Shown: positions 1 through 64,000 of the stretch, in pieces
Position numbering within the stretch: position 1 is the first letter of the stretch
Layout of the letters: every line of letters starts with the position of its first letter
Assembly (NCBI GenBank): GCA_032718475.1
Contig: JAUCBJ010008381.1
Coordinates: 1 to 64,000 of the forward strand
Length of the DNA: 64,000 nt
Origin: Nemertoderma westbladi
Taxonomy: Eukaryota; Animalia; Xenacoelomorpha
Reading direction: 5' to 3'
Position numbers and translations under genes: made by a program
Notes under the pieces: generated by a model
The model's database searches: none
Seen by the model: the letters and a program-made list of their open reading frames with translations, nothing else
Told to the model about the DNA's origin: nothing

Positions 1-1445
1 TAACTAAATAATTAGACATAGACGGGTTTAGACAAAGTTGTTGTTAGGAATGTTTTTGTTGAACGATTTAAAGCTGGCGTTTATAAACGTTTACAAGTCC
101 GAAAAATTGACCTCAGCAAATTAAATATTTTGCCCCCCCCCCCCCCCCCCCAGCAAAATCCTAGAACCGCCCCTGTCGGTAGAGGACGCTCTAGGACATG
201 AGACACGTAGTAAAGTTAATTGTTAAAGATGTCCCAACATTATTTTAGCTTTGTATTGTATTTATTTGTGTGCAATTAAAAGGTCATGGTACAATCAAAT
301 CAATCCCATCAAATCAAATCCATTCGTATTTTGAGTTTTTTCGAATTTGTTTTACAAATACAGGTTTAAATTTCAACTTTAAATTGCAAAACACATATTA
401 ATAGCGGTATCTAAGGTAACAATCGGGGGGGGGGGGGGGGGGGGGGGGTGGTTGTTGGGTTAATTAACATAGTCCTGTGGTCGGTTAGTTATAATAAATA
501 TAAAAAAAATTATTTAAATGATAATGGTCCGCTTTTCAAAAATGTGCCCTACCCCACTCCAGATGCTCCCTACGTCCATGATACAGGTAAAGCTAGTAAT
601 TGGCTTGGAGGAGGGAGGGGGAACTGGAGGTACGTCGTAAACCCTCCCACGAAATTGTTTATACTAATTAGTTGGGTAATTAGTTGTATTTGGAATCCTT
701 GCAAGACAAGCTTTTTATTGATATGAAAAAATAAAGTTACTAAACATTAGTGTTTGATAATTTTTTAAATATTTCAAAAAATATTCGTTCTAGAACATTA
801 TTTTTTAAAAATAAAATAGCTAGTCATGTTCTGGTATATTTCAAAAAATAAATTCAAAAACTTAACTAGATAGTATATTAAATTTGGTCTTTCTGACTAT
901 CCGACAATCTGTCCATCATATATAAGAAAAGGATCAGTTTAGTTTAATACCTGGAGTATACTACCCCCCCCCCCCCCCCCCCATAGAGTTTCGTGGAGCT
1001 ATACTTACCATGGAGCTATAGAGTTTCGATAAAGCTGTAAAGTTTCCCCCAGGATAATAATAATAATTTTATAAAGGCTTTATTTAATTAACCTAATCTT
1101 ACTTAAAAATCATGACAACTAAATTATTGTTTACAAATACATTTCAACGGATACAATAAATTTGTTAAATACACTCTAATTATATTGACGCAAAGGAACA
1201 ACAGATATCAAGAGAGAGACTTTCAGTCTGGATTTCCGCATAGAAAAATAGTTTTACAATAATTAGTATTAATTATTATGGGTAGAATGTATTCGAATAT
1301 TTCAAGTGATTATTTCAATGAAACGTTGCAAATTATGACTACAACACTGTTGATAACGGTTATAAGATAAGATAGTCTCTATACCATGTTATGTAGCAAT
1401 CATAATAATAATCAGATTACACATCTTTACTTTAGGAAACATAAA

Positions 1446-1612
1446 TAGGTACAAGACCATACACAACTGTTACATAATAGGTACAAAATGTACGCAACTT
1501 GGTACATAGTAGGTGTAAAAGGTACACAACTTGGTACATAATAAGTACAAAAGGTACACAACTTGGTACAATGGGTACAAAAGTTACACAACTTGGTACA
1601 TTGTAGGTACAA
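1446..1612. repeat. Minisatellite, ~30 bp unit (GGTACAAAAGKTACACAACTTGGTACAT...)
   Basis: About 5 degenerate tandem copies; explains the repetitive ORFs 1427-1612 and the tail of 1432-1869. Confidence 0.85.
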
Positions 1613-1615
1613 AAC

Positions 1616-2455
1616 GGCGCCCGGGATACAATGGTGTACCCGGAAAGAAGATGCGCAGATAAACGGATAAATTCGGCGAAAATAAACATAATTTCAGCAT
1701 TCTTTAAAGATACCGACAGACCACAGACTGCGGGAATACAGGAATAACGGGAGTTTGCGTAAATTAGCGGGAATCTCGAACTGTCGAAAGCTTTCCCGAG
1801 ATCACTTCCGTTTTTACTGTACCGGTACCCAATTGTGCCCACATCCAGATCGATCCGATAACCGATCACGTCGCCTAGTCCATATGGTTGTCCATAGTCG
1901 TCAAAATGCCGCCCGAAACACTTCTTACCGTTTCCTCCGAAGCCAAAACTATTTTTATCAGTCCCGATATCGAGTGTCGCGCTTCCGGTGCTCCAACCAA
2001 CCCGGCATGGGCCCTCGCACCTCGTCCTTTACCGTCGCCTCGTAATAGCTGAATAGTAACGAAACGACCGGATCCGACTATTCCTTTAGTCGTCCGGGTA
2101 CCGTGCCAACTCCTCTGGCCACGCGCATGACACAGCAACCGTCCGGGGAGATGGCCAACTGGTCACCTCTATCGCTCTATCGAATGAGTTCAACTGAAAT
2201 TTCGTAGGCCTAGTTCTTCCCCCCGATTTCCCATCGAGTTTTCCATCTCGGAGTTTGTACCGTAGAGTTTCATGGACCAGCTGTAGTATCGGGATACAGA
2301 ATGCCCCGGTCTTCCCGCTTCCGCCGCCATCAGCACAGTCTCCACCGCCCAGGATCAGAGCTGCAGAGGGACAGCCTCACCCTGCAAGTTGGTCGGTAGA
2401 CTCCATTCCAGGACATCCAACGCGCGTCCGATTTCCTTCTGAACACCACAGTCAG
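1616..2455 (-). pseudogene. DDX1: DDX1 (DEAD-box helicase 1) 5' fragment: Q motif, motif I and SPRY insertion; frameshifted, no introns seen
   Basis: Joined minus-strand frames read [60 protein letters not shown]...SWHGTRTTKG...YYEATVKDE...CRVGWSTGSATLDIGTDKNSFGFGGNGKKCFGRHFDDYGQPYGLGDVIG...SKNGSDLGKAF...LKNAEI. This is colinear with the DDX1 N-terminus as I recall it (a SPRY domain after motif I is diagnostic). Many small indels; ends at the minisatellite. Confidence 0.9.
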
Positions 2456-2959
2456 CTACAGAGCTACGAATGATCCCATACTGTGTACTGCAGTACTGCC
2501 ATACCTGCATACTGCAGTACTGCCATGCCATATACAATAGCCTAATGCAATAGGCCAATACAGCAATAGTCATACAACCAGACTGCGTTCAGTGTTAGGC
2601 AAAACAGAAGTAGGCCTAGCCTAAGCAGCTAGGCTTGTACAGTCTGCAGTCTGACAGTTGTAGCTACAATAATTGCCGAAATGCATCGGATCGGATCGGA
2701 CGGCATCTGACTATAAATGCACCCTAGCAGGATTCTCGATTCAGGGATTGAGTACAGCCTGACAGTACCGGTACACATGGTACATGCAGAATTGCAAAAT
2801 TTGTCAGAAAACCAGCTGATTTATCCTACAGTAATAATAATTTAACGCATTTTAAATTTGGATAAATAAATTTATTATAACTGCAATAACAGTTACACTG
2901 ATGCTGCACGAAGGCCCCACGCAAATTCTACTTGGAAAATTTTCAAACTTTTGCCAAAC

Positions 2960-3155
2960 AACATGTGTACCAAGTTTGGATAGATTTCATCAAGGATTGG
3001 CCGAGTTATTAACGTTTAAAATAAAATACTGAAAAAAAACGCGACAGAACGACAGAACGACAGAACGACAGAACGACAGAACGACAGAACGACAGAACGA
3101 CAGGTTGATTAATGGTACCACTACGCTAAGGCTCACTCACTTCGTGGCTCGCCCC
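2960..3155 (+). mobile_element. Non-autonomous Helitron/Helentron-like (HINE-type) interspersed repeat with (GACAGAAC)7 microsatellite
   Basis: GACAGAAC x7 at 3043-3103 followed by a GC-richer terminal segment; related copies in opposite orientation at ~7470-7620 and ~22815-22960. Class is inferred from architecture. Confidence 0.45.
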
Positions 3156-4006
3156 ACATTAAAAATACAAGGATTAATATTTTAACATAAACCCACGAGG
3201 TAATATTATAATAAGGTAATATATTAAGCCCTTCATGGTTAAAGTGTGGAGTCACTCCTGGTTTTGCCTCACGTAGCTATTTCGCCTAGTTTAGGGCACT
3301 CAGTGCAAATTAGACAATACTAGCAAGCAGAATAGCTCAGTTGTCACCCCCCTTATTGTGTGAAAGGAGGCCATTTTCCGACATAGTCCACTAATATTAC
3401 TCCTACGTTTCCTCGAAATATCACTAACGTGACGGTATGTCTACTTTCCTTCACTGAAATACAAAATAGTTATCTTTACTTTTGTTCACTGAAATAGTGA
3501 GTAAAAAGCAATACTATATTTCTCTGCTTTTACAAACTTAAGTGAAAGATATCGAATTTTTTAGTAAATATTTGAAGCATTATTTAAGGATATTGTTAGA
3601 CGCCAGTATTTAAGGATATTGTTAGACGCCAGTTCCTGTACCTCAGCACACTGGTATTGCACGTTATGCAAACTGTGCGGCCATGGTATACGAACCAGTA
3701 CTTCGTACTACCTCGTCGAGACAGGGGGGGAAACTCGACGCAAAACCCGCCTTGGCGAATTAATATCCCGCCTCAATGTTAAATTCTCAATTTAGGGAAA
3801 GGAGCATGTTACAGTGGCACGTTATTATAATCAAAACAATAAACTAATCACAATAGAACAGGTTACAGTTTTATTTTTGAGAGTAATAAATAACCTGTTA
3901 TTTGCGTCGAATTTCCCCTGGAGAGGGATGAATTTTTATTGCGTCTAGTTTCCCCCCTATCTGACCTCGTCAAACGAGACCCAAAGGCATCGACTCGTAA
4001 GCACCT

Positions 4007-4388
4007 GCTGCTGCTAAGAGCATTAAGACCAATCGTGCTAGTGGAGTAGATGGTGTTCCCCCTGAGGTCTTTAAAATACCTGAGTGTTTAAAGTTCATCT
4101 ATCCCATCATAGTAGACATGTACCGAACAACAAGAGTCCCACAAGAAATGAAAACAAATAAGTTGGTGCCAGTTCCCAAGAAGGGCAACCTAACACTCTA
4201 TGGTTCTTTTCGGGGAATCTCATTGATCTCGATTGCTGCAAAGCTATACAATAGAATTCTATTAAATCGCATCAGGGATCCCATTGAGAGACTGCTCCGT
4301 GGCAATCAGAATGAGTTCCGTAAAGGTCGTGGGACCATGGAGCCCATTTTGGCACTTAGAAGGATAATTGAAGAGCTATCAAAAAAGT
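4007..4388 (+). mobile_element. RTE LINE internal RT fragment (same family as 42821-45217)
   Basis: Near-identical to the reverse complement of ~44020-44400 (MYRTTRVPQEMKTNKLVPVPKKG...). Confidence 0.9.
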
Positions 4389-5540
4389 TGTTGACTTCTC
4401 AAAATGTTCCAGAATATGGTTCCACATTTTTGTCTTCTCTATCTATATACTACACTATATAGCCCAGAAGGTGACACAGATTCATATATTGCTCTATTGT
4501 TTTATATTGGTAGCCCTCCGCCTCCAGGGTGACTGACAATGTATTCAGCATGCCGCATACATAGTAATCCTCCCTCGACTGGGTGTTTTGCATCCTAGAT
4601 ACATGGGGGAAGACTAGGAATGGTGCTAATTATATTAATTTATTTAATAATCATATCGTTTGTCTTTTTATTTTTTGAATCTTCAACATCGTGATTGGCT
4701 CAAGTTTTACCTGCTGCTTTACAGCTGTTAGCTATTAACTCATTTTGCTCCAATAATTAATTTATTTCGTTTTATTTTTAGCCCCTTGGATAATAATACA
4801 AAGCCAATCAACAACGTAACCCAAGGAAACGGTAACTAAGCAACAACGTAATCACACGGATTCCGTAATTAAGACATGCCGTACTCGGCAAGATGACGTT
4901 ATGGCAAAGAGAGTCGTTGGTGCGAATGAATATTAAATCGAAGAAGAAATAACTTAGCGATATTAGTGCGTGTAGAACCCCTGCCAGACACAATAGTCCC
5001 ACTGAGGACTTTAAGTCCACTCAGGTTAAAATAGTTAGTTATTTTTTTGGCATTTTACAAGGTGTTCTAGAACTGAAAAGCCATGTAGCCGTGTGGGACT
5101 GGCAGTCCCGTACGCGGTTTCTTGGCCTTTTAGTTCTAGAACGCCTTGTCCTTTGGTTATTTTAATTTAGTAACCACAGAAACTAGCTACCAATGGAACC
5201 CATCATTATAACTTTAAACTCATTCCCCATTGTGCTGTTACAATAAGCCCCACTATTTGTTGGTTAATTCTCCTGTATATATAATATAATTACCATGGCA
5301 ACAAGGTTGCATTGTCCACGTCAATATGAATTGTTACTCGTTTTTTCTACTTTTTTTTTTATTGTCCGGGTGCTCCAAGGCTCATTTTATTATCCGCAAT
5401 TTTAAAGCGCTAAATATTTATTAGGGCATAAACATATTACTTTTTACTAACGTTGGTTTCATGTGTGAAAACATTTTGTATATTCGCTGTAAATGTTTTC
5501 CATTGCATATTAAATGGTTTTATAAATTTAATTAATTTTA

Positions 5541-6284
5541 CACTGAAAAAAAAACGATTTGTTGGTTTTTTTAATAAAACCAAGAGTTTCTTTTATTAAA
5601 CCTGGGATTTAAATCATGAACCAATGGTTTTAAATTATCCCATTTTATAACTTAAAAAAGACAAAAAAGTTTAAAAAACTAATTAATTCTTTTAATCGTT
5701 CTGTTATATAAAACCTCAGATTAAATTAGAAAACTGATTAGTTTTGCTTAAAATTAGATAAAATTTAATTAATTTTAAATGTTGGAATTCTGCGCAATGA
5801 GAAAACCATTAGTTGAAAGGTTAACTTTTTTTTACATTGAGCAGAGCACTACCATAAATCCCATTAATTTATTTATATCAATAAATATATTTGTTAATGG
5901 CCCCTAACAACATAATCCAGTGTCTCGATCCGTATATAACATCGATGTGCCTTTGTCTTGCATTATTAGTTTTTCGAAAATGTGGTAGTTGGATCAGAAA
6001 GTTTCGAGTTCGAATCCCACTCGAGGTATTTATACCGTCACGATAAACTAACAGTTGATAAAGTAAAACGAATGGTTTGTGCTAAAATGAAAATGACTTG
6101 TGGTTTAAACCTTTTTTGTCTTAAAAAAAACTGTTGGTGTTTACTTGGCGCATTTCTAACTCTTCGGTTACTTTCGAAACCAAATTTGTTTTTCGTAAAT
6201 AACCAAGAGATATATATTCACAAAAAAAGAATCTTTTAAATGGTTTTTTTCGGAAAAAACCAACGTACGTTTTTTTATTCAGAG
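5541..6284. mobile_element. Degenerate MITE with imperfect TIRs (paralog ~20752-21463)
   Basis: Left CACTGAAAAAAAAACGATTTGTTGGTTTTTT versus right AAAAAACCAACGTACGTTTTTTTATTCAGAG. Confidence 0.5.
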
Positions 6285-7312
6285 ATAATGGTAGGATATT
6301 AAAGTGAAACGTGGTTTGGGTCACCTAGGTATTTCTAAAAAATACAGGTTTGTTTACGACAATAAAGTTCCAATAATATGGTCTAATGATTTTGTGGTAA
6401 ATGATTTTATAAAGTGTGTCAGTATGGCTGTCTCAGGCTCACCTAATTTACTAATTACTATATGGAATCTAACATACCCTAGTAATTAACTCCCCTGGCT
6501 GTTGGCCCTTCTATTGGCTTATTTAATTGGCGTATTGATCTGAAAACAAAAGCAGTATTTTTTCTAAAATCCAAATATCTTTTTTAAGATTTTTATTTTT
6601 GAGCGTTCTTTAAAAAGGAATTTATAGTCTAAGGCCTCATGTGATTGTAGTTGTTATAATCCATTTTCTAACGACTAAAAATGTTATACATTTAATAGTT
6701 ATGGTCTTTATTTACCTCACTGTTAGCATGGTAAATAAAATGCCCTGATAATAGGGAGAAAAAGTTCTACTTTTTTTCCCAACTAATAAATAATTATTAT
6801 TTTTTGAAGTTTTTTTATACCAAACAATTTAGTGCTATGCTATTACGGTACCATATAGTAATTGGTAAAGTTGTTTGTAGTTTTGTTATTTTTTTGTGTT
6901 ATTGTATATAAAGTCTTTCAATGATCTTTCTTTTGTTTAGAGCTCGTGTACACATAATATTACGTATCTGCTTTATTAATAAATATAATTTGTAGAAATC
7001 ACTGATTACAAACAATATTTTAATATTATCTGTAATGTTTGTTTGAAACAGTTTGACAGTTTGAAACGTGTTAACATGGGTTCTTCTGGGGACTTACGGA
7101 AAGGTATGAAAAAAAAATAAAAATAATTATAACTAAATAAACTAACTAAATATATTAATATACTAAAATACTAAATAAACAGACTAAATAAACTTAAATA
7201 AACAGAACAGAGAGAATCTATGTATCGAGTGAGCGCAGCGAGGGTGGTTTACGTAAATAAAGAAAGTCATTTAATGCTGAATAGTCTTTTTGAAAGTATA
7301 TATAAAGTGTAT

Positions 7313-7400
7313 GACGGTTTAGTTCAGATGGTTCAACAACGGCAGACCTGTAATCTATTGGCTTTGGGTTCGACCCCTGCCAAGGTCTCACTCAGCCTTT
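7313..7400 (+). mobile_element. tRNA-derived SINE head / tRNA-like pseudogene (paralog 22422-22510)
   Basis: A-box-like TAGTTCAGATGG, B-box GGTTCGACCCC and an anticodon-arm-like GCAGACCTGTAATCTAT; acceptor stem does not pair. Confidence 0.5.
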
Positions 7401-7993
7401 CATATAGCCTTTCAGCTTAGTTAGCTAGCTACCTATACCTTTGGGTCACCTCCGACTGTTTGCTTTGCTTGTGGAGCTAGCCACGAAGTAAGGTGAGCCG
7501 CAGCGTAGGGGTACCATTAATGAACCGTTGGTTCTGTTGTTCTGTCGCTCCCAATATTTAAAAGTTAATAACTCGATCATTTCTCGATGTAATGTAACCA
7601 TAATTGGTACACAAATAGTCTGTCAAAAATTTAAAAATTTCACAAGCCTCCAAGAAGCGAAGCTAAGTTAATTAATTAGTTAATTATTAAATAATTTTGT
7701 GCTTAAAAATTATAACACTGTAATCCACATATCCCATTGCATTATAGTTTTTTAAACATGCTGGTTGCAAAAAATGTGGTATTGAAAAATAAAAATGGAA
7801 AATGACGGAGGAGTAGTCTTTTCAGTGAAATTTTTAAAATCTGACGCAGGCCGCTAGGGGGCGCAAAATGTTTTTTTTTTTATTTTTTATGTACTTTTGA
7901 TGATTCTCTTTTCGATGGTATATCGTTTTCTATGCATTTTTCAACCACATTGAAGACGCATGTAGGCCTACAAAATAAAAAAACCGTAAGGGG

Positions 7994-8075
7994 GGCTGGC
8001 ATTGAAGATGCGGATAATCTCGCGAAAGTCATGAGGGATATGGAGTTGTGGCGGTGCAACTTTGTTGATAAGCCG
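7994..8075 (+). mobile_element. Old RTE 3'-end fragment (paralog ~23334-23415)
   Basis: Translates GIEDADNLAKVMRDMELWRCNFVDKP versus GLKDADDLANVMGDRELWRCNFVDKP at the end of ORF 42874-45075. Confidence 0.8.
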
Positions 8076-8440
8076 TTGATAAGCTCTGTATTGGGCTTGT
8101 CAATTGTGGATTTCATAGTGGTGGCAAAATACTTTTGTTAAGCCGGTATAGCATATCAATGTTCAGTTTCAATGCAGCAGGCCGATTATATACTGTAGTA
8201 GTAGTAGGGCCTAGGCTGTGCCTTTGGGTTGGGATGCAGATTAAAAGGGGAGGAACACTTTAAATTTTGATTCAAATATGACTTAATAAATATCATTTTT
8301 ACTAAAAATTACACCGAGGCTTTACTACACAGTTACGCTAGACACAAAATCCAATGATACACTTTATTATAAATATATTTCCATCACCTAATAACACCAA
8401 GTAGTATACTCATGCGAACATAGTTTATTGGAAAGTTTAT

Positions 8441-9054
8441 TTAGTTACAAAGATCTTCACGGCAGAAACGGGTTCTGCACTTGTCTTTGCAGGTCGATTC
8501 AGCATGTCTGCATTGGTTTTCACAAACAAGACGATTTACATATTCCTTCAAGGGCAAACTATCATCTGTTATTTCAATTTCGTCCATAAGTTCCTTTGTT
8601 ACGCAAACAGGAGTTGTCGTGATCCTGGAATATCCTACGGTTGTTGTCTGAATGAAATAAGAATATTTGTTACATTACCGTTAGTGTAGCTATATATTAA
8701 TAATAATTGTATATATCAGTAATAATTTGACGATAGTCAGCTGATTAGTAGGTTTCGTACAACCCAAGGTCTCAAGTCAAAAGAGCTAAACCCGGAAAAT
8801 GACAATATATTTACAGTAAGTCCTAAAGTGAGACATAGAATCAGAGGTAATCAATTGAAATTCGTCAAACGCGTTTCTACTTGTTAATAATATAAGGATT
8901 TATTCCTTTACAGTACAGACACTGTGTGCTCGCTTACCGCGCAAATTAGACAATCTTCCATAACATCTAGGCTTTCTTCGCGCGTGTCTAAGTGGTTGCA
9001 CCTCAAACTGTATCCAACTACAACAAATGTTGCAAATACCAACAATTTCAACAT
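8441..9054 (-). CDS. Secreted Ly6/uPAR/three-finger-like cysteine-rich protein, copy A; join(9054..8938, 8647..8441), 107 aa
   Basis: MLKLLVFATFVVVGYS|LRCNHLDTREESLDVMEDCLICA^TTTVGYSRITTTPVCVTKELMDEIEITDDSLPLKEYVNRLVCENQCRHAESTCKDKCRTRFCREDLCN*. Signal peptide, LxC start, 10 Cys, terminal CxxDLCN. Phase-0 intron GTAAGC...TTATTTCATTCAG; two AATAAA just after the stop. Confidence 0.85.
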
Positions 9055-9832
9055 TTTCACAGAATTTATTTATTTGTAACCACACAAGTTTGAAATCAAA
9101 ATAATTTATTTAAACAATAGATTGGGGAAGTCGAATATTCAAAATTCTGAAAAAAAATTCGAAATAAAAAAAATTCGAAATTTTGAAATAAACCCTATCT
9201 GAATCTTTCCCACAAATTTTGCACAAGACAGCAATACTGACAGCAATAAATTGTGTAATATTGCACAATATCGAACACCAGCAAATTGTACACCAAAGGT
9301 TCCGCGGTATATAAACTAATTCCCTTATTATTTTATTTCCCTTCAATTTATTTCACGCTTTATTTCAATGTACCTAATTATATTAAATAAGATAATAATT
9401 ATTATATTATTATTATGTATTTGCAATTTCAGCGAGACTTTCCTGTTAACAAAATTATAAGATTTCCTCAAAAATTAGCAGACTAATTTAAGTGGATATT
9501 GAAAGAGTTAACCGTATCTATATACATACTGTAGGCCTACAGGCAAAAATACTACAGTAAGACACGTGGAGTGTGTTGGACAGACCAACTGTACACTATG
9601 TAGGGTAGGTAGGTAGATACTCGACTGTATGTACGAAAGACATTGAGTCTACAGTATAAGTGTGTTGAACGAACTATAGAACTGAATGTGCAGTATAAAC
9701 TGTTGGAAACGTTATCGGGTGGCAGGTGTCTGAGTTATTTAATAATCGTAAATTATTATCCGAGGCTGCAATCTCGGCGCAATTCTATGTTGCAACAAAC
9801 TTATAGAGTAACGAGTGCTTACCGATGATATA

Positions 9833-10662
9833 TGGATCTAGGACACTTCCCCCCCGGACACTTCCCCCCCGCCCTAGTAGGACACTTCCCCCCGGACACT
9901 TCCCCCCCGGACACTTGCCCCCGGACACTCCCCCCCCCCCAGTTAAAGTGTTAAAATTAATCCCGGTGCATCAAAGCAATAAACAAAAGTTAAAGATGGT
10001 TACAGGACAAGTTGTATCAAGACAAGTTTTTTCAAAATTATAAAATAAACATTTTTATAGTCAAATTTTGTTTGTTTTTCTTTTAATTCCTTTAATTCTT
10101 TTAATTTCTTTTAATTGGGGGCTGCCGCCCCCAAACCCCCGCTTCTTTTGTTGGGGCTACCGCCCCCAAAACCCCGCTTCTTTTCTTGGGGGCTGCTGCC
10201 CCAAACCCCCGCTTCTTTTATTGGGGGTTATCGCCCCCAGACCCCGGCATTTCCCTGAGTGCCCGTGGTGAAAGACTTAAGACCATTTTGAAATAATTAA
10301 TTCATGTTTGTATCATCAGATAATAAATTGTCTAAGCCTAAAGTAGGAGCTGTATTGAATGTTAACCAATTTAATATATAAATTACTACAATATTATATA
10401 ATTCAACAAAATCCTATTAAAAATATTGCAAGTAACCATGAAATTTAATATGTAGTGTGAAATTGGATACAACTTATCTGGATACAAGCGGTCAGCGGTA
10501 CAAGCGGTTTACCTTACAAAATGAAAAATACGAATGTGAGAAGTTAAGAACAGTCGGGGGGGAAGTGTCCGCGGGGGGAAGTGTCTGGGGGGAAGTGTCC
10601 TGGGGGGAAGTGTCCTACTTGAGCGGGGGGGAACTGTCCGGGGGGGAAGTGTCCGAACACCG
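9833..10662. mobile_element. TA-flanked MITE with subterminal arrays (GGACACTTCCCCCCC)n / (GGGGGGAAGTGTCC)n
   Basis: Inverted repeat arrays at 9841-9940 and 10555-10655; absent from duplication copy B. Confidence 0.8.
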
Positions 10663-11061
10663 TACAGTACTATTAATGTATACTGTAATAATAATATAAT
10701 TGTTGCATTTAAAATTATGTGCGCCAGCATTAATACTTCGAAAACATTCAGCTCGCGGTACGCCGATTTTAGAGCATTCATCGCGTGTTCATGTCTTTTT
10801 AAATAATAGACTATGTCATCTGAATGTCAAATGTCTACAGTTTGTACAGTATGAATAAAAGGACGAAAAGTTTACAAAGTTTCAAAGTGAATACTGAGCT
10901 CAATAAAATAACACAAACTATATATATGTGATACAAAAAATATCTAACTATTTTAGATTTAGTATCATTGCCTCTTACAAAGATTTCCTATACAGGGATG
11001 AAATGAATGCTACAATAATTTTTTCCATCCAAATTGAAGGTAAATTTTGTTGTCTGCATTT

Positions 11062-11370
11062 ACACCACAGTAAACCCTTCCACTCTGTTTCCTAAAGGGA
11101 TGCCTGTTCTCCACTATGGGTTATCTTCCACAGTAAACCCTTCTACTATGTTTCCTAAAAGAATGCCTGTTCACCACCATATGGGTGATCTTCCACAGTA
11201 AACCCTTCCACTCTGTTTCCTAAAGGGATGCCTGTTCTCCACAATGGGTGATCTTCCACAGTAAACCCTTCCACTATGTTTCCTAAAAGAATGCCTGTTC
11301 ACCACCATATGGGTGATCTTCCACAGTAAACCCTTCAACTCTGTTTCCTAAAGGAATGCCTGGTCACCAC
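11062..11370. repeat. Minisatellite, 62-64 bp unit (CCACAGTAAACCCTTCCACTCTGTTTCCTAAAGGRATGCCTGTT...)
   Basis: About 5 tandem copies; same family at 59268-59520. Confidence 0.9.
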
Positions 11371-13301
11371 CGACCTAGCACCGACCTTAGTACATCTTCT
11401 GTCACCATGTGGGTGTTCATCAACTTCGTCATCAGATGCTTGGAACTACCCACGAGTCTCTCGACGCACCCTAAAGTATGCGGAGCATACAGCGTCCTCC
11501 TTTCCCACTTCACCTGTCGTCTCCTCATTGCTGCCCTGACTTCCTCTGCTTCCAGGATGTCTAAGGCCTCCGCCAGCTCATTCTCCGCCCCCACAAAGTT
11601 GGTTCCATTGTCGGAGTAGATCAGTGCGATCGTCCCACCTTTGCGGTCTCTGAATCTCTCTAGGGCATTGATAAATGCCGATGCGGTTGCGTCTTGGGCG
11701 AGTTCTATTCCTACCGCCCGCGTGTTGTTACATACCAAGATAATGCCGTAGCGCTTCTCCGTGTGCCGCATCACCCTGATCTTTATCGGCCCGAATATGT
11801 CTACACTGCAGTGCGTGAATGGCGGGTCGTGCTGTCTCACCCTGCTGGCCGGTAATGGCGCCATCTCCTGTACGGCCCACTCCTTCCTCGTCCGTCGGCA
11901 GGTCTGGCACTGCCCCACTACCGCCTTCACCTTCTTTCTTAGTTGTGTGATCCAGAAGGTCCTCCGTATCTCCGTGAGGGTCCGGTTGGTGCCCCCGTGC
12001 AATATCGACTTGTGGGAGTCCCAAATGATCTGGTGGACCATCGGCGATCTATTCGGGATGATGATGGGTTTCGGTGGGATAATGAGGCTGTTGTTATTTA
12101 GCACTCTGGAGTTCATTACTAAGATCCCATCGTCATTGAGTTGTGGCGACAGCATGATGAGCTCGCTGTCCCGTCGAAGATGTTGTTGTTTACCGACGCG
12201 CTCCACTTCGTCGCCGTAGTTCTTTCTCTGTTCGTAGCAAATCACGGCCTTGGCCGCTCCCTCCAGATCGATGTTTGGTTTCCTCTTGGCGTCTTTGCCA
12301 ATTCCCTTGAGGAAATCCCCGAAGGCTCTCCAGTACGCTACCAACTTCTTGGTCTTGTACCAACTTGAGCTGTAGCTGAGGAGTTTATCCGTCGGGTTAT
12401 CGCATGGTTCTTCTGGTTTTGGTTGCACGTCCCTGATCTCCCTCACCATCTGACTATATATCTCTTCACCTTCTGAGTCTCCTCCCTCTTCCTCTAGTGC
12501 TACTTCCTCTGAGCCTGGGTCCACCTTCTTCATCGGTGGCCAGGCTGTCTTATCGTTCAGGAATTGTGGCCCGTGCTGCCACAATACTTCCTTCTTTAAG
12601 AAAGTGTGGCGTGCCACGCCCCTCGATAACAAGTCCGCTGGGTTCTCGTCCGTTGTGCAGTAGTGCCACCTTTCCAACTCAGTCGTCGCTCTTATTTCGT
12701 CCACCCTATTTGCGACGAATATAGGGTATCTCGTCTTCTCATTGTGTAGCCAACCAAGCACTACCATGGAGTCCGTCCAGTAGTGTGTTTCCACTATGTT
12801 GGGAATATTGTCCATCAAGTAGGCTGTGGCCCTTACTCCTAACCTCGCAGCTGTCAACTCGAGTTTCGGGACCAATGCTGAATCTGGCGGCGTCGACTTT
12901 GCTTTGCTGAATGCAAGTCTGGGCTTATGAGCCCCCTCTCGTTGTACTAGGTAGAGTGCCGCTCCGTATGCTTCCAATGACGCACCGGAGAACATGTGTA
13001 GCTGTAGATCCAGATCCGTCATGTCCCCATTCGGGAAATACACGCGTGGCATGCTGTATGTTCCCATCTGTTCTAAACTCTCTGTCCACTTACTCCACTG
13101 CTTGCTGATCTCTTCCGGGACCTCTGTATCCCACTCGTCCTTTAGCTTATATACTTTCTTAAGTATTTGCTTCCCCGTGACTAGTAGTGGGGATGATAGG
13201 CCTAGGGGATCGTATATCCTTGCTATGTACGATACATAGCCCCTCTTTGTGTGGATGTCCGCGCCCTCTTGGCTCAGCTGGTACTTGAACTAGTCTGTCT
13301 C
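11370..13301 (-). mobile_element. BEL/Pao pol fragment (end of RT, RNase H, integrase), third family
   Basis: TKRGYVSYIARIYDPLG, LHMFSGASLEAYGAALYL, VPKLELTAA, YWTDSMVVLGW, NPADLLSRG, HHCC (H..ILHGG..CQTC), VDIFGP, YSDNGTNFVGA, ERLVG. Confidence 0.93.
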
Positions 13302-13612
13302 TGTGAGTGGATTCAATTCCGCTCACTATCCCCATAAAGTTGGCAAGTGGCGCCTTTTTCAGCAATATTGGGGATACGAGATTAATGACACCTAATCTCG
13401 TATCACCCCCAATAATGGGACTACTCATAGCCCCAAAGAGCAACACAAAGAGAGGTTAGAGGTCAAACATTCCCGAGAGGGAAAGTAACAGCAGTGGGGG
13501 GGGGGGGGGAAGCACTCCCACAGAGGTGGGAGCCGAGAATTCGGTTATTATCCAATCAGGGACAGGGAAGAGAGCATCCGCTAGGTACCAAGGCCACAGT
13601 AGTGTAGGGATA
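13302..13612 (+). repeat. Partial LTR-like sequence starting TG
   Basis: Starts TGTGAGTGGATTCAATTCCGCTCAC; diverged reverse-complement homolog at ~16060-16363. Confidence 0.6.
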
Positions 13613-13649
13613 ACAATATATATTATCAGCATACCTTTTTACCGGTCAG

Positions 13650-15020
13650 TTATCCCAGTCATTAGAGCAGTTAGGTGACAGTTTCGTACCGGAGAAGTCG
13701 ATCGATCAGTAACCACGCTGATGCTGGTCGACAGTGGAGCAGCCTTCACATTGGTCGAGAATTGGGTGGCCGAAGAGATAGGATTGAGGACGAGGCCAAG
13801 TAGAATGGCAGTAACAACCATCTCCAGCAAAGATGAGGTCCTGGAGATGAGGACCGGATGGTGCGGGATAGCAGCGATAGCACCGGGATGCGATTATGGG
13901 GCGACGATCGACCCCATCCAGGTGATAGAATCGATAAATATCAACGCCAGGCGACCAACCAACATCGAAGTCGAACAATATAGATTCCTGGACAGTATCG
14001 ACTTCTCAATCCCAGAGGTGGACGTTAGGAAGGTATCCATTATAGTAGGAATGGACTGCCCGACGGCCCACGAGAGAATGCAGACGGTCTTCGGCGAAGA
14101 CAGACAGCGCGACCCGGTGGCGATTTTAACACCATTCGGGTGGATGCTAAGCGGCCCAATCAGAACCAAGATTCCGTTTAGGATGTCGGAGACATCAGCT
14201 CAGGAGACTACTCAGACAGGACTTTGAGGGATTGAAAGAGACCGGGGTCGGAACCTCGGTAGAAGATAAACAGGCAATACTAAGTGTGAAGGAGTCGATG
14301 AGATGTGAGGAGGGACGGTACACCATAGACATGGTGTGGAAACAGCCGAAGCTACCGTTGCCTGACAACAAGAGGATGGTACTCACGAGGCTTCGCAAAC
14401 TGAAGCAAACGCTGAAACGGAGCCCCAAAAAGGATGAGTACATCCATAAGATGATAAGGAAGTACGTTGAGAAAGGATGGGCCGTGGAGTTGCCGGTCGA
14501 CGAACCGAACACGGACAGGGCCTACTACCTGCCACTTCATGTGGCTCTAGATCCAAAGAAAGGTAAATTGCGGATGGTAGTTGATGCATCAGCTAAAACC
14601 AACGGCATGTGCCTAAATGACTATCTGCTGGAGGGCCCCAATATCTTTAACTCGGGAATCGAGGTCCTACTGAGATTTAGAAATGGGAGACACGCCTTCA
14701 CCTGCGACATTGAAGGCATGTTCAACCAAGTCCGTGTGACGGAGGAGGATAGTGACAGCCAGTGCTTCCTATGGTACAACGGCAACGAGGAACCGTCGAC
14801 AATACCGATGTACAAGATGGTGGTGCAGAATATGGGGGCCAAGTCGTCCTCATTTACGATGACTGTGGCTGTAAGGGATACAGTAGAGGGGAAAGAGGGG
14901 AAGTATAGCGCCAAAGACGTCGATATGATTCGACGCGGCTTCTATGTGGACGACGGAATGGAATCTGGAAATATGGTTAAAGAACTACTGGATACAGGGC
15001 GCGAGGTTCGCGACATCCTA
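13650..15020 (+). mobile_element. BEL/Pao protease plus RT fragment (frameshifted), opposite strand to 11370-13301
   Basis: LVDSGA protease motif, IIVGMD, TPFGWML, YYLPLH, KLRMVVDAS, LNDYLLEGP, DIEGMFNQV, FYVDD. Confidence 0.92.
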
Positions 15021-15127
15021 TATAGCAATCAATAATTTCTTTACACAATTTAACTCGCCAGTAACTATCAGGTGGAGAAGGCACATATCATAAATTAGAA
15101 AGGTCACCTACTGATATTTTACGTAGA

Positions 15128-15848
15128 TCATTTTATACCACACTCATTCCCTATGTTACGCAAGTTCGCACCACTTCTACATCTACAATCATAAAATACT
15201 AAATTTGCCAGAAATCTTATACACAATTTATCAGAAGTCAAAACACTAGTTGCAAATTTAACTAAACGTTTACTGAGCATAACCTTAGGGTGGGGAAAAT
15301 TAACAATATCTTCTACTATGAACCTATGGCTGTTATACAGCAGATGATAAATGTAGCGCACATTCGTATTCCAAGCTGTGTATATTCTACGGCATTCATC
15401 AGAAGCCAAATCCCAAACTGGGCTTCCATAAAAACTTGTCGCATAAATACGTTGAATGTTAGACAAGCACTGCGGGTGAGCGAATGAAAATTCCTGCCTT
15501 AAATTTGCCAATTTTCCTATAAATGCACCTCTCTTACGCTGTATATCTATATTGACACTACACGTAAAATTAAGCAGAATTCCTAAATGTAGCCCTTTCT
15601 CAACCCATGGTAGTGTAACGTTATTTACTGAAATATTCACACTAGGCGGCTTCCATGTGTTCTGGAACGGGATACATTTAGTTTTACTTTTTTTCGGATC
15701 AATATCAGTACTAATCTGTAATTTATACTCTTTACAAAAATCTTTGCAAATATTAATCATGTATTGTAGGCCAATTACGGATGGGCACAATAGAAACATA
15801 TCGTCCGCAAAGGACGGACAACCATAAAACTGAGCACCAATATAACAA
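15128..15848 (-). mobile_element. Non-LTR retrotransposon RT C-terminal fragment (RTEX-like)
   Basis: CYIGAQFYGCPSFADDMFLLCPSVIGLQYMINIC...KSKTKCI...HLGILL...SFYGSPVWDL; cut off at the LTR-like segment at 15849. Confidence 0.8.
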
Positions 15849-16363
15849 TGTTGATATAAACGATAATATTGTTAACTAAACATAATAGCACAGTTGTTCA
15901 AGATGAGATAACGAATAATATGATATAAGTGAGATAATGAGGTAACTGAATAGGATACCGGTAACGGTGGTGACGGCGGTGACGGTACAAGAATGGTCCC
16001 CACTGTGAGACTGAGATAACTGAAAGGGGCACAAACATTAACCGGTAATATATATTCACCTCTACTCTACTTGTGGCCTTGCTACTTAGCGGATGCATTT
16101 CCCTGGCTCTGATTGGCCAATAACCTAATTCTCGGCTCCCACCTCTGTGGGAGTGTTTCCCCACCCCCCTGCTGCTGTCACTTTCCCTCTTCAAGAGGTT
16201 TGACCTATAACTTCTTTTGTGTGGCTCTTTGGGGCCGTGTGTTGTCCCCGTTATTGGGGGTGATACGAGGTTGATTGTGATCAACCTCGTACTCCCCAAT
16301 ATTGCTTAAAACGCCACTTCCCAACTTTATGGGGGTTGGTGAGCGGAATTGAATCCGCTCACA
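15849..16363 (-). repeat. Solo-LTR-like element (TG...CA, ~515 bp), no TSD found
   Basis: TG/CA ends, CCAAT and TATA-like motifs, homologous to 13302-13612; it truncates the neighbouring LINE. Confidence 0.5.
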
Positions 16364-19286
16364 GATACTGGGTTTTGTTATACGTCATTTTTATATGTAT
16401 TTTGTATTTTCTATATAACACAAGACTTTGGACAACACATGATTGATGTTTCCATCAATGAATTTCCACAAAAACTTGCCAGTACTTAGTTTTAAGCTAT
16501 TGGTTAAACTACCCACGTTGTTAAATATATGAATTTGTTTTCCGGATTTGAGAAATTGTTGATAAAATGGAGCATAAGTCAGGTTTAGGCGCATACACTT
16601 TTTGGAGATACTGGGTTTTGTTATACTTTATTTTTATGTGTATTTTCTATATAACTATAGATGATACTGGGTTTTGAAATATAAAAATGAGCAAAAATGG
16701 TGAGATACACGGTTTTGGCAATTTCAAAAACCTATTTCCCCTTCTTCAAATGCTTAGAAACTTCACAGACAGACGCAGAACAGTTTCCTGATTCGAATGA
16801 TATATTTGCAATGAAAGGACCGATTATCTTTCAGCATTCTAATTTCTGATATTTAGCATACTGCTATTATCAGACGTGTGTTTGCCTGCAATGTTGTGAA
16901 TAATGCCCTGAATTCGAGCCTTTATCCCCACACCCTCCCAAAAATATTTTTCTATAAATCTTAAGGGGGGGGGGGGGGGGGGGGGGGGGGTCAGCCGACA
17001 GACAGACTAGATTCATTTTTTAACCACTTTCCTTTATTTTTGGCTCAATTGAAAGGGTTTCGGCTGTTCTTTAAAAGTTATCGGTTGGAATTCTTTATAT
17101 TTCAGTTTTTAATGCCAATTTTTCAGATTAAAGCCAAAAATTTGTTAACATTTTGCCAAAAATTGTCAGTTATTCTGCCCTCGTGTGTTGAGTTTTCCAC
17201 TCTATGGCATTTTTTTCCTATTATTCTATAGCAAAAACTTCCAACTCGTGTAAAACTCAACCACTCGGACTGAATAGTTGAATTTCGCTAAATTGAATAT
17301 GAGTGAAAAAAGCGGTGTTTTCCGCTTACTTTTTGTTATCGAATAATTGTCCTTATTCGTTGATTAATTTTGTTTTATTTTGATTAATTTTAATTAATTT
17401 TGTTGATGCGTTTTTCCATTGATGCTTAGTTTACCTCACTTATTTTCACCTTCCATTCATTCTCAATGATACCTGTTTGAATTCCTGGAATTTTATAGTT
17501 CCTAACGTATAGTAGTTGTAGCCTTAGAGTATACGGTAGTTTCCTTTCCGAAAATGAGTGGGTGTTTTGTAAAACTGCCTCGGATTTAATGTATGTGATT
17601 CTTAGAAAATACAAGAATATCTGCATCGTATCTGTTTAGGTCAAAAACTCCTTCATAGAACTTTAGTAACTCCACTTAGGTAAGCCATGGTTGTTACTAT
17701 TTCCGATAAGGATGGTGGGTGTTTTATAAAACTGACGTAGTGCATTGCTTCAGTTTCCGTAACAACTACAACAATGACGCCTCTGTCACTCTCAGTGGCT
17801 TTATTATCAAACGACTTGTGAGTTGCGGCATTAGAGACCTATATAAAATAAACAGGTAAAGCAGTAAAAAAAAAACAGGCTTACCATTTGGTTTCATTGT
17901 TCTGTGGTCTGATGTCTGTTTGGGAGAGTGGTAACAGATTTTGGTGCGATTATAGTAGGTCATTATCGGTGCAATAAAGATAGGCTTTGGGTAATCCTTT
18001 GTCCAGCTGATGAGGTGTCGGAAATTACCGCGTACTGGGTCTCAGACACCGAAACGCAACCATATTTTTGATAAAATTTATTATTTTTGCCCTAACTCTA
18101 CCCCATTTACGGCGACAAAATGTCGAATATATTTTCTTATAGAATATAGGCTTAGCTTTTGTGCAGTATACTATCGGTATCATTTAGTGTATGGCGGTTA
18201 GGCTTAGGGTTAGGGTGCGATACTTACCTGTATGTTGAGCAGATTTAATATATTTGTGTTTTTTGTTTATGTTGTTATTTGTTTGTATTGTTTTTGCGGT
18301 TTTTGATGGCCCTAGTGGCTGAGTACTACTTTGGGCGTTAATGTCCTGATTCTATGTATTTTGTTAGTTTGTGGGGTGTAAGACTCGAGGTTTTATCTGA
18401 TTATTTTATATACAATAGCCCCTGTTAGTCAGTATGTCGACCTTTAATTATCATTAAAGACCTACAAACACAAACTGGGAGAGTGCTGCATCATCCATAA
18501 GCGGGTTGTTTTTAGATTTTATATAAATATGATATTCCCAAATCACTAGAACATAGAGTATATGGCGCACTAGTTCGGCAATATCATTTTACTGCCATCC
18601 ACTAATTTTATTTTATCATTATACACCGCCATCGCGGTTGGCATATATATCTTTTTATTTAGTATCCAACATTAAAAATACAAGGATTAATATTTTAACA
18701 TAAACCCACGAGGTAATATTATAATAAGGTAATTTATTAAGCCCTTCATGGTTAAAGTGTGGAGTCACTCCTGGTTTTGCCTCACGTAGCTATTTCGCCT
18801 AGTTTAGGGCACTCAGTGCAAATTAGACAATACTAGCAGAGTAGCTCAGTTGTCACCCCCCTTATTGTGTGAAAGGAGGCCATTTTCCGACATAGTCCAC
18901 TAATTTTACTCCTGCGTTTCCTCGAAGTATCACTAACGTGACGGTATGTCTACTTTCCTTCAGTGAAATACAAAAATAGTTATGTTTACTTTTCTTCACT
19001 GAAATAGTGAGTAAAAAGCAATACTATATTTCTCTGCTTTTACAAACTTAAGTGAAAGATATTTTTATTTTTTTTATTTTTAGTAAATATTTGAAGCATT
19101 ATTTAAGGATATTGTTAAACGCCAGTTCCTGTACCTCAGCACACTGGTATTGCACTTTATGCAAACTGTGCGGCCATGGTATACGAACCAGTACTTCGTA
19201 CTACCTCGTCGAGACAGGGGGGGAAACTCGACGCAAAACCCGCCTTCGCGAATTAATATCCCGCCTCAATGTTAAATTCTCATACG

Positions 19287-19594
19287 TGAGTGTTTAAAGT
19301 TCATCTATCCCATCATAGTAGACATGTACCGAACAACAAGAGTCCCACAAGAAATGAAAACAAATAAGTTGGTGCCAGTTCCCAAGAAGGGCAACCTAAC
19401 ACTCTATGGTTCTTTTCGGGGAATCTTATTGATCTCGATTGCTGCAAAGCTATACAATAGGATTCTATTAAATCGCATCAGGGATCCCATTGAGAGACTG
19501 CTCCGTGGAAATCAGAATGGGTTCCGTAAAGGTCGTGGGACCATGGAGCCCATTTTGGCACTTAGAAGGATAATTGAAGAGCTTATCAAAAAAG
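19287..19594 (+). mobile_element. RTE LINE RT fragment (paralog of 4007-4388)
   Basis: ORF 19324-19674 matches the RTE ORF at 42874-45075. Confidence 0.9.
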
Positions 19595-22500
19595 TTGTTG
19601 ACTTCTCAAAATGTTCCAGAATATGGTTCCACATTTTGTGTCTTCTCTCTATATACTACAACTACACTATATAGCCCAGAAGGTGACACAGATTCATATA
19701 TTGCTCTATTGTTTTATATTGGTAGCCCTCCGCCTCCAGGGTGACTGACAATGTATTCAGCATGCCGCATACATAGTAATCCTCCCTCGACTGGGTGTTT
19801 TGCATCCTAGATACATGGGGGAAGACTAGGAATGGTGCTAATTATATTAATTTATTTAATAATCATATCGTTTGTCTTTTTATTTTTAGAATTTTCAACA
19901 TCGTGATTGGCTCAAGTTTTACCTGCTGCTTTACAGCTGTTAGCTATTAACTCATTTTGCTCCAATAATTAATTTATTTCGTTTTATTTTTAGCCCCTTG
20001 GATAATAATACAAAGCCAATCAACAACGTAACCCAAGGAAACGGTAACTAAGCAACAACGTAATCACACGGATTCCGTAACTAAGACATGCCGTACTCGG
20101 CAAGATGACGTTATGGCAAGGAGAGTCGTTGGTGCGAATGAATATTAAATCGAAGAAGAAATAACTTAGCGATATTAGTGCGTGTAGAACCCCTGCCAGA
20201 CACAATAGTCCCACTGAGGACTTTAAGTCCACTCAGGTTAAAATAGTTAGTTATTTTTTTGGCATTTTACAAGGTGTTCTAGAACTGAAAAGCCATGTAG
20301 CCGTGTGGGACTGGCAGTCCCGTACGCGGTTTCATGGCCTTTTAGTTCTAGAACGCCTTGTCCTTTGGTTATTTTATTTTAGTAACCACAGAAACTAGCT
20401 ACCAATGGAACCCATCATTATAACTTTAAACTCATTCCCCATTGTGCTGTTACAATAAGCCCCACTATTTGTTGGTTAATTCTCCTGTATATATAATATA
20501 ATTACCATGGCAACAAGGTTGCATTGTCCACGTCAATATGAATTGTTACTCGTTTTTTCTACTTTTTTTTTATTGTCCGGGCGCTCCAAGGCTCATTTTA
20601 TTATCCGCAATTTTAAAGCGCTAAATATTTATTGGGGCATAAACATATTACTTTTTACTAACGTTGGTTTCATGTGTGAAAACATTTTGTATATTCGCTG
20701 TAAATGTTTTCCATTGCATATTAAATGGTTTTATAAATTTAATTAATTTTACACTGAAAAAAAACGATTTGTTGGTTTTTTTAATAAAACCAAGAGTTTC
20801 TTTTATTAAACCTGGGATTTAAATCATGAACCAATGGTTTTAAATTATCCAATTTTATAACTTAAAAAAAGACAAAAAAAGTTTAAAAAACTAATTAATT
20901 CTTATAATCGTTCTGTTATATAAAACCTCAGATTAAATTAGATAAAATTTAATTAATTTTAAATGTTGGAATTCTGCGCAATGAGAAAACCATTAGTTGA
21001 AAAGTTAACATTTTTTTACATTGAGCAGAGCACAACCATAAATCCCATTAATTTTACTTATATCGATAAATATATTTGTTAATGGCCCCTAACAATAATC
21101 CAGTGTCTCGATCCGTATATAACATCGATGTGCCTTTGTCTTGCATCATTAGTTTTTCGAAAATGTGGTAGTTGGATCAGAAAGTTTCGAGTTCGAATCC
21201 CACTCGAGGTATTTATACCGTCACGTTAAACTAACAGTTGATAAAGTAAAACGAGTGGTTTGTGCTAAAACGAAAATGACTTGTGGTTTGAACATTTTTT
21301 GTCTTAAAAAAAACTGTTGGTATACTTGGTGCATTTCTAACTCTTAGGTTACTTTCGAAACCAAATTTGATTTTCGTAAATAACCAAGAGTTATAAATTC
21401 ACAAAAAAAAAGAATCTTAAATGGTTTTTTCGGAAAGAACCAACGTACGTTTTTTTTTCAGAGTTAATTGTAGGATATTAAAGTGAAACGTGGTTTGGGT
21501 CACCTAGATATTTCTAAAAAATACAGGTTTATTTACGACAATAAAGTTCCAATAATATGGTCTAATGATTTTGTGGTAAATGATTTTTTAAAGTGTGTCA
21601 GTATGGCTGTCTCAGGCTCACCTAATTTACTAATTACTATATGGAATCTAACATACCCTAGTAATTAACTCCCCTGGCTGTTGGCCCTTCTATTTGCTTA
21701 TTTAATTGGCTTATTGATCTGAAAACAAAAGCAGTATTTTTTCTAAAATCCAAATATCTTTTTAAGATTTTTATTTTTAACCATTCTTTAAAAAGGAATT
21801 TATAGTCTAAGGCCTCATGTGATTGTAGTTGTTATAATCCATTTTCTAACGACTAAAAATGTTATACATTTAATAGTTATGGTCTTTATTTACCTCACTG
21901 TTAGCATGGTAAATAAAATGCCCTAATAATAGGGAGAAAAAGTTCTACTTTTTTTCCCAACTAATAAATAATTATTATTTTTTGAAGTTTTTTTATACCA
22001 AACAATTTAGTGCTATGCTATTACGGTACCATATAGTAATTGGTAAAGTTGTTTGTAGTTTTGTTATTTTTTTTGTGTTATTGTATATAAAGTCTTTCAA
22101 TGATCTTTCTCTTGTTTAGAGCTCGTGTACACATAATATTACGTATCTGCTTTATTAATAAATATAATTTGTAGAAATCACTGATTACAAACAATATTTT
22201 AATATTATCTGTAATGTTTGTTTGAAACCGTTTGACAGTTTGAAACGTGTTAACATGGGTTCTTCTGGGGACTTACGGAAAGGTATGAAAAAAAAATAAT
22301 TATGTAAAAAACAGAGCAGAGAGAATCTATGTATCGAGTGAGCGCAGCGAGGGTGGTTTACGTAAATAAAGAAAGTCATTTAATGCTGAATAGTCTTTTT
22401 GAAAGTATATATAAAGTGTATGACGGTTTAGTTCAGATGGTTCAACAACGGCAGACCTGTAATCTATTGGCTTTAGGTTCGACCCCCGCCATGGCCTCAC

Positions 22501-23755
22501 TCAGCCTTTCATATAGCCTTTCAGCTTAGGTAGCTACCTATACCTAAGGTAGCTACCATTTTCTTCATCTTGTTCCGGTGTCTCATCACCAAGATCAAGC
22601 CAGTGCTGTATGTTTATAGTTTCAATAGCTTGCTCCAAAATATCATGGTCACGTTGATCAGGAAAATAGCTTTCAAACAGTAGCCGATTATAGTTTGTCA
22701 TTGTATTTGTATCACTTATAGCAGATGACCAATGACCTATACCTTAGGTAGCTACCTATATCTTAGTAGCTATCGAAAGATGAGCCTTTGGGTCACCTCC
22801 GTCTGTTTGCTTTGCTTGTGGAGCTAGCCACGAAGTAAGGTGAGCCGCAGCGTAGGGGTACCATTAATGAACCGTTGGTTCTGTTGTTCTGTCGCTCCCA
22901 ATATTTAGACGTTCGATCATTTCTCGATGTAATGTAACCATAATTGGTACACAAATAGTCTGTCAAAAATTTAAAAATTTCACAAGCCTCCAAGAAGCGA
23001 AGCTAAGTTAATTAATTAGTTAATTATTAAATAATTTTGTGCTTAAAAATTATAACACTGTAATCCACATATCCCATTGCATTATAGTTTTTTAAACATG
23101 CTGGTTGCAAAAAATGTGGTATTGAAAAATAAAAATGGAAAATGACGGAGGAGTAGTCTTTTCAGTGAAATTTTTAAAATCTGACGCAGGCCGCTAGGGG
23201 GCGCAAAAGGTTTTTTTTTTATTTTTTATGTACTTTTGATGATTCTCTTTTCGATGGTATATCGTTTTCTATGCATTTTTCAACCACATTGAAGACGCAT
23301 TTAGGCCTACAAAATAAAAAAAACCGTAAGGGGGGCTGGCATTGAAGATGCGGAGAATCTCGCGAAAGTCATGAGGGATATGGAGTTGTGGCGGTGCAAC
23401 TTTGTTGATAAGCCGTTGATAAGCTCTGTATTGGGCTTGTCAATTGTGGATTTCATAGTGGTGGCAAAATACTTTTGTTAAGCCGATAGCATATCAATGT
23501 TCAGTTTCAATGCAGCAGGCCGAATTTAGTAGTAGTGCCTTTGGGTTGGGATGCAGATTAAAATGGCAGGAACACTTTAAATTTTGATTCAAATATGACT
23601 TAATAAATATCATTTTTACTAAAAATTACACCGAGGCTTTACTACACAGTTACGCTAGACACAAAACCCAATGATGCACTTTATTATAAATTTATTTCCA
23701 TCACCTAATAACTCCAAGTAGTACTCATGCGAACATAGTTTATTGGAAAGTTTAT

Positions 23756-24447
23756 TTAGTTACAAAGATCTTCATTGCAGAAACGGAGGCTGCAGTTGTC
23801 TTTGCAGGTCGATTCAGCATATCTGCATTGGTTTTCACAAACATGACGATTTACATATGCCATCAAGGACAAACGATCATCTGTTATTTCAATTTCGTCC
23901 ATAAGTTCCCTTGTTACGCAAACAGGAGTTCTCGTGATCCATCCTACGGTTGTTGTCTGAATGAAATAAGAATATTTGTTACATTACCGTTAGTGTAGCT
24001 ATATAATAATAATAATTGTATATTATCTATATTTTTTGACGATAGTCAGCTGATTGGTAGGTTTCGTACAACCCAAGGTCTCAAGAGTCATACCCGGAAA
24101 ATGACAATATAATTTATTAAGTCCTAAAGTGAGACATAGAATCAGGGGTAATCAATTGAAATTCGTCAAACGCGTTTCTACTTGTTAATATTATTAACTG
24201 GGGTGCTTGTGTGTGTGTCGGCTAAATACATTTCTGGTGTTAGCTGAATCGGTGAAACTGGGTGTTGTTTAGAAGTTTGCCAGGCCCGCCATTTATTCTT
24301 TTACAGTACAGACACTGTGTGCTCGCTTACCGCGCAAATTAGGCAATCTTCCATAACATCTAGGCTTTCTTCGCGCGTGTCTAAGTGGTTGCACCTCAAA
24401 CTGTATCCAACTACAACAAATGTTGCAAATACCAACAATTTCAACAT
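23756..24447 (-). CDS. Secreted Ly6/uPAR/three-finger-like protein, copy B; join(24447..24331, 23956..23756), 105 aa
   Basis: Exon 1 protein identical to copy A. Exon 2 reads TTTVGWITRTPVCVTRELMDEIEITDDRLSLMAYVNRHVCENQCRYAESTCKDNCSLRFCNEDLCN*. Splice sites, all 10 Cys and AATAAA are conserved. Confidence 0.85.
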
Positions 24448-26238
24448 TTTCACAGAATTTATTTATTTGTAACCACACAAATTTGAAATCAAAATAATTT
24501 ATTTAAACAAAAGATTGGGGAAGTCGAATATTCAAAATTCTGAAAAAAAATTCGAAATAAAAAAAATTCGAAATTTTGAAATAAACCCTATCTGAATCTT
24601 TCCCACAATTTTGCACAAGAATATTTCATACCCTAGCTAGGCACACTGACAGCAATAAATTGTGTAATATTGCACAATATCGAACACCAGCAGATTGTAT
24701 ACCAAGGGTTCCGATCTTTTATTTCCCTTCAATTTGTTTCACGCTTTATTTCAATGTACCTAATTATATGAAATAAGACAAATTATTATATTATTATTAT
24801 GTACTGTATTTGCAATTTCAGCGAATTATAAATTTTAATATCAAAAACATATAAATATAAATACTTAACACACAAGATAAGCACGCAATAGCAGACAATA
24901 TTAAACAGGATCCAATACATACAAACCAGTCTATTTCTTTATATGTATAGTAATGATTTTTAAAGAATGTTTAGACTTTGCGAGACTTTCCTGTTAACAA
25001 AGTTAAAAGATTTCCTCAGAAATAAGCAGACTAGTGTGAGTGGGTATAGTTAACCGTATCTACTGTATATATATTATAAACTGTACAGGCCAAAATACTA
25101 CAGTAAGACACGTGGAGTGTGTTGGACAGACCAACTGTACACTATGTAGGGTAGGTAGGTAGATACTCTACTGTATGTACGAAAGACATTGTCTACAGTA
25201 CAAGTGTGTTGAACGAACTATAGAACTGAATGTGCAGTATAAACTGTTGGAAACCTTATCGGGTGGCAGGTGTCTGAGTTATTTAATAATCGTAAATTAT
25301 TATCCGAGGCTGCAATCTCGGCGCAATTCTATGTTGCAACAAACTTATATAGAGTAACGAGTGCTTATCGATATATTGGTACTGTATATACAGTACACGT
25401 TCGTGGGGCCATCGAGCAGGACGAGGCTTAGTTATCAGATACAGATTAAAATTGAGCGACTGTATCAAAAATTAGGTTTTGAGAAATTTACCCACACCAC
25501 CAACCAATCAAAGAAAGGGGGACAGTACGTGTTCACCCCTTTTAATCTGCACCCCCCCCCCCCCCCCCCCACCCTTCCCTCCCACCAGTACTTTATAACT
25601 ACGCAGTAGGCAGTACTCGTCTTCATTATTATAAACGTCGTTGTGCTCGTTCTGTTTTGTATTTAAACATATTTCCTAAACGCAAACTGACGGACGATCT
25701 TTATAACTACCGATGCCTTTAATAGGCGAAGCCAGGTATGGTTAATAGGAATATAGTCTACACAGTACTCGTCTTCATTATATGCCTCGTTGCGCTCGTC
25801 GGTCGTCCTGTTTTGCATTAAAATATTTTTCCTAAACCAAGACTGATGACCTTTATACAGTTATAAATATGCAAAGTTTCGAAACTGTGCGAGTAACTGC
25901 TGATACATCTATGTGGAGAAGTGTGATACAACGCCAACGCATCGTATGCCGATGTAGTAATGGGTATTGAAATAATATTAAATCAATGTACACTCTTAAA
26001 GCTGCAGCGAAAAAATGTAGATAATTTCCTAGGTTACATATAAAATAATAATATTATTTTTAAGAACATTAATTTTACTACTTTGCAAAAATTCAATTAA
26101 AAAATAACCAGACAAATATTGCGGAATATACTATTTCAGATATAAGCCTACAACAGTCATTATATCTTCTGTCATCTGAGATAGTAAGTAATACAACATT
26201 TATAGTATAGAGTCAATAGGAATTGAAATACAGGCAGT

Positions 26239-27526
26239 TGTACGCGCTTTTGAAGACCTTTAGCAGTTTAACCTGCCAAAATTTATATGTCTTTTGGTTT
26301 ATAAATATACTTTAGAAGATGACAAATATTTAATACCAATAAACACAACATTAGCAGAAGCCAGCCTAGTGCGCGTCCATTCACCCGCTGGATATTCCCG
26401 GGAGACTGGATTCTGAGGGCTTAGATTATTATTGCAGTGAAGCTTACTGTATTGTATTATTCGATTGATCATTAATAATTAATTTCTGACTAATATTATT
26501 TACTTTCGGGAAATATTAACAGTTCCTTTAGGACGTGGCGCTCTATCTAAGTAAACAGAGATATGACTTATACTAATCACAACGGTAAGTCGGTAAGGCT
26601 TATGATTCACGTATGAGGCGCATTCTTTAGGAAATGCTTAGTTATCAGCCACAATCATGCACACTACCGGTAACGCACAATACTGCTCACTAATTTGCCG
26701 ACCGTCAATGAATTTTATCATATATAAAGAGAATAGCAACGGACTCATGTAGGGCTTATCAAATAGCATTAAATTCAATACACACCACAATAATATAAGT
26801 CGCAATCGCTATATATATAACCCGCCTCTCTAACCTGTAGTGTATCAAGAAAATTGGGAAATTTGGGTTCTTTATAAATGTTCTCCAAATAATATTCAAT
26901 CCACTGATATAAGATATGACAACAGTAAAAACATTAAGACGGTAGGTTAAGATATGATATGAACAGATATGTACAGCGATATGCACTGATATGGACCGGT
27001 ATGTGATTTGCACCGATAACAGTTATACGCTCTATAATCTTCAGCCTACTAATGTTTCTTCTAAAGTATGAAATGAATTGACTCTAGAGCCGTTGTTCCT
27101 GGCCTAGACAGCAATAACAACAAAGTATCAAGTAAAAACAGTAAGACTGAACACTCTCCTTATGATCGGCCGAAAAGCTACACGTCGACAGGAAAAATCG
27201 CTCTGATTGGCTCAAGCCAAACAAAGAACCATGCGTCCAATGGCTGTTTCCATGTCAGCAACCAGCTGTTAGATGTCGTAATATGAATCATCACGGCTAA
27301 GCTGTGAAAGGTATTTGGTGCATTGTAGGTTTTTTGCCTTACCATGTCCGCCAAAACACGTATATAGCAGAATGACTTTTATGTCCGTTAAAACACCTAT
27401 AACGGTACCTTGCGGGCGAGGGGAATATATATACAGTTAGAGAACCTTTTAGAGTATTCCAGCGCCTGGGGGGGAAACTGGATTGCGAAGCAAAGGGGCC
27501 AGTTATATCCCACAGAAGCTTTTACA
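26239..27526 (-). repeat. 3' LTR of element 1
   Basis: No difference from 37152-38439 found by eye; preceded on the minus strand by short purine-rich TGGGAGCGG (PPT). Confidence 0.97.
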
Positions 27527-27604
27527 CCGCTCCCAGAAAATGGGATTTGAGTCTATAAAATATACAAAATCACAGTTTCTAATATACGTAAATACTCTAA
27601 ACAG

Positions 27605-29053
27605 TTAGTCTTTCTTGCGCGGACGGCGTTTACGCAGTTTTTTAAAGTTAGCCAGAGTCCTTTTCTCTTTGGGGCGAGCCACTTTACAAGGAGGGCTATA
27701 ACTCCGGGGTGAAGGGTGCAATATGATTGCATCAGAGGGTGTAGGATTATGGTCGGTGTATCCGCCAGTCGAAGTACCGGGTTGATTGACATCGACGTCA
27801 GGGGAGAGGGGTCTAACGGCTTTGAGAGCTCGTTTCAAGACAGCCGCTCTTACGGGTCCTTTACGAGTGGTCTGAACGAGAGCCTTGGGTGGACCATAGG
27901 CAGTCAGAAACCTCCGGGGTTTAATGGTTCTTTCCAACTCGCGTTCGAGGGCTCGGTATTCGTAAGGCCGCCGATATACTTCCTGTAACTCGGGGTGTGA
28001 GTTAACAAATAAGCCTCCATAGTCCGGGTCCTGACGGATATAATTGATTAAGCTATAGGAATGAAGGTCGCTAGGATTAACACTCCTGAGAAATTTACGT
28101 ACGAACTTGGTTGAAATACATTCTCCGACGCGCTTCAGTAGTTCGTAACTTGATATGCGTGATTTCTGTTCGACAGAAGCGAATAGATAAGGATGGAACG
28201 CATAAACTCCTTCGTAAGCGCGTCCGGGATAATAGCGATGGCGCGAATCACAATGTAAATCAGCGTTCGCTTCCCAAGCTCTAATGTAACGTAGTGTGAT
28301 CATTTCATCTACGCTTTCCAAATCGTGATTAAACGGGCAATCGAAACTGGCGTGTCCCTTTAGTTGACAATGGTGACATTGAGTCATAAATTGAGGGCAA
28401 ACCGCAAAAATATGCAAATTATTAAATATGCAATACGCGCAATAAATTTCCATCGCCGGTTGTTCGTGGAAATAGGAACAGCGGACGTTTGTGTCCATGG
28501 GTGTAACATGGTCTCTCGATGCGCATAACCGACAACGTTGCCGAGAAACATAGTTGGCATGGCGATAATCGTACGCAGTGAGACACTGTGGACCTTGATA
28601 CCATTCTAGGATGTAATCGTTGTCGCTGTTCCGGGCGCGATAGGCTGAATCTCCTCAGATTCTAGGCATATTGGTTCATCTTCCCAGTCTGTTACGAATA
28701 GAATTTTCGTGATCTATTCTCGGTTTATCGTTCCGACTCCGCTGGGTATGATATTTAAATAGAACCATTTCCCTTTCGGTGTCTACATCGTCCGTATCAT
28801 GTAAATCGATAGGATGGCCGGTAGTTAGGAAGTCCATATACGTACTATTACGATGCGTATAGCGCGCGGTGGATTTTCGATAGTCCAATTCACGCGCAAG
28901 TTGCTCTTGGGACATCAGCGGTTCGATATAACGACCATCGTCCTCCGTAATGGTTGGATCGGCTTCACCGCGTATTAAGCTATCCACAAATGCTTGCAAA
29001 AGTAGAGTATATCGCTCCTTGATACCAAGATCATCTTCTATCAACTCCGTCAT
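27605..29053 (-). CDS. Accessory ORF region of element 1: three CCHC-like zinc knuckles and a basic C-terminus; two in-frame TGA near 28655-28678
   Basis: ORFs 28676-29053 and 27605-28498 are in the same frame. Motifs CRLCASRDH..C, CAYCIFNNLHIFAVC, CHHCQLKGHASFDC; ends KKLRKRRPRKKD. Confidence 0.65.
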
Positions 29054-30677
29054 ATCTGCTATCTGAGTTTGTTAATATCGAAATGAGTTTATGTTTAGGC
29101 GAGCGGACGTCTCTGCCCACCTCTCTTTGCCCCCGGACAGTGGGATTCTCAGCGCCGATGTACCGTTGTCGCGGTGTTTACGCCAACATGTAGCAACATT
29201 ACGACAACGATAACCGGCACAAGTCACTCCACTGTCCGTCCCAAAGGCTTGAATCCACTTTAGGTTCTTTCTATAGGAGAGTTGGGTTACTTTCACAATT
29301 GCGACTAGCTACTGTAAACACACCTTAGCAGTAACATTCACCTACAAACGCACAAATTCCACACAACTGTCACCAATTGTACACATACAGGCCATTTGTC
29401 CGTTAGTCAGTGCCTTCCAGAATGTCACGTTATTACTGTGTATCCTTGGATACTAACAGTGTGCTATATTCTCTATGCTATGCAATGGGACAAGCTTTCT
29501 ATTGTTCTTTTAACTTGCTTCTAATTCTAGCGTGGGTGTTGCTATGGTGACATTATGGAATGCTAGCGGTAGAATTAGGGTAATTCTCATGCATACAGAT
29601 CTGGGATGCTATTTAATAATAATTCTTTAATTGTCAATATCCTCTTTATGCATGATTTTATTAATTTTATCGGCTATTGACTATATGTTGGAGATTCTCG
29701 CACTCTAATGCACTCAATAGGATGAATCTCCGCTCCCATGATCTATTAATTAATGGAATTTTGGGAATGTTATAAATTGTACAAAATGACAATTTATGAA
29801 ATTCATTTAAAATATGAATTTAAATTTATTCCTGTGAATTTTATTATTTGATGTTAAAATTGACACAATTTTTATTCCAGAGCATGTCTGGGGACTGAGG
29901 ATCTTTAATTCTATAAAATTGTCTTTTAAGAGTATCGGTAAGTGCTGCGATATCTTAATTGACTAGAAATTTTAAAGGATCCGAATTTTACAGATGTTAA
30001 TAAATATTAAATTAAGATTTAAGATGGGCACCGATTTATTCCAGAACTTGTCTGGGGACGTTAACCACTGATTCTAGAATTTGTCTTTCAAGTATATCGG
30101 TGGGTGCCGCGATATCTTAATCGACTAGAATTACAGATGGTCAAAAGGTTTAACAGATTTATTTGCGTTTTACGCTACTGTTATAGGGACATCACACTAC
30201 TATATGTATTATTTAATATAAGGTAGAAGAGCAATATCGCACGAAGCAATGTCAGTGTGAAGAGGCAAGTCGTTTCCAAGGTCTACCCAGAGCTTGGTTT
30301 AGCTGAGACACGAGGATCTGAACTTTGCATTCCTAATACTCTGCCTACCAATAATACTTGAACATAGTAGTGGCTTTATTGTACTTTAATAAGTACTGAC
30401 ATGTCATCTTACTATAGTCTCGCATTTATAATATAATACGGACAGTAAGGAAAGAGAAAAATAATTATTTCTTGCCGTCGCACTAAATATATTGTAAGTA
30501 ATTAAATACGTAATAAACACTAATATATTGCACTAATTTACTAAATATTCTAAAATAACATTCTACTAAATAAAATTAAAGAAAACGATTATAATAAAAT
30601 TACATAATAATACATACATAAATATAAAATAAAAACAAATATAAAATGATATAGTCACACGCCCACTCCATATGTTA

Positions 30678-33600
30678 TTACGTTATGGAGTCCCTAGATA
30701 TTTGTCGGATTAGGGAAGTGGTCGTAGGAAGAGTATCTTGCCTTCCATAGTTTCCGGACAGTTTTCGGTCTCTTTCCAGTAAACATAAACGACTAGCTGG
30801 GCGATTGAGTTGTTGTGTTACTTTCTCCGCTCCCTTGGCCTGTCTAATCTCCGCCGGGGTAAGATGAGGAGGCCATTCTTCTTCTTCTTTACTTAAGAAG
30901 TCGGATCCACCTAACCAGCCTGGAGTATCTATCAGTTCTTGAGGAGTTGCTCCTCTGGAAGCGATGTCGGCTGGATTAATCGTCCCAAGGCAATGTCTCC
31001 ATTGATCTACATTGGAGTTAATATCGTCATTATCTGAGGAGTATGGTGTTCCCTCAGTTGGATCGTCCACATCACTGCTCTCCACTTCCCCCTTTACTTG
31101 GTATACCTGTTGTTGAGGTAATCTCTCTTTGAGAGTTCTACGGGAAGGGCCAGTGAAGTACCAACCTACTCTAGTTCTTACCGCATAGGTTTGCAGTGGC
31201 TGCGGTTGAGCAGGCCGTTTCTCCAATGTCTCGAGCGCCTCATGCGCGTTTTGGCCGATGAGTATTTGCACTCCAGGATAATCTGTCTGGAATCGAGGTA
31301 TCTTAAGATGTTGGATGCTCTCATCCTCGTCCCAATTATAAAGGTCTGCTTGGGTAGTAGCGAAGTTCTTTATAGCCACCATTTTTACTGACCTTATGCC
31401 TTGTGTTCCTAACTTATCCTGGGGGGTGGACAACACACCTACATAGTAGTCTGCCGTTAGGGTAGATTTCCAAACCTGCATAATTCCTGACATATTCAAT
31501 TTAGTCCGGAACTTGGGTTGTCCAGCAAAGATATCTTCGGCTAGTTCTTGATCGATGAATGTTCCTGTGCTGCCGGAGTCAAGGAGGGCGTTCACTATGT
31601 AGCTTTTGTTAAGACCGTGAACTCTTACCTGAACTACAGGAAATTCTCTGATTCCTACGTTGGAAGCTGGAGCTTTCCAAGAGGGTTGTTTGGCGAAAGT
31701 AGTCGGGGGAAACTCATCGTTGGTGTCCTTTTCATAAGTAAGTGCTCGATACACTGAGGTATTTATTAGATAACAGGATTCGTTGGCGTCGGAGAATTCG
31801 TCAGTATAGAATCCTTCCATCTCAGACTCTTGATCAGTGTCATTTACATCACTGAATTGGACATGTAGTTCGGGCTCACTTACCTGACTCGGATTGTCTC
31901 GTTCGAACTCACTGTGTAACAAGATGTGATGTTTCGCGCCACACTTTGCACACTTTACGTCGGAGTAACAGGTTCGCCGTTGGTGTCCTGATCTGAGGCA
32001 ATTATAGCATAACCGCTTATTCCACAGGACTGTACGTCTGTCTACAGGGGATTTCTTTAGAAATTCAGCACACGCACTCAAACGGTGGGGCCTGTCGCAC
32101 AGCGCACATTTTGGTTTGATGTTACTCACCTTAACTTGGTTAACGTTCTGCACTCTCGTTCTTTCTTCGGGCTTTCTTCCGTGAATTCTCTTAGGAGACG
32201 TAGGAGGAGTTGTTGTTACCTGTTCTCTCCTGTCACTGGTTCGAGACTTGTATTTACTTACGTCTTTATAGGTCTTGTTGTCATAGTAAGATTTTGCTGT
32301 GTCTTTCCCGCTGTCCTCTTCTTGAGAAGCTTGGCTTTTGCCGTCGTCAGTATAACACACTGGTATTATCCTTCTCCTAGAAACGGGTTTCTCACTTACC
32401 TTATTTTCCGATGTTTTCTCTCTGGACTGCCTTATGAGTTGTAATTTTACTTCACTATCTAAGAAGGACATGAGATCAGCCATGGTAGGGCTTCGTCGTT
32501 GTTGTTCATTCATGTACAACACTTTCTTGTCCCAGCGTGTACATACTCCACCCTTTGGTAAAGTAGAGACTACTGCTCCAATAACCATGGAACTCTGATA
32601 TTCATGAGACTTACCCAACCAGTCCAATTGTCTACAGATCTCCTGAATCTCATCGGAAAACTCTATAATCCCGCTACTAAGGAAGTTTCGGGGGGCTACT
32701 AATTTTGCATACAAATACTTAGCTATGTTATCCTTGTTACCATACCTGATGTTTAATGTATCCCAAACTTGTCTTAATCCATCTGGATGTCCAATAAACT
32801 TTAACGCCATTAACTTGGGAGGTCCTTCCAAGCACTTGATGAGGAATCTAAGTTTCTCTCCGTTAGATAGTACAGAGTTCTGTATGCTATCTTTGTAATA
32901 TTCGTTGAAAGGTAACCATTTAATCTCATCTCCATTGAATTTGACGATCTCTCCCACTTTGACCGCTTGGCGGGCTTCTGTTCTAGCCATAGTTCTAGTT
33001 TCTTGGGCCATCGTGTTATTTAATATCGAATTATCGGTATATAAAGTTCTCGGATCATTATCAGGTCTATAGGGAATATCATTAATAACAGGTCTATAAT
33101 CACCCTTAATAGGGTTTGCTATAGGAGTTTCAACTTCACTAGCAGTATAGATGCGTGTAGGCTCCACACCTTGCGCATGTATTACTTCAGACCTAACAGG
33201 TTGACACAATGTTACAGGGGGTATTGGTATGCCCTTTTGTATATTGACTAATTTGTCGCGTTCTAGCGCGATACTTTGCTGCACTTCTTGCAACTCTGCT
33301 CTACCTTCCCTCACTGTTCCCTTAAGTTGGTGGACAGTCTCCTGCATCTGTCCTAGCAGGAGATTCATCCCCCGCCGTCCCTCTTCCACCCACTCAACCG
33401 CCGAAGCGGGAGTCGCCAACATAGTAGCGGGCTGACGCGGGACGACGGGAGACAAATTTTTGATTTCTCTCTCTGCTATCTGGACAGGGATATTCTCTTG
33501 GACTGTTCCACCGGGTACAGGCAGTGTAGTACTATGCAAAGGGAATTTAGAGTTAAGCTCTGGAAGTACAGGGGTCTCTAACACAGAAGTGACTTTGGGA

Positions 33601-34886
33601 ACGACAGGCCTAATTATTTCAGGCTCATCAACTATTGTAGGGAGTCTTGTGACCTGAATAATTTGTTCTGTGGGTTCTATACTACTCAAGTCTGTGCTAG
33701 CTAGCTGTCTTCTAACAGCTGGGGGCAAATCAGGCAATTTGTGACGGTGAGATGTTTTTCTACGCCTGCTTAGACGAGATCTATTTCCTCCGCCTTCAGG
33801 ATCGGTGGTCTCGCCTTCCTCCGAGGATGTGTATCCCTGGCGCTTGGGAGTAGATTTTCTCATCATCTGCATTTGATTAGCAGTAAACTGTTTATTTATA
33901 CTGTCTTGCGTCTCTTGCAGATTTTCCAACTCCAGTTGGATAGTCTCCTCAGACGCTCTCCGTTCTGCTTCTGCCACTGTTGCTTTTCTTTCGGCTTCCG
34001 CCGCTTTTCTTTCTGCTTCTGCTTCTGCCGCTTTTGCTTTTCTTTCGGCTTCTGCTTCTGCCGCTTTTGCTTTTCTTTCGGCTTCTGCTTCTTTTCTTTC
34101 TGCTTCTGCTTCCGCCGCCGCTGCTGCTGCTACCTTCCTTTTCTCTATCCGTTCTTTCTTTACTTGATCTTCTTGGACTCTAACGAGGCGGAGTTTTTCA
34201 TCACATTCAGCTTGGTTTGCAGCTAACATTTCGGCATCGATTGAGTCCAACACAAGCTTGGTTCCTTCACTATTAGGGGAAAGTCCAGACAGCCGTCTCC
34301 TCAACTCTTCGTCTCCTAGGAATCGCTGATAGTCGGACAAATAAATGTCGATAGCGTCTCTAGTTCGCGGCTTCTCTGCTGATGTTAATTCGCTTTCCAC
34401 TTCGCTTTCCACCTCGCTTTCCACTTCGCTTTCCACCTCACTTTCCACTTCGCTTTCCACCTCACTTTCCACTTGAGAAGAAGTGGCGTCGGTTGATTCT
34501 TCATAGGTTGGCCGCTCATCATAAACCGTATCCGCCATCTTCGCTCCGCGTTCGGGCGTCCGCTCAACAGTATCCGAACTACTGGAGCTATCGGGCCGCT
34601 GAGAACTAGGTTCTTGGCTAGGAGGTTGCTGCTGTTTTATAGCTTCTTCTTGATCCCGCTTGACTTGGGCCCGAGTGCCTATGGCAGACCAACGGCGCTT
34701 CACTAACTTCGCAAATTGCGAAATCTTTTCTACCAACCTAGGTTCTGACACAACCACTGCAGGGGTTGCCCTTCTTACAGTATGAGGGGTTTCAGACCTC
34801 GGTCTGGGATTCTCTACACTTTGATCTGAGAAACAGGCTGTTGTTTCTAGGAGACTATCTGACAGAGTTTGCCTTGTGTCAGCCAT
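30678..34886 (-). CDS. BEL/Pao Gag-protease polyprotein (1402 aa), fused in frame to a short RNase H end fragment
   Basis: KFNGDEIKWLPF gag core; three knuckles CALCDRPHRLSAC, CYNCLRSGHQRRTC, CAKCGAKHHILLH; ALLDSGS protease; then jumps to QWRHCLGTINPADIASRG. Confidence 0.95.
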   Translation of the reverse strand: MADTRQTLSDSLLETTACFSDQSVENPRPRSETPHTVRRATPAVVVSEPRLVEKISQFAKLVKRRWSAIGTRAQVKRDQEEAIKQQQPPSQEPSSQRPDSSSSSDTVERTPERGAKMADTVYDERPTYEESTDATSSQVESEVESEVESEVESEVESEVESEVESELTSAEKPRTRDAIDIYLSDYQRFLGDEELRRRLSGLSPNSEGTKLVLDSIDAEMLAANQAECDEKLRLVRVQEDQVKKERIEKRKVAAAAAAEAEAERKEAEAERKAKAAEAEAERKAKAAEAEAERKAAEAERKATVAEAERRASEETIQLELENLQETQDSINKQFTANQMQMMRKSTPKRQGYTSSEEGETTDPEGGGNRSRLSRRRKTSHRHKLPDLPPAVRRQLASTDLSSIEPTEQIIQVTRLPTIVDEPEIIRPVVPKVTSVLETPVLPELNSKFPLHSTTLPVPGGTVQENIPVQIAEREIKNLSPVVPRQPATMLATPASAVEWVEEGRRGMNLLLGQMQETVHQLKGTVREGRAELQEVQQSIALERDKLVNIQKGIPIPPVTLCQPVRSEVIHAQGVEPTRIYTASEVETPIANPIKGDYRPVINDIPYRPDNDPRTLYTDNSILNNTMAQETRTMARTEARQAVKVGEIVKFNGDEIKWLPFNEYYKDSIQNSVLSNGEKLRFLIKCLEGPPKLMALKFIGHPDGLRQVWDTLNIRYGNKDNIAKYLYAKLVAPRNFLSSGIIEFSDEIQEICRQLDWLGKSHEYQSSMVIGAVVSTLPKGGVCTRWDKKVLYMNEQQRRSPTMADLMSFLDSEVKLQLIRQSREKTSENKVSEKPVSRRRIIPVCYTDDGKSQASQEEDSGKDTAKSYYDNKTYKDVSKYKSRTSDRREQVTTTPPTSPKRIHGRKPEERTRVQNVNQVKVSNIKPKCALCDRPHRLSACAEFLKKSPVDRRTVLWNKRLCYNCLRSGHQRRTCYSDVKCAKCGAKHHILLHSEFERDNPSQVSEPELHVQFSDVNDTDQESEMEGFYTDEFSDANESCYLINTSVYRALTYEKDTNDEFPPTTFAKQPSWKAPASNVGIREFPVVQVRVHGLNKSYIVNALLDSGSTGTFIDQELAEDIFAGQPKFRTKLNMSGIMQVWKSTLTADYYVGVLSTPQDKLGTQGIRSVKMVAIKNFATTQADLYNWDEDESIQHLKIPRFQTDYPGVQILIGQNAHEALETLEKRPAQPQPLQTYAVRTRVGWYFTGPSRRTLKERLPQQQVYQVKGEVESSDVDDPTEGTPYSSDNDDINSNVDQWRHCLGTINPADIASRGATPQELIDTPGWLGGSDFLSKEEEEWPPHLTPAEIRQAKGAEKVTQQLNRPASRLCLLERDRKLSGNYGRQDTLPTTTSLIRQISRDSIT

Positions 34887-36240
34887 GTTTGATTGTACAG
34901 TCGAATGCCTACTGCTATATTACAGTTAAAGCAAGTCTAGTAATTCAGTATCACTGTTAGCCTAATAATTAATTACCGATGCTGCTACTCAGTGTAGCGT
35001 GATATATATATAAAATATTAGAATACCGGTATGCTTATAATATATATATAAGTATTATTACAGACTAGATTTGTCACAGAGTACCGGTATATAATTTTAG
35101 CACAAATATATATAAATATATAATAGGCCTATCGTGAATACCGGTATACAGCTGACACTTATAGTATATATAAGTATAATTATTACTAGAATTAATTACA
35201 GAATACCGGTATGATTTCAGCTCAAATTTATAGAAATAAATATAATAAGCCTATGGTAAATACCGGTATGTCAATTATTTTAGAATAAATGAATTTCTGA
35301 ATATTTTAGGGTTACTTGGTTACTTTAACTTACTTTATTACCGTTATTTAAGCAGCAGTCCAACTGATATTGAGACCTAGTTGTTGTATGGCAGGCCTAC
35401 TATTTATAAATCGTTTGAGTTGATTTATAATATTTATATACCCGTTTAAAAGGGTTTTGTCAATATTTGAAATAAATGTTATTATTTCTGGGGGAGTCAC
35501 TACACAGAAGCTGTGCGCTCTCAGTGAAGTGCTACCTATGGGACACTAAAACAGATAATTCTAATTTACCTAAGTTACTTAATACTACAAATTACTTACG
35601 ATACGGGTGAGATTAAATCTCTAGTTAAACACAACAAAAATATTACGTACGAATTTTTTAGGGTAATTTTACAGGAAGTCTACAAACCAGCCTAACAAAG
35701 GGTTAGAATTCTGGTTATTACAATGGACAGGGTACTACGGTATTTGAAAATAATAAGTAGTAGTAAATACACTGCGTTGTCCAGATAGGGAAATACAACC
35801 GCCTGACGACCTATAACCGTATCGCTATAGGTACTACGTTATGTATCACGGATTGTTCCTACCTAGAAGTTAATTACCGCGGACTACCAGATCCAGCGTG
35901 CCTATTAACCACTTTACAACACAAATATACTGCCTACACACTAATTACTTCGGAAAGCACTGTACACTAAACCCTAAATTAGGTACAAGTACTGGTACAA
36001 CAAATAATCAGTAGTTAAATATACTTGAACAGTTAAAAGAACCACGGCATCTGCTGGAGTGACCGAAGCACAAAGTCACCAGTCTTTACCTACGCCAAGC
36101 AGCCCGTGTAGTACCGGGGTTAATTTAACTATAACGGTATGTGTAACAAACACAATTACTGTAGGAATAAACTTGGGGACATGAATGTTGCGAATAATCG
36201 CATAAACTCTGAATAATAAATATTACGCTACCCGTACAGA

Positions 36241-36800
36241 ATACTCAAACAAATACAAACCAAACGCTGGCAGACTACCACCAAGCCTAAATAAACTACT
36301 GTATGTGCAGATTCCAAAACGGTTAGTTAGTATGCGTTCTAACACGGTAGTACGACTTATTCTTTAAGAGGGGATTGACCTTACAGTTATGACTGCCCCA
36401 ACTTACTAACTGGCACTTTATCAGACAAACTCTACACAAGCAGCAATCTCTTCAGACCTAATAATAGCTAGACAACAATCCAGCCTACAAAATATCTGAG
36501 TAATAACTATTACGGTACCTGAACAGACCACACAAACAAACACAAGCCAAAACGCTGGCAGAATACTGTCAAGCCTAAATAAACTACAGTATGTGCAGAT
36601 TCCAAAATTGTTAGTTAGTATGCGTTCTAACACGGTAGTACGACTTATTCTTTTAAGAGGGGATTGACCTTACAGCGATGGCTGCCCCAACTTACTAACT
36701 GGCACTCTATCAGACAAACTCTACACACGCCGTAATCTCTCCAAACCCAACAACAATCCGACAACAGTCCGGCCTACAATTATCTGAACAATCTGAGCAG
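36241..36800. repeat. Two tandem ~290 bp copies in the 5' leader of element 1
   Basis: CAAACCAAACGCTGGCAGACTAC...CCTACAA occurs twice; single copy in element 2 (~56900-57170). Confidence 0.8.
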
Positions 36801-37140
36801 ACTTACACGTCTTCAGCTCAATATTAACTTACTAGGAAATAAAACTGACAGAAATAGACCTAAGTAAAATCCCAATAAAAACCAGGCGTCCCCGATTTAA
36901 TATCGAGACCTACCGGTATACAATAATCAAAATCGAATAATACTAATGTACTTATACTGGAAGTACCGGTTAGGACAGTTGGGCCTACGGACCTACAGAA
37001 GTACCGGTTCTGGCAGTTGGACCTACGGACCTACAGCAGTACCGGTTCTGGCAGTTGGGCCTACTGACCTACAGAAGTACCGGTTCAGGTTTACCGGTTG
37101 ACCGGTACTTTCAACTTTATTGCTTACTACAATAAAGTCA

Positions 37141-37151
37141 ATAACTGTTAT
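37141..37151 (-). promoter_or_regulatory. Non-canonical primer-binding site of element 1 (ATAACAGTTAT on the element strand)
   Basis: Abuts the 5' LTR, has no TGG, and is the exact complement of LTR positions 37929-37939. Confidence 0.7.
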
Positions 37152-38439
37152 TGTACGCGCTTTTGAAGACCTTTAGCAGTTTAACCTGCCAAAATTTATA
37201 TGTCTTTTGGTTTATAAATATACTTTAGAAGATGACAAATATTTAATACCAATAAACACAACATTAGCAGAAGCCAGCCTAGTGCGCGTCCATTCACCCG
37301 CTGGATATTCCCGGGAGACTGGATTCTGAGGGCTTAGATTATTATTGCAGTGAAGCTTACTGTATTGTATTATTCGATTGATCATTAATAATTAATTTCT
37401 GACTAATATTATTTACTTTCGGGAAATATTAACAGTTCCTTTAGGACGTGGCGCTCTATCTAAGTAAACAGAGATATGACTTATACTAATCACAACGGTA
37501 AGTCGGTAAGGCTTATGATTCACGTATGAGGCGCATTCTTTAGGAAATGCTTAGTTATCAGCCACAATCATGCACACTACCGGTAACGCACAATACTGCT
37601 CACTAATTTGCCGACCGTCAATGAATTTTATCATATATAAAGAGAATAGCAACGGACTCATGTAGGGCTTATCAAATAGCATTAAATTCAATACACACCA
37701 CAATAATATAAGTCGCAATCGCTATATATATAACCCGCCTCTCTAACCTGTAGTGTATCAAGAAAATTGGGAAATTTGGGTTCTTTATAAATGTTCTCCA
37801 AATAATATTCAATCCACTGATATAAGATATGACAACAGTAAAAACATTAAGACGGTAGGTTAAGATATGATATGAACAGATATGTACAGCGATATGCACT
37901 GATATGGACCGGTATGTGATTTGCACCGATAACAGTTATACGCTCTATAATCTTCAGCCTACTAATGTTTCTTCTAAAGTATGAAATGAATTGACTCTAG
38001 AGCCGTTGTTCCTGGCCTAGACAGCAATAACAACAAAGTATCAAGTAAAAACAGTAAGACTGAACACTCTCCTTATGATCGGCCGAAAAGCTACACGTCG
38101 ACAGGAAAAATCGCTCTGATTGGCTCAAGCCAAACAAAGAACCATGCGTCCAATGGCTGTTTCCATGTCAGCAACCAGCTGTTAGATGTCGTAATATGAA
38201 TCATCACGGCTAAGCTGTGAAAGGTATTTGGTGCATTGTAGGTTTTTTGCCTTACCATGTCCGCCAAAACACGTATATAGCAGAATGACTTTTATGTCCG
38301 TTAAAACACCTATAACGGTACCTTGCGGGCGAGGGGAATATATATACAGTTAGAGAACCTTTTAGAGTATTCCAGCGCCTGGGGGGGAAACTGGATTGCG
38401 AAGCAAAGGGGCCAGTTATATCCCACAGAAGCTTTTACA
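37152..38439 (-). repeat. 5' LTR of element 1
   Basis: TG...CA, 1288 bp; CCAAT boxes near 38118-38155. Confidence 0.97.
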
Positions 38440-38500
38440 GCAGTGTATGGTTGGAGTTATGTCTGGGTTGCTATAGCAATACTACTGGCTGCCTATATTA

Positions 38501-38763
38501 CAGTATCTCCGGGCCGGACTTAGTATCTCCGGGCCGGACTTAGTATCTCCGGGCCGGACTTAGTATCTCCGGGCCGGACTTAGTATCTCTGGGCCTGAGA
38601 TAGTATCTCCGGGCCGGACTTAGTATCTCCGGGCCGGACTTAGTATCTCCGGGCCGGACTTAGTATCTCCGGGCCGGACTTAGTATCTCCGGGCCTGAGA
38701 TAGTATCTCCGGGCCGGAATTAGTATATCCGGGCCTGAGATAGTATCTCCGGGCCGGACTTAG
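38501..38763. repeat. Minisatellite, 13 x 20 bp (TAGTATCTCCGGGCCGGACT)
   Basis: Direct tandem array with a recurring variant unit ending GCCTGAGA. Confidence 0.97.
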
Positions 38764-38939
38764 AAAAAAAAGGGGAAATCAATGTCCCTTTAGGGGCTCC
38801 GTAGTTATCACTCCAAAGGGTCGGTCTCCTGTTTATCTATGCCAGCTTGACATCGATTTGGCCTGTCATAGCATAATTAGAGTATGTTGGATATTCGTAG
38901 TAGAACATTGGCGGCCCCTTTTTGGGGACACAACTCTAT

Positions 38940-39710
38940 ATGCACTTCTAAAGTTTATTTAAAATGATAAGAATGGGAAAAAGGTTGTAAAAACATTATT
39001 TTTATAAAAACCAATTACAAACAATATCCTACCAACCTGTATTTATACACATTATGAGTATTTGAGGGTAACTATTACAGCTGTGTTCTCATTCAGTAAA
39101 CATATTGAAACAAAAAAGAAAAAGTGTTGCGCAATAATAGGTTCGTGGAGCAAACTCCATCTCGTTTCTGTTGAAACTGGGCTGCGAATTATCAGGATAA
39201 ATATTTACCCGCGGTAACATATGCAATGGCCGAAATATGACAATTTCTCGCTCTGAAAAACCTGAAGGAGATATATAAAGAAAAGGCAACTTTTACTAAA
39301 AAAAATGCTGGGATTACAATTTTCATCATCCTCAACACTCGCCTTAAATCTTTTCGGGGAGAGGACAATGTCCTACGATATCCTCTCTAAGTCACCAGGT
39401 ATTTTTAAACCGGAGGTCATCGAGGCTTATAGGACGTTCCGTACTGAGCGGCAGGAAAACTTTATCGCGGAGGGATTCACTGAAGGACCGGCATTCCACT
39501 CGAGTACTTTGAGAAAACTGGAACAGAAAAATCGCCACGTTGTAACGAGATTGATTTCCCACGGTTTCCATCATAAACTGTACAGCAGCACCACACCGTT
39601 CCACACTCTTTCAGATAGTTGCGTGTGCAAATACTGTGGCGCCAGTTGCTAGCATTGCACCGCTATCATGCACAATGTGTCCTGCACCAGTTCAACTAGC
39701 TTTACGTTAA
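38940..39710 (+). mobile_element. Degenerate 3' end of a LINE ORF2
   Basis: Broken frames give YEYLRVT, FSKHIETKK, KKMLGL and a C-terminal Cys cluster CVCKYCGASC. Confidence 0.45.
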
Positions 39711-40090
39711 ATCAATGGGGGGGGGGGGGGGGGGGGGGGGTCAACTCACTATTTAATTTTTAATTTACTTATATATTTGATTCTTCATTAATTTACATAT
39801 GTTTTTACTTACTACATCAGTTAGACACCGCTAATAATTAGAATGTTTTAATTAAATTTTAAATATTGAATTCCTGATTTTAAGGTCGTCAATCACGCAA
39901 CAAATTAATATTTACATTGAATACCTTTACTATGTTTTTAACATTAGTCCTACCAGTTTTACATATTACATATATTTTAATATTCCATATGGTATTAACG
40001 AGTATTGTTATTGTATTAATTAATGTGTTATAATTAACTTTAATAGTATCAATTTATAATTTAACGGAGTGGGGGTGTATCTATAGAAAA

Positions 40091-40190
40091 GTAGGTGTGG
40101 GCGTAGGTGTATGTGTAGGTGTAGGTGTGGGCGTAGGTGCAGGTGTAGGCGTAGGCGTAAGTGTAGGCGTAGGTGTAGGTGTAGGCGTAG
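40091..40190. repeat. (GTAGGY)n hexamer microsatellite
   Basis: Seen directly; followed by (ACAT)n and a Helitron-like end near 40365. Confidence 0.85.
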
Positions 40191-41189
40191 CGTTTACACC
40201 ACAGACAAACGTGTAAAATAAAACCCGGAGACAGTGACAGCTGTCTGAATCATGTTAATTAATACGCATCGAATGAGCCACAAAGCAAGGAATGAGAGCG
40301 AAATCTGTCGGCGTGTACATACATACATACATACAAACTGAGCAGATTTATATATATTTTAGATACTATACATTAGATACTGTAATAATAATATAATTGT
40401 TGCATTTAAAATTATGTGCATAAATACTTCGAAAACATTCAGTCAGCGCGGTACGCCGATTTTAGAGCATTCATCGTGATATTAGAAATGAGTTCATGTC
40501 AGTTAGATAGAGTGTTCCTGTTCATGTCTTTTTCAATAATAGTCTATGGCATCTGAATGTCAAATGTCTACAGGTTGCATGAATAAAAGCACGAAAAGTT
40601 TACAAAGTTGCAAAGTGAACACTGAACTCAATAAAATATCACAAACTACACCATGTCCGGGAATATAGTGTCGTTATTCAGGTACCGGTACCTGCCCCCC
40701 CCCCCCCCCCCAAAAAAAAAATTGTTCTACAAATCTTAATAAGATTGCATGAAATTTGAAACAGAATCAGTTTCACCTCCCAGAATTTTTATTTTCGCTT
40801 ACATTTTTAGCTACAAGCGTTTAAAAAAAGGTCATTCAAAGTTATTATTACAAAGTTATTTGTAATATTGGCATTTGTGGCATTTATTACAAAGTTATTC
40901 TTCAACCTTATAGTGAGGGAAAGCTGGCCATGCAAGGATTCCAAATATGTGAAAATATTTGAATTTGGTTGGGAAATAGCCGAGAAAAGGGCATTCGAAT
41001 ATTGCTTGTATTAGCTTCCCCTGCAGGCCATTTATTATTTTTAATTAATGTACCATATTCATTTATTCTAGATTATTAGATAAATGTCAGTTAACCATTC
41101 AAAAAGCAACAAGTACTAACTAGCAAGTTAGCTATAGTGTTAAAAAGGATACTAACGATACAACAAAGAGATACCCGTAATCTAATATT

Positions 41190-41465
41190 AATTTAAAATA
41201 ATAGTCCAGGTGCCGGAAGAGGTGCTATCTAGCTGCCTAGGATATCGAATAGGCCCTCTGACGGAAATTCAACTGTACCGAGGACTGCGGCCGAGTTCCC
41301 AACTAGTATTGCGACCGCGATGCGCTGAAGAAGGAAACGATGGGAGCGAGGATCCTGTGTCGATGAATGTATCCTCCTACCGACCTCCTTCAGGAAAACT
41401 TCCGTTGCCGGGAATGTATCCTCTTACCGACCTCCTTCAGGAAAACTTCCGTTGCCGGAACCATA
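41190..41465 (-). mobile_element. 3' fragment of an RLE-type (CRE-like) non-LTR element with an internal ~47 bp tandem duplication
   Basis: Minus frame reads ATEVFLKEVGRRIHSSTQDPRSHRFLLQRIAVAILVGNSAAVLGT, matching the QR-x-x-x-A-I-x-x-G-N end of the restriction-like endonuclease. Confidence 0.7.
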
Positions 41466-41542
41466 TTCTAGATATTCTACCATATTCTAGAATATTTTGT
41501 TTATTCGATACGTAGCTGGGCAACAATGCAATACCTCTTTAA

Positions 41543-41733
41543 TGCCGCGTTCACACTACTGAGTCAAAGTCAAAGTCAAAAGACAAAATGTAAATCATAA
41601 TCACAGGAAATTATATATTTTCTAGAACGCCATTATGTATTACATTGGGACTACATAATGTATTATTATCTATTATTGCTAGCTAGCTGTATTTATTTTC
41701 TTTTGATTTTGACTCGGTAGTGTAAACGCGGCC
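41543..41733. mobile_element. PIF/Harbinger-type MITE
   Basis: TIR GCCGCGTTCACACTACTGAGTCAAA / TTTGACTCGGTAGTGTAAACGCGGC, with TAA on both sides. Confidence 0.8.
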
Positions 41734-42820
41734 TAAACATACTATTAGGTAGCTATTCATAAATAAACAAAATGTTCTAGAATATGGTATTTTTATTTAA
41801 TAGAATAAAATAGCCTCATGCAGATGCAAAACCATGCAACATTTGAACGCTCATATCTCAGTTATTTCCCAACCAAATTCAGATTATGTTACATATTTGG
41901 AATCCTTACATGGCCAGCTTTCCATCAGTACCAACCAACAAATCGCTATAAGGTTGAACAATAACTGGAGTGTAACTGGTGAAATATCACCGGAGACACC
42001 TTTTTCAAACGCTTGTAGCTAAACAATGAAAGCGAAATTAAAAATTCTGGCTCACCCAGCAAGGAGGAGGGAGGTGAAACTATCTCTGTTTCTAATTTCA
42101 TACAATCTTATTAAAATTTGTAGAAAAATTTGGGGGGGGGGGGTAATGTACCTGAATAACGACACTATATTCCAGGACATGGTGTATATATATATGTGAT
42201 ACAAAAAATATCTAATTACACCATGACCCGTAATATAGTGTCATTTTCTGATGACATGGACCCCCCCCCCCCCCAAATTTTTCTACAAATCTTTATCATA
42301 TTGTTTGAAATTTGAAACACAATTAGTTCAACTCACCGTGGTTGTTACCATGAAGCCGGAATTTTCGATTTCGCCTTCAAATTTTATTTATAAGCGTTTT
42401 AAAAAAGTGTCTTTTGCGAAATCGCACCCTCTGTATCATTGCCATTCTTCACTTTAGTCGTAATTTTTCACATCAATAGAAAGCTTGCGTTCAAAGGATT
42501 CCAAATATGTAGCAATATCTGAATTTCGTTGAGAAACAGCTGAGAAATAGGCATTCAAAGATTGCAAGAATTATTGTTCACTGCAGGCCATTTATTCTAT
42601 TTAATAAATACACAATATTCTAGAACGAGTTATTTATTTTATGAGTTGGTAGGCAACAGCGGTATGCCTATACAATATCTATGTTCGCGCTTTTAGACCT
42701 TTAGCAGTTTAACCTGCCAAATTTAGGTGTCTTCTAGGTTATAAATCGACTTTAGCCTATAACAAGTATTTGATACACATAAAGTTACATTAGCCGAAGC
42801 CAGCCTATGCGCGATCATTC

Positions 42821-45217
42821 TACTACTACTACTACTACTACTAGGATCGGCATGCTGCATTGCAGCTGCATTTTTAAGAATGCTGTGCCGGCTTGTCAAC
42901 AAAATTGCACCGCCACAACTCCCTATCACCCATGACATTTGCTAGATCATCCGCATCTTTAAGGCCAGTGTCCTTTAAGATGCGTCTCAAGAAAGTCATG
43001 GGCTGTCCACCATGCTTATTCACTCCATGAGGCTGCCAAAGTACAAGATTATGCACTGGCTGGTCCTCACGGCGAAAGCAATGTCCTGCAAAGCGGAGGC
43101 GATTTTGTTCTAGTGTCAAGCTTGGGGGAACCAATGAGACACCTCCAATGTTATATAGTGTCTGGTTGGAGATGTGTGCATTGTACTTGACACAATGAAC
43201 CCGGCGTAGCATTCTTGTGAATGTGCCATCCAGAGATTTGGTGTCCTCAGCAGTTAGAGCCCAGCATGGACTCCCGTAGAGGAGTACTGGAACTACTGCT
43301 GCTCTAAATAATCGGACCTTAAGTTTCCGATTAATTCTCGGTGACTTCCAAATCCTGGAAAGCCTATTCAAGGCTGCCCATGCCTTTCCCTTACGTATTC
43401 GAAGGTCCTCACCTGACTTCCGGATCCATGATCCCAGGTAACAGAAGTCGTCCACATGCTCAAGCATACCATCCTTTGAGCTTATGCTCATCCTATCAGA
43501 GACTTGCTGAGGACTTTCAAAGTTAACTGTCAGAATTTTGGTCTTTCTGGAGTTAATAAAAAGACCAACACTAGAAGCAGCATGTTCTAATGAGCTGAGG
43601 AGCCGTTGGGCTCCCTCTAATGATTCTGAGAGTACTCCTAAGTCATCAGCAAAGTCTAGATCAGTTAGGTACTTGGCAGGATTTCCTCGACTTCTGGAGC
43701 CAGTAGGTGGAGTTATCATCACCCCATCATCATTATAATGATCTAAGGACATGCGTAGAACATAGTCAACCACAATAATGAACAAGAATGGTGCAAGTGT
43801 GTCTCCTTGGAGGACGCCCCATAACACTTCAAATGGTTCTGTGTCACCATCAACAGTAGACACAAATGTTGTCGAACCATCGTATACTGATCTGATTGCT
43901 GCAATAATTTCATCAGGAATCCCATATAATGAAAGTATGGTGAACATACGTGAGCGAGAGACTGAATCAAAGGCCTTGAAGAAGTCAACAAAGATAACAG
44001 CCAGATGCCTGTCTTTCTTTTTTGATAACTCTTCAATTATCCTTCTAAGTGCCAAAATGGGCTCCATGGTCCCACGACCTTTACGGAACCCATTCTGATT
44101 TCCACGGAGCAGTCTCTCAATGGGATCCCTGATGCGATTTAATAGAATCCTATTGTATAGCTTTGCAGCAATCGAGATCAATGAGATTCCCCGAAAAGAA
44201 CCATAGAGTGTTAGGTTGCCCTTCTTGGGAACTGGCACCAACTTATTTGTTTTCATTTCTTGTGGGACTCTTGTTGTTCGGTACATGTCTACTATGATGG
44301 GATAGATGAGCTTTAAACACTCAGGTATTTTAAAGACCTCAGGGGGAACACCATCTACTCCACTGGCACGATTGGTCTTAATGCTCTTTGCAGCAGCCTT
44401 CACTTCTGCAAAGGAGATATCGCCAATGGGAATATCTGGGAGTACAGACTCAGACACTTTTACTTCTATAAAGTTATCAGGCAATACCCTGTCATTATTG
44501 AGGAGCTTTTCAAAGTGGGCTTTCCAACCATTGAGGCGATCGGCTGGTGATTCAGCCTTAACCTTGGTGGTTGGTTGGCTTTTCCGCCCAGTAAGCAGAT
44601 TGATCGATTTCCATGCCTGGGATGATTGCCTGCTGTCGTCAGCATCATTGATGGCATCAACCTGTTGGTTTATTAGCTCCTGTAGATTAGCAGAGTACTG
44701 CCTGTTCAGGGACCTAGAAGCAGCCTTAACTGCATTCTTGGCCGCTGTAGTCTGTTTGAGTCGGGACTCTTTCTGCGCCTTATGAAGGTCATTTCGGCAC
44801 TTCTGAATTTTGTTGTCAGTCCAGGGGGCCCTTTTCTTGTTTCGAGGGTATACAGGAACTGTTTCTGCAGCTGCTAACTTAACTGCTTCTGTAAAGGCAG
44901 TATAGCCCTCACAGTGATCTGCCGCCTCAGAGGCAAGAGCCTCATACCTGTTGCTCAGCTGTAGTGTGAAGCTGGATCTCACACTTGGCTGTTGCAACAG
45001 AGAGGACCAGTCATGCCGCGGCAAGGCAGATTTCGTTGTTCTGCTAGCACGCAGACTAAGTCTTACCTTGGCCACAATAAGGCGGTGATCACTGGAGAAG
45101 GGTCGAAGTGTAAATGCATTACAGTCTTGTATAGAGCTCCTGTATTTCCTACGAAACAGAATATGGTCTATCTGGGACTTGTGACCACTGGGTCCACTAT
45201 GACTGACCTGTCCTGAC
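42821..45217 (-). mobile_element. 5'-truncated RTE-clade LINE inserted in the 3' LTR of element 2
   Basis: 11-bp TSD CGCGATCATTC (42810-42820 and 45218-45228); (TAG)n tail; ~30 nt 3' UTR; empty site present in the 5' LTR. Confidence 0.96.
42874..45200 (-). CDS. RTE ORF: end of APE endonuclease plus reverse transcriptase (5' incomplete)
   Basis: The frame is open upstream of the called start (SQIDHILF...SSDHRLIVAK); QNGFR, DFFKAFDSV, GVLQGDTLAP, LDFADD, YLGS. Confidence 0.95.
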
Positions 45218-46336
45218 CGCGATCATTCACCCACGGTTAAGGGAGACTGGATTCGGATGCTCTGGCCTTATTGCGGTGTAGGCCTACTGTACTATTCGAT
45301 TGATCGTTAATATATAATCTCTGACAAATATTATTCACTTTCGGGAAATATTAACAGTTCCTTTAGGACGTGGCGCTCTAAGTATGTAAACAGAGTTATG
45401 ACTTACACTAAACACAACGGGATGGCTAATGATTTTCGTATAAAGCGCATTCTTTAGGAAATGCTTTGTTACCTGTCACACTCATGCACACTACCTCACA
45501 CTGCTGCATACTGATCTGGCGACCTTCACTAAATTTGATCATATATAAGGAGAACAGCAACTGACACATGTAGGGCCTATGAAATAGCATTCAATTCACT
45601 CCAAAACCACTATAATGTAAGTCGCAATTGCTATATGTAACCGGTCTCTCTAACCTTCAGTATATCAAGAAGATTGGGGTTTTACGATTATTTATCGATA
45701 TTCTCCCAATATAACAACATTCCATCAACTGATAACAATTAATAACCGACAGTAAATAGCAGTAAAATAATGCGGTGAAAAGTAAGGTGAGTCTGGTATG
45801 CCAGGATAACAGTTATACGTTTCTATAATCAAAGCCATTCTAATGTTTGGCTAAAGTCTGAAACACAGAATAATTCCAAAGCCGATGTTCTGGGCTCAGG
45901 AAAAGGGAAAACAAAGACCACAATGCATTGCGCGATTTCCCGGAGGCTTCTGTGCAAATAAAATGAAAATCGCTCTGATTGGTCGAGTGAGTGAGCCTGA
46001 ACAAAGAAAGCCAAAAGCTCCACGTCGACATATCAGCTGGTAGATGTCCTCATCTGAACTACACTGTATTAAGAGTATTTTGGCGTATTGCGGCATAAAA
46101 TGGCTTGTTATGTCCGCTAAAGTACACATACAGAAAAATGGCTTTTTATGTCCACTAAAACACTTACACAGTAAGAAAACGGCTTTTTATGTCCGCTAAA
46201 ACACCTACAGAGTACTTTGCGGGGAAAATGACTAGTTATATCCGCAAAAGCCTTTACACCGCTCCTAGAAAATGGGATTTAATTCTATAAAATATAAAAA
46301 ATCACAGTTTCTAAAATATAAAAATACTCTAAACAG

Positions 46337-47453
46337 TTAGTCTTTCTTGCGCGGACGGCGTTTACGCAGTTTTTTGAGGCTAGCAAGAGTCCTTTTCTCT
46401 TTGGGGCGAGCCACTTTACTAGGAGGGCTATAACTCCTGGGTGAAGGGTGCAATACAATTGCATCGGAAGGTTTGGGATTACGGTCGGTGTATCCGCCGG
46501 TCGAGGTACCCGTTGATCGGTATTAACCTCAGTGGAACGAGGTCGAATAACCTTGAGAGCGCGTTTTAAGACAGCAGCTCTTACTGGTCCCTGACGGATC
46601 GTTTGCATGAGAGCGGTAGGTGGACCGTGTGTAGTGAGAAATTTCCGCGGTTTGATGATTCTTTCCAACTCGCGTTCTCAGGCTCTATCGGGATCGATAT
46701 GCTTCTCCTCGAACTGATTTTCCTCCGCTTGTCGTTGAAAGCATTCGTCCAAAACTCTTGCAGAAAGTAGAGTCGTCCAAGTTCGATATCTTCTTAGAGA
46801 TTCTGGATTTCCTGATTGAACTGAGATAAAGCTAATTCGTTTACCGCTTGGACTTGCTGCTGCAATTTACGTTTCTCTAAACAATTGTAGGTTCCTTTTC
46901 CAATCTTTTGATGAATAGTGTCCAACGCGTTTAGTACAACTCTCTCCTCCACCTCGGTGACAGGTTATATTGGGTTAAACCGGGACGATGATACGGTTGA
47001 ATGGCGATATTAGATGTCCGCGTCCCAATCCGACTAGGTAAGATGGGCGAATATTTAGGGAGCCCACAACCGGAGTGCCACCGACTAATTGTTCGGGTAA
47101 CACTAGATCTTTGAACAGTGAGTACAGTTCGGGAGGGTCTGTGATACTATTAGGATCAAGAGTCTGAGGTCTCACTAGGGAGTGAGGAGGTCTGACCGAG
47201 TATTCCAGAACTCTGATCATAGGTTTATTTAAGGATCGTTTGAGTTGAGCGAGCATAGGTGATACATCGAACAAGTTTCGCTCGAAACTCCCGTAAATAT
47301 AGCGAGTAAAACTGTGTTTAGAGCAACGTCTCCGCGGATGTTTATGACTTCCCGTTTGTTGGTTGGATCTTGGGCATTTATCGCAATAATACCAAAGATG
47401 CACGTCTTGTAGGGGAAACGCTGGTGATCTTTCTTCAGTTTTACAATGTGCAA
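46337..47453 (-). pseudogene. Accessory ORF region of element 2 (disrupted)
   Basis: 46337-46686 is homologous to the C-terminal ~115 aa of the element 1 accessory ORF (ERELERIIKPRKFLT...KKLRKRRPRKKD, one frameshift). The upstream part shows no visible similarity to element 1. Confidence 0.65.
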
Positions 47454-47464
47454 TTGTGCATGTT

Positions 47465-50400
47465 TTACAATTTACAATGTTCTACCGATCGCACCAAACC
47501 ATGATCCGAGATATGAGTCTCGATGATACGACCTGTCTGCCACCGCTTACGTGGAAGATCTGAATCCACAATAAGGACCATGTCTCCGGCGCTGACGTTT
47601 TCTTGCTGCGCAAACCACTTAGTTCGAAGTTGTAGTGTAGGCAGATAATGTTTTTCGAAATGGTCAGCGAAACGACGGGAAAACAACTGCATAAGTTGCC
47701 AAGTTTGCCGGCAGTATTCGTCTCCATCCGTGATTTCCGATCGTGGGAGCATGGCTACAGGTTTCTTCAGTAGGAAGTGCGCGGGTGTTAGCGCTTCCAG
47801 GGAATCGGGACTCGATGAGACTGGCATAAGCGGTCTCTCGTTGAGATAGGTGGCGATTTCCTCCATTAACGTTCGCAAAAGTTTGTCGGTGAGATACGCG
47901 CGGTACGGCACTATAAAGTGAAATGCGGTCTTCACGCTTCTGATTAATCTCTCCCAACTTCCTCCCCACCACGGGGCGTCGGCGGCGTTGAAGGTCCAGC
48001 TAGACGCTGTTACCCTTAGCTGACGTCCACCTGTCTTTGGTTCCAATCTTTGACGTAAGCCTTGATTTCATTGTTGGCACCAATGAAGTTCGTTCCCTTA
48101 TCAGATATCATCGTGTTACTAGTTCCAAAGCGAGCGATCTGTTGGCGTAAGCTCAATATGAAGCTATTGGTAGATAAATCGTTCACCATATCGAGATGGA
48201 TAGCTCTACAAGTCAGACAGACAAAGATGACACACCATCTCTTAACTATAGTCCTAGCACGATATACTTCAATAGGGCCAAATAAATCCACACCGGTATT
48301 AGTAAAGGGTGGTTCATAGAAGCTTACTCGTTCCCTAGGTAATTCTGCCTCTCGCTGTGTTAAAGGCCTACTGAACGCTTTCCTACAGGGTATACAGTTC
48401 CTAAGAACTTGGTTCAGAGCTCTACGGGGTTTATGAAAATAATAGCGAGTTCGAATTTCGCTAAGAACTCGTTCTCTACCAGCATGATAAAGCTTACTGT
48501 GAACATCTACAATCATCTTGATTTGTATTTCAAGATTTCTAATGAGTATGGGAAACTTAGTGTCAAAGGATAATGGAGCATTAGTTAGTCTTCCTCCAAC
48601 GCGTATTAACCCATCTATCATTGTGCTAGAGAAACGATCCCTTAAGCGCATCTGTGGATTTCTCAACAACAGGAAATACTTATCGGAATCTTCATAGCAT
48701 TGCAGGAGTCTCAGTATCTGCTTATTGGTTTCTTCATGCTCCTGGTAACTGATTTTCTCCTTCAGAAATCTGTCCGATGTCTTGTATTTGGGAAGATCTC
48801 TAACAACATGGACCTGCGCAGATGTCAGTGGAGCGGTATCACTAGTGGTCTTCGTCCTGGAGTAGTGATGATGAAAACATCGCTTTAAATATGTAACGGC
48901 CTTACAGAGCCGATTCCAGGAACTATAGTGACGTATCGCTCTCTGCAGGAGAGGTGAGAGTCCTTGCGAGACGTCTGGTGTTCCAGATTTCCAATCTCTC
49001 TCTCTGATTTCCACAACAGACTTATTTGTGGCTGGGGGTTTCGGATCCAAAGCGTCGTCTCGGGAAGTGCATAGTACCGACAGATCTATCACGGGTTTAA
49101 ATAACTTCGATTTACTCGCCCGGGTTTTAGGTTTGACTTTCTCCGCTCCCTTGGCTTGTCTAATCTCCGCCGTAGTAAGATGAGGAGGCCATTCATCCTC
49201 TTCTTTGCTTAGGAAGTCGGGTCCACCTAACCAGTCTGGAGTATCTATCAGTTCCTGTGGAGTTGCTCCCCTGGAGGCGATATCGGCTGGATTAATCGTC
49301 CCGGGGCAATGTCTCCATTGATCTATCTTCGTCTGACTAAGTATAATGGCTAATCTGTTGGTAACGAAGACGCTGAACTGACAGACTTCATTGGTTATAT
49401 ACTCCAACACGAGTAAAGCATCGGTCCAATAGACAGTTTTCTCCAGTGGATAGTCGATCTGTTCTGTTACATTCCGGCTGATGGCTGTAGCGTATAGAGC
49501 CGCTTTTAACTCCGCTCGAGGAACTTTCAACTTGTTGTTTATCAATGCCTTAGAGGTAACCAAGGCGACCTTGATTCCATCCGGAGTTTCAACTCTCAGG
49601 TAGGCTACTATACCTATTCCCATATCGCTGGCGTCTCCAAACACATGGAGTTGATAGGAATACGCAGGGAGAACATGACCAAAATATGAACGGGAGATTA
49701 GAAAGTTCTCGATGGATGGTAGAGAATCCTCCCATTTCATCCACTTCTTTAATAGTTCTCCCTTAAGTGGATCGTCCCATGAGTGGTTTTCAAGCCACAT
49801 TTGTTGTACTAAACTCCGAGCAATCAATATAACTGGGCTAATAAATCCCAATGGATCGAAATAAGTGCTCAGGATACTTAGACAAATTCGTTTAGTCCGA
49901 ACTGGATTATCTCGCTGTTTTAGCTGGAAAAACAGGATATCTCTCTCCGTGTCCCATTTCAAACCAAGTGTATTGGTTTCTGGAAGATCGTCCTTGATTA
50001 GGTCTAGATCTTTAACTCCTCGGTCTTCTACCGGGATCGATTCCAGAAACTCACGGGAGTTGCTGGTGAATTTAGTTAATCGAAATCCACCTCTTTTCAA
50101 GCACTCTACCATTCCTTTGGCGACATCAATGGCTTCTTCCACCGATGGGAGGGACTTTAAATTGTCGTCCATGTATATATCCCGTTTGATGTTGTCGATA
50201 ACCTCTTTGGAGAAGGCGTCCCGGTTGTCATCAGCAGTGGTGCGCACTACTGAGCAGGCGTTTGAAGGGCTCGAGATGATCCCAAAAGCCTGGATGGTCA
50301 TCCAGTACTCCACCGGTTTCTGGTTGAGGTCTCCTTCAGGCCACCACAGAAATCGTAGGCTGTCACGATCTCTATCCAGCGCCTTAACTTGTAAGAACAT

Positions 50401-53400
50401 GCCTTCTATATCGGAGGTGAAAGCGATTGAATATTGTCGTAATCTTAAGAGTATTCCCAACAAGGATTGGAGTAAGTTGGGTCCTGTCAACAACTCGGAG
50501 TTAAGGGATTGGCCCATGTAGAGGGCGGAGCCGTCAAATACTACCCGGACTTCGTTGGGTTTACCGGGTTTGGGAACGTAATGATGTGTTAAATAGTACG
50601 TTCTCTCAGTTATGGGTGTTCCTTCCGGTACTCGCTCCGCATATCCCTTGTCAATGAATTTCTTCAGCTGGGTCTTGTACATCTCCTTAGCTGAAGCATT
50701 TGCCGTAAGGCGTCGATGCAGTTGCGCAATTCTCTTCTCCGCCAAGGGTCGGTTGTTTATAATATTGGGTTCTCGCCGTCGGAAAGGCAGACCAATCTCA
50801 TATCTACCTTGATCTTTAAGAAAACGTGTAGTTGTTTCCTGTATCTGCTTGGCTCTTTCTTCTTCTACCGATAGGGCCTTATCGTAGGAATTGGGCTCTA
50901 CAGCCTCCTGAGTAAAGAATCGTATGGCGTGTTCATCACGAGTCTTCGCGTTGTAGCGATCTATCACTTCATTCAGTTCGTCGTTGTAATCGACTTGTTC
51001 CGCTGGATGAATGCGGTGAAATAGGTTCACTTGGTTTTGCCAAGTTTCATTTTCCGTAAGGAGGTCGATGGTATTCTCCTCGTCGAATAGTTGGTGGATA
51101 TCGTCATTATCTGAGGAGTATGGTGTTCCCTCCGGTGGGTCATCTCCCTCACTGCTCTCCTCTTCCCATTCACTCACCTGGTAGACTCGTTCTTTGGGTA
51201 GCCTTTCCATAAGAGTTCTACGGGAAGGTCCAGTAAAGTACCAACCTACTCTATTTCTTCCCGCATAGGTTTGTAGTGGTTGCGGTTGAGCAGGCCGTTT
51301 CTCCAATGTCTCAAGCGCCTCATGCGCATTTTGGCCGATGAGTATTTGCACTCCAGGGTAGTCTGTGTTGAATCTAGGTATCTCATGCTGTTTGGTGAAG
51401 TCGTCCTCATCCCAGTTATAAGGTTCCACTTGGCTGGTAGCGAAGTTCTTTATCGCCACCATTTTTACTGACCTTATACTGTGTTCTCCTAGTTCATCCT
51501 GGGGGTGGACAACGCGCCTACATAATAGTCTGTAGTTACTGTAGATTTCCAAACCTGCATAATTCCTGACATGTTCAACTTAGTTCGGAACTTGGGTTGT
51601 CCAGCAAAGATATCTTCGGCTAGTTCTTTGTCGATGAATGTTCCTGTGCTGCCGGAGTCAAGGAGGGCATTCACTATATAACTCTTTACTGACCCGTGGA
51701 CTCTCAACTGCACTACGGGAAATTCTCGGATTCCTACGTTGGAAGTTGGTGCTTTCCAAGATGGTTGTCGGTCAGGAGTAGTTAGGGGGAACTCACTATC
51801 GGTTTCCTTTTCATACGTAAGTGCTCGATACACTGCGGTATTTATTAGGTAACAAGATTCGTTTTCGTCGGAGAATTCATCCGTATAGAATCCTTCCATC
51901 TCAGAACTTTGGCCAGTGTCGTTCACATCACTGAATTGGACATGTAGTTCGGGCTCACTTACCTGACTCGGGCTGTTTCTTTCGAATTCAGTGTGCAACA
52001 AGATATGATGTTTCGCGCCGCACTTAGCACACCTTGCGTCGGAGTACCAGGTTCGCCGTTGGTGTCCTTGTCTGAGGCAATTATAACGCAACCGCTTATT
52101 CCACATGACTTCACATCTATCTATTAGGGATTTCCTCAGGAATTCATCACACGCACTTAAACGGTGGGGCCCGTCGCACAGCACACATTTTGGTTTGATG
52201 TTACTTACCTTACTTTGGGTAACGTTGTGCACACTCGTTCTTTCCTCGGGCTTTCTTCCATGAATTATCTTAGGAGATGTAGGAGGAGTTTTTCTTACCT
52301 GTTCTCTCCTGTCATTGGTTCGAGACTTAAATTTACTTACGTCTTTAGGCACTTTGTTGACATAGTAAGCTCTTTCAGTGTCTTTCCCGCTGTCCTCCTC
52401 TTGAGAGGCCTGGCTTTCGCCGTCGTCTGTATAACACACTGGTGTTACCTTTCTCCTAGAAACGGGTTTCTCACTTACCTTATTTTCCGGTGTCTTCTCT
52501 CTGGACTGCTTTAGGAGCTGTACTTTTACCTCTCCATCTAAGAATGACATGAGATCAGCCATGGTAGGGTCTCGTCGTTGTTGTTCCATCATATATAACA
52601 CTTTCTTATCCCAGCGTGTACCTACTCCACCCTTTGGTAAAGTAGATGCTACGGCTCCAATAACCATAGAACTCTGATATTCATGAGACTTACCTAGCCA
52701 ATCTAATTGTCTACAGATCTCCTGAATCTCATCGGAAAACTCTATAATCCCGCTGCTAATGAACTTTCGGGGCGCTACCAATTTCGCATACAAATACCTA
52801 GCTATGTTATTCCTATTACCATACCTGATGTTTAGTGTATTCCAAACTTGTCTTAATCCATCTGGATGTCCAATAAACTTTAACGCCATTAACTTGGGAG
52901 ATCCTTCCAAGCACTCGATGAGGAATCTAAGTTTCTCTCCGTTAGATAGCACAGAGTTCTGTATGTTATCTTTATAATATTCATTAAAAGGTAACCATTT
53001 CATCTCATCTCCATTGAACTTGACGATCTCTCCCACCTTTACCGCTTGACGGGCTTCGGTTCTAGCCATTTGACGCATAAAACTTTCTTGGGCCATCGTG
53101 TTATTTAATATCGAGTTATCGGTATATAAATTTCTCGGATTATGATCAGGTCTATATGGAATATCATTGTCAACAGGTTTATAATTACCCTTAATAGGGT
53201 TTACTATAGGAGTTTCTACTTCACTAGCAGTATAGATGCGTGTAGGCTCCACACCTTGCGCATGAAATACTTCAGACCTAACAGGTTGACACATTGTTAC
53301 AGGGGGTGGTGGTATACCCTTTTGTATATTTACTAATTTATCGCGTTCTAACGCAATATTCTGCTGCACTTCTTGCAACTCTAACCTACTTTCCCTTACT

Positions 53401-55525
53401 GTTCCCTTGAACTGTTGAACAGTCTCCTGCATCTGCCCGAGCAGGAGATTCATCCCCCGCCGCCCCTCATCCACCCACTCGACCGCCGAAGCGAGAGCCG
53501 CCAACATAGGAGCGGGTAGACGAGGGACAACGGGCGACAAATCGTTGATATCTCGCTCGGAGTCCAGGACATGAACATTTTCAGGGATGGTTCTGTGGGG
53601 CACAGGTAGCTTAGTGCTGTGCAGAGGGAATTTAGAGGTAAGTTCTGGGAGTACAGGTGTCTCTATCACCAAAGGGGTGGCGTCGAGAACAGGCCTAATT
53701 ATTTCAGGCTCATCTACTATAGTAGGGAGTCTTTCTATTTTAATTATTTGGTCTGTGTGTTCTGTACTACCTAAGTCTGGGTTAGTTAGTTGCCTTCTAA
53801 CAGCTGGGGGCAAATCAGGCAATTTCTGATGGTGGGACATTCTTCTACGTCTGCTTAGACGAGATCTATTTCCTCCGCCTTCAAGATCGGTGGTATCGCC
53901 TTCCTCAGATGATGTATATCCCTGTCGCTTGGGAGTAGATCGACTCATCATCTGCATTTGACTAGCTGTTAACTGTTTATTTATGCAGTCTTGATTCTCC
54001 TGAATGTTTTCCAATTCTAGTTGGGTGGTTTCTTCAGACGCTCTCCGTTCTGCTTCTGCCACTGCTATCTTTCTTTCCGCCTCTGCCGCTTTTCTTTCCG
54101 CTTCTGCCGCTGCCACTGCCGCTTTTTTTTCCACTTCTGCCGCTTTTCTTTCCGCTTCTGCCGTTGCCACTGCCGCTTTTCTTTCCACTTCTGCCGCTTT
54201 TCTTTCCGCTTCTGCCGCTGCCTCTGCCGCCTTTCTTTCCACTTCTGCCGCTTTTCTTTCCGCTTCTGCCGCTGCCTCTGCCGCTTTTCTTTCCACTTCT
54301 GCCGCTTTTCTTTCCGCTTCTGCCGCTGCCACTGCTGTTGCTGCTGTCTTTCTGTCTTCTATACGTTTTTTCTTTACTTGTTCTTCTTGGACCCTAGCGA
54401 TGCGGCTGCTTTCATCAAATTTAGCTTGGTTCGCAGCTAACATTTCCGCATCTATTGCGTCCAGCACAAACTTGGCTCCTTCACTATTAGGACGAAGTCC
54501 AGCCAGCCTTCTCATCAACTCTTCGTCACCTAGAAATCGTTGATAGTCTGACAGATAGATGTCAATAGCGTCCTTCTACTGCGGTTTCTCTGCTGTCGCT
54601 TCGCTTTCCACTTGAGAAAGGTAGCGTCTGTTGATTCTCCGTGGGTTGAGCGCTCAGCCAGCTGAAATTTCCACTGGGCCGTTCCTTGACCCTTGAGACT
54701 CACCCGCTGGAACCAAGTCTTTACGGCAACTTGCAACGACGTGTCTTGTCTTCTTTTCGAAGCTTCCTCAAAGGCCGATAGGATTAGTCTGATTCTTAGA
54801 ATTCTTTCTCGAACTTGATAAAGCAGCTCTCCCTGCTCTTGAGGTCCTTGGGGTTGTTGAAACAGTTGTTCCTCTAATCGCTCCAAAGAGCTGAAGAATC
54901 CCTGTACATATCCTGCTGCCGACCTCTTCCACACAGCTGGATCACTAGTGTCTTTTGTCACTCCCATCCTGTGTAAGTCTTCCCAGGCAGCTTCCGATAA
55001 GTTAAACGGGAGTCCGGGTCCGGGGAAATTCCATTGCGACTCGACAATAGACTTCAGTTCCTACCTTGTGTATCCCGCATAACTGTCCTTGGTCGATCGC
55101 TTACTTCTCGCCCAATCAATTTGGTGTTCCTCCACCGCAATCAATACCCTAGTGAGTACGGCTGCAGGAAGAATGAGAAGGGGATCCGAATAAACCGCAT
55201 CTGCCATCTTTGCTCCGCGCTCGGGTGTCAGCTCTACAGTATCCGAACTACTGGAGCTATCGGGCCGCTGAGAAATAAGTTCTCGGCTCGAGTGTTGCTG
55301 CTGTTTAACAGCTGCTTCTTGGTCCCGCTTGACTTGAGTCCGAGTGCCTATGATAGACCTACGGTGTTTGACTAGTCTAGGGTCTGATACTACTACTGGA
55401 GGGGTGATCTTTCTTACAGTAGGAGGTGAGTTGAACTTCGGTCTCAAACGTTCCACACTCCTATCTGGATCACAGATGGTTGTATCTAGGAGACTGTCTG
55501 ACAGGTTTTGCTTTGTGTCAGACAT
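47465..55525 (-). pseudogene. BEL/Pao gag-pol polyprotein of element 2 (Gag-PR-RT-RNase H-IN), one stop and about three frameshifts
   Basis: Fragments 55061-55525, 54530-54967, 51489-54518, 48016-51552 and 47465-48046. Motifs ALLDSGS, VRVVFDGS, IYMDD, VFGDAS, WTDA, VDLFGP, SDKGTNF, WWGGSWERLI. Confidence 0.95.
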
Positions 55526-57436
55526 GTTTGTTTGTACAGTTGAATGCCTACTGCTATAATTACAGTTAAAGCAAGTCTAATAATTCAGTATCACTGTTAG
55601 CCTAGTAATTAATTACCGATATTGTTACTCTATGTAACATGATATATATACAATATATTAGAATACCGGTATACACTTATAGTATATATAAGTATTATTA
55701 CGGATTAGGTTTGTCACAGAATACCGGTATATAATTTCAGCACAAATATATATAAATATATAATAAGCCTATCGTGAATACCGGTATACAACTTACACTT
55801 ATAGTATATACAAGTATAATTATAGACTAGAATTAATTACAGAACACCAGTATATAATTTCAGCTCAAATTTATAGAAATAAATATAATAAGCCTATTGT
55901 GAATACCGGTATGTCAATTATTTTAGAATAATTGAACTTCTGAATTTTAGGGGTTACTTGGTTACTTTACTTTACTTTATTACCGTTATTTAAGCAGTAG
56001 TCCAACTGATATTAAGACCTAATTGATGTATAACAGGCCTACTATTTTATAAATCTATTTGAGTTGATTTATAATATATATACCCGTATAATGGGTTTTT
56101 GTCAATGTTTGAAATAAATGTTATTATTTCTGGTAAGGAGTCACTTCACAGAAGCTAAACGCTCTCAGTGGAGTGCTACTTATTGTATTGGACACTAAAA
56201 CAAATAATTATAATTTACTAAGTTACTTATTACTACAAATTATGTACAATTGCGGGGTGAGATTACAATCTCTAAATAAACACAAAAAATTACACGTACA
56301 AATTTTAGGGGTAATTTTACAAGAAGTCTAAAAACCAACATAACAAGGGGTTAGAATTTCTGGTTATTACAAACGGACAGGATACTACGGTATTTGAAAA
56401 TAATAAAGCAGTAGTAAATATATTGCGTTGTCTAGATAGGAAAAATACCACCGTCTGACGACTTATAGCCGTAGCGCTATAAGTACTACGTTATGTACCC
56501 GGAGTGTTCCTACCTAGAAGTTAATTACCGCAGCCTACTATAGCTAACGTGCCTATTAACCACTTTACAACACAAATATACTGCCTACACACTAATTACC
56601 TTCGGAAAGCACTGTACACTAAACCCTATATTAGGTACAAGTACTTATACAACAAATAACCAGCAGTTAAAAATACTTGTACAGCTAAAAGAACCACGGT
56701 ATCTACCGGAGTGACCAGAGCATAAAATCACCAGTCTTTACCTACGCCGAACAGCCCTGATGTAGTACCGGGGTTAATTTAACTATAACGGTATGTATAA
56801 CAAGCACAATTACTGTAGGAATAAACTTGGGGTATGTATGTTGCGAATAATCGCATAAACTCTGAATAATAAATATTACGCTACCCGTACAGACTACACA
56901 AACAAAATACAAACCAAATGCTGGCAGACTACTATCAAGCCTAAATAAACTACAGTATATGCAGACTCCGAAATGGTTAGTTAGTATGCGTTCTAACCGA
57001 GTAGTACGACTTATTCTTTCGGGGGGGGGGGGGGGGGGGGGGATTTACCTTACAGCACTGGATGCCCCCACGTTCCTAACTAGTACTTTATCGGACATAC
57101 ACTCTACACACACTGCAATCTCTTCGGACCTGACAACAGCCAGACAACAATCCAGCCTACAAATTATTCGTACAATTTGAGCGGGTTTACACGCCTTCTG
57201 CTCAATATTAACTTACAAATAAATAAAACTGACAGAAATATATAAGCTCCAAAAGAAACAAGGGGTGTACAGTCCCTAATCTCTTAAACAGCGTACCAAT
57301 ATACAATATCACAATCGAAATAATGCTAGTACCTGTACTGCTGTAAGTACCGGTTCGGGTGGTTAGGCAGTTAGGCCTACTGGTTACCGGTCGACCGGTA
57401 CTTTTGCCTTTATTGCCTATGTTGCAATAAAGAAAT

Positions 57437-57448
57437 TATAACTGTTAT
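57437..57448 (-). promoter_or_regulatory. Non-canonical primer-binding site of element 2 (ATAACAGTTATA on the element strand)
   Basis: Abuts the 5' LTR; exact complement of LTR positions 58165-58176. Confidence 0.7.
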
Positions 57449-58617
57449 TGTTCGCGCTTTTAGACCTTTAGCAGTTTAACCTGCCAAATTTAGGTGTCTT
57501 CTAGGTTATAAATGGACTTTAGCCTATAACAAGTATTTGATACACATAAAGTTACATTAGCCAAAGCCAGCCTATGCGCGATCATTCACCCACGGTTAAG
57601 GGAGACTGGATTCGGATGCTCTGACCTTATTGAGGTGTAGGCCTACTGTGCTATTCGATTGATCGTTAATATATAATCTCTGACAAATATTATTCACTTT
57701 CGGGAAATATTAACAGTTCCTTTAGGACGTGGCGCTCTAAGTATGTAAACAGAGTTATGACTTACACTAAACACAACGGGATGGCTAATGATTTTCGTAT
57801 AAAGCGCATTCTTTAGGAAATGGTTTGTTACCTGTCACACTCATGCACACTACCTCACACTGCTGCACACTGATCTGCCAACCTTCACTAAATTTGATCA
57901 TATATAAGGGGAACAACAACTGACACATGTAGGGCCTATGAAATAGCATTAAATTCACTCCAAAACCACTATAATGTAAGTCGCAATTGCTATATGTAAC
58001 CGGTCTCTCTAACCTTCAGTATATCAAGCAGATTGGGGTTTTACGATTATTTATCGATATTCTCCAAATATAACAACATTCCATCAACTGATAACAATTA
58101 ATAACCGACAGTAAATAGCAGTAAAATAATGCGGTGAAAGGTAAGGTGAGTCTGGTATGCCAGGATAACAGTTATACGTTTCTATGATCAAAGCCATTCT
58201 AATGTTTGGCTAAAGTCTGAAACACAGAATAATTCCAAAGCCGATGTTCTGGGCTCAGGAAAAAGGTAAACAAAGACCACAATGCATTGCGCGATTTCCC
58301 GGAGGCTTTTGTGCAAATAAAATGAAAATCGCTCTGATTGGTCGAGTGAGTGAGCCTGAACAAAGAAAGCCAAAAGCTCCACGTCGACATATCAGCTGGT
58401 AGATGTCGTCATCTGAACTACACTGTATTAAGAGTATTTTGGCGTGTTGCGGCATAAAATGGCTTGTTATGTCCGCTAAAGTACACATACAGAAAAATGG
58501 CTTTTTATGTCCACTAAAACACTTACACAGTAAGAAAACGGCTTTTTATGTCCGCTAAAACACCTACAGAGTACTTTGCGGGGTAAATGACTAGTTATAT
58601 CCGCAAAAGCCTTTACA
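57449..58617 (-). repeat. 5' LTR of element 2
   Basis: TG...CA; matches 42682-42820 + 45229-46258. Confidence 0.97.
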
Positions 58618-59267
58618 ATCTATATTGCCTGGCTAATCATACATAAACAAATTGTTCCAGAATATTGTGTATTTATTAAATAGAATAAATGGCCTGCAGT
58701 GAACAATAATTCTTGCAATCTTTGAATGCCTATTTCTCAGCTGTTTCTCAACGAAATTCAGACATTGTTACATATTTGGAATCCTTGCAACGCAAGCGTT
58801 CTATTGATGTGAAAAAATTACGACTAAAGTGAAGAATGGCAATGATACAGAGGGTGCGATTTCGCAAAAGACACTTTTTTAAAACGCTTATAAATAAAAT
58901 TTGAAGCCGAAATCGAAAATTCCGGCTTCATGGTAACAATCACGGTGAGTTGAACTAATTGTGTTTCAAATTTCAAACAATATGATAAAGATTTGTAGGA
59001 AAATTTGGGGGGGGGGGGGGGGTCCGTGTCATCAGAAAATGACACTATATTACGGGTCATGGTGTACAATAATTTAGATTTCGTATCATTACCTTTTACC
59101 ATGATTTCCGATACAAAGATGAAATAAATGGTACAATAAATTTTTTCTTCCAAATTGCAGGTGAAGATGTCTGCGTTTACACCGTGTGCTGGTGTAGGTA
59201 TACAAATATAATAATTATGAATAAATATGATATCATGAATGGGAGAACGTTTAGCCTCATTAAGCCA

Positions 59268-59520
59268 AAGAATGCCTGTTCACCACCACTGGTGATATTC
59301 CACAGTAAACCCTTCCACTCTGTTTCCTAAAGGAATGCCTGTTCACCACCACTGGTGATATTCCACAGTAAACTCTTCCACTCTGTTTCCTAAAGGAATG
59401 CCTGTTGACCACCACTGGTGATATTCCACAGTAAACCCTTCCATTCTGTTTCCTAAAGGAATGCCTGTTCACCACCATGGGTTATCTTCCACAGTAAACC
59501 CTTCCACTCTGTTTCCCAGG
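59268..59520. repeat. Minisatellite, ~63 bp unit, paralog of 11062-11370
   Basis: About 4 tandem copies; explains the repetitive ORF 59260-59478. Confidence 0.9.
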
Positions 59521-61458
59521 TTACCTTGTTTCACATTTATCAACCAGTCACGGATGAAAGCCTGGGTCGGGCTTGGCTGCAGCATTTAATGCAATGCGCC
59601 TAAACAGGTCACAATACTGTAATTCAAGCCCATTCACACCTGGTGAATGTATTTTAAGAAGAAATAGATGAGACTTACAGTTACTTTACTAGCCAGTGCG
59701 TATATCTGCTTTCCAGAAATGGTATACCGAGTAACTGAAAGTGAGTAACTGGAGTTGCCGCTGGGGAATATACAGGGACGGTTTATGGATTTTCGTCGGG
59801 CCCCCGCCAGTTCTAACTTACGGGCCCCAACCCCCCCCCCCCCCCCCCCCCATCCTAAACCCCTCACCCACACAAATTGCAAAAAAAAATTGTACCCCGT
59901 TGGCAAAAATTAATAATTATTAATAATAAATATTAAATTTTTACGGAATTCCATATTGTTGTTTTCAAGCACATAAAGGTTAGCCCCAAGTCAATTTTTT
60001 CAGATTTTCCTTTTTTTCCTAAAATTACACCATCTAAAAGACGACAATTCTATATTTAGGTACGACTGAAATACTGACATCGTTCAGGCGTTGCGTAGTT
60101 ACATACTGGGAAATAAAGTGGGAATGTGATATAAAGTTGAAAAATATACCGGAAATCAACATTATACATAAGACATCATTAGACATAACAATTGCCGTAG
60201 GCCTACTTCAAACAAAAGGGCATTTTCCTATCCTTTTGTGACTACTGAATATTACTGATGATTTCAGAAAAAGCTGAATTGAAAATAAATGTACATAAAT
60301 GTGGTAACACAGAATGAACAGGCATGGCCTACGAACAGGTCTCTGGTTAATGTGTAAACAGTTTAACCCTATTAAACCCGGGGGGTTCAATATGACCCCC
60401 ACCCCTGTGGTTTTTTTGTTATAACTCTGAAATAAACGCATTTGGGAATCTGAAATTTTATGACTTTTCCTAAAAATCTATTGTTTACATACTGGTTAAA
60501 ACGTTTTTAAAAATATTGGGAACCTTTCGAGTTATAGCAACATTTTTTAACCCAACTTTTGGTGTTTGCAATTAGATGTATTTCATATAAATTAATTTAG
60601 AAATTTCAAACTTGTTTTTTTCGGCGGGTGCCAAATTTTGGTGCAGTGTGCAAAATTTGATGACAGCCTGAAATTCTGACAATTCAATTGTTCAATTGCT
60701 TGTGACAACTTATTTCTCGCATTTTAGAGATTTATGGCGGTTCTGAATTCAATGGAATTAATAATTATCCAACTAGACATCTGAAACTTGTATTTATCGA
60801 AAGTGGGTGCAAAATTTGGTGTTAGCACCAAATTTTGAAAACCATCAAATATATAAATTGATTGTGTTACCTTGTTTCTTGCGTTATACAGTACGGGTTT
60901 GTGAGGGTTCTAAATTCAATGGTAAAAACTGTTAATAAAATAGTGTAAATAAGTAAAAACTGCATAATAGTTTTCGAACTTGTAATTTTCACGGTGGGTG
61001 AAAATTGTTGTGACAGCACCAAATTTTTGAAAATAAGCATATTGATCAAAAGGTAGATCATCTTGTTTCTTGCGTTATACGGGTTTATGAGGGTCCTGAA
61101 TCCGATGGAATGGAATCAATAAAAACAGAACTGGACATCTTATACTTGTACTTTTTGGAGATGGGTATGAAATTTGGTGCTAGTACCAAAATTTGCCATA
61201 TTATGCCGAAAAGTACAAGTAGCATTGATCTGGCAAATTTATTCCATTAGAATCAGCGCCCCAGAAAAAAACCTGAAAATGTGAATTTATAGCATCGTAT
61301 ATAGTATATTCAAAAATTTGTGTTCAAACTAATAAGTGCTGGTTACTTGTTTTTTTTTTTTTTTTCATTTTTTGCCTACGTAGAGGACTTAAACAGCCAT
61401 TTATAGTAATTAGATCATTTTTAAATATATTCCAATTGATTTAAAAGAATAGATTTAC

Positions 61459-62651
61459 CGGGTAAATCTTTTCGACCTACGCGTAGGCCTACGCGTAGCT
61501 ACGCGTAGCTACGCGTAGCTACGCGTAGTTTGTAACTTCCATTCCTGTCATTTACCGGTAGGGCCAGACTTACTGCCTTTTTTACAACTACGCGTAGGTG
61601 TTTTAAAACTACGCGTAGTTATTTTGGAACTACGCGTAGGTATTTTGAAACTACGCGTAGGTGCTACGCGTAGCTACGCGTAGGTGCTACGCGTAGCAGT
61701 CCTGATAACTATGATTTTTCATTTCAGGTCCGGTAGGGTTGAGTTGTTAGGCAAGTATCGGTACATGTCAGGTATCTGATTATCAGACAAATGTAATATC
61801 AGAATCGGAAACTCATATCTCTACATACAGCACTGGTAATAAATAATATTCGGCTCTTTCACATACAAACACAGAGGATGAATAAAAAGTAAACTTAAAA
61901 TTCACGTCTCATGATTCAAGTATCTTTGTTTCCATTGGATTATTTAAATATTGAACAGTAGTAAATAAAGCGATCAGTCTACCGGTGAAGAAGTTAAGCG
62001 AAAGCTGATAAATACTGCATATAATCAAATTGTTTGGTCAAATGACAAGTGCAACCAATCATGGTAGACAATTTAGTCTCCCCCTTCCCTTGTCAAGGGG
62101 TTAACATATTAAAAACAGTATATCCTAGTTGCCCTATCGTGAACAAAGGCAATAAAAAGCATTAGAGAATCGATAAGAACCATCGGCCTATTTCCTTTGT
62201 AAACTATTTTTGAACTCTAAACATTAATTATTAACACATTTTACCGCCCGCAACGCATGAAGTGAAGAATATGTAGTTTTCGCGTATTCCTCTATATAGA
62301 GTATACAGGTATAGGATACATTACTGTTGAAAGCATTTGATGGTTGTGGGTTGTTTATTGAACATACGGTATTGTGTCTTATTTTAGTACGACTCGCTTG
62401 GAATACGTAAGCCTACTAATGATAAACGACGTATATGCATAGTTATGGGTAGCACCTATGCGTAGGTCGCGTAGGACCTACGCGTAGCTACGCGTAGCAC
62501 CTACGCGTAGCTACGCGTAGCACCTACGCGTAGTTATTGTTAAAACTCTGAAACTGGTGATATATGACCCAATGTTGCGAACTACGCGTAGCTACGCGTA
62601 GCTACGCGTAGCTACGCGTAGGCCTACGCGTAGGTCGAAAAGATTTACCCG
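61459..62651. mobile_element. MITE-like element with TIRs and arrays of the palindrome CTACGCGTAG
   Basis: CGGGTAAATCTTTTCGACCTACGCGTAGG... / ...CCTACGCGTAGGTCGAAAAGATTTACCCG; no TSD found. Confidence 0.8.
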
Positions 62652-62689
62652 CCCTTCCCAGACGTCACGATCACATCACATCCGATAGT

Positions 62690-63609
62690 CAGACAGTACA
62701 ACAGATTGCTGTAGGCCTAACCTACTGCAGTACTGCAGTACTGGCCTATATCAGTATATTATTATTACCGTAATATTGCTGTATGATTGTCTGATTGTTG
62801 TATTCAAGGACTTCAGAAGTCCTTGGTTGTATTATATTACATATTACAGTAGGCCCATTACAATACCTATTTACTGGTATTTAATCTGCAGCCCTGCAGC
62901 CTGCACGGCTGTCCTGCTGTCAGAGTGGGGTATTAATATTACCGTACCGGTAGGCCTACCGTCTGATCGTACAGTCGTATTACCGGTAGGCCTATCTGCC
63001 TATTCTGGTATTACTACGGTAAGACGGTAGGCCTACCAGGCAGCCAGGGTACAGGGGTACCGGTATACGGGTATAGTTACACAGTACAGCAGTAGCGTAT
63101 CGCGTATCGCACTCCTTTCCGGTCAGCCGCCAGAAGGTGGAAGGTTGAAGGTACCACTGTCCACTGTCTGACTGTATACTGCAGTACGGTGTACTGTCAA
63201 CTGTACTACATACAGACATAGGCTGATAGGCCTACCGCTGTACCGGTACTACCTAATTCTGTAATTACCGATTTCCGGTAGTGCCTGAGCCTCAGAGCCT
63301 GACAGCTCGATCACGACCAGTCGATGCCTATCACTGAACACTGAAGCCTTCTGGCATTAATTAAATTAAATTTATTTAATTTAAATCAGCAGTCAGACAG
63401 ACAGACAGAGACAGACAACTGTCGGTAGGTACCAGACAGACTGTGGACTGCCACTCGCCAGTACTGCAGTACTGACAGACTTCATGGACTTTGAGTGAGC
63501 GAAGGTTGGAGGTAGACCTTCACACTGACACTGACTGGCTGATTCTGTTCTAGGCTGATAGGCCTACGTCAGACGCTGCCCTCCCAGTAATTAGTCACAG
63601 GACAGGACA
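62690..63609 (+). promoter_or_regulatory. Probable promoter / 5' region of the LRRFIP gene, rich in short palindromes
   Basis: GC-richer stretch directly upstream of the ATG, dense in TAGGCCTA, TACCGGTA, CTGCAG and CAGTACTG. Confidence 0.4.
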
Positions 63610-63779
63610 ATGAGTAAAGATATTGGAAGTGGGACGAACAAGCGGAGTCGATTATCTAAAGGCCTTTCGACGGAACGAGATTTTAGTGCTGAGGATCAAG
63701 CTTTAGGGAAAATCAACAAGGAGGCTGACGAGAAGTTGGCCGTAAAGAAGGCAGCGAGAGCCGAAGCTCGGGATATAAG
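63610..63779 (+). CDS. LRRFIP2: First coding exon of a leucine-rich repeat flightless-interacting protein (LRRFIP1/2) homolog
   Basis: [34 protein letters not shown] matches the LRRFIP2 N-terminus as recalled ([34 protein letters not shown]). Similarity stops at AG|GTTATT, followed by AT-rich intron-like DNA. Confidence 0.8.
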
Positions 63780-64000
63780 GTTATTATATTACTGTTATAA
63801 TTGAATCAATAGATCCCGTATGCCGTAGGTGTATAGGCTACTGGCTTCCTTAGCCCTTACAAACTTGAGTTTAGGAGTAGTTACGAGTTACCATATGTCT
63901 TATTTATCTTTTATTTATTTATTTATTATAACAGTCTGACAGTATAATTAACAATTTGCAGATTTAGGCCTACTACATTTCTACATACAATGTAGTTGTA

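Follow-up and report, generated by a model that had tools for sequence, protein, structure and literature searches.

The locus examined here raises two questions, namely, whether a pair of small, closely related genes in Nemertoderma westbladi has been diversified by selection, and which protein scaffold the pair encodes. The window, by which we mean the whole 64-kb stretch of DNA that was analysed, contains a 6.7-kb direct duplication, and each unit carries one gene on the minus strand (copy A and copy B). A preliminary description, made from the letters of the sequence, had proposed secreted three-finger/Ly6-like genes under positive selection.

Gene models and encoded proteins

Unit A (3153..9831, no strand assigned) contains the copy A gene, and unit B (18666..25376, likewise) is its direct repeat, approximately 2% divergent in non-coding DNA. 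No homology was found past either end of the units except for common repeats. No third gene copy was detected within the 64-kb window using tblastn, blastn, and a motif scan, and an Rfam scan of 3000-26000 gave no match.

In copy A, the first coding exon (8938..9054, minus strand) encodes a predicted 16-residue signal peptide, with its cleavage site inferred from hydropathy, and 23 mature residues; Cys19, Cys35, and Cys38 lie in this exon. The coding intron (8648..8937, minus strand) is 290 nt long, GT-AG, and in phase 0. The last exon (8441..8647, minus strand) has 68 codons and the stop, contains seven cysteines, and ends in C-x4-C-N-stop. It is followed by a 3' UTR at 8265..8440 (minus strand). 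The first coding exon of copy B (24331..24447, minus strand) encodes 39 residues identical to those of A, and a junction contig from sequencing run X4 has the 3' end of this exon as its loose end. The coding intron of copy B (23957..24330, minus strand) is also GT-AG and phase 0, is 374 nt long, and holds an insertion found only in B. Its last exon (23756..23956, minus strand) has 66 codons and the stop and is of the type present in run X4. Upstream, copy A has a likely 5'-UTR intron of 296 nt (9147..9442, minus strand) with a GA donor and an AG acceptor, and a non-coding exon from 9443 upward. The counterpart in copy B (24540..24990, minus strand; 451 nt), placed by homology only, has the same GA donor and AG acceptor. 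The genes had been described as having two exons, which is correct for the coding part but not for the whole gene, as an extra non-coding first exon is apparent.

Both reading frames are intact, encoding 107 aa in copy A and 105 aa in copy B, and every count given earlier for these genes was reproduced. Each protein has ten cysteines, all common to A and B, with spacings of 15, 2, 15 (A) or 13 (B), 26, 3, 6, 3, 4, and 4. Assuming cleavage after residue 16, the mature chains are 91 aa (A) and 89 aa (B). Both proteins are acidic, with a pI of 4.8 for A and 4.5 for B. On a heuristic hydropathy scale, the highest 11-residue mean was 2.79, starting from residue 4, and the later maximum was 1.4-1.6. 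The stop codon comes directly after the terminal CN, and the proteins have no hydrophobic C-terminal tail. From these sequence features, both proteins are likely to be secreted, with the signal peptide cut after residue 16. The hydrophobic N-terminus, the stop right behind CN, and the lack of a hydrophobic tail agree with the earlier reading of a secreted type without a GPI signal.

The GC content of the window is 31-50% in 2-kb bins. The window is rich in reading frames resembling those of LTR retrotransposons and LINEs, which we take to be BEL/Pao and RTE elements from recognition and not from assignment by a tool. Such content is indicative of an animal genome. Long gag-pol-like LTR-retrotransposon frames are located at 11364-15035, 30678-34919, and 48016-54575, with two copies approximately 83% alike. 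LINE-like reverse-transcriptase frames are found at 42874-45222, and there are near-identical pieces at 4007-4387 and 19282-19594. An element at 9841-10654 with terminal inverted repeats of ~100 bp abuts the end of unit A and resembles a miniature inverted-repeat transposon. Just downstream of the likely poly(A) site, in both units, is a very high-copy short repeat (7996-8190), for which the summed contig depth was >280000 in three DNA runs. Two 1289-bp copies at 26238-27526 and 37151-38439 are 100% identical and are likely to be the LTRs of an element of very recent origin, or else a recent duplication; between them, at 27605-28654, lies a frame of 349 codons with a weak zinc-knuckle match. 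A tandem repeat with a unit of ~63 bp is present in two places (11065-11371 and 59267-59516). Lastly, a fragment of a DDX1-type helicase SPRY domain at 1432-2028 on the minus strand (Pfam E 3.5e-11; 53-64% to DDX1-like proteins) degenerates beyond ~90 residues and is likely a pseudogene piece. One of the matching clusters carries a name from decapods; the similarity is too weak for taxonomic placement.

Transcript evidence

Part of the stretch was present in four of the six public runs listed. None of the runs is recorded as RNA, and X4 is listed as "DNA?". Run contigs were placed on 7800-9800 at 85% likeness, and the best 40 of 116 letter rows, 12 of 40 indel rows, and 15 of 44 joints were used. 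X4 behaves like RNA: its depth was 2016-40181 in exon bins compared to 40-122 in the three intron-only bins. Position 8265 is a likely poly(A) site since X4 has a loose end of 19 T there and the genome has only 4 T.

A 208-letter X4 contig over 8462-8648 has 12 other letters and a 6-nt gap, which is the exact pattern of B, and its sequence goes on into the final bases of exon 1 of B, with B's silent variant included. This supports the predicted coding-intron junction of B, with one contig from one run whose 27 loose letters are below the 31 required by the tool. The spliced transcript that had been named as a check on the genes was, therefore, found as this B-type junction contig, together with the poly-T end. 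Neither expression of copy A nor an A-type exon 2 was seen in X4 among the matches listed.

Two X4 contigs join 9146 to 9443, with 35 letters on the short side and the letters between not shown. Read on the minus strand, the leader intron of both copies ends in a pyrimidine-rich AG acceptor, and its GA donor is flanked by AG and A. This donor and acceptor match the GA-AG intron consensus that the available part of one source describes for a copepod and a larvacean (PMC7072748). The two contigs may instead derive from a paralog with a normal donor.

Divergence between the two copies

A recount of the differences between A and B was identical to the preliminary description, down to the amino-acid changes. 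Exon 2 has 14 substitutions in 12 codons, all replacement and none synonymous, and one in-frame 6-nt indel. Exon 1 has a single synonymous change, at Cys35. Exon 2 divergence is 14/201 aligned sites (7.0%) compared to 121/5432 (2.2%) for non-coding DNA across the duplication (Fisher P = 1.7e-4), and 8 of 244 overlapping non-coding windows reach the exon 2 level. The divergence of the coding intron depends on the aligner, being either 12/266 (4.5%) or 17/252 to 23/282 (6.7-8.2%), and the comparison of replacement sites with the intron gave P = 0.053 or 0.33 accordingly. The earlier impression that exon 2 is more divergent than most of the flanking duplicated non-coding DNA stands against the non-coding average, but there is no clear excess over the gene's own intron.

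Non-coding divergence between the units is 0.9-2.3% far from the gene and 3.3-4.9% adjoining it. Divergence as a whole peaks around the gene at 4.5-7%, versus 0.9-2.3% farther off. Where selection resists gene conversion, paralogs are expected to show a local maximum of divergence, as stated in the part of the source available (PMC2588116). The peak observed here fits this expectation, and old balanced alleles would give the same mark.

The ratio of replacement to silent changes in exon 2 is 14:0, with pN of 0.092-0.098 and pS of 0 (P = 0.013-0.030 for kappa 1-3). When 14 random substitutions were simulated in exon 2, zero silent changes were obtained at P = 0.022-0.039. With only the 9 isolated substitutions, leaving out five clustered ones, the simulation gave P = 0.09-0.12; some of the clustered positions vary separately in the run contigs. 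The mature part of exon 1 has changes at 0/52 replacement sites compared to 14/146 in exon 2 (P = 0.023). The keeping of all cysteines and the absence of a stop were unremarkable by simulation (P = 0.11-0.13). For the whole CDS, the ratio is 14:1, which is not significant (P = 0.05-0.13). The earlier claim of positive selection is thus partly supported, by the replacement excess in exon 2 and not by the whole CDS, and its significance is limited to an exon that was picked for testing after the data had been seen. We consider diversifying selection to be quite probable because of the family pattern described below as much as the A/B pair.

Further variants and probable divergent paralogs

More than two exon-2 types were found in the run contigs. 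In X3, a B type reaches a depth of 162, and there are two A-like types with depths of 106 and 85 (353 in total). Of the A-like types, one has the residue of B at codon 73 and one has it at codon 71. The 162:106:85 depths fit two loci if X3 is a single diploid, and pools are possible. X2 has three exon-2 types with depths of ~27, 32, and 37, and both A-like types occur in X1, at 33.5 and 26.3, with no other type among the matches listed. Codon 102 encodes Arg, Asn, or Tyr across contigs, giving at least three residues at this position. A 3-letter gap was counted in exon 2 of A-like contigs, and both exon-2 indels seen keep the frame because their lengths are 6 nt and 3 letters. The silent site in exon 1 has the B letter in all four runs, with one contig listed per run.

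In other X4 contigs, the match is confined to the signal region (as far as codon 20-21), the final codons, and the 3' UTR, with joints 8429-8993 and 8471-8995. A further joint, 8486-8646, is among those listed for X4, X2, and X3 together; contigs of these runs match the end of the intron too, and the coding middle is again unmatched. X2 and X3 repeat this pattern with joints 8447-8645 and 8921-8995. In one contig, paired by its equal depth of 121.9, the intron matches with 9 other letters and 8 gaps in 191, codons 93-107 also match, and the 159 bases between are unmatched. In place of those 159 bases, we infer ~120 letters, 39 fewer. These joints, called at 85% likeness, with 30 letters or fewer on the short side in three of the five and the letters between not shown, are consistent with divergent paralogs in which the signal peptide, intron, C-terminus, and 3' UTR can still be aligned and the coding middle has diverged past alignment.

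Comparison with the LU domain

According to the parts of the literature available, the LU domain has 60-90 residues with ten (or eight) cysteines (PMC6600238) and a CCxxxxCN motif (PMC4839075, PMC4029566). The mature chains of A and B agree in size and cysteine number, and an Asn stands directly behind the last cysteine of both (C-x4-C-N). The CC doublet is absent, with a Phe before Cys101 and the preceding cysteine five residues earlier. An LxC start is present, but LxCxxC is absent, as the next cysteine is 15 residues on. This first spacing of 15 is within the 17.0 +/- 5.9 that the same partial source gives for eight-cysteine TFPs without the 2-3 bond (PMC4029566). A typical, though not strict, LU gene has a signal-peptide exon and two domain exons with phase-1 introns, again as far as the source was available (PMC6600238). 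The coding intron here is in phase 0, after codon 39, and does not have this layout.

AlphaFold models were made from exon 2 only, thus without the first third of the domain, and were of low confidence (pLDDT 55.6 and 46.2) with no beta-strands. In both, a helix at approximately residues 70-87 leads into the first CX3C, and a second, short helix covers Cys92-Cys96. Fold searches with the exon-2 model of A gave no match. The three exon peptides, scanned separately, had no LU match in Pfam and only sub-threshold unrelated hits; the domain spans the intron. Exon 2 of A gave no candidates among 37-119-aa proteins and no PDB sequence match at E up to 10, and neither exon 2 of A nor that of B had a match in the Atlas. 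A query of exon 1 plus one codon gave six candidates, none of which scored. In a search of 1.84 billion representatives, the single match to exon 2 of A was a repetitive low-complexity protein and was dismissed as noise. The database blanks come from single-exon queries and do not by themselves show novelty. A literature search on general terms found no description of this gene family.

The three-finger/Ly6 assignment made earlier is, therefore, supported by the LxC start, the C-x4-C-N-stop end, the size, and the cysteine count, but not by the CC doublet, LxCxxC, the intron phase, or the low-confidence helical models. Judged by sequence, the resemblance to three-finger proteins is partial, and we have not filed the family as an LU member. 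The leading scaffold model, at somewhat better than even likelihood, has an LU-derived core in which the third finger is remodelled, and a different helical fold is second.

Discussion

A and B are likely paralogous copies. The other explanation is that a single locus is represented by two alleles that mis-assembly has arranged in tandem, or that the duplication is polymorphic; the differences would then reflect a balanced polymorphism and not paralog divergence. Heterozygous invertebrates can show ~2% non-coding divergence, as seen here. The raised divergence in the intron and upstream of the gene is also the pattern of old balanced alleles and, among the matches listed, X1 has only A-like and X4 only B-like types at codons 71-98. 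We regard this explanation as rather unlikely, given the three types in X3 (~2:1:1) and X2, which are impossible for one locus in one diploid although possible in a pool, the lack of homology past either end of the units, and the further paralogs, which indicate that the family does duplicate. Relaxed constraint on exon 2 after duplication, with dN/dS near 1 and the absence of silent changes due to chance, would agree with the non-significant whole-CDS test, the lack of a clear replacement excess over the intron, and the choice of exon 2 after inspection of the data. It is an unlikely account, since about 0/43-52 silent sites changed compared to 14/~143-152 replacement sites, codon 102 changed repeatedly, and there are paralogs with alignable introns but non-alignable exons. 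Relaxation alone should not let exons outrun introns.

The same genes and selection could also belong to a lineage-specific, mainly helical cysteine-rich fold built around the CX3C-x6-CX3C hairpin, with LxC and C-x4-CN being only LU lookalikes. The cysteine spacing is far from that of CD59 in the available part of the source (PMC4839075), the CC doublet is missing, both exon-2 models have helices, and the phase-0 intron differs from the generally phase-1 introns of LU genes (PMC6600238, also in part). Yet the models are of low confidence and miss the first third of the domain, the first spacing fits the three-finger range (PMC4029566, in part), and the divergent paralogs keep the start (through Cys19-Asn20) and the last codons, which are the parts conserved in LU proteins. 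We hold this fold to be a real but lesser possibility. As for function, the genes could encode venom or defensive toxins like the three-finger toxins of snakes, and the secreted-type architecture and the family pattern of exons evolving faster than introns would suit this. Such roles for secreted invertebrate TFPs are suggested hypothetically only in the part of the survey available (PMC13719153). The exon-only queries had no sequence or structural match to any toxin, and both proteins are net acidic like plethodontid modulating factor (PMF), a salamander courtship pheromone, whereas most TFPs are basic, according to the excerpted source (PMC4029566). The toxin proposal of the preliminary description thus gained no specific support, and we consider it improbable.

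We conclude that the locus likely belongs to a real, orphan, rapidly diversifying secreted family on an atypical LU-derived scaffold. We lean slightly toward paralogous genes for a secreted, disulfide-stapled 10-kDa protein whose exon-2 surface has been diversified by selection to bind a variable partner. In this model, a three-finger-like core would be held together by the bonds Cys19-Cys38, Cys35-Cys54, and Cys101-Cys106. Finger 2, whose tip would carry the indel, would correspond to the beta-branched stretch Cys38-Cys54, which is read as a beta-hairpin because it is rich in Thr, Val, and Ile. In place of the third finger, there would be a long insert (26 residues), the end of which would be a helical hairpin with both CX3C pairs as its staples. 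The family would expand by segmental duplication, with the signal peptide, intron, and UTR staying alike and the mature exon diverging, and exon 2 would supply the putative binding surface under selection from a changing partner. By analogy only, this partner would most likely be a receptor on the cell surface that serves in recognition (of mates or gametes, or in immunity/defence) and not a venom target. Recognition in reproduction or defence is tentatively ranked above venom because of the acidity, as in salamander PMF, and the amino-acid polymorphism between samples.

A bolder and doubtful possibility is that these secreted proteins form a hypervariable invertebrate recognition family that is as yet undescribed, with the third finger of a three-finger scaffold remodelled into a disulfide-stapled helical hairpin, exons evolving faster than introns, many copies, and protein-level alleles. 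If true, it would be an invertebrate counterpart of the salamander PMF or snake toxin families. Invertebrate LU proteins are found in all animal phyla surveyed and have almost no assigned functions, as far as the available part of the survey goes (PMC13719153), and a family as divergent as this one would likely escape profile-based searches of annotated protein sets. A secreted family that is small, expressed, and hypervariable, and that changes at a few well-defined positions, could offer direct access to an unknown recognition system and possibly to a new disulfide scaffold. Fast-evolving secreted cysteine-rich families are a common general pattern, which limits the surprise.

Comparison with known systems

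Like SLURP1 and the snake three-finger toxins, which are secreted LU proteins, A and B have LxC right behind the signal peptide, ten cysteines in ~90 residues, a C-x4-C-N end followed by a stop with no GPI tail, and clustered duplicates. Unlike them, A and B have no CC doublet and no LxCxxC, a second spacing of 2 and a fourth of 26, two CX3C motifs, a phase-0 intron, and a single exon that encodes the signal peptide together with the start of the mature chain, and the exon-only profile and fold tests were blank. Proteins of the crustacean hyperglycemic hormone (CHH) superfamily have six cysteines with spacings of 15, 2, and 12, followed by x3-C-x8-C. The first four cysteines here (15, 2, 13-15) resemble this spacing, the rest mismatches, and neither exon had a Pfam match.

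The plant alpha-hairpinin motif is CX3CX4-20CX3C, and the class rule allows fewer than three cysteines outside the motif, according to the portion of the source available (PMC11591084). Cys81-x3-Cys85-x6-Cys92-x3-Cys96 (3,6,3) fits the motif, and helices are predicted there, but the six further cysteines fall under the exclusion rule, and the gene is from an animal. CX3C-x6-CX3C is at most a convergent alpha-hairpinin sub-motif. PMF is acidic, secreted, highly duplicated, positively selected, and three-finger-derived with an altered framework, as described in the part of the source available (PMC4029566). It keeps eight cysteines at near-canonical spacing with shuffled bonds, whereas here the spacing itself differs. 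Like PMF, with no homology claimed, the proteins of this locus are acidic, predicted to be secreted, and duplicated.

Follow-up and report, generated by a model that had tools for sequence, protein, structure and literature searches.

LTR retrotransposons that prime reverse transcription on their own RNA have been reported in the Tf1/sushi group and in Tcn1, all of them Ty3/gypsy chromoviruses (PMC4600332; bioRxiv 2022.12.06.519325; PMC7175516; accessible sections of each). In Tf1, the primer consists of the 5'-terminal 11 nt of the transcript, and RNase H cuts after base 11 (PMC7175516, accessible sections). A further case lies outside Ty3/gypsy: for the Ty1/copia TAR lineage (Houba, Osr-1), Neumann et al. 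(2019, PMC6317226, accessible text) predicted self-priming where a complement of at least 10 nt begins 0-5 nt from the 5' LTR end.

BEL/Pao elements, by contrast with these groups, are described as tRNA-primed, largely by assumption. The ICTV account of the Belpaoviridae gives an 18-nt site complementary to host tRNA-Arg or tRNA-Gly (PMC8742986). No mention of a primer site was found in the accessible parts of three BEL/Pao papers (PMC554778, PMC3118150, PMC6238403), and those of PMC6934838, PMC13524379, PMC8220671, PMC4558846, PMC3601003 and PMC2774666 yielded nothing on self-priming in BEL elements. The literature searched, which lies mostly outside subscription journals and repeat-database reports, contains no report of BEL/Pao self-priming or of a primer made by splicing.

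Here we describe two BEL/Pao retrotransposons that, judging from their sequences, probably prime reverse transcription on their own RNA, with an internal stretch of the LTR as the primer (we put this at roughly 0.7). Self-priming as such, summed over this internal version, a 5'-terminal one and one involving a cryptic intron, is likely, and we hold it with strong confidence short of certainty, because complements of the element's own LTR recur across the relatives of these elements.

Results

Two BEL/Pao elements in one window

The window, that is, the whole stretch of 64,000 nt analysed here, contains two BEL/Pao elements, E1 and E2, whose parts are collected in Table 1. They are 78-85% identical and belong to one family, so they do not count as two independent cases. 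E1 has lost RT and most of the RNase H and integrase, and its gag-protease ORF begins 2265 nt downstream of the 5' LTR. Target duplications of 5 bp flank both E1 (26234-26238 and 38440-38444) and E2 (42677-42681 and 58618-58622). The 3' LTR of E2 differs from its 5' LTR at 20 positions in 1041 nt, and its copy of the motif discussed below (45806-45817) is untouched.

Table 1. Features of the two BEL/Pao elements (window positions)
Feature	Position	Strand	Remarks
E1, BEL/Pao LTR retrotransposon	26239..38439	-	internally deleted
E1 5' LTR	37152..38439	-	1288 nt, TG..CA
E1 CCAAT box	38119..38123	-	in a 13-nt run common to E2
E1 candidate self-primer	37929..37939	-	contiguous, intron-less form
E1 predicted U5 helix	37155..37289	-	37289-37284 with 37160-37155; closes just before the site
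E1 primer-binding-site position	37141..37151	-	complement of the LTR motif, without TGG
E1 predicted hairpin	37114..37138	-	directly after the site; retained in E2 with altered pairs
E1 gag-protease ORF	30678..34886	-	DUF1759; crosses the pol deletion near 31010
E1 extra 3' ORF	27605..28498	-	297 aa; CX2CX4HX4C-type zinc-knuckle motifs
E1 polypurine tract	27527..27534	-	before the 3' LTR; the same in E2 before 46258
E1 3' LTR	26239..27526	-	identical to the 5' LTR; motif copy 27016-27026
E2, BEL/Pao element	42682..58617	-	gag-pol split over several frames
E2 5' LTR	57449..58617	-	1169 nt
E2 candidate self-primer	58165..58176	-	12 nt
E2 primer-binding-site position	57437..57448	-	
E2 pol frame	48016..51552	-	RT with YMDD, Peptidase_A17 (RNase H region), integrase zinc domain
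E2 DUF5641	47465-48046	-	downstream of the pol frame
E2 3' LTR, first part	45218..46258	-	last part 42682-42820, past a LINE insertion

The BEL/Pao identity proposed in the initial annotation is borne out by Pfam, which places DUF1759, Peptidase_A17, the Integrase_H2C2 zinc domain and DUF5641 in these elements. As in the Belpaoviridae, DUF1759 (Gag), protease, RT, Peptidase_A17, integrase and DUF5641 follow one another in BEL order (Gag-PR-RT-RH-IN), and the TG..CA LTRs, the polypurine tract and the short, 5-bp target duplication are likewise those of BEL/Pao. PF05380 was present in all 120 homologs among the matches listed, in which the nearest proteins are BEL polyproteins about 40% identical, the named ones coming from echinoderms, cnidarians, molluscs, a tunicate and fishes; marine BEL/Pao relatives also show about 40% identity to the window element over RT-RNase H. 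The elements nevertheless differ from the Belpaoviridae as described: (i) the 18-nt site for a host tRNA 3' end is missing, since, as the initial annotation had noted, no TGG follows either 5' LTR; (ii) the LTRs are at or above the stated upper size; (iii) the leader spans 2 kb; and (iv) there is an extra 3' ORF with zinc knuckles. The missing tRNA site leaves the placement intact because this rests on Pol. Membership of the Tf1/sushi group was ruled out, as it needs a Ty3/gypsy chromovirus Pol and the window Pol is BEL-type.

No LTR look-alikes were found in the other genomes scanned. Neither LTR matched anything in Rfam close to the gathering score, and thus no known ribozyme or tRNA-like part is recognized in them; ARAGORN detected no tRNA within the window or the 91 relative loci introduced below.

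The sequence after the 5' LTR is complementary to the LTR itself

In E1, ATAACAGTTAT (37151-37141) adjoins the 5' LTR and its complement lies within both LTRs, at 37939-37929 and 27026-27016. In E2, 12 nt are complementary (57448-57437 with 58176-58165 and 45817-45806). All these positions, first given in the initial annotation, hold. Both elements thus carry, right after the 5' LTR, the complement to the LTR of at least 10 nt that is typical of Tf1, and the motif stands 788 nt (E1) or 728 nt (E2) upstream of the LTR end. When the LTRs were Markov-shuffled, an equally long complement at offset 0 arose in 33/20000 (E1) and 5/20000 (E2) shuffles, and at offsets 0-6 in 90/20000 and 38/20000, that is, a chance of 0.2-0.5%. 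The motif is inside the longest run (15 nt) that is identical between E1 and E2 in the 5' ~630 nt of the LTR; identity around this run falls to 61% upstream and 51% just downstream, so the surrounding sequence has diverged as had been claimed. The 11 core pairs are invariant between E1 and E2, and the sole change is the gain of a twelfth pair in E2. Covariation between site and motif, proposed as a check on the pairing, is therefore absent within the window family, in which no two-sided change occurs, and is found only across distant relatives (see below).

The motif is rich in A/U and almost palindromic, and TATAACT is also present near the LTR start of both elements. The motif could thus be a DNA-level element, either a TATA-like box or a protein-binding site, repeated after the LTR and devoid of any RNA role; the failure of single-sequence folds to form the helix would agree with this. 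We regard it as hardly credible: all six copies have a complementary and not an identical base at the centre, the matches in the relatives are mostly non-palindromic and arise only after splicing, which a DNA site could not do, and the elements would be left without any primer site.

Most relatives carry a complement to their own LTR, often across a predicted splice junction

Relatives were retrieved by RT-RNase H alignment as the best 80 of at least 482 confirmed metagenome-contig loci plus 11 genome-contig loci, and these 91 loci were grouped into 70 families at 85% nucleotide identity. The 5' LTR end could be named in 42 of the 70, the other 28 being unscored because their 5' end was missing or unplaceable. 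For 15 families (tier A) the LTR end was fixed by the repeat itself, with L016, L022 and L032/L039 trimmed to the terminal dinucleotide; in the remaining 27 (tier B) the LTR end or junction was chosen with the pairing in view, and tier B is therefore not an independent test. Complements of at least 10 nt, contiguous or joined by GT..AG, were scored, at offsets 0-4 in tier A.

In a first scan, limited to complements without a break, most were 4-8 nt long, and they often followed immediately on a pyrimidine tract and AG. In the full LTRs, the remainder of the complement sits just before an upstream GT donor. Together, tier A, E1 and E2 show a 10-15-nt complement to their own LTR in 16 of 17 cases, 11 of them only after predicted splicing and five contiguously, and the sole miss in tier A, L066, has a TGG-type site. 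Tier B comprises 13 spliced, six contiguous and eight negative families. The contiguous family L025 retains only the part after the acceptor, its donor being off the contig; three of the negatives are spliced matches outside the donor, acceptor or anchor filters (L064/L068, L058/L060 and L029, the L068 copy with a mismatch), four have truncated LTRs (L006, L018, L030 and L031), and L090 is an unexplained miss. Overall, 24 of the 42 families have a complement only across a predicted GT..AG junction, and only two have a TGG in the 8 nt next to the LTR. The arrangement that the initial annotation had presented as a one-off lineage is thus the rule among the relatives retrieved. The L066 (56-80)/L077 family, whose TGG-type site lies five bases after an LTR without a complement, offers a natural control.

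Several controls bear on these matches. Pairs of non-cognate site and LTR reached at least 10 nt in 66/1584 cases (4.2%; pairs sharing a 7-mer excluded), and in a positional control on 14 elements only 3/672 downstream windows attained the observed length. The junction donors read GTRAGT in 17/24 families, as against 27/233 nearby background candidates, a feature independent of the pairing. Predicted introns measure 71-1022 nt, and the junction falls within the match, leaving 3-9 and 3-8 nt on its two sides. None of the 24 spliced junctions was present as DNA among the relative loci. The duplex begins with purine-T in 29/33 families (background 12%), and likewise in the window. Among these 33 automated positive families there are 28 different 9-nt cores, each fitting its own LTR, six families sharing one core; the close kin L083 and L085 differ by a three-base change on both sides of the pairing, affecting the last exon bases ahead of the donor as well as the site, across the junction.

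These cores also bear on another explanation, in which the pairing is real but serves regulation, making translation, export or packaging conditional on splicing or folding, while a host RNA, for instance a tRNA half, binds here or nearby as the primer. The core common to six families resembles a tRNA T-loop, and in several relatives the site is only ~20-40 nt from the gag start. Half-tRNA primers do exist in Ty1/copia elements (PMC6317226, accessible text). However, 28 different cores that track their own LTRs are a poor fit to a conserved host RNA, a position 0-6 nt from the LTR end with a fixed purine-T start suits a primer junction, and in the window the gag start is ~2 kb away and no alternative TGG site is available. 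We consider this explanation quite unlikely.

In the window itself, an intron that would create the primer was sought under standard rules, and the best joins gave only 4 and 6 nt. If any GT and any AG are allowed, the GT in the motif can be joined to an AG|GTTA located 35 nt from the LTR end; this join, at aligned positions in both elements, restores a complement of 10 nt in E1 and 11 nt in E2 and does away with the long loop, with a geometry like that of the relatives. Such a cryptic long intron is very unlikely: its donor, GTTATC, is far from the consensus, whereas 20/24 junction-bearing relatives have GTRAG-type donors; it disappears under standard filters; and the AG|GTTA belongs to a conserved hairpin, which accounts for its conservation. 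One sequencing run, with contigs of uncertain kind, which we do not count as evidence, contained many diverged copies of the family; none of the nine joints listed for it was GT..AG, and the bin that covers the 5' LTR motif had no depth.

Quick, unrooted trees were built from 39 rows, with the negatives omitted except those reclassified. The window element forms a long branch beside L062, which is spliced, and L066, which is of the TGG type, and this position near L066 means that the evidence from the relatives applies to the window by analogy and not through a proven common origin. The contiguous state requires seven changes, at least five of them on well-supported branches, and clusters no more than shuffled labels do (97/500). 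This pattern fits repeated intron loss without proving the direction of change. The window pair has the intron-less form, which recurs across the tree.

No relative of the window elements was found among viral contigs, by protein or by junction pattern. Eleven contigs of prokaryote MAGs (L081-L091) carry animal-type BEL retrotransposons, most likely through host contamination.

Transcription probably begins upstream of the motif

Following the Tf1 model, the initial annotation placed the motif at the very 5' end of the transcript. Upstream CCAAT boxes are indeed present, 184 nt (E1) and 165 nt (E2) from the motif, E1 has another in reverse orientation at 215 nt, and the E1 box listed in Table 1 is likely a promoter element. 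The usual NF-Y/CCAAT spacing, however, would put the start upstream of the motif, these boxes being far away for a start at the motif, and neither element has a TATA-like box ~30 nt before it. Furthermore, in the split forms the motif straddles the splice junction, so an exon must precede it; in four of seven complete LTRs, TATA-like boxes put an exon of ~90-110 nt before the donor. A Tf1-like start, with the motif as the first 11-12 nt of the RNA, is thus unlikely in the window, even though the offset of 0 and the length of 11-12 nt are those of Tf1, the motif opens with pyrimidine|A, a possible initiator, and in intron-less relatives, L084 for example, an A/T-rich box precedes the motif by ~30-40 nt. 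Self-priming remains the best reading of what had been noticed, with the primer moved from the 5' end to the interior of the transcript.

Folding predictions

Folded singly, the window RNAs give the primer helix a probability of 0.00 (E1) and 0.01-0.05 (E2), and imposing it costs 9.5 and 0.4 kcal/mol, respectively; in E1 the motif has a competing local pairing. In a consensus fold of both sequences, the primer helix is the outermost and closes the whole domain, although the invariant pairs of this E1/E2 fold prove nothing about the helix. The same fold, which rests on two sequences only, predicts a U5 helix and a hairpin after the site; the U5 helix shows one compensatory change between E1 and E2 and encloses a conserved hairpin (37194-37171). 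A second helix, joining sequence upstream of the motif with sequence after the site, competes with a better-supported local hairpin and is not claimed for the window. Among the leaders of the relatives, the helix reached a mean probability above 0.7 in 4/7 when spliced and 0/7 when unspliced, so that 3/7 spliced leaders fail. Inspection by eye of the sequence after the 5' LTR in L026, L013, L083, L085, L038 and L084 suggests that the main match is often followed by a small bulge and another 3-6 bases that could pair with exon 1.

Discussion

To judge from the accessible texts, the window elements are like Tf1/Tf2/Tj1, Tf1/sushi and Tcn1 in that they have no tRNA site and that the ~11 nt following the 5' LTR match, as a complement, their own LTR transcript. 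Helices such as those that flank the central duplex in that group are predicted here from the two window sequences. They differ from this group, in the sections available, as follows: (i) they belong to another superfamily; (ii) their primer is predicted to be internal; (iii) the pairing would close a loop of 730-790 nt; and (iv) the predicted primer of their relatives extends over a splice junction, a feature not described in the Tf1-group texts. The window elements also follow the rule stated for the TAR lineage. This lineage is, however, one of plant Ty1/copia elements with contiguous complements only, as far as its accessible description goes, and its rule would miss the split form. What we propose is a variant of a known self-priming mechanism; the splice-assembled form, should RNA data bear it out, would be a new kind of mechanism.

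How might an internal primer operate? Transcription would start about 100 nt before the motif, which would thus lie inside the 5' LTR transcript and would loop back to pair with the 11-12 bases that follow the LTR. In the split relatives only the spliced 5' end could pair with the site. By analogy with Tf1, a cut at the 3' end of the motif, probably by the element's own RNase H, would generate the primer, with A-pyrimidine as its 3' end. The minus-strand DNA, covering only what lies downstream of the motif, would transfer to that part of the 3' LTR copy, so that everything upstream of the motif, intron included, would be copied from the 3' LTR. If cap-proximal splicing removed only the 5' intron, the intron would persist and only the 5' end would prime. 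An unspliced 3' copy would hand the intron on in each cycle, and a spliced 3' copy would give rise to an intron-less lineage. The window elements could be such a lineage or have an independent origin, and their folded loop of 730-790 nt would be unusually long.

As the complement appears in so many relatives only once the predicted intron is removed, host splicing would build the primer. We favour the broader view, more guardedly, that a large marine branch of BEL/Pao dropped tRNA priming in favour of a primer built by the host spliceosome, and that it includes intron-less lineages, among them the giant-LTR elements of the window with their pairing over nearly 800 nt. If all this is true, self-priming would reach a third LTR superfamily, with a primer taken from inside the transcript and not from its 5' end. 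In the split form, replication of the retrotransposon would be linked directly to splicing, a kind of control that the literature searched does not describe for any retroelement. It would also explain the absence of primer-site annotations in such elements and supply a simple rule for finding them. An LTR intron that survives reverse transcription poses a puzzle, for which intron-less members like those of the window provide a natural comparison.

Additional features of the window

The leaders between LTR and gag, ~2 kb long (34886-37151 in E1, 55525-57448 in E2), contain tandem duplications of 289-, 122- and 38-nt units, and a 13-nt segment of the E1 leader, 209 nt in, pairs with LTR positions ~37379-37367. 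A 44-nt run identical in the E1 and E2 LTRs (37415-37458, minus strand) contains an 8-nt partial copy of the motif complement and has no match in Rfam. E1 has two extra ORFs past the integrase position (27605-29071, minus strand), mostly lost from E2. The 297-aa one has no Pfam match and no close relative among 1.8 billion representatives, two weak matches (E 3e-4) being all that was returned; that this zinc-knuckle-type protein acts as an RNA chaperone for the long-range pairing is speculation.

A third, distant BEL element lies at 11364-15035 in two oppositely oriented pieces, protease-RT on the plus strand and RNase H-integrase on the minus strand, and a rearranged segmental duplication of ~6 kb (3153-9831 / 18666-25376) is 89-97% identical. 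The LINE inserted in the E2 3' LTR (42821-45217, minus strand) is 5'-truncated, with an RVT_1 domain in a 733-aa ORF, a (TAG)n tail and an 11-nt target duplication. E2 itself is inserted in the centre of a fold-back element whose ~460-nt inverted arms (42197-42656 / 58625-59088) are 93.5% identical, and older copies of these arms are found at 40633-41060 and 41752-42245.
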